A DNA stretch of 24,000 nt, taken from an uncultured Oscillospiraceae bacterium (GTDB taxonomy: Bacteria; Bacillota; Clostridia; Peptostreptococcales; Anaerovoracaceae). The translations under genes were made by a program, and so were the position numbers. The notes under the pieces were generated by a model. It did no database searches and was not told the origin of the DNA. It saw only the letters and a list, made by a program, of their open reading frames with translations. This document shows, in pieces, positions 1 to 24,000 of the stretch (its first letter is position 1; each line of letters starts with the position of its first letter). The DNA lies in assembly GCA_964450985.1 (NCBI GenBank), contig CAYVFH010000007.1:4068-28067 (forward strand), in the 5' to 3' direction.

Positions 1-1174
1 CCTCGATACCGTCTACTCCCGTAACATGGAAAATGCGCACGGCTTTGTTTTCTTTCAGGTTGTTGAATAGATTGACACAGCTCATCTTTGCGGAAACCTG
101 ATCTTCATCCCCACCATTTTCACGGGAGACAATCATACCATAGGTTTCCTCTCCTTCGTTGAGGCGAATCAAAGATAGGCCGCTCTCATTCTCGAAGTCC
201 GCCAGCACTTCTCCACTCATTACTTTTTCGATTCCCCGGGCAAAAAACACGCTGATAATATCCTGAGGCCGAATACCGGCTTCCTCCTTCAAGGTATAAG
301 CCAAAGATTTATTGCCTCGCATCAAAGCCTTGATGAATTCCGCTTTGGCATCTCGTTCCGGGGTATATTTCCACATTCCCATGGCCAGCTCAATGATCTC
401 CGCCAACTTGGTAATCTCCGCCGCAGTATAGGAATCCTCATTGTCCACAATGAACATGAAGTATTTGTCTCCACTGATGGTCACCGGACCCCAGTATGTC
501 AGCACTCCGTTCACATCCAGAAGAGTATACACTGAGGATTGTTCTACGTCATTTTCTCTGGCCCGACCCAAGCTGATGGCATCCGCAATGGTGGTGCGAT
601 ATCTGGTTTCCACCGTCAGAATGGGATTGAAGTCCTCGGACAACAACACCACCTGAAACTCATTTTTAATGGCCGCTTCCCGAAGGGCATCCTGAAAGCT
701 GGCATGCTTTTCAAAGTTCAAAAGGTGAGACACCGTATTATTAATCAGCCGGTTGCCAAATTCATCCTCGTTGACGATGGCACTCATAACCACCGTAATC
801 ACATCTCCCGGTGTGGGTATGTTCCGATTGGCCATTTGAATCAATGGAAACCCCAATCGTTCGGCCTCCGTTATAACTTGAGGCATCAATTTTTTTACCA
901 CGCTTCCCACGTGAAATACACAAAGGCCCACTGCTTTTGCCTTGCTCAATTGACGAATGACCGCCTTTTGCTTTTCCGGATCATCTTTGGCTCCAAAGAA
1001 CCCGGTCAGTACCAGATCTCCGGAGTGGGCCATGTACTTGGCCACCTCTTCCTCCTCCGAAGACTCCAGCATGGACAGGGATCGAATCACCTGATCCAAA
1101 TTCCCTTTGCCGGCCAGCAACTTGGCATCTTTAAAAACATCCATCTCCAAGCACTTGTCCAATTTCAGTTTCAT
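1..1174 (-). CDS. PucR-family transcriptional regulator, N-terminal ~391 codons (3' end runs off the window)
   Basis: Absent from the ORF track because it has no in-window stop. Manual reverse-complement translation from the ATG at 1174..1172 stays open to position 1: MKLKLDKCLEMDVFKDAKLLAGKGNLDQVIRSLSMLESSEEEEVAKYMAHSGDLVLTGFFGAKDDPEKQKAVIRQLSKAKAVGLCVFHVG...IFHVTGVDGIE. The N-terminal pattern (L..A.LLAG..GL...V..v.v.E......w...GdLvLT.g) matches the PucR/purine-catabolism-regulator N-terminal domain as I recall it. SD AGAGGA lies 6 nt upstream. The start is 2 nt after the ftsH stop. The C-terminal HTH that would confirm the family is outside the window. Confidence 0.5.
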   Translation of the reverse strand, partial: MKLKLDKCLEMDVFKDAKLLAGKGNLDQVIRSLSMLESSEEEEVAKYMAHSGDLVLTGFFGAKDDPEKQKAVIRQLSKAKAVGLCVFHVGSVVKKLMPQVITEAERLGFPLIQMANRNIPTPGDVITVVMSAIVNEDEFGNRLINNTVSHLLNFEKHASFQDALREAAIKNEFQVVLLSEDFNPILTVETRYRTTIADAISLGRARENDVEQSSVYTLLDVNGVLTYWGPVTISGDKYFMFIVDNEDSYTAAEITKLAEIIELAMGMWKYTPERDAKAEFIKALMRGNKSLAYTLKEEAGIRPQDIISVFFARGIEKVMSGEVLADFENESGLSLIRLNEGEETYGMIVSRENGGDEDQVSAKMSCVNLFNNLKENKAVRIFHVTGVDGIE

Positions 1175-1176
1175 GG

Positions 1177-3354
1177 CTAATCCTCTTTCTTCTTCCCCTT
1201 GCCGATGCTATCCTGCTTGCCTTTCCCTTTGGCGCTTTCACTTAACTTATATCTTCGGCCACCTTCCCTTTTGGTCAAGGGCTTGGACCGCAAGCATCGC
1301 TCTTCGTGACCGGGTGGCACATCCTCACCCACCCTGTCCTTACAGCCATTCCTTCTAGAAGGTTTCCCTGAGGTTTCCTTGGCCGTTACTTTAGCCGTTT
1401 CCTTTGAAGTCGCCTCATACTTGGCCAGTTCCTCTGCCTCTTTTCTTTCTCGCTCACGCCAGATTCTTTCCGCCTCCTTGGCCTCCTGCTCGTTCATCAT
1501 TTTCCTGGCCTGGCTTTTTTCTTCCACGTCCTTGGCCAGGTCCTCCGGTGTCAGGGTACCATTATATAAGGCTTCGAACTGTTCTCCATCCAGGGTTTCG
1601 ATTTCAAGTAGGGCCTGGGCCACTGCATGAAGCTTTTCCATATGTTGGGTGAGAATTCCTTCGGCCGTCTTATATCCTTCCTCAATGAGACTCTGGATTT
1701 CCTGGTCGATTTCCGAGGCCACTTCCTCCGAATAGTTTTTACGGGTAGAAAAATCTTTTCCTAGAAAAACTTCATCCGATGAGCTGTAATTCACCGGCCC
1801 CAGCTTGTCACTGAAACCATACTTGGTTACCATATCTCTGGCAATTTCGGTGGCACGCATAATGTCGTTGCTGGCTCCTGTGGAAATGTCATCCAAGGTG
1901 AGTTTTTCTGCCACACGGCCGCCCAACAGATGAACGATTTGTTCCTTCATATCCGTCTTGGTGCCATAGTACCGATCTTCCCGGGGCAACACCATGGTAA
2001 ATCCACCGGCTCTCCCTCTGGGAATAATGGTAATCTGATGCACCGGATCGCTATTGGGTAAGCTATGGGCAACGATGGCATGGCCGGCTTCATGGAATGC
2101 CGTCAACCGACGCTCCCCTTCACTGATGACCCGGCTCTTCTTTTCCGGTCCCGCAATGACTTTCGTAATGGCTTCTTCGATTTCATCCATTCGAATCTTC
2201 AGTCCATTCCTTCGGGCGGTAATCAAGGCAGCTTCGTTCAGCAGATTCTCGATATCTGCCGGGGTGAAGCCCGGAGTCCTTCTGGCCAATACCACCGGGT
2301 CCACTTCCGGATCTAAGGGTTTGTTCTTCGCATGAACACGGAATACTTCCTCCCGTCCTTTGATGTCCGGAATTCCAATGACCACCTGGCGGTCAAATCG
2401 TCCCGGTCTCAGCAAGGCAGGGTCTAAAATGTCCGGTCGGTTTGTGGCAGCCAAAATGATGATCCCCACATGCTCGCCGAATCCATCCATTTCCACCAGT
2501 AGCTGGTTTAATGTTTGTTCCCGCTCGTCATGGCCGCCACCCAGGCCGGCACCACGTTTTCTTCCTACCGCATCAATTTCGTCAATGAATATGATGCAGG
2601 GTGCATTCTTTTTCGCTTGCTCAAACAGGTCTCTCACACGAGAGGCCCCCACTCCCACGAACATCTCCACAAAGTCGGAACCGGAAATGGAAAAGAAGGG
2701 AACCCCCGCTTCTCCGGCGGTGGCTTTGGAAATATAGGTTTTTCCCGTTCCCGGAGGACCCACTAGCAAAATCCCTTTTGGAATTCTGGCTCCCAGCTCC
2801 CGATACTTCTTGGGGTGCTTCAGGAAATCCACCACTTCCTCCAGCTCCTGCTTTTCTTCATCCAGCCCTGCCACCTCCGCAAAGGTGACTCGCTTCAGCT
2901 CATCGTCCTTGGCAATTCTGGCTTTGGATTTTCCAAATTGCATCACCTTTCCGCCGCTCTGTTGACGCATTATCATCACCCAGAACACCACAATCACTCC
3001 AATCAACAGTAGGGTAGGCAACATGGAAACATACCACGGGGTCACCACCGGCTCGTTGGATGAGTATTCCAAAGTGCCCGCCTCAATTTGAGGGAACACA
3101 TACTTTTCGTTCAATAGTTGTATGTCTACCAGGGAAGAAGCATAGGCATACACCGTATCTCCGTTTTTCAATTCCCCGGTGAGCTTGGTTTCAGTAATGT
3201 TCAATTCCTGGACTCTTTCCGCCGCCAAATGGTTGGCAAAGGTGGAAAAGGGAACTTCCTCCATGGTCTGGTCTTGGGGCACGCCTCGATAAAACCATGC
3301 CATAAATATAACGATGGCAAAGATTAGCAAGTATACCCCTATGTTTTTAGCCAT
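1177..3354 (-). CDS. ftsH: ATP-dependent zinc metalloprotease FtsH (AAA+ protease) with a long charged C-terminal tail
   Basis: N-terminal TM segment ([21 protein letters not shown]) and a second TM ([18 protein letters not shown]). Walker A GPPGTGKT, Walker [10 protein letters not shown], zinc motif HEAGHA. The ORF track starts at a TTG at 3384. I prefer the ATG at 3354, which overlaps the tilS stop as ATGGCTAA. TTG 3363 and TTG 3384 remain possible. Confidence 0.95.
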
Positions 3355-4735
3355 TCTGTTCAATGATCCAATATCCTCCTTCAAATTTTATATAATATCC
3401 TTCGCTTGTGCGGGTTCGAAGAGGCCATCCTGCCGGGAGAGAATCTCCCATAACCTCCTCCAGTATATCTTTGCCCAGCACCGCCACTACCTGGTCATTC
3501 ATGGCAATCACCGGCAAGTCCTCTCGCAGCCTCCTGGGTATTTTTTCATCCACATAGTAATCTTGTAGCTTCTTGCGCCCCCCGCCGGACAAAAGCAGAT
3601 AGTCTCCCGGCTTTCGGCTTCGAAGGCTAGCTCCTTGGGGAAGAGTGATCTTATCCAGTGCTTTCTCCCATCCCCAATCTCTCTCTTCTGTGTTTCCATG
3701 CTTTTCATCTTCCCGGAAAAAACGCATTTCTCCATAATTCATTTCACAACCATAACCTCCGGGTAGATGGATTCCGGCTCCGGTTCGATTCTGTTTCAGG
3801 AGCTCCTCCATGGCCGTCAAATGGCTTAATGTATAGTCTTGTTTCATTCCCAATCGATTCAGCATCTTCACATAAATTCTTTTCCGAAGGGAGGGGGCTA
3901 CTTCCATGAGCAAGTCCCGACGAAGGGTATCCCATGACTTCATGGCATTTGTAAGGGCAGTCTCTGCCAACTGGTCCAGAAGGTCCCGATCCTCCCGAGA
4001 ACCATCCGCCAAACGGCATAAAGCCTCTACAATATTGGGATTATATTCCTTTTCTAATATAGGGAATAGTTCCAACCGGATTCGATTTCTCTGATAGATG
4101 GGCTGGAAGTTGGTGGCATCCCGGTGAGGCATCTCGCCTTTCTCCTGTAAGTACTGTTCCAACTCATTCTTTGAAAAGCCCAGCAGTGGTCGAATCACCC
4201 ATAGATTTCCGGCTTCCTGTCGCATATAGTCCATTCCGGCCAAACCGTCCGGTCCGGTGCCCCGAAGAATTCGCATCATCACCGTCTCAGCCTGGTCTTC
4301 CCTGTGATGGGCCAGGGCCACTTTCACCGGCAGATTTTCACCAAACCGGCCTCTATGGTAACGGGCAGCCTCCTGATAGGCTTCGTATCTTGCATCCCGC
4401 CCGGCTTCTTCGCTGGTTTGACCCTTCTCTTTCGCCCGGGCAGCACAATCTATCACCTTGGAATAACAGGGGACATCCAGCTCATGACACCACTGCTCCA
4501 CCTGCTCTTGTTCCCGGTCACACACCCCCGGCCGAAGCCCATGGTTCACATGGACCGCTGCCAATCTGAGTCCCCATTCCTGCCGGATTTGGTGAAACAA
4601 ATGAAAAAGGCACAAAGAATCAGGACCTCCCGAAAGGCCCACCAAGATTCCGTCGCCTTCATCTACCAGATGGTAATCCCGAAGAATCCTTACAAATCGG
4701 TCCATCATGGCTTTTTCCATGGTTTTATCCATCAT
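3347..4735 (-). CDS. tilS: tRNA(Ile)-lysidine synthetase TilS
   Basis: PP-loop motif GLSGGPDS near the N-terminus, about 460 aa as in Firmicutes TilS, located directly upstream of ftsH. No SD precedes any candidate ATG (see promoter 4744..4772). Confidence 0.9.
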
Positions 4736-4743
4736 TTCAAAAA

Positions 4744-4772
4744 ATTATACCACATTTTTTTGTTTGCAACAA
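4744..4772 (-). promoter_or_regulatory. Sigma-A-type promoter with extended -10 for tilS-ftsH (possibly leaderless)
   Basis: Minus strand reads TTGTTG (4772..4767), a 17-nt spacer, then TGgTATAAT (-10 at 4749..4744), then 8 nt (TTTTTGAA) and the tilS ATG at 4735. The -35 overlaps the T-tract of the upstream terminator. Confidence 0.45.
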
Positions 4773-4773
4773 C

Positions 4774-4800
4774 AAAAAAGACCCTGATTCCAGGGTTCTT
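4774..4800 (-). terminator. Rho-independent terminator after the lipoprotein gene
   Basis: Minus strand reads GAACCCTG-GAAT-CAGGGTC followed by TTTTTTGTTGTTG. GC-rich 6-bp core stem, 4-nt loop, T-tract. It sits 27 nt downstream of the stop at 4827. Confidence 0.75.
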
Positions 4801-4826
4801 TCTTGGTACATTGCCGGAGCATGGGG

Positions 4827-5240
4827 CTAAAAGACCACACTCCCCGCAATATAGTTCGCCGCTGTTTCCAAACCCATTCCTTCAAAAACATAGGAGTCGT
4901 CCGCACGGAAGGACACCGTATCCCCCTCGTAAGACACCTCTTCATATACTCCCGCATCCATGGCCGCCTGATAGGCTTGCTCTCCATGGGCTTTTTCCTT
5001 GTATTGGGTTTCGCTCAGGGTATACGCATAGGTCCCCTCTTCAAAAACATAGGTGATTACTGCGGAAAAATACTCACTCTCTCCTCTCGCTACTACATTA
5101 CCATCCTCAATGGTTACCACCGTAGTGGCATCCTGGGTGTTAGTGGTAGGAACATAGGGGTCTTCTTCCTGTTGTCCTCCACAAGCTACCAAGGCCAACA
5201 TCAGTAATAGCGCTAATAATACGACGAAAAGCTTTTTCAT
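4827..5240 (-). CDS. Small secreted lipoprotein of unknown function (137 aa)
   Basis: The internal ATG at 5240 gives MKKLFVVLLALLLMLALVAC-GGQQEE, a classical signal peptide plus lipobox (LVAC). SD-like AAGGGAAG lies upstream. The ORF-track start at 5393 would overlap tatD and lacks any signal-peptide logic. The mature part is acidic and rich in Y, E and T. Confidence 0.7.
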   Translation of the reverse strand: MKKLFVVLLALLLMLALVACGGQQEEDPYVPTTNTQDATTVVTIEDGNVVARGESEYFSAVITYVFEEGTYAYTLSETQYKEKAHGEQAYQAAMDAGVYEEVSYEGDTVSFRADDSYVFEGMGLETAANYIAGSVVF

Positions 5241-5283
5241 ATGGTTCTTCCCTTTCTGCGATACATTCTTTTTCTTTTTATTC

Positions 5284-6111
5284 TTAGTGGGATATGTCAA
5301 AAAAGCGTTGCCCGTTCTCCCGGGTCTTCCTGGCCACTTCTTCATAGGAAACCCCTTTGATTTCCGCCACCTTTCGAGCCACATGCTCCACATAGGGAGA
5401 TTGGTTGGGCTTGCCTCGGTGAGGCACCGGTGTCAAGTAAGGTGCATCCGTTTCAATCAGCAAATAGTCCAGGGGGACCGCTCTCACCACATCCTGAAGG
5501 CGACGTGCATTGTCATAAGTTACCGGCCCTGCCACGGATATGGTGGCTCCCAACTTGATATATTGCAGGGCTTGCTCTTTGCTGCCACTATAACAGTGCA
5601 ACAATACCCGTGCATCCTCCTTCTGAATCTCCCCCGGTCTCTTGGGAAACCAGCTTCTTCTTTGGGAAGAAAAAGCCCCTTCTTCCTTCAGGATGCGCAT
5701 AACATCCTCGTGGGCATCCCGGTCGTGGATCACAATGGGCATCTGTAATTGGTTGGCCAACTGAATCTGCTGGGAAAACCAATATTGTTGATCCTCTTTG
5801 GGAGACAGGTTTCGATAGTAATCCAATCCCATTTCTCCAATAGCCTTGGCCTTCGGATGTCGAGCCAACTCCTCCAGTAATTGCAACTGGTCGTGGTCAA
5901 ATCCACTGGCTTCATGGGGATGACAACCCACCACCGCATAGCACCAGGGAAAGCGTTTGGCATGGTCCAGGGCCATGGCCGAAGATGCCAAATCAAATCC
6001 GATATCCATCACATAGGAAACGGAAGAACTCTGAATGGCTTGAAAGAGGGCCTCTCGTTGCTCCGGATTGTAAGTCTCATTATTTAAATGGGTGTGAGAA
6101 TCAAATAACAT
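5284..6111 (-). CDS. tatD: TatD-family metal-dependent hydrolase/DNase (YabD-like)
   Basis: MLFDSHTHLN N-terminus (HxH metal motif) plus the later GEMGLDY and HCYSGS blocks typical of TatD. GGAG lies 6 nt upstream of the ATG at 6111. It follows metG as in Bacillus (metS-yabD). Confidence 0.9.
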   Translation of the reverse strand: MLFDSHTHLNNETYNPEQREALFQAIQSSSVSYVMDIGFDLASSAMALDHAKRFPWCYAVVGCHPHEASGFDHDQLQLLEELARHPKAKAIGEMGLDYYRNLSPKEDQQYWFSQQIQLANQLQMPIVIHDRDAHEDVMRILKEEGAFSSQRRSWFPKRPGEIQKEDARVLLHCYSGSKEQALQYIKLGATISVAGPVTYDNARRLQDVVRAVPLDYLLIETDAPYLTPVPHRGKPNQSPYVEHVARKVAEIKGVSYEEVARKTRENGQRFFDISH

Positions 6112-6130
6112 CACCATCTCCAATCCGCCA

Positions 6131-8074
6131 CTACGTAACCGGATTCCCGTCCTCCGCTACTGTGGTGACAAATTCAAATCGCTCTTTGCCATCTACCAGA
6201 TTATCGGCAAACATCAGCATCCCTTTGGATTCCAATCCACGAAGCATTCGGGGCTTCAGGTTGGCTACCACGATTACCTTCTTGCCCACACAATCCTTCG
6301 GATCATGGGACTGGGCTACTCCGGAAATAATCTGCCGGGTTTCTGTACCCATCTTCACCTGAAACACCAATAATTTATCCGCCTTGGGATGGGCTTCCGC
6401 TTGTAAAATGGTACCCACTCGAAAATCAATTTGGTCAAACACATCGTATTCGATCTCTGGCTTCAGGTCCAATGGAACGTTGGGGTTTTTTTCCGCTTCC
6501 TTCATGGCTTCCAAGGCCTCCAGTTCTGCCTCCACATCCATTCTAGGGAAAATAGGCTCTCCCCGTTTCACTTCTTCGCCACCCATTCGATGAAACTGGA
6601 AGGCATCTTCCCAAACTGGCTCTTGATTTTCAATACCCAACTGTCTCCGGATTTCCATGGTGGTGGAATGCATAAATGGATAAATCAACACGGAAACGAT
6701 GCGAAGGGTTTCTGCCAGGTGATACATCACTACATCCAGCCTTCCTCGATTGGATTCCTCTCTGGCCAGTACCCAAGGTGTATTCTCATCGATATATTTG
6801 TTGGCTCTTCGAACTACCTGCCAAATGGATTCCAAAGCCAGGTTGAACTCGAAACGGTCCATATGGTCTTCCACCTTCTCGGCGGCTCCCAAAGCCACTG
6901 CCTGTAATTCCAGGTCGGATGTGGTAAACTCCCCTTTCTCCTCCGGTTTCCCCGGCACCTTGTAATCACAGTATTTCCCAATCATGCTGACGGTACGGGA
7001 CACCAAATTCCCCAGATCATTGGCTAAGTCGTAATTCATCCGCTTAATCATTATTTCACTGGTAAACAAACCATCCTGTCCAAAGGTATACTCTCTCAGC
7101 AGAAAATACTTCAGGGCATCGATACCATAGCGGTCAATCAGTTTCACCGGGTCCACTACGTTTCCTTTGGATTTGCTCATCTTGCCCCCTTCCAGGAGAA
7201 GCCATCCATGACCCAACACTTGTTTGGGTAGCGGCAAATCACAGGACATCAACATGGCAGGCCAAATGATAGAATGGAATCGTACGATTTCTTTCCCCAC
7301 CAAATGAACATCGGCGGGCCAGTATTTCTCAAACAAAGAGGGGTCATCTGGCCAGCCCAACGCCGTGATATAGTTTGAAAGAGCATCCAACCAAACATAG
7401 ATCACATGTTTGTCATCGATAGGTACCGGGATGCCCCAGTCAAAAGAAGAGCGGCTGATACATAAGTCCTCCAGCCCTTGTTTCACAAAAGCAACCATCT
7501 CATTTCTACGGGTATCCGGCATCAGAAAGGCCGGGTTGGTTTCAAATAATTCCAATAGGGCCGGGGCATATTTGGACATACGGAAAAAGTAGGCTTCTTC
7601 CTGCGCCTTTTGAACCGGCCGCCCGCAATCCGGGCAACAGCCCTCTTGAAGCTGACTTTCCGTCCAGAAGCTTTCACAAGGAGTACAATACATACCCTCG
7701 TATTCCCCTTTATAGATATCTCCCTTTTCGTACATTTTCAAGAACATGGCCTGTACTCGCTTAATGTGCCGGGGCTCCGTGGTTCGAATGAAATCATCGT
7801 AGGAAATTTCCATGGTCTTCCAAAGCTCTTTGATGTTTCCTACAATCTTGTCCACATATTCCTGAGGACTCATTCCCGCTTTGTCTGCAATGGTCTGAAT
7901 CTTTTGCCCATGCTCATCCGTACCGGTTAAGAAATGAACATCGTAACCGGCAAGCCGTTTGAACCGGGCCATGGCGTCCGCCATCACAGTGCAATAGGTA
8001 TGTCCAATGTGCAAGTTGTCACTGGGGTAGTATATGGGTGTACTGATATAATAAGTGCCTTTTTTCTCTGTCAT
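6131..8074 (-). CDS. metG: Methionine--tRNA ligase with C-terminal tRNA-binding (Trbp111/EMAP-like) domain
   Basis: Class I HIGH motif (NLHIGHTY) and KMSKS motif (GKMSKSKGN). Zinc knuckle CTPC...CPDC. C-terminal DFRVGTILQAEAHPKADKLLVFQVKMG block. Start chosen at ATG 8074 (MTEKKGTYYISTPIYY) with SD AAAGGAAGGA. The ORF-track 5' extension to 8152 is rejected. Confidence 0.95.
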   Translation of the reverse strand: MTEKKGTYYISTPIYYPSDNLHIGHTYCTVMADAMARFKRLAGYDVHFLTGTDEHGQKIQTIADKAGMSPQEYVDKIVGNIKELWKTMEISYDDFIRTTEPRHIKRVQAMFLKMYEKGDIYKGEYEGMYCTPCESFWTESQLQEGCCPDCGRPVQKAQEEAYFFRMSKYAPALLELFETNPAFLMPDTRRNEMVAFVKQGLEDLCISRSSFDWGIPVPIDDKHVIYVWLDALSNYITALGWPDDPSLFEKYWPADVHLVGKEIVRFHSIIWPAMLMSCDLPLPKQVLGHGWLLLEGGKMSKSKGNVVDPVKLIDRYGIDALKYFLLREYTFGQDGLFTSEIMIKRMNYDLANDLGNLVSRTVSMIGKYCDYKVPGKPEEKGEFTTSDLELQAVALGAAEKVEDHMDRFEFNLALESIWQVVRRANKYIDENTPWVLAREESNRGRLDVVMYHLAETLRIVSVLIYPFMHSTTMEIRRQLGIENQEPVWEDAFQFHRMGGEEVKRGEPIFPRMDVEAELEALEAMKEAEKNPNVPLDLKPEIEYDVFDQIDFRVGTILQAEAHPKADKLLVFQVKMGTETRQIISGVAQSHDPKDCVGKKVIVVANLKPRMLRGLESKGMLMFADNLVDGKERFEFVTTVAEDGNPVT

Positions 8075-8152
8075 AATTATCCTTCCTTTCTGTTCTCCTT
8101 CGAATGGGAAAGAGAACGCGCAGGACCCCTTTGATCCCATTTCGCAACGCAT

Positions 8153-8182
8153 AGTATATCACGAAAAACCGGGGGATGGCAA
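8153..8182 (-). promoter_or_regulatory. Sigma-A-type promoter for metG-tatD-lipoprotein unit
   Basis: Minus strand reads TTGCCA (8182..8177), an 18-nt spacer, then TGaTATACT (-10 at 8158..8153). The predicted leader is about 70 nt and ends in a strong SD. Confidence 0.45.
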
Positions 8183-8187
8183 CCGAA

Positions 8188-9186
8188 TCACGACGGGTTG
8201 TCTTCCTCTTCCTCCGGGTTCATTCCATAAATTTCTCGAATCATGGCTTCCGTGTCTCTGGCATTGGCATGCCAAAAGGATAATTCCCCAATGGGGCCGG
8301 AGTTGCCAGGAACCATATATGTGCTAAAATCCGTCCCGTCCATGCCCACAGCCAGTCGAGCCAATCGAGTGGCAAACTTCACATCAATATCCGAATCCAC
8401 GTTTTGGGAGACCACCTTGGCGGTTTTCACAATGCCGTATTCCAATCCCTGGTCAAAGGCCGCCTTCATGAATTTTTGCTGAGTCCCGATTCTGCCGATA
8501 TCTCCTTCCCGATATCCTTGAGAACCTCCACTGCCCTTTCGGAAACGGATATATTGAACCGCCTTCTCTCCATCTAACACCTGATAGCCTTCTTCAATGT
8601 CAATATATAAAGGAGGGGTGGCCCTGGGGTCTTCGTAGTGCATGTAGAATTCCACGTCGATGGGAACCCCGCCAATGGCATCTACCATGGTCTTTATCCC
8701 CTCATAATCCACCACCGCATAGTAATGAATGGGCATTCCCAATAGCACATCGCTAACCGCCGTGGCCAGACCTACAATGCCTTCGTCACGATGCACCGCA
8801 TTGATCTTTTGGCCTCCCAAATTTCTCTCTTTTCTCGGATAGTTGGTATCTCTGGGCACGGATATCAAATCCACTTCCTTGTTTTTCAAATCCAGACTGG
8901 CTACCATGATCACATCGGTAAGCCCTTCATTGATACCTACCAGCAGCACATTCATCCGTTTGGCATCCTGGAATTCCTCATAGAAAGGACTATCCGGATC
9001 TACAATCACATTCAATTCTTCCATTAAATTATTGGTGCCCGAGAACAATCGAACACCACCCAGTTCCCGTAGCCCAAAACCCAGGGCCAGGAACAACAAG
9101 GTGGCGGCTAACAACACCGGAAGGAACACTTTCCAGAAGTCTTTCCAGATAAAGTTTTCTTTTATGGTAGAAATGGGATTCTTCAT
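8188..9186 (-). CDS. LytR-CpsA-Psr (LCP) family cell-wall polymer phosphotransferase
   Basis: N-terminal TM (VFLPVLLAATLLFLALGF). LCP core blocks MNVLLVGIN...TDVIMVASLDLKNKEVDLISVPRDT...KINAV...PIHYYAVVDYEGIKTMVDAIGGVPIDV. ATG 9186 is preceded by AAGGAG. ATG 9204 (ORF track) has no SD but cannot be excluded. Confidence 0.85.
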   Translation of the reverse strand: MKNPISTIKENFIWKDFWKVFLPVLLAATLLFLALGFGLRELGGVRLFSGTNNLMEELNVIVDPDSPFYEEFQDAKRMNVLLVGINEGLTDVIMVASLDLKNKEVDLISVPRDTNYPRKERNLGGQKINAVHRDEGIVGLATAVSDVLLGMPIHYYAVVDYEGIKTMVDAIGGVPIDVEFYMHYEDPRATPPLYIDIEEGYQVLDGEKAVQYIRFRKGSGGSQGYREGDIGRIGTQQKFMKAAFDQGLEYGIVKTAKVVSQNVDSDIDVKFATRLARLAVGMDGTDFSTYMVPGNSGPIGELSFWHANARDTEAMIREIYGMNPEEEEDNPS

Positions 9187-9238
9187 TCTTCTCCTTGCAA
9201 TCATCAGTTGGTAAAGAATCGTAATAAGAATATGTCTT

Positions 9239-9991
9239 CTAGGTAACGATTACCTTCCCAAAACCTAGTTCCACCGCCAGATTTCGTAATTCTTCCATGG
9301 TCTGGTTATTGGGTACTTTCAAGCCCTTCAGCATTTCTTTTCGCACCCCCATGGGTCGATATTTTATCAGCCGGTAGGTGGCTTGCTTTCTGTACTCTCC
9401 CAAGAGGCATGCCACGGTGCGAATGGTTTCTTCCGAGTCGGTTCTCCCCGGAACCACCACGGTGCGGATCTCTTCCAGTTTCCCACTTTGGGCCAAAAAA
9501 ACCAAATTGTCCAACACTTGGACGTTGGAAGCGCCAATTAGTTCCCGATGCATCTCCGGGTTTCCTTCCTTCACATCCAAGAGAATACCGTCCGTCACTT
9601 TCAGAAGCTCCGGGTCCTTTCGAAAATCATAGGACCCGTTACTGTCAATCAACGTGGTCAAGTCCCCTCCCCCCGGAGCCTTGCCTTTCCCCCGCTCTTT
9701 TATATCCGAAAAAAAATCTCTTAGAAACTCCGGATGTAATGTACATTCCCCACCGGACACGGTGACTCCCCGCACAAAGGGGGCATTGGCCAACACTCGA
9801 TTCGTCACCTCCGCCGGGGTCATCCAGGTAAGGGAAACCGCAGGATCCTTTAAATCGATGGTTTCCGGATTGTGGCAATAGGCACAATTGAAATTGCAGC
9901 CTTGAAGAAATACGGCCGTGCGATTTCCACGGCCGTCGACAATGCTATGATTGAGAATCTTATGGACGGGAGCCTTGTGATCTTGATTCAT
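9239..9991 (-). CDS. yjjW: Glycyl-radical enzyme activating enzyme (radical SAM), YjjW-like
   Basis: N-terminal SIVDGRGNRTAVFLQGCNFNCAYCHNPE, that is the GRE-activase G-rich motif plus CX3CX2C (codons at 9898..9875). 250 aa. The start is 3 nt after the stop of the GRE gene. Confidence 0.85.
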   Translation of the reverse strand: MNQDHKAPVHKILNHSIVDGRGNRTAVFLQGCNFNCAYCHNPETIDLKDPAVSLTWMTPAEVTNRVLANAPFVRGVTVSGGECTLHPEFLRDFFSDIKERGKGKAPGGGDLTTLIDSNGSYDFRKDPELLKVTDGILLDVKEGNPEMHRELIGASNVQVLDNLVFLAQSGKLEEIRTVVVPGRTDSEETIRTVACLLGEYRKQATYRLIKYRPMGVRKEMLKGLKVPNNQTMEELRNLAVELGFGKVIVT

Positions 9992-9994
9992 GGA

Positions 9995-11599
9995 TTATTC
10001 TTCCTCTACCTTTCTCACTTTTCTCTCTTCAATTTTGGATTTCTGTCGAGAGGTGAGCCCCAACACCACGGTGTCATTTAATACGGCCTCTCCTTTTTCC
10101 AAGGCATCCATATCGCTTCGTTTCACCAGATATCCAGTAATCCGAATCACGTCGCTGTCGCTGGAATAGGTAGAAATGTATCGCATGCCGGAGTCAAATG
10201 CACCCTTAAATATATCCAACACCGCCTCCGGGTTTTTCGCTGCCGTAGAATCAAAGGGGAAGATATCTCCTGTGCCCGATGGGAAGTATTTGTGGAACAG
10301 TGCTGCGTGGCGGATATGGTCGTATAAAGGAAGCTCGCTGCCAATGGCAATCCGAGTTCCGGGGCTAATGCCGGAATCCGCATCGGTTCCCACCTGGGCA
10401 TGAAGCATGAATCGTCCTTTCCAGAAAGGACAGTGAGGATTTTCATGATGATCCACTCTGTCTTTTATGAAATCCATGATTTCCAGAGCCAGGTTGTCTG
10501 CCCCCACGTCATATCCGAACTTCCCGTCCTTCCCCTCTTTTTCCATCAAGGTATTGACGCACTCATTCATCCCCACCACTCCAAAAAGTCCATTGAATCG
10601 GTCCGGCTGAATAAAGCCTTCCTTCACCAGAAAGTTGGTTCGGAAGAAGGGTGTCTCATTCACTAAAAATTCAATTTTTGCATCCATAAAAGCCAACATG
10701 GTATCAATGGCCCATGGCAAAGCCCGAGTCATAAAGTCTTCTTTGTCCTTGGCCCCTTCTGCCACTCTGGCCAAAATCAATCGGGTCAATGTATAAGCGC
10801 CACCGGCTACGGGCAACCCGTTGTAACAACTGGCAATGCCGTAATGATCTCCCAACTCCTCACGGAAGAGAGAATCCTTGGCAAAGCTGGGCTTGGCACA
10901 ATCCAATGCGGTTTCGATGGCTAACGCACCCAGTTCGTCCGGTGTCACCTTGGGATCGTAAAGCAAGGTCAGATTAGGCGTTGAATCTTGCAGCACCCTT
11001 TCGGCCCGCAAAATCAAGCGAATGGTTTTGCTGTCCTCCGGGCCGATGTTCCCATGACAAAATGAATCGAAAACCGTACGGTCGATGGTTCGTAAAAACA
11101 TTTTGATCATTTGAAAGGAGGTTTCCTCTCCCCCGGTTTTTTCGATTTCCTTCACTACAAAGGGCTCCAGCATTCGGTCCAGTCTTCCGATATACACCGG
11201 GAAATGAGTGACCGAAGGAACGGAAGAATACATGGCCAGCAAAGCCGTTAGGGCATCCAGCAAAGTTTCCGGAGGCGAAAGACGAAGAAAATCAGACCCT
11301 TTTTCCATCAGCTTGGCATAGTCCGGTAATATATATCGGGGCATATAGGTGACATCCCCTTCGTTCAGGTCGCAAATCCAACCCTTTGCCTTCATGTCCC
11401 GATAATCCGCCTCCACCTGGGCATCCATTCCCGGGGTATCCAAAAGATCCCGACCCGCCGCCGCCAGTGCATAGGTCATTTGGTGAGGGGTCAATGTTTC
11501 ATCGGTGATAATGACTTTCACCTTGTCTTGATGTTGGGCTAAAGTCCACCTTTTTCCTTGTTCTTCTGCCATTTTCATGCCTCCTTCATATTCTATCAT
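9995..11599 (-). CDS. yjjI: Short glycyl-radical enzyme, YjjI family (substrate unknown)
   Basis: About 530 aa, much shorter than PFL-type GREs, which is the size class of E. coli YjjI. C-terminal glycyl-radical fingerprint VIRITGYLV (RITGY at 10144..10130, Gly codon 10135..10133), 46 residues from the C-terminus. Immediately followed by a cognate activase. Two equally good SD-ATG pairs exist: ATG 11599 (AGGAGG + 9 nt) and ATG 11572 (AGGAGG + 7 nt). Confidence 0.8.
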   Translation of the reverse strand: MIEYEGGMKMAEEQGKRWTLAQHQDKVKVIITDETLTPHQMTYALAAAGRDLLDTPGMDAQVEADYRDMKAKGWICDLNEGDVTYMPRYILPDYAKLMEKGSDFLRLSPPETLLDALTALLAMYSSVPSVTHFPVYIGRLDRMLEPFVVKEIEKTGGEETSFQMIKMFLRTIDRTVFDSFCHGNIGPEDSKTIRLILRAERVLQDSTPNLTLLYDPKVTPDELGALAIETALDCAKPSFAKDSLFREELGDHYGIASCYNGLPVAGGAYTLTRLILARVAEGAKDKEDFMTRALPWAIDTMLAFMDAKIEFLVNETPFFRTNFLVKEGFIQPDRFNGLFGVVGMNECVNTLMEKEGKDGKFGYDVGADNLALEIMDFIKDRVDHHENPHCPFWKGRFMLHAQVGTDADSGISPGTRIAIGSELPLYDHIRHAALFHKYFPSGTGDIFPFDSTAAKNPEAVLDIFKGAFDSGMRYISTYSSDSDVIRITGYLVKRSDMDALEKGEAVLNDTVVLGLTSRQKSKIEERKVRKVEEE

Positions 11600-11633
11600 T
11601 ATTATATACCTCCTTTTGAAAAAACAAAACAGG

Positions 11634-11661
11634 TTAAAAGCCCGTGGATTTGTGCTATAAT
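11634..11661 (+). promoter_or_regulatory. Extended -10 promoter for the ABC exporter operon (possibly leaderless)
   Basis: TTAAAA (11634..11639), a 16-nt spacer, then TGcTATAAT (-10 at 11656..11661), then 7 nt (GACCGTT) and the ATG at 11669. No SD-like purine run precedes the ATG. Confidence 0.4.
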
Positions 11662-11668
11662 GACCGTT

Positions 11669-13426
11669 ATGAAAAGAATATTACGTATATATATCCCCTA
11701 TATCCCATTGATTTTCCTTACAGGCGGCTTGATTATTATGCAAGCACTGCTTCAGTTGGAATTACCCAAGCTGATGGCACAGATCATTGATCAGGGAATC
11801 GTGCTGGGAAACTTATCACTGATATATGGTACGGGGGCTACTATGCTGGGGCTGACTCTCCTGGTATGCATAGCCGCAGTCTCCGTTTCTTTTTTGGGTG
11901 CTCGGATTTCTTCTCGCTCCGCTGCCAAACTGCGTTCCAACCTGTTCGATCAGGTCACCCGATTCGGTAGTGCAGAAATCGAACACTTTGGAACCTCCTC
12001 CTTAATTACCCGAGCTACCAACGACGTGCTGCAAATTCAAAATACTTCGTTAATGCTGCTCCGCATGGGATTCTTCGCCCCCGCCATGGGTATCGGGGCT
12101 TTATTGATGGCCATTCGAACCAATCGAGATTTGACCTGGACCATCGTAGTGGCTTTGGCCGCCTTGTTGATACTGATTGTCATTTCCGTCTCCTTATCAT
12201 TACCAAAATTCAGAATCCTACAAAAGCTGATGGACCGACTGAATCTAATCGTCAACGAAAGACTGTCCGGTCTATTAGTGATTCGCGCATTCCACCGGGA
12301 AACTTCCGAAGAACAACGATTTGACAAGGCGAATATGGATTTGATGAAAACCAATCTTTTCGTCAGTCGACTCATGTCCTTCATGATGCCGGGCATGACA
12401 TTGATCATGTCTTATGGTTCTCTCTTGGTGGTTTGGGCCGGAGCCGGACTGATTCAACAAGATCGGCTGGCCATTGGAGATATGATGGCCTTTATCCAAT
12501 ATGCCATGCATGTGGTCATGTCATTTTTGTTTCTCACTATGTTTTTCATCATGTTGCCAAGAGCCATGGTCTCCGCTCAGCGTGTACAAGAGGTGCTTTC
12601 CATGGAGCCTAGAATTTCCGAAGTCTGTTTGGAAGACCAGGAAAATTTATCTCTGAGCACCCCGGGAGAGGTGGTCTTTGAAAATGTGTGTTTCCGCTAT
12701 CCCGATGCCGAGGAAGATGTACTTCATGACATTTCCTTTCGAGCAAAACCAGGTACCTGGACCGCCATTGTGGGGGGTACCGGCTCTGGAAAATCCACCC
12801 TCATTAATCTTTTGCCACGATTCTACGATGTAACCCAAGGAAGTATAACCGTAGACGGAGTAGATATCCGTCATCTTTGCCACGAAAATCTAAGGCAACT
12901 GATCGGTTATGTCCCCCAAAAGGGTGTCCTGTTTTCCGGCTCCATTCGCTCCAATGTCACCTATGCTAATCCGGAAATGGACGAAACCACCTTGACACAA
13001 GCCATGAAGATCAGTCAATCCTATGAGTTTGTGGAGGAAAAGCCGGAGGGGTTGGAAACATCCATCGCCCAGGGAGGCACCAATGTGTCGGGAGGCCAAA
13101 GGCAGCGACTCAGCATCGCCCGGGCCATCGCCAAGAATTCTCCCATATATATCTTTGACGATAGCTTCAGCGCTTTGGATTTCGCCACAGAGGTGTCTTT
13201 GCGCAAGGCCATGCTCCACTCTTTGGGAAATCGAACGGTTTTTGTAGTGGCTCAGAGAATTAGTACCGTAAAGGATGCCCATCAGATCGTCGTGTTGGAA
13301 GAAGGAAAAGTGGCTGGGATTGGAACACACTCACAGCTATTGGACACTTGTCCCGTATACCGGGAGCTGGCAGCCTCTCAGCTTCAGATTACTTCGGAAG
13401 GGGGTAATGCCAATGGCAGGTCCTAA
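11669..13426 (+). CDS. ABC exporter half-transporter (TMD-NBD), subunit with degenerate ATPase motifs
   Basis: Six-TM type I exporter domain followed by an NBD. Walker A GGTGSGKST, signature VSGGQRQR, Walker B IYIFDDS (Asp at 13160..13162 where the catalytic Glu is expected), switch loop VVAQRIST (Gln at 13253..13255 instead of His). Start chosen at MKRILRIYIPY, the typical family N-terminus. The ORF-track extension to 11558 overlaps yjjI and is rejected. Confidence 0.9.
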   Translation: MKRILRIYIPYIPLIFLTGGLIIMQALLQLELPKLMAQIIDQGIVLGNLSLIYGTGATMLGLTLLVCIAAVSVSFLGARISSRSAAKLRSNLFDQVTRFGSAEIEHFGTSSLITRATNDVLQIQNTSLMLLRMGFFAPAMGIGALLMAIRTNRDLTWTIVVALAALLILIVISVSLSLPKFRILQKLMDRLNLIVNERLSGLLVIRAFHRETSEEQRFDKANMDLMKTNLFVSRLMSFMMPGMTLIMSYGSLLVVWAGAGLIQQDRLAIGDMMAFIQYAMHVVMSFLFLTMFFIMLPRAMVSAQRVQEVLSMEPRISEVCLEDQENLSLSTPGEVVFENVCFRYPDAEEDVLHDISFRAKPGTWTAIVGGTGSGKSTLINLLPRFYDVTQGSITVDGVDIRHLCHENLRQLIGYVPQKGVLFSGSIRSNVTYANPEMDETTLTQAMKISQSYEFVEEKPEGLETSIAQGGTNVSGGQRQRLSIARAIAKNSPIYIFDDSFSALDFATEVSLRKAMLHSLGNRTVFVVAQRISTVKDAHQIVVLEEGKVAGIGTHSQLLDTCPVYRELAASQLQITSEGGNANGRS

Positions 13427-15260
13427 GATTCGCCCCGGACGAGGTCCTGGCAGTGGAGGGGGTCCGGGGGCAGCCATGATGCCGGGAGAAAAACCGAAAA
13501 ACTTCCGTGGAACCATGTCCACTTTGGGTGGATATTTAAAACCCTATCGCGTGAAGCTGGTACTGGCATGCGTAGCCGCCCTATTTTCAGTGGTGTTTTC
13601 TGTGGTATCTCCATTGATACTTGGAATGGCTACCGACGTGGTAGCAGACTCTGTGTTGACGGATCAACCCTTGGACTTCACCAAGCTAGGTCAATTTATA
13701 GTGGTTTTACTTTTTCTATATGGGGTGTCCGCCTTGTTTTCCGGGTGGCTGGGTTTTCTCATGGCGGGAGTGGCTCAGAAAATCAGCTATCAACTCCGAA
13801 AGGATTTATCGGAAAAACTGGATCGCCTGCCCCTCTCCTATTTCGACCACCGAACCCATGGAGAAATCTTATCCCGGGTGACCAATGATGTGGACACGGT
13901 GAATACCACACTCAATCAAACCCTTTCCCAAATCGTTACCAACGGAATTACCATTTTGGGGATTTTGGTCTTGATGATATATATCAATCCCCTCATGACC
14001 CTCATCGCTCTGTTGACCATACCCCTCTCCTTATGGGTCATCCGTCAAATCGTGAAACGCTCCCAAGGACACTTTAAGGATAATCAAAGGTTTTTGGGAC
14101 AAGTAAATGGCCACATCGAAGAAATGTTCTCCGGCCATATTATTGTGAAAGCCTTTAATGGGGAAAAACAGTCCAAAGAAATCTTTGAGAACTGGAACCA
14201 CCAATTGGCCCGGGCCGGAGAAAAATCTCAATTCTTATCCGGCACCATGATGCCTCTTATCAACATGATTGGTAACCTGGGTTTCATTCTGGTCTGCGTG
14301 GTGGGAGGTACCTTAGCCTTCCAAGGCCGCATGACCATAGGAAGTATTCAGGCCTTTGTCCAATATATTAGAACCTTCAACCATCCCATCGCCCAGCTGG
14401 CCAATGTGGCCAACGTGCTTCAATCTACCGCCGCAGCGGCAGAGCGGGTTTTTGAGGTATTGAAGGAAGAGGAGGAGCTGCCGGATTCCGAAAAGGAATC
14501 ACCTTTGGGGGTGGATCAGGTTCGTGGTGAAATCACCTTTGACCATGTTTCTTTTCACTATCCCACCCAGGAGGAGAACCCTCAACCTCTCATCAAGGAC
14601 TTCCACTTTGTAGCCAAACCAGGTCAACGAATCGCCATTGTGGGTCCTACTGGCGCGGGTAAAACCACCATCGTCAAGCTCCTACTACGTTTCTATGAGC
14701 TGACTAGTGGAAGAATTCTGGTAGACGGAGTGGATATCACCACCATCCCCAGAAAAGAATTGCGTTCTATCTTCAGCATGGTGCTTCAGGACAACTGGCT
14801 ATTCAGCGGTACCATCGAAGAAAACATTGGATATGGCTCTGCCAATCCTACTAAAGAAGAAATTGTGAGTGCCGCCCACTCTGCCCATATCCACCATTTC
14901 ATCAAAACCCAACCCGGCGGATACCATATGGTCATCCAGGAAGAAGCCGGTAATTTGTCCCAGGGACAAAAGCAACTGATGACGTTGGCCAGGGCTTTTC
15001 TGGCGGATTCTCCCATTCTCATATTGGATGAAGCCACCAGCTCTGTAGACACCCGTACGGAAGCACAAATCCAGAAGGCCATGGCACAGCTCATGGAAGG
15101 GCGAACCAGTTTTGTCATTGCTCATCGCCTTTCCACCATTGTGGATGCGGATGTGATATTAGTGATGAAAGACGGGGATGTAATAGAAAAAGGAACCCAC
15201 CAGGAGCTGCTGGCTCAAGGTGGATTCTACAAAACCCTTTATGAAAGTCAATATCTATAA
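13413..15260 (+). CDS. ABC exporter half-transporter (TMD-NBD), canonical ATPase partner subunit
   Basis: N-terminus MAGPKIRPGRGPGSGGGPGAAMMPGEKPKNFRGT, typical of the second subunit of Firmicutes heterodimeric exporters. Walker A GPTGAGKTT, Walker B ILILDEATS, switch His in IAHRLST. The signature is non-canonical: LSQGQ (14955..14969). SD GGAAGGGGG lies 7 nt upstream. There is a 14-nt overlap with the upstream gene. Confidence 0.9.
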   Translation: MAGPKIRPGRGPGSGGGPGAAMMPGEKPKNFRGTMSTLGGYLKPYRVKLVLACVAALFSVVFSVVSPLILGMATDVVADSVLTDQPLDFTKLGQFIVVLLFLYGVSALFSGWLGFLMAGVAQKISYQLRKDLSEKLDRLPLSYFDHRTHGEILSRVTNDVDTVNTTLNQTLSQIVTNGITILGILVLMIYINPLMTLIALLTIPLSLWVIRQIVKRSQGHFKDNQRFLGQVNGHIEEMFSGHIIVKAFNGEKQSKEIFENWNHQLARAGEKSQFLSGTMMPLINMIGNLGFILVCVVGGTLAFQGRMTIGSIQAFVQYIRTFNHPIAQLANVANVLQSTAAAAERVFEVLKEEEELPDSEKESPLGVDQVRGEITFDHVSFHYPTQEENPQPLIKDFHFVAKPGQRIAIVGPTGAGKTTIVKLLLRFYELTSGRILVDGVDITTIPRKELRSIFSMVLQDNWLFSGTIEENIGYGSANPTKEEIVSAAHSAHIHHFIKTQPGGYHMVIQEEAGNLSQGQKQLMTLARAFLADSPILILDEATSSVDTRTEAQIQKAMAQLMEGRTSFVIAHRLSTIVDADVILVMKDGDVIEKGTHQELLAQGGFYKTLYESQYL

Positions 15261-15262
15261 AA

Positions 15263-15294
15263 TATCCTGTGATTCCATCTGCAATCACAGGATA
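15263..15294. terminator. Bidirectional hairpin terminator between convergent genes
   Basis: Perfect 12-bp inverted repeat TATCCTGTGATT / AATCACAGGATA with an 8-nt loop (CCATCTGC). It lies 2 nt after the + strand stop (15260) and 6 nt after the minus-strand stop (15301). A T-rich run (TATTTTATAG) follows on the minus-strand reading. Confidence 0.7.
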
Positions 15295-15300
15295 TAGATG

Positions 15301-16440
15301 CTATTTGTCATCATCCCGGAAACTGTGGTAGCCCCGCCCCTGGTACTCATCCCCCACGTTTCTTCCGGTGATGGTGTATTTTTTTAGAATCTTTTCCAGT
15401 TGGGGATTCTTCTCCAGCTCCTTCTCACAAAGCGCCTTCTCATAGGGGGTAAGGGTCTCCAATGGCTTCATATGATCTCTTATGGGCAGTGGCAAAAACC
15501 ACAGATACAGGCCGGGAGTAATCACCCACAGGTCCAGGACCAACCATGCCAGTACCCAATAAACCACACCCTCTCTTCCACTGATTTCAATGCCTCCATA
15601 AACAGAGGCTAAAAATCCCAGAATAAAGATAATCATCGGCATATAGAACCGTTCCAATCGACGGATTCCCTTTACCATAAGAGGATCATACCATAATTTC
15701 CGACGCTTCTTGGAGAAGTAGCTGGCCCCCCTGAAATTGGTATAAGCTACAAAAGTTGCATCTTTCATGTCCTGCCAAGTGGGCATTGTCGAGAATCCTG
15801 TGGTGTCTTCTTCTGTCTTCTCTGCCCCCTGGCCATAGGCCACCAGAGTCTCGATGGTTCTTCCTTCTCCCATCAGCTTGAGAGAAGCTTCTTGTTCCCT
15901 TTCCCCGAAGATAACCAACTGGTCCCCGGGGCGGAGGGATACGGTATCTTGATCCATTACCGCCACCAGATACCCGGACTCGCAATAGTATCCCCGGGCA
16001 TAATAGGGTCTGTCCTGTTCAAGAAATCCGGAAGGTAATTTTTGGTTTATTGCCTCCGAAGACAAAGTCAGCAATCGCAATTGGCCTACCTGTCCCTCTT
16101 GAACCATCAGATTGTAATCCTGAGCCTTCCCAAAGCTTTGTGTGGAAACACCTCCATGAAAGGTATGGGGCTGAAAAGGCTCCAACCGAAATGATTTTTC
16201 CCCTTGATGCACCAATACCAATTCCCCCGCCAGCAACATCAAGTGCCGTTGGTAGTGAGGAAGAGGCGTGAATAGGGAGGATTCTAACTGAATTTCCGCC
16301 CGACTCAACCGAAAAATGAAATCTCGATTTTCATAGGATGAGTTCTCCGGATATCGAAAAATCTCCCATGTGGTTCCACCGGACCAACGGGCTTCTATGG
16401 CCTCTTCTTTTCGGATGATTCCATAGGATTTTTCGCTCAT
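15301..16440 (-). CDS. HutD/Ves-family domain fused to a C-terminal two-TM membrane anchor
   Basis: The N-terminal ~210 aa match the HutD/Ves pattern: RWSGGTTWEIFRYP...DFIFRLSRAEI...LFTPLP.YQRHLMLLAGELVL...LEPFQPHTFHG...DYNLMV. The C-terminal part has two hydrophobic helices (FYMPMIIFILGFLASVYGGI and VVYWVLAWLVLDLWVITPGLYLWFLPLP) and a charged tail. ATG 16440 has SD AAAGGA and lies 7 nt after the upstream stop. The TTG at 16464 in the ORF track is rejected. Confidence 0.75.
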   Translation of the reverse strand: MSEKSYGIIRKEEAIEARWSGGTTWEIFRYPENSSYENRDFIFRLSRAEIQLESSLFTPLPHYQRHLMLLAGELVLVHQGEKSFRLEPFQPHTFHGGVSTQSFGKAQDYNLMVQEGQVGQLRLLTLSSEAINQKLPSGFLEQDRPYYARGYYCESGYLVAVMDQDTVSLRPGDQLVIFGEREQEASLKLMGEGRTIETLVAYGQGAEKTEEDTTGFSTMPTWQDMKDATFVAYTNFRGASYFSKKRRKLWYDPLMVKGIRRLERFYMPMIIFILGFLASVYGGIEISGREGVVYWVLAWLVLDLWVITPGLYLWFLPLPIRDHMKPLETLTPYEKALCEKELEKNPQLEKILKKYTITGRNVGDEYQGRGYHSFRDDDK

Positions 16441-16447
16441 TTCTTTT

Positions 16448-17845
16448 TTATCCTTTCGAAGCAAGCCTTCCCTTACGAGTCCCCAACCTCAATGTAATTC
16501 CCAAAAGCAAAACAAAGTAAACCGCCATGATAGCCACTACGGTAAACAACAACAAGGTGGATTTGGGTGCCATGCCAATCAGAATCAACATAGGCAACGC
16601 AAACACGATGGCGGAGCAGCTACCGGTAACCAGGTTATTGGCGGCCGGTGTTTTTAAGGTGGGATCGATTTCACGAAGCAGCAGAATCCCGGAGCTTACG
16701 GTACCGGTCATCATGCCGAACATGGACATAAATCCTTCGTAATAATATTCCGGGTATAGTATCTTGGTAACTCGCTTCATGTAATAGAATGTACCAAATC
16801 CACCGGCAAATGACATTAAGATGAACACAATCCAGTTCCCGGATAAATCCCCAATTTCTATAGATGCAATACCTGCTACAATCATCACATCAAAGGCCAG
16901 TCCGGAAATGCGGCTCAGCAGATAATTGTTTTGATATTGACGTGTCATGATGGAACGGTTCTTTAAATGGCGAAGGACGAATCGGAGCAGCATGGCCAAC
17001 AGAGATCCCACGATGAAGTTAAATCCCCACAAGAGACTGTTTACCGAGTCGCCAGCTGCCGGGGATATTCCATTGATTCCCGAAGTCAAGCCCCATGTGG
17101 TGAGATAAGTTCCCAAGTACACCAACACCACCAGCGCCACCTGTACCGATAGTCGGTCCACCGATTCCGCCACCGGAATCTCATCCTTATGCTGAAACAT
17201 ATCGATGGTCACAGACCCGGATATTTCTTCATACCCATTCCCTCGAATCAATCCCTTGCGGCGAAGTACATTCAGATAGATTACGCCCGCCACACAGGCC
17301 CAAAGAAATCCCATGGCCGCAATGGCCAGTGCGAAGGATCTTCCGCCGGTCATGCCCATGCTCTCGTAGATGGTGCCCACATTGTTGGCCTGTCCGGGAC
17401 CTTGTCCATATCCCATAGGCAATAGGATTCCCGCCGCCTTGAAGAACTGGGGCATAAATGTATATCCCACTCCAATGGTAATCAACAGCCCCATCAGCCC
17501 TTGAAACAAATATACGCTGACAATCAGGGACCCGCTTCGCACCCCCACCCAGCGGCCGGTCTCCTCTATAGTGGAAGGCTCCGGCACCCGCAGGGTCATG
17601 GCGATGAACCCCAAAGCAATCCCGTGATAGGTAATCATCTCCAACAGTTCCAACTGCATATTGAGAATTCCCGTAGAACGAAGAATCAATAGCAAAAATC
17701 CCCCCAATACTGCCGTGGGCATTAAGGAATTACGAATGATGGGAAAATTCCTGCGAAGGGCATTTGCCGCCAAAACCGTAGCGGCGATGATTCCAAATTG
17801 GACCACCACATTCCATAGGCCTACATTTGCTGCGGAAAAATCCAT
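16448..17845 (-). CDS. Polytopic membrane carrier, sodium/glutamate symporter (GltS/ESS)-like
   Basis: About 465 aa and hydrophobic throughout (10 or more predicted TM segments). The N-terminal block LRRNFPIIRNSLMPTAVLGGFLLL resembles the GltS block (K..IP.PV.GG). A glycine-rich re-entrant-like loop LPMGYGQGPGQANNVG is present. ATG 17845 has SD AAAGGAG 8 nt upstream. The family call is from memory only. Confidence 0.5.
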   Translation of the reverse strand: MDFSAANVGLWNVVVQFGIIAATVLAANALRRNFPIIRNSLMPTAVLGGFLLLILRSTGILNMQLELLEMITYHGIALGFIAMTLRVPEPSTIEETGRWVGVRSGSLIVSVYLFQGLMGLLITIGVGYTFMPQFFKAAGILLPMGYGQGPGQANNVGTIYESMGMTGGRSFALAIAAMGFLWACVAGVIYLNVLRRKGLIRGNGYEEISGSVTIDMFQHKDEIPVAESVDRLSVQVALVVLVYLGTYLTTWGLTSGINGISPAAGDSVNSLLWGFNFIVGSLLAMLLRFVLRHLKNRSIMTRQYQNNYLLSRISGLAFDVMIVAGIASIEIGDLSGNWIVFILMSFAGGFGTFYYMKRVTKILYPEYYYEGFMSMFGMMTGTVSSGILLLREIDPTLKTPAANNLVTGSCSAIVFALPMLILIGMAPKSTLLLFTVVAIMAVYFVLLLGITLRLGTRKGRLASKG

Positions 17846-17864
17846 GGATAAATCTCCTTTCGAA

Positions 17865-19034
17865 TCAAACTCTTCTAACGTCTCCATTTCCGGTCAAGTA
17901 CTTATATAGAACCACATATTTTCGAGCGCTTCTGGGAAACTTGGACTTAATCTCATAATGGGCATTTCCGGAGGAAAATACAATGGACTGTTTCCCATGC
18001 ACGTTCATATCAATAATTTCTTCAAAGGGAAACGCGTACTCTCCCAGGGTGATTCGATCTCCATATAGGCAAAGAGTACCCATGGCCAGTTGAATTCTCT
18101 TATGAGATACCGGGTCCATGAGGTACAGCAGCTGCCCCGGATCGGAAAATGCTTTTTTTGTTCCCATCTGCTGAGCGACTCCGGCCATCTCCTCCACCTG
18201 CCAGTTGTCCCAATCCGTTACGGTGTGGTAGGGCAGATTCTTCCCATGAAGAATTCCATACTCGTCTATGGTAGAACAAAGTTCGCAAGCGGTACAGAAA
18301 AAATCATTACCCTTGCTTCGCAGGGTGCCTATTTCCCCACATGACGGGCACATATATAAAGTGATTTCCAACCACTCCGCCAGGTTCTTTCCGCTATAGG
18401 CGATGGGGTTTTCCTTCTGTCGGGCATAGGCATCCTCGTGAAGATCCCTTTGGATCAGCTCGTTGATTTCCTTGTCCGTCATATGCTTCAATTCTTCGAA
18501 AGGATAGACGCCCACCACATAACCCTTCATTTTCCCTTTTCGATTTTTTGCCGCCCACCGGGGGCTGGTAAAGTAACCACCTTCAAAGCGATAGGTTACC
18601 AGAGTCGTTTGACAAACCTTCACTAATTTCCCCGTTGCCGGCGCAATGGGATGGGTCACCCCATTGAAACTTCGATGACCTTCCGCAAAAATGCAAATAG
18701 AATGGCCCTTTCGAATTCTTCGCATCACATCCTTTACCGCCCCTGCATCCGCCGTGCTTTTCAGCTTGGACACGGGTCCCGCCACCCAGTCAATGACCAC
18801 GGAGCGCCAACCCCAGCTCAAAACATGTTCGCTGGCTAAGAAGTACATATGGCGAGGGAAGCTGCGGGAAATCAAGATAGGATCCACATTGATATTGTGG
18901 TTGGCTAAAATCAAACAGGGCCCCTGAATCCCTTTGGCTTTTTCACTTTTAATGCGAAAAATCCATCCGCTGAAGGGATAGAGAATCAGACGTATGATTC
19001 GATATAATAAGATGTGCCTTTTGGCATGTTCCAT
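17865..19034 (-). CDS. PlsC/LPLAT-family acyltransferase with C-terminal zinc-ribbon and beta-rich domain
   Basis: HX4D catalytic motif in LANHNINVDP (18899..18882) and a second block IFAEGHRS. Downstream lies CPSC-x14-CTAC(ELC), a CxxC...CxxC zinc ribbon (18350..18276), followed by a ~130-aa domain of PH/GRAM-like appearance. The start is 3 nt after the ligase stop. Confidence 0.8.
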   Translation of the reverse strand: MEHAKRHILLYRIIRLILYPFSGWIFRIKSEKAKGIQGPCLILANHNINVDPILISRSFPRHMYFLASEHVLSWGWRSVVIDWVAGPVSKLKSTADAGAVKDVMRRIRKGHSICIFAEGHRSFNGVTHPIAPATGKLVKVCQTTLVTYRFEGGYFTSPRWAAKNRKGKMKGYVVGVYPFEELKHMTDKEINELIQRDLHEDAYARQKENPIAYSGKNLAEWLEITLYMCPSCGEIGTLRSKGNDFFCTACELCSTIDEYGILHGKNLPYHTVTDWDNWQVEEMAGVAQQMGTKKAFSDPGQLLYLMDPVSHKRIQLAMGTLCLYGDRITLGEYAFPFEEIIDMNVHGKQSIVFSSGNAHYEIKSKFPRSARKYVVLYKYLTGNGDVRRV

Positions 19035-19037
19035 TTT

Positions 19038-20789
19038 TTATGCGGGAGAACCTGCGGTCTCCACCTCTCCTATTTTCTCTAATTCCTCCTGCTCCAACAC
19101 AGTATATGCCACTTTTCCCACCAAGGTTTGCGGCAAGGAATCTCGGTATTCGAAATCATATGGCATGGCATATTTGGCGATATTTTCTTTGCAATGCTCA
19201 TAGATACTCTCCTTCACATCATCGGTGGGTTCAAATCCCGGCTTCAACACCAGGAAAGCCTTCACCTTCTCCATTTTATAGGGATCCGGCACACCGATTA
19301 CGGTGGACATGGATACTGCGGGATGGGCATCCAACACATTTTCGATTTGAGATGGGTAGATGGAGTAACCGGAGGAAACAATCATCCGTTTGATGCGTTG
19401 CTTGAAATAGACAAACCCTTCCGAATCGATGACACCCAAGTCTCCGGTATGAAGCCAGGTGTGCCCGTCTTCATGAAGACGTAATACCTGGGCGGTTTCT
19501 TCCGGGTTATCCAGATATCCTTGCATCACGGAAGGGCCGGTTATGCAGATTTCCCCTTCCTCTCCATAAGGAACCTCCTCCACCGAATTCACCTTGCATA
19601 TTTTGTAGTAGGTGTCCGGGAAGGGAATGCCAATGCTCCCCTCTCTATAAAAATCCTTGGGAGTCAGACAACTGGCGGTTACACATTCCGTAGTGCCATA
19701 GCCTTCCCGAATTTGAATTTTTGCTCCTTGCTGTTTTAAAAAGGCATCCACCTTCTTCTTCAGTTCAATGGAAAGAGAATCTCCGCCGGAGAAGACGCCT
19801 TCCAGGCAGGACAAGTCCACCTTCACCATATGCTTATTGCGCAATAAGGCTTCAAATAAGGTGGGAACCCCTGCGATATAGTTGGGTTGATATTTTTTCA
19901 AAAGCTCCGCATAGGTATCAGCACTAAACTGAGGCACCAGGATTTCCAGACAACCATAGCACATGCCGGTGTGAATGCCCACCCCCAGACCAAAGCCGTG
20001 AAATACCGGCATAATGGCCAGCATTCGGTGACCCGCCACCAGGCAATCACCGGCGGCTGCCGTCTGCATGGCCAGGGCATTGAAATTTAAGTTGGATAAT
20101 AGAATTCCTTTGGTAGTTCCGGTGGTTCCACCGCTATATAGAATCGCTCCCGTGTCTTCGCCCTTTACCTGCGCCCGAAACTCTCCCGTATACTGTTTTC
20201 CCACGTCCATGAAATCACGATAAAAAACCACCCCGGGGCCCACCGGCACCTGAGGGATTTTTCGCCCCTTCTTCAGCCAATATCCCAAAGAAACCAAAGG
20301 TTTCAATTCGTCGCTGATGGAAGTAACAATGATATTTTTTAAAGAAGGTGCATGCTTTCTGGCCTCTTGGAATTTTGGGAAAAATCCATCCAAGGTCACC
20401 GCCGCCACACTATGGGAACAGTTCAAATAGAACTCCACTTCCTTTTGTGCGGATAAGGGGTGAATCATATTGGGAATTCCTCCCATGCGATTCAAACCGT
20501 AAAACATCACCAATGCTTGGGGCGAATTGGGTAAACAAATGGTGACACGTTCTCCCTTTTTCACACCCAGGGCCACCAACGCTTTGGCACAGGTATCCAC
20601 ATCCTGAAAGAACTCCCGGTAAGTGGCTCTCTTCCCCAGGAAATCATAGGCTTCATAATCCATAAAGCCCTGTGTCTGTGCCTGTTGCTCCAGAAAGTCA
20701 ATCATTGAACCTTGCGGGTAGGTAAGACGAGCTGGTATGGACCCGTAGGCACTTAACCAGGGCGCCTTCAAAGAAACATCATTCATCAT
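19038..20789 (-). CDS. AMP-forming acyl-CoA/acyl-ACP ligase (long-chain fatty-acid ligase-like, ANL superfamily)
   Basis: AMP-binding motif I ILYSGGTTGTTKG, plus the YGTTE and GDLG..D..G..YF..R.K motifs. 583 aa. The start ATGATG overlaps the upstream stop (ATGATGAATGA, 11-nt overlap). Confidence 0.9.
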   Translation of the reverse strand: MMNDVSLKAPWLSAYGSIPARLTYPQGSMIDFLEQQAQTQGFMDYEAYDFLGKRATYREFFQDVDTCAKALVALGVKKGERVTICLPNSPQALVMFYGLNRMGGIPNMIHPLSAQKEVEFYLNCSHSVAAVTLDGFFPKFQEARKHAPSLKNIIVTSISDELKPLVSLGYWLKKGRKIPQVPVGPGVVFYRDFMDVGKQYTGEFRAQVKGEDTGAILYSGGTTGTTKGILLSNLNFNALAMQTAAAGDCLVAGHRMLAIMPVFHGFGLGVGIHTGMCYGCLEILVPQFSADTYAELLKKYQPNYIAGVPTLFEALLRNKHMVKVDLSCLEGVFSGGDSLSIELKKKVDAFLKQQGAKIQIREGYGTTECVTASCLTPKDFYREGSIGIPFPDTYYKICKVNSVEEVPYGEEGEICITGPSVMQGYLDNPEETAQVLRLHEDGHTWLHTGDLGVIDSEGFVYFKQRIKRMIVSSGYSIYPSQIENVLDAHPAVSMSTVIGVPDPYKMEKVKAFLVLKPGFEPTDDVKESIYEHCKENIAKYAMPYDFEYRDSLPQTLVGKVAYTVLEQEELEKIGEVETAGSPA

Positions 20790-21654
20790 AATCCACGGCC
20801 TCCTTTATCGGGGCTTCCAACAATTTTGGGTTGGCAATCAAGTACTTTAGGAGCTTTACGGAACGGGCAAAATAGAAGCCATCAGCAATTCTCTCATCCA
20901 AGGTGATTCCAAAATTCACCACCCAACGAGGAATAATGTTTCCCCCTGAATCCACCACAGGCATTCGATGGACGTGGCCAATGGTAATCATAATGGAATT
21001 GGTTCCGTAATTATTCAAATGATGGTAACAGGCATCGCACTTTATGCTTCCTAGATTGGAAACCAATACACTGGCATAATTCGTATCGCTATTACAGATG
21101 GACTTTGGCATCCATCCGTGGAAGTCCAAAAATCGAAAAACGGTCATAATAAAACGCATCACCAACCGGGGCATTTTGCTGAGAAAATCCAAAAGGCCGT
21201 CCACCTCCGCCTTCCCATGATCCCGCATTTCCTCCACGTCCCCTGCAATCTTCTGCTGTAGGTCTTTTAGGGTCATTTCCCCCCTAACATCCAGCACCAT
21301 AATCATCTCCTGGGCTTCATCCTGAAAAAACCGCTTCACCATAAAGGCAAAGGTCAGCTTCTTTCGCTGATAGTACCGCCTTCCGGCAACGAACCGGTTC
21401 AGATAGGGTCGATGATACAATGTCTTGGCCAAAGCAGCAATAAAATAATGAAAGGGGGTCACTTTCGCATCCGGGTTCTCCCCTTTCACTCGCTCCAATT
21501 CTTCCATCAAGTCCGTTACATCGATGGTTTCATACAGGTATACCTCGGAATCGCATCGATTGGGAAACAGAAAGGGCATCATGGCATGTACGCCATCCAG
21601 CCCCCGAATCCGGGTCCCGTCCCAACGATCTCCTCGTCTCCTCTTATTTTCCAA
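20779..21654 (-). CDS. Stand-alone CAT/2-oxoacid-dehydrogenase-E2-fold acyltransferase-like protein (catalytic His replaced by Glu)
   Basis: Layout is collinear with an E2 catalytic domain: ...IDVTDLMEEL...KVTPFHYFIAALAKTLYHRPYLNRF...VSNLGS...ITLDERIADGFYFARSVKLLKYL. The DHRxxDG motif reads DERIADG (Glu codon 20895..20893). TTG start at 21654 with GAGGG 9 nt upstream. An in-frame TGA lies 7 codons upstream of that start codon, so it cannot start earlier. Confidence 0.65.
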   Translation of the reverse strand: MENKRRRGDRWDGTRIRGLDGVHAMMPFLFPNRCDSEVYLYETIDVTDLMEELERVKGENPDAKVTPFHYFIAALAKTLYHRPYLNRFVAGRRYYQRKKLTFAFMVKRFFQDEAQEMIMVLDVRGEMTLKDLQQKIAGDVEEMRDHGKAEVDGLLDFLSKMPRLVMRFIMTVFRFLDFHGWMPKSICNSDTNYASVLVSNLGSIKCDACYHHLNNYGTNSIMITIGHVHRMPVVDSGGNIIPRWVVNFGITLDERIADGFYFARSVKLLKYLIANPKLLEAPIKEAVDYDE

Positions 21655-21693
21655 ATCTATCGACCCTCGGTCCTTTCATTGATATGATTCCCT

Positions 21694-21721
21694 ATTATAT
21701 CAAATATGAGGATAATTTCAA
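21694..21721 (-). promoter_or_regulatory. Strong sigma-A-type promoter of the five-gene acyltransferase/ligase/carrier/HutD operon
   Basis: Minus strand reads TTGAAA (21721..21716), a 16-nt spacer, then TGaTATAAT (-10 at 21699..21694). It lies about 35 nt upstream of the SD/TTG start. Confidence 0.55.
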
Positions 21722-21735
21722 TAGATTGCCGTGAC

Positions 21736-23157
21736 CTACCCCTGATTTGTTAGGCTCTCAAGCTGCCATAATTCCTCCTGGGAGGGCACCTTGTTTTCCG
21801 GCATAAAATCTGCAATTCGAGATACGTTCATCAAATGGGTGTAGGTCAGGTTTTCAGATATGGAATTGTTCCCCCAGGTTCCACACCCCAAGGTATTTGT
21901 GGGATTCAATCCATTAAAAAAGCTGCCCCCTGCACTGAAGGAACATGCCTGGTTCACCAGGAAACGGGAAACCGACAATTGTAATCCTGCATACTCTATA
22001 TTCTCCCGATTGTTGGAATGAATGGCCACACTATGGCCTTTCCCCTCTACCTCCAGGTTGGCTTTGGCCATTTCCACACCTTCTTTGAAATCATCATACC
22101 CATGGACTACCAATACCGGGCACATTTTCTCCTTGGTGAGAAGTTCTTCTTTTCCATAGCCTTCTCCCTCCACCACAATCACCCGACAATCTTCCGGCAC
22201 ACCAAGCCCTGCCAGTTCTCCTATCTTTTGAGCCGACTGTCCGATGGCATGACGATTCATTGACCCTTCCGGAAACAAGGCTTCCCGAAGGGTATCTCTC
22301 TCGGAATCCTGCCGCAAGACCAAACAGCCCTCCTCCTCAAAGCATTTCATAATTTCTTCCTTGTGTTCCTTGGGGAATATGGCGCTTTGCTCTCCGGAGC
22401 AAATGATACCATAATCAAATGCTCTACCGGCCACCAACTTGGATACGGCTTCCCGGTAATCGATGCCCCGGTCCAAAATGCATTGCACATTGCCGGCGCC
22501 CACACCCAGGGCCGGTTTGCCGGAGCTGTAAGCCGCCTTCACCATACCCATGCCTCCCGTGGCAATCACCACATCGCATTGAGCCATAAGATTCCGTGTA
22601 TTTTCTCTGGATTGCCAATCCAATATTTGAATCAAATGAGAAGGCATTCCCAGTTTTGCCAGAGCTTCATTCATATATTCCACCGCCTTGGTGCTGCTCT
22701 TGATGGCCCGGTGGTGGGGGGTAACAATGATGGCATTGCCGCACTTCAATGCAAACATGGCATTGCTCATAGGGGTTACGATGGGGTTAGTTAGCGGTGT
22801 GATGGATGCCACCAATCCCACCGGCTTGGCCACCTTGGTAATACCGGTTACCTCATCTCTTTCCAGAATACCTCTGGACTTCTTGCCCTTCAGATGATTC
22901 CAGATAACCGATGCCTTGCTCTGATTCTTTATGGTCTTATCGGGTACATTTCCCATACCGGATTCTTCTACTGCCATTTCCGCCAACTCTTCCGCATGGT
23001 CGTAAATGGCCTTGGCAATGGTCATGACAGCGGCATCCACCTCTTCTTGAGACATTTTTTCAAATTCAGCCTGGGCCATCTTCCCTCGCTGAACATACTC
23101 TCCAATATATTCTTCACTGCTTTTTTCCATCCATTGATTTTGTACTCTTTCTTCCAT
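21736..23157 (-). CDS. CoA-acylating aldehyde dehydrogenase, succinate-semialdehyde dehydrogenase (Clostridium kluyveri SucD)-type
   Basis: 473 aa. Blocks AQAEFEKMSQEEVDAAV, ASITPLTNPIVTPM.NAM.ALK..N.IIV.PH, VVIATGG.GMVKAAYSSGKPA.GVG.GN, catalytic Cys in YGIICSGEQS (22401..22399), and C-terminal LGCGTWGNNSISENLTYTHLMNVSRI. These closely follow the C. kluyveri SucD sequence as I recall it. SD AAGGAGAG lies 7 nt upstream of ATG 23157. Confidence 0.8.
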   Translation of the reverse strand: MEERVQNQWMEKSSEEYIGEYVQRGKMAQAEFEKMSQEEVDAAVMTIAKAIYDHAEELAEMAVEESGMGNVPDKTIKNQSKASVIWNHLKGKKSRGILERDEVTGITKVAKPVGLVASITPLTNPIVTPMSNAMFALKCGNAIIVTPHHRAIKSSTKAVEYMNEALAKLGMPSHLIQILDWQSRENTRNLMAQCDVVIATGGMGMVKAAYSSGKPALGVGAGNVQCILDRGIDYREAVSKLVAGRAFDYGIICSGEQSAIFPKEHKEEIMKCFEEEGCLVLRQDSERDTLREALFPEGSMNRHAIGQSAQKIGELAGLGVPEDCRVIVVEGEGYGKEELLTKEKMCPVLVVHGYDDFKEGVEMAKANLEVEGKGHSVAIHSNNRENIEYAGLQLSVSRFLVNQACSFSAGGSFFNGLNPTNTLGCGTWGNNSISENLTYTHLMNVSRIADFMPENKVPSQEELWQLESLTNQG

Positions 23158-23193
23158 GTCAAAGCTCTCCTTGTCCCCATAAATAGTACCCTC

Positions 23194-23222
23194 ATTATAT
23201 CCTACCCCCTGCCCAAAATCAA
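23194..23222 (-). promoter_or_regulatory. Near-consensus sigma-A promoter for the aldehyde dehydrogenase gene
   Basis: Minus strand reads TTGATT (23222..23217), a 17-nt spacer, then TATAAT (23199..23194). It lies between the upstream terminator and the SD. Confidence 0.6.
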
Positions 23223-23247
23223 CGAGAGCCTGTATGCACCGGCCGTT

Positions 23248-23280
23248 AAAAAAGAGACTCCCTAAAGGAGCCCCTCTCTA
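23248..23280 (-). terminator. Rho-independent terminator after the HD-GYP gene
   Basis: Minus strand reads AGGGGCTCC-TTTAG-GGAGTCTCT followed by TTTTTTAA. The stem is about 9 bp including 2 G-U pairs. It begins about 20 nt after the stop at 23299. Confidence 0.6.
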
Positions 23281-23298
23281 TTCCCGCAATGCTTTTTC

Positions 23299-24000
23299 TT
23301 ACAGCGAGCTTGATCTTGCACCCACCCGGGGCTCAATTCTCCCCTCGGAGACCAGCTGCAAGAATACTGCCACCAGATGCGGGTCAAATTGCTGGCCCGC
23401 CTTGCGCTCCAATTCCTGAAGGGCATAGAATACACTGTAGGCATCTTTATAAGGCCTCAGGGATATCATGGCATCAAAGGCATCGGCAATGCATAGAATA
23501 CGGGCGGATAAGGGAATGTCCTCTCCCGAAATTCTTCGAGGATATCCTCTCCCGTTATACCACTCATGGTGGCCGATAACTGCCGGAATAACGTAGTCCA
23601 GAGAAGGCAAATGCCGGATAATGCTGACGGAGTTCTCCACATGTCCTTGCATCAACAAGTACTCTTCATCCGTCAATTGTCCCGGCTTATTCAGAATGTT
23701 TTCGCTGATGCCGATTTTCCCAATATCATGAAGGAGTGCCGCTTCCCGAATGATTTCCACCGCATCGTCACCCAGTCCGATTCCATAGGCAATCTCCGTG
23801 GCATAGTAGGATACATTGTTGGAATGATTGAAGGTGTAATGGTCCTTGGCATCGATGGCCGCAGACAGAGCGTATACCGTGGAGGCATAGCCGGAATAAA
23901 TATCCTGATGGTCCACTTCCAGGCTCACTTGCGTTCCATCCATTCGTTCCACTGTTCCGGAGCTGAGGGCCAATGCATTTTTGCCGCTCTTCTTCGCTTG
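23299..24000 (-). CDS. HD-GYP domain c-di-GMP phosphodiesterase, C-terminal part (5' end off window; probably GGDEF-HD-GYP)
   Basis: HD motif LLHDIGKIG, and HHEWYNGRGYP (23571..23539), a variant of HHExxDGxGYP. The reading frame is open to position 24000. The codons at the edge read QAKKSGKNALALS, which resembles the C-terminal helix of a GGDEF domain (..Y.AK..GKN). The Met at 23973 in the ORF track is therefore internal. Confidence 0.85.
   Translation of the reverse strand, partial: QAKKSGKNALALSSGTVERMDGTQVSLEVDHQDIYSGYASTVYALSAAIDAKDHYTFNHSNNVSYYATEIAYGIGLGDDAVEIIREAALLHDIGKIGISENILNKPGQLTDEEYLLMQGHVENSVSIIRHLPSLDYVIPAVIGHHEWYNGRGYPRRISGEDIPLSARILCIADAFDAMISLRPYKDAYSVFYALQELERKAGQQFDPHLVAVFLQLVSEGRIEPRVGARSSSL

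Follow-up and report, generated by a model that had tools for sequence, protein, structure and literature searches.

A lineage-specific five-gene operon in Anaerovoracaceae-like Clostridia combines an E2-like protein-ligase pair, an acyltransferase-carrier pair, and a membrane-anchored HutD protein

Two widespread bicistrons and one rare accessory gene make up a five-gene operon of an uncultured, Anaerovoracaceae-like clostridial bacterium, and the result is a lineage-specific mosaic rather than a single machine that evolved in five parts. Module A pairs a stand-alone E2-like protein (g1) with an acyl-CoA ligase (g2), module B pairs a PlsC-type acyltransferase (g3) with a secondary carrier (g4), and the accessory gene (g5) encodes a HutD protein with a membrane hairpin. 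Taken as a whole, our best explanation is that this two-module mosaic with its HutD protein is a coupled unit that imports a small polar acceptor through the carrier and acylates it, an account that we consider about as apt to prove right as wrong. An earlier note on this DNA had assigned the five proteins to the E2/CAT, ANL ligase, HX4D PlsC-type, GltS-like, and HutD-membrane families, and profile searches upheld every assignment. That note did not recognize the combination as a described system; no protein from g1 to g5 reached the cut-off of a curated equivalog model, and literature searches for such a system found nothing relevant.

According to the open reading frame listing and direct reading of the sequence, five minus-strand coding sequences extend from 21654 to 15301 of the window, the whole 24 kb stretch of DNA that was analyzed. 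They are predicted to be transcribed as one genuine unit from a promoter of their own, with translational coupling between the genes, as had been proposed, and all four junctions proved to be as described. The start of g2 lies within the end of g1, in an 11-nt overlap (ATGATGAATGA, 20789..20779), while g2 and g3 are 3 nt apart (TAA-AAA-ATG), g3 and g4 are 19 nt apart (ttcgAAAGGAGatttatcc), and g4 and g5 are 7 nt apart. For g4, the upstream ATG chosen by the open reading frame lister (17887) was rejected, and the start was placed at 17845 because the N-terminus encoded there, MDFSAAN, is invariant in the family.

The putative promoter, a sigma-70-type site with an extended -10 element (TTGAAA-16 nt-TGaTATAAT; 21694..21721, minus strand), occupies the 81-nt spacer separating g1 from the upstream gene, g0. 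Scoring 11 of 12, it was the top site of the scan and the only one of at least 11/12 on both strands of the window, in agreement with the single strong promoter claimed earlier; sites like it that carry the TG extension are expected 0.03 times per random 24 kb. The scanned region held 12 promoter-like matches in total, against a chance expectation of 10.9 ± 3.8, and the others, located within the operon or on the other strand, reached only 9 to 10 of 12. At the other end, a terminator-like hairpin (15262..15295, minus strand) with a perfect 13-bp stem and an 8-nt loop, followed by UUUUAU, is situated between convergent genes. Its predicted free energy is -20.5 kcal/mol (z = -4.16), none of 200 shuffles was as stable, and it was absent from the output of a simple terminator scan. 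The perfect 12-bp hairpin that the earlier note placed at 15263..15294 as the end of the unit is therefore present, but its stem is 13 bp long and encloses those 12.

Upstream of the promoter and outside the five-gene operon lies an associated gene, g0 (21736..23157, minus strand), which encodes a 473-aa CoA-acylating aldehyde dehydrogenase of the EutE/AdhE-N/SauS type, judging by NCBIfam matches that all fall under their cut-offs (AdhE N-terminal half, 453 bits; SauS, 447; EutE type, 386). Since no terminator was predicted between its stop (21736) and the promoter, read-through from g0 into the operon is possible. A homolog stands immediately upstream in every clade relative for which that flank is covered. 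In two of these relatives the coupling is direct: the aldehyde dehydrogenase lies 27 nt from the ligase start at locus L015, and at L017 its stop overlaps the start of g3 (ATGA). The earlier note overlooked this gene, which in relatives is part of the unit.

The first gene of module B, g3 (17865..19034, minus strand), encodes a 389-aa protein in which a PlsC-type (HX4D) acyltransferase domain (PF01553, residues 37-148) is joined to a Cys4 zinc ribbon and a C-terminal domain of ~130 aa. Across 47 homologs, N45, H46, D51, the FAEGxRS block, C229, C232, C247, and C250 are invariant, and the family profile matches Thermotoga maritima PlsC (5kym, 2.7e-6) along with RNA-polymerase Rpb12-type zinc ribbons. 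The second gene, g4 (16448..17845, minus strand), encodes a 465-aa protein that had no match in Pfam but shares 40% identity along its entire length with a relative (L106:6247-7674) that scores above the Pfam Glt_symporter gathering threshold (32.6 versus 26). Neither g4 nor 27 of 28 close relatives matched Glt_symporter, 11 of the 28 matched DUF6107, and some sources annotate homologs as ESS or sodium:glutamate symporters. An AlphaFold2 model of g4 (pLDDT 80.6, pTM 0.81) found CitS structures 5xat and 5xas as its top PDB folds (TM-score 0.51-0.58, probability 1.0). On the strength of that model and the relative, g4 is predicted to be an ion-coupled carrier of the elevator type, on a divergent branch of the GltS/ESS group with a CitS-like fold. 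Folds of this kind are typical of carriers for small polar solutes and small anions.

Carrier and acyltransferase travel together well beyond this genome. Of 80 carrier loci taken from genomes of Oscillospiraceae, Lachnospiraceae, Christensenellaceae, Clostridiaceae, Youngiibacter, Sporobacter, and Treponema, 74 had a same-strand PlsC-type gene as the immediate upstream neighbor, with a median stop-to-start gap of 14 nt (20 nt or less, or overlapping, in 50 of the 74). No third recurring neighbor of the pair was found among the carrier loci, and 69 of the 74 pairs had no g2-like ligase in the sequence covered, up to about 8 kb on each side. Module B is thus a self-contained, widespread bicistron, and to our knowledge neither GltS nor CitS has been described as the obligate partner of an acyltransferase.

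The ligase belongs with a different partner. The 583-aa product of g2 (19038..20789, minus strand) is an ANL-superfamily, FadD-like acyl-CoA ligase (PF00501, 2.4e-72; PF13193 also matched) whose closest PDB match is Archaeoglobus fulgidus FadD-1 (3g7s) and whose top NCBIfam matches, at about 340 bits, are to models of long-chain fatty-acid CoA ligases, every one under its cut-off. In 54 of 80 E2-like metagenome loci a same-strand ligase gene adjoins the E2-like gene, many of the exceptions being contigs that end early, and the overlap of the two genes recurs in relatives at 8 to 11 nt. One relative carries an additional enoyl-CoA hydratase gene, which suggests acyl-CoA chemistry for module A. 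It too is a self-contained, widespread bicistron.

These two partnerships bear directly on an alternative built on the split Aas-like pair of the earlier note, in which g2 and g3 re-acylate lysophospholipids flipped inward by g4, in a membrane-repair role to which g1 and g5 are accessories. The contiguous, coupled genes reproduce the transporter, acyltransferase, and ANL enzyme logic of LplT-Aas, and g3 and g2 match the fused model PRK08633 in the fused order (model positions 414-549 and 776-1133), but with scores of 38.6 and 181.8 bits against an equivalog cut-off of 1,221. The ligase has g1 as its conserved partner and the PlsC-type protein has the carrier, most PlsC-carrier pairs have no g2-like ligase in the sequence covered, and L017 retains g3-g4-g5 without any ligase. 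A split Aas identity is not supported for g2, which scores 342 bits against FadD models and 182 against Aas, nor is an LplT-like role for g4, whose predicted CitS/GltS elevator fold suits small anions and is not that of the major facilitator superfamily (MFS). Membrane repair by a split Aas is accordingly improbable as an explanation of the operon.

The E2-like protein itself is unusual. At 291 aa with a TTG start, g1 (20779..21654, minus strand) matched PF00198 at 57.6 bits (cut-off, 23) in two stretches, the better covering residues 188-279, and a domain profile search found neither a lipoyl nor a subunit-binding domain; no E1 or E3 genes were found near it. Where the canonical active-site motif is DHRxxDG, g1 has DERIADG, and a second invariant motif reads YHHLNNYG. 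Alignment to E2 structures 1b5s and 3mae places E254 at the position of the catalytic His and H211 at that of the Ser/Thr. Equivalents of both residues are invariant in 26 members of the family, and DER is found in 80 of 80 metagenome homologs. By alignment, then, the family has an altered catalytic dyad that lacks the canonical His, a feature the earlier note had overlooked, and the Glu-for-His change could leave g1 catalytically inactive.

The last gene, g5 (15301..16440, minus strand), encodes a 379-aa protein with a cytoplasmic HutD/Ves bicupin (residues ~1-200), a conserved juxtamembrane segment, a membrane hairpin (~262-318), and a C-terminal tail kept in 11 homologs. PF05962 was matched at 89.5 bits over residues 16-192, Pseudomonas fluorescens HutD (5fcc) aligned to the N-terminal 190 residues, and hydropathy delimited two membrane segments, at 262-288 and 291-318. 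Full-length proteins of this type (HutD-TM) form about 30-35 clusters at 50% identity among about 1,750 HutD relatives, most of which are soluble proteins of 190-210 aa. HutD-TM follows the carrier in every clade locus with the downstream flank covered. The genes of more distant homologs stand alone, and no carrier gene lies near them.

The earlier note had proposed asking whether the five families co-occur elsewhere in Clostridia; beyond one narrow Anaerovoracaceae-like clade, the two pairs recur but the full set does not. The full set is limited to loci whose carriers are at least 75% identical, and there the region is wholly syntenic, including the flanking YjjI, ABC exporter, and MetG genes. 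Because the whole region is syntenic within a single narrow clade, five-gene conservation is not independent evidence, and because the flanking genes are syntenic too, modules A and B may stand side by side without functional meaning. One possibility is that g1-g2, g3-g4, and g5 are functionally unrelated and merely co-transcribed after a rearrangement accident in one clade. In that case g1-g2 might, for instance, belong to acyl-CoA metabolism, g3-g4 might combine the uptake of a solute with a lipid acyltransferase, and the HutD protein might have nothing to do with either. Each pair does stand on its own in the great majority of genomes, as does HutD-TM in distant relatives; within the clade, L015 lacks g1 and L017 lacks both g1 and g2, and the strong predicted promoter lies exactly at the boundary of g1-g2 presence and absence. 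Against this, the 3-nt g2/g3 and 7-nt g4/g5 gaps are kept while identities co-vary down to ~52-60% (g3) and 38-48% (g5), every component handles acyl groups or small-molecule ligands, and in L078 a PlsC-carrier pair is followed about 5 kb downstream by an E2-like-ligase pair, such a pair also lying 1.5-2.4 kb from a related carrier in L106 and L124. In loci without g1, moreover, the gene for the acyl-CoA-forming aldehyde dehydrogenase immediately precedes g3 or g2 and is coupled to it, which suggests selection for an acyl-CoA source beside g3. We regard a set of functionally unrelated modules as unlikely.

Under the preferred reading, carrier-coupled acylation, g4 would import a small polar, probably anionic, acceptor with Na+ or H+, and g3, as a peripheral-membrane HX4D enzyme, would acylate it at the cytoplasmic face. 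Import is an assumption, because elevator carriers can also export. In module A, g2 would activate a carboxylic acid, with an acyl-CoA as the most likely product, and g1, with Glu in place of the general-base His and His at the Ser/Thr position, would hand the acyl group to an acceptor. Within the clade, acyl donors would probably come from g2 and g0, but a shared pool is not obvious, since aldehyde dehydrogenases of the g0 family usually act on short-chain substrates and g2 looks like a medium- or long-chain enzyme. The HutD domain of g5 would bring a small-molecule-binding bicupin to the membrane, where it probably partners the carrier as a ligand sensor or regulator. If this is true, the net function would be to scavenge an external metabolite and acylate it, and the product would be an acylated amino acid, an acylated organic acid, or a lipid precursor.

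A further alternative would be two-step aminolipid or N-acyl amino acid synthesis resembling OlsB/OlsA or GlsB/GlsA, with a glutamate-type amino acid imported by g4, N-acylated by g1 using acyl-CoA from g2, and O-acylated by g3, while HutD binds an N-acyl-glutamate-like intermediate. A single unit that holds two different acyltransferases, an enzyme for activation, and a carrier of the amino-acid type is consistent with such a route, as is a report that implicates HutD in N-formylglutamate handling in Pseudomonas while calling its function unknown (PMC8034625). The match of g3 to the lyso-ornithine-lipid O-acyltransferase model OlsA is faint, however (E = 0.0048; 16 bits against a cut-off of 300), profile searches of the operon proteins found no OlsB-, GlsB-, or OlsF-type N-acyltransferase, and g1 lacks the canonical catalytic His. 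As g3-g4 occurs without g1-g2 in most genomes, a strict two-step pathway is not the general role of module B, and for this operon we consider it very improbable.

Each part of the operon resembles something known while departing from it. The OlsB/OlsA and GlsB/GlsA operons likewise hold two acyltransferases, one of them PlsC-type, but they have no carrier, ligase, or HutD, and their type of N-acyltransferase is missing here. With E2 catalytic domains and chloramphenicol acetyltransferase, g1 shares an above-threshold PF00198 match, alignment to E2p and E2b domains, and the xxDG part of the active-site motif; it differs in its family-invariant Glu and His, in its stand-alone form away from E1 and E3, and in its pairing with an acyl-CoA ligase. 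In g5, a HutD/Ves bicupin is found outside a hut operon and fused to a two-helix membrane hairpin and tail. The predicted fold of g4 and its Glt_symporter-matching relative recall GltS (ESS, a Na+/glutamate symporter) and CitS (of the 2-hydroxycarboxylate transporter family), whereas g4 itself lacks the family match and is partnered with an acyltransferase. LplT-Aas, described as acting as a complex in Gram-negative bacteria (PMC11416262), differs in that its transporter LplT belongs to the MFS, Aas is one fused polypeptide acting with acyl-ACP where g2 is separate and partnered with g1, g3 has an additional zinc ribbon and C-terminal domain, and the hosts of g3-g4 are Gram-positive Clostridia and Treponema. 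What the Escherichia coli system shares with this operon, besides the weak PRK08633 matches, is a transporter gene beside an HX4D acyltransferase and an ANL adenylate-forming enzyme and, as proposed for g3 and g4, a substrate that would cross the membrane and then be acylated at its inner face.

Five consecutive open reading frames on the minus strand (g1 to g5, 21654..15301), evident both in the ORF list and on reading the strand itself, form an operon that is a mosaic: module A pairs an E2-like protein (g1) with an ANL ligase (g2), module B pairs a PlsC-type acyltransferase (g3) with a carrier (g4), and a HutD protein with a membrane hairpin (g5) completes the unit, joined in practice by g0, the gene directly upstream for a CoA-acylating aldehyde dehydrogenase. 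The earlier note had described five coding sequences with closely spaced junctions, and each junction was confirmed on the minus strand. The end of g1 (...GAT TAT GAT GAA TGA) overlaps by 11 nt the start of g2, which is the first ATG of ATGATGAATGA; the g2 TAA is separated from the g3 ATG by AAA (a 3-nt gap), the g3 TGA from the g4 ATG at 17845 by ttcgAAAGGAGatttatcc (a 19-nt gap), and the g4 TAA from the g5 ATG at 16440 by aaaagaa (a 7-nt gap). Longer starts from the ORF lister for g4 (17887) and g5 (16464) were dropped in favor of 17845 and 16440 on the basis of Shine-Dalgarno position and conserved N termini, the homolog alignments beginning at an invariant MDFSAAN in g4 and at M-SEKSYG or equivalents in g5.

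The strong promoter proposed for the unit, TTGAAA-16-TGaTATAAT (21721..21694, minus strand), also held up, being the top match of the regional scan and, with both strands of the window considered, the only site to score at least 11/12; with its TG extension, 0.03 such sites are expected per random 24 kb. It leaves a 5' untranslated region of about 33 nt, and the other promoter-like matches of the scanned region are about as many as chance would give (12 observed versus 10.9 ± 3.8 expected). A perfect terminal hairpin is present as described, but its stem is 13 bp rather than 12 bp (15295..15262, followed by UUUUAU; predicted free energy of -20.5 kcal/mol, z = -4.2). No terminator was predicted between the g0 stop (21736) and the operon promoter, and an Rfam search of the window returned neither a riboswitch nor any other RNA.

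In most other genomes, the two halves of the operon travel separately. Scanning a carrier alignment against one genome per species gave at least 473 confirmed matches, and the best 80 of these loci were reannotated with six proteins of the window. A g3 homolog lay immediately 5' of the carrier on the same strand in 74 of these 80, and three of the six loci without one simply end before the upstream DNA. The gap from stop to start had a median of 14 nt, with 50 of the 74 pairs spaced by no more than 20 nt or overlapping, in hosts that included Oscillospiraceae, Lachnospiraceae, Christensenellaceae, Clostridiaceae, Youngiibacter, Sporobacter, and Treponema. A g2-like ligase was missing from the flanking sequence covered at 69 of the 74. 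The corresponding scan of an E2-like alignment against metagenome contigs gave at least 534 confirmed loci, and among the best 80 a ligase adjoined the E2-like gene on the same strand in 54 (47 downstream, 7 upstream); among the other contigs, many were too short to judge. The search for a third recurrent neighbor of either pair at these loci yielded only shadow ORFs and low-frequency clusters.

This partitioning bears on the central idea of the earlier note, that g2 and g3 form a split Aas served by the carrier. Such a pairing is contradicted, because the ligase travels with g1 and the acyltransferase with the carrier, because the ligase is FadD-like, and because the carrier does not have the MFS fold. 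The ligase (20789..19038, minus strand) is nearest to FadD-type acyl-CoA ligases at about 340 bits, under every equivalog cutoff: FadD CoA ligases reach 342 bits versus 182 bits for the Aas model, whose cutoff is 1,221, and the top PDB match is A. fulgidus FadD-1. What survives of the Aas-like idea is its general logic, in which a substrate is activated or imported and an acyl group is then transferred, a logic similar to that of LplT-Aas. Two variations on module A were seen elsewhere. In Lentihominibacter-like contigs (L001:6346-9888), an enoyl-CoA hydratase (crotonase) gene is followed by the ligase and then the E2-like gene, an arrangement suggestive of acyl-CoA chemistry in module A. In one Logan assembly (L004:9866-11579), the ligase beside the E2-like gene is broken into ORFs of 296 and 277 aa, possibly a frameshift or a pseudogene.

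The five families do occur together beyond this genome, but only in a narrow syntenic clade resembling Anaerovoracaceae, at loci with a carrier identity of 75% or more. The complete set is present at L005, L012/L013, L016, L018, L094, and L095; the L014 contig stops inside the carrier, short of the g5 position, and L010 and L011 are 100%-identical fragments that cover just the 3' end of the operon. Since the genes on its flanks (ABC exporter, YjjI, activase, and MetG) are equally syntenic on the full-set contigs, conservation of the five genes reflects shared ancestry and is not independent evidence of linkage. The clade also contains variants, with L015 lacking g1 and L017 lacking both g1 and g2. 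Identities of the individual genes co-vary among members of the clade, and GC content stays flat (0.45 to 0.54), so there is no sign of recent foreign insertion, and a foreign origin of the g1-g2 segment was rejected.

A g0-type aldehyde dehydrogenase lies directly upstream in every clade relative whose contig covers that flank. In the variant lacking module A, L017, its stop (gene at 5410-6798) overlaps the g3 start (ATGA), coupling the two translationally, and in L015 it (3580-5034) is coupled to the ligase, which starts after a 27-nt gap. The g0 product itself (21736..23157, minus strand) resembles EutE, AdhE-N, and SauS while scoring under all cutoffs. A 10/12 promoter-like site occurs 5' of g0 at 23222..23194.

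The E2-like protein (g1, 21654..20779, minus strand; 291 aa) consists of the E2/CAT-fold catalytic domain, with PF00198 (57.6 bits versus a cutoff of 23) the sole domain found and neither lipoyl nor peripheral-subunit-binding domains. Its family profile matches PDB entries 3mae (3.7e-8) and 1b5s, and alignment to these structures reveals substitutions at both halves of the active site. Where E2p and E2b enzymes carry DHRxxDG, g1 has DERIADG (residues 253-259, 20893..20913, minus strand), and the E2 Ser/Thr position (the Thr of FTPVIN, before P-x-I-N) aligns with H211, the first His of an invariant YHHLNNYG motif (residues 210-217, 21019..21042, minus strand). Neither feature varies among 26 family members with 39 to 61% identity to g1. 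DER also occurs in 80 of 80 metagenome homologs, and only this count is unbiased, because YHHLNNYG was among the seeds of that scan. In E2 and CAT enzymes, the catalytic His and Ser/Thr lie opposite one another at the interface between subunits. As both of these positions are changed, the alignments suggest that the g1 family has either a relocated general base or altered catalysis; the change could represent a relocated catalytic dyad or a pseudo-enzyme.

One explanation to be weighed is that g1 is a genuine E2 subunit of a 2-oxoacid dehydrogenase complex. The PF00198 catalytic domain is common to both, but the lipoyl and subunit-binding domains, the His and Ser/Thr dyad, and E1/E3 neighbors are absent for g1, and with three of four defining features missing this explanation was rejected. 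E1 or E3 genes were found neither in the 24-kb window nor in annotated relatives (L001 to L005), and none recurred within 5 kb at 78 metagenome loci. The recurrent neighbor of E2-like genes is an ANL ligase, not E1/E3. Clustered at 90% identity, the E2-like family comprises over 5,700 clusters.

The acyltransferase of module B (g3, 19034..17865, minus strand) combines a PlsC-type domain (PF01553 at residues 37-148, 2.7e-13) with a zinc ribbon and an extra domain. Its family profile matches T. maritima PlsC (5kym) and Rpb12-type zinc ribbons, and NH46-x4-D51, a FAEGxRS block, and cysteines 229, 232, 247, and 250 are invariant in 47 homologs. The C-terminal domain of about 130 aa had no Pfam match, and a single-sequence structure model of g3 (pLDDT 31.6) was uninformative for it. 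Whereas PlsC, the 1-acyl-sn-glycerol-3-phosphate acyltransferase, is a simple protein of about 240 aa, g3 has 389 aa with its two additions and scores 41 bits against the PlsC equivalog TIGR00530, under the cutoff of 102.95.

The carrier (g4, 17845..16448, minus strand) has no Pfam match of its own. Glt_symporter (PF03616) failed to match at E values up to 1, and sequence and profile searches against the PDB gave only chance-level matches. Among 28 relatives, Glt_symporter was matched by one (1.2e-7) and DUF6107 by 11. Three observations nevertheless identify g4 as a divergent carrier with a predicted GltS/CitS elevator-type fold: some sources label its homologs ESS or sodium:glutamate symporter, a protein 40% identical to it over the full length exceeds the Glt_symporter gathering score, and an AlphaFold2 model (pLDDT 80.6, pTM 0.81) returned CitS as the top Foldseek match (TM-score of 0.51 to 0.58 and probability of 1.0, with weak E values of 4.6e-3 to 2.7e-2). 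Membership in the GltS superfamily is thus by transitivity and fold only; g4 shares a predicted CitS/GltS-type fold with GltS/ESS Na+:glutamate symporters, but the Glt_symporter link runs solely through a relative. The carrier family comprises over 5,800 protein clusters. At two metagenome loci (L106:2141-7674 and L124:7995-14388), an E2-like and ligase pair lies 1.5 to 2.4 kb from a second carrier of 475 aa that is 40% identical to g4, with unrelated genes (a BNR-repeat protein and an ArsP-type permease) between them; the L106 carrier exceeds the Pfam Glt_symporter threshold.

The last gene, g5 (16440..15301, minus strand), encodes a HutD domain (PF05962, 89.5 bits versus a cutoff of 25; PDB 5fcc matched), a conserved juxtamembrane segment, hydrophobic helices at residues 262-288 and 291-318, and a strongly conserved C-terminal tail. 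A word-index search found 13 relatives, and an exhaustive search found about 30 to 35 full-length clusters among about 1,750 HutD relatives. The PF05962 bicupin is common to g5 and HutD/Ves proteins, but the histidine-utilization operon context is absent for g5, with no hut genes in the window or in syntenic relatives. Within the clade, the HutD membrane protein follows the carrier at every locus whose contig covers the downstream flank. Two distant homologs (36 to 37% identical; L174:7073-8176 and L175:8001-9113) are solitary, with neither carrier nor acyltransferase nearby, which argues that the fusion has a role independent of module B. The function of HutD is still unknown (PMC8034625).

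Several other genes of the window were also noted. Two tandem MsbA-like ABC exporter half-transporters (11558..15260, plus strand) converge on the operon; the two ORFs as listed share about 150 nt, which probably places the true start of the second gene downstream of 13275. The window also encodes a YjjI-like glycyl-radical enzyme (PF11230, 5e-194) and its radical-SAM activase (9239..11599, minus strand), a pair that is syntenic in L012. The gene 5' of the aldehyde dehydrogenase (23299..23973, minus strand) has an HD-GYP (HD_5) domain at its end; its counterparts in relatives L012 (723-3287) and L005 (3257-4894) encode a 7TM-GAF-GGDEF-HD-GYP signaling protein and are preceded by a GH3-type (acyl-acid amido-synthetase-like) gene. 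ORFs of 213 aa (539..1180, plus strand) and 188 aa (4827..5393, minus strand) without a Pfam match lie amid the housekeeping genes for FtsH, TilS, TatD, MetG, and LytR.

Acceptor, donor, direction of transport, and cooperation between modules are what we infer in the following model. Given the CitS/GltS fold and the tight coupling of g3 and g4, the carrier would import a small polar, probably anionic, acceptor that g3 would acylate at the membrane. Acyl-CoA may come from g2 and, in this clade, from g0, while g1 might carry out a separate or second acyl transfer and g5 might tether a ligand-binding bicupin beside the carrier. A wider proposal has three parts: that the g3-g4 bicistron is an unrecognized, widespread pathway of transport-coupled acylation in gut and rumen Clostridia and Treponema, yielding acylated small molecules or lipids of a class not yet described; that, independently, the g1 family is a large group of active CAT/E2-fold acyltransferases with a swapped His/Glu arrangement; and that in this clade both modules, the aldehyde dehydrogenase, and the membrane-anchored HutD cooperate in one pathway. 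Taken whole, we regard that proposal as rather doubtful.

The five-gene operon is restricted to one clade, but both underlying bicistrons are widespread and uncharacterized, and the active-site change of the E2-like family is unusual. Anaerobes of gut, rumen, and digesters contribute many members of the carrier and E2-like families. Should uptake prove to be coupled to acylation by the PlsC-type/carrier pair, this pair would offer a route from scavenged compounds to lipids or acylated metabolites. The E2-like family provides a test of whether a CAT/E2 active site could function with its general base at another position. Annotations such as "2-oxo acid dehydrogenase subunit E2," "1-acyl-glycerol-3-phosphate acyltransferase," and "sodium:glutamate symporter" should be avoided for these proteins.

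The combination had not been recognized as a described system, and this remains so: all five proteins score below the NCBIfam equivalog cutoffs, and no description of the five-gene combination or of either pair was found in the literature searched. Aminolipid synthesis of the OlsB/OlsA type differs in its N-acyltransferase, profile searches having found no OlsB-, GlsB-, or OlsF-type enzyme among the operon proteins, and the OlsA model matches g3 at 16 bits, far under its cutoff of 300. LplT-Aas is a transporter-acyltransferase complex in Gram-negative bacteria (PMC11416262). It has in common with g3 the HX4D (PlsC-type) acyltransferase domain, but g2, g3, and g4 miss two of its three defining features. 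In LplT-Aas the acyl-ACP synthetase is fused or coupled to the acyltransferase, whereas here the ligase is a separate gene whose conserved neighbor is g1, not g3; and LplT is an MFS-type transporter, whereas g4 has no MFS Pfam match and is CitS-like, with GltS relatives. If the proposed coupling is true, the PlsC-type/carrier pair would parallel LplT-Aas, and we rate the system as probable transporter-linked acyl transfer assembled from other protein families.
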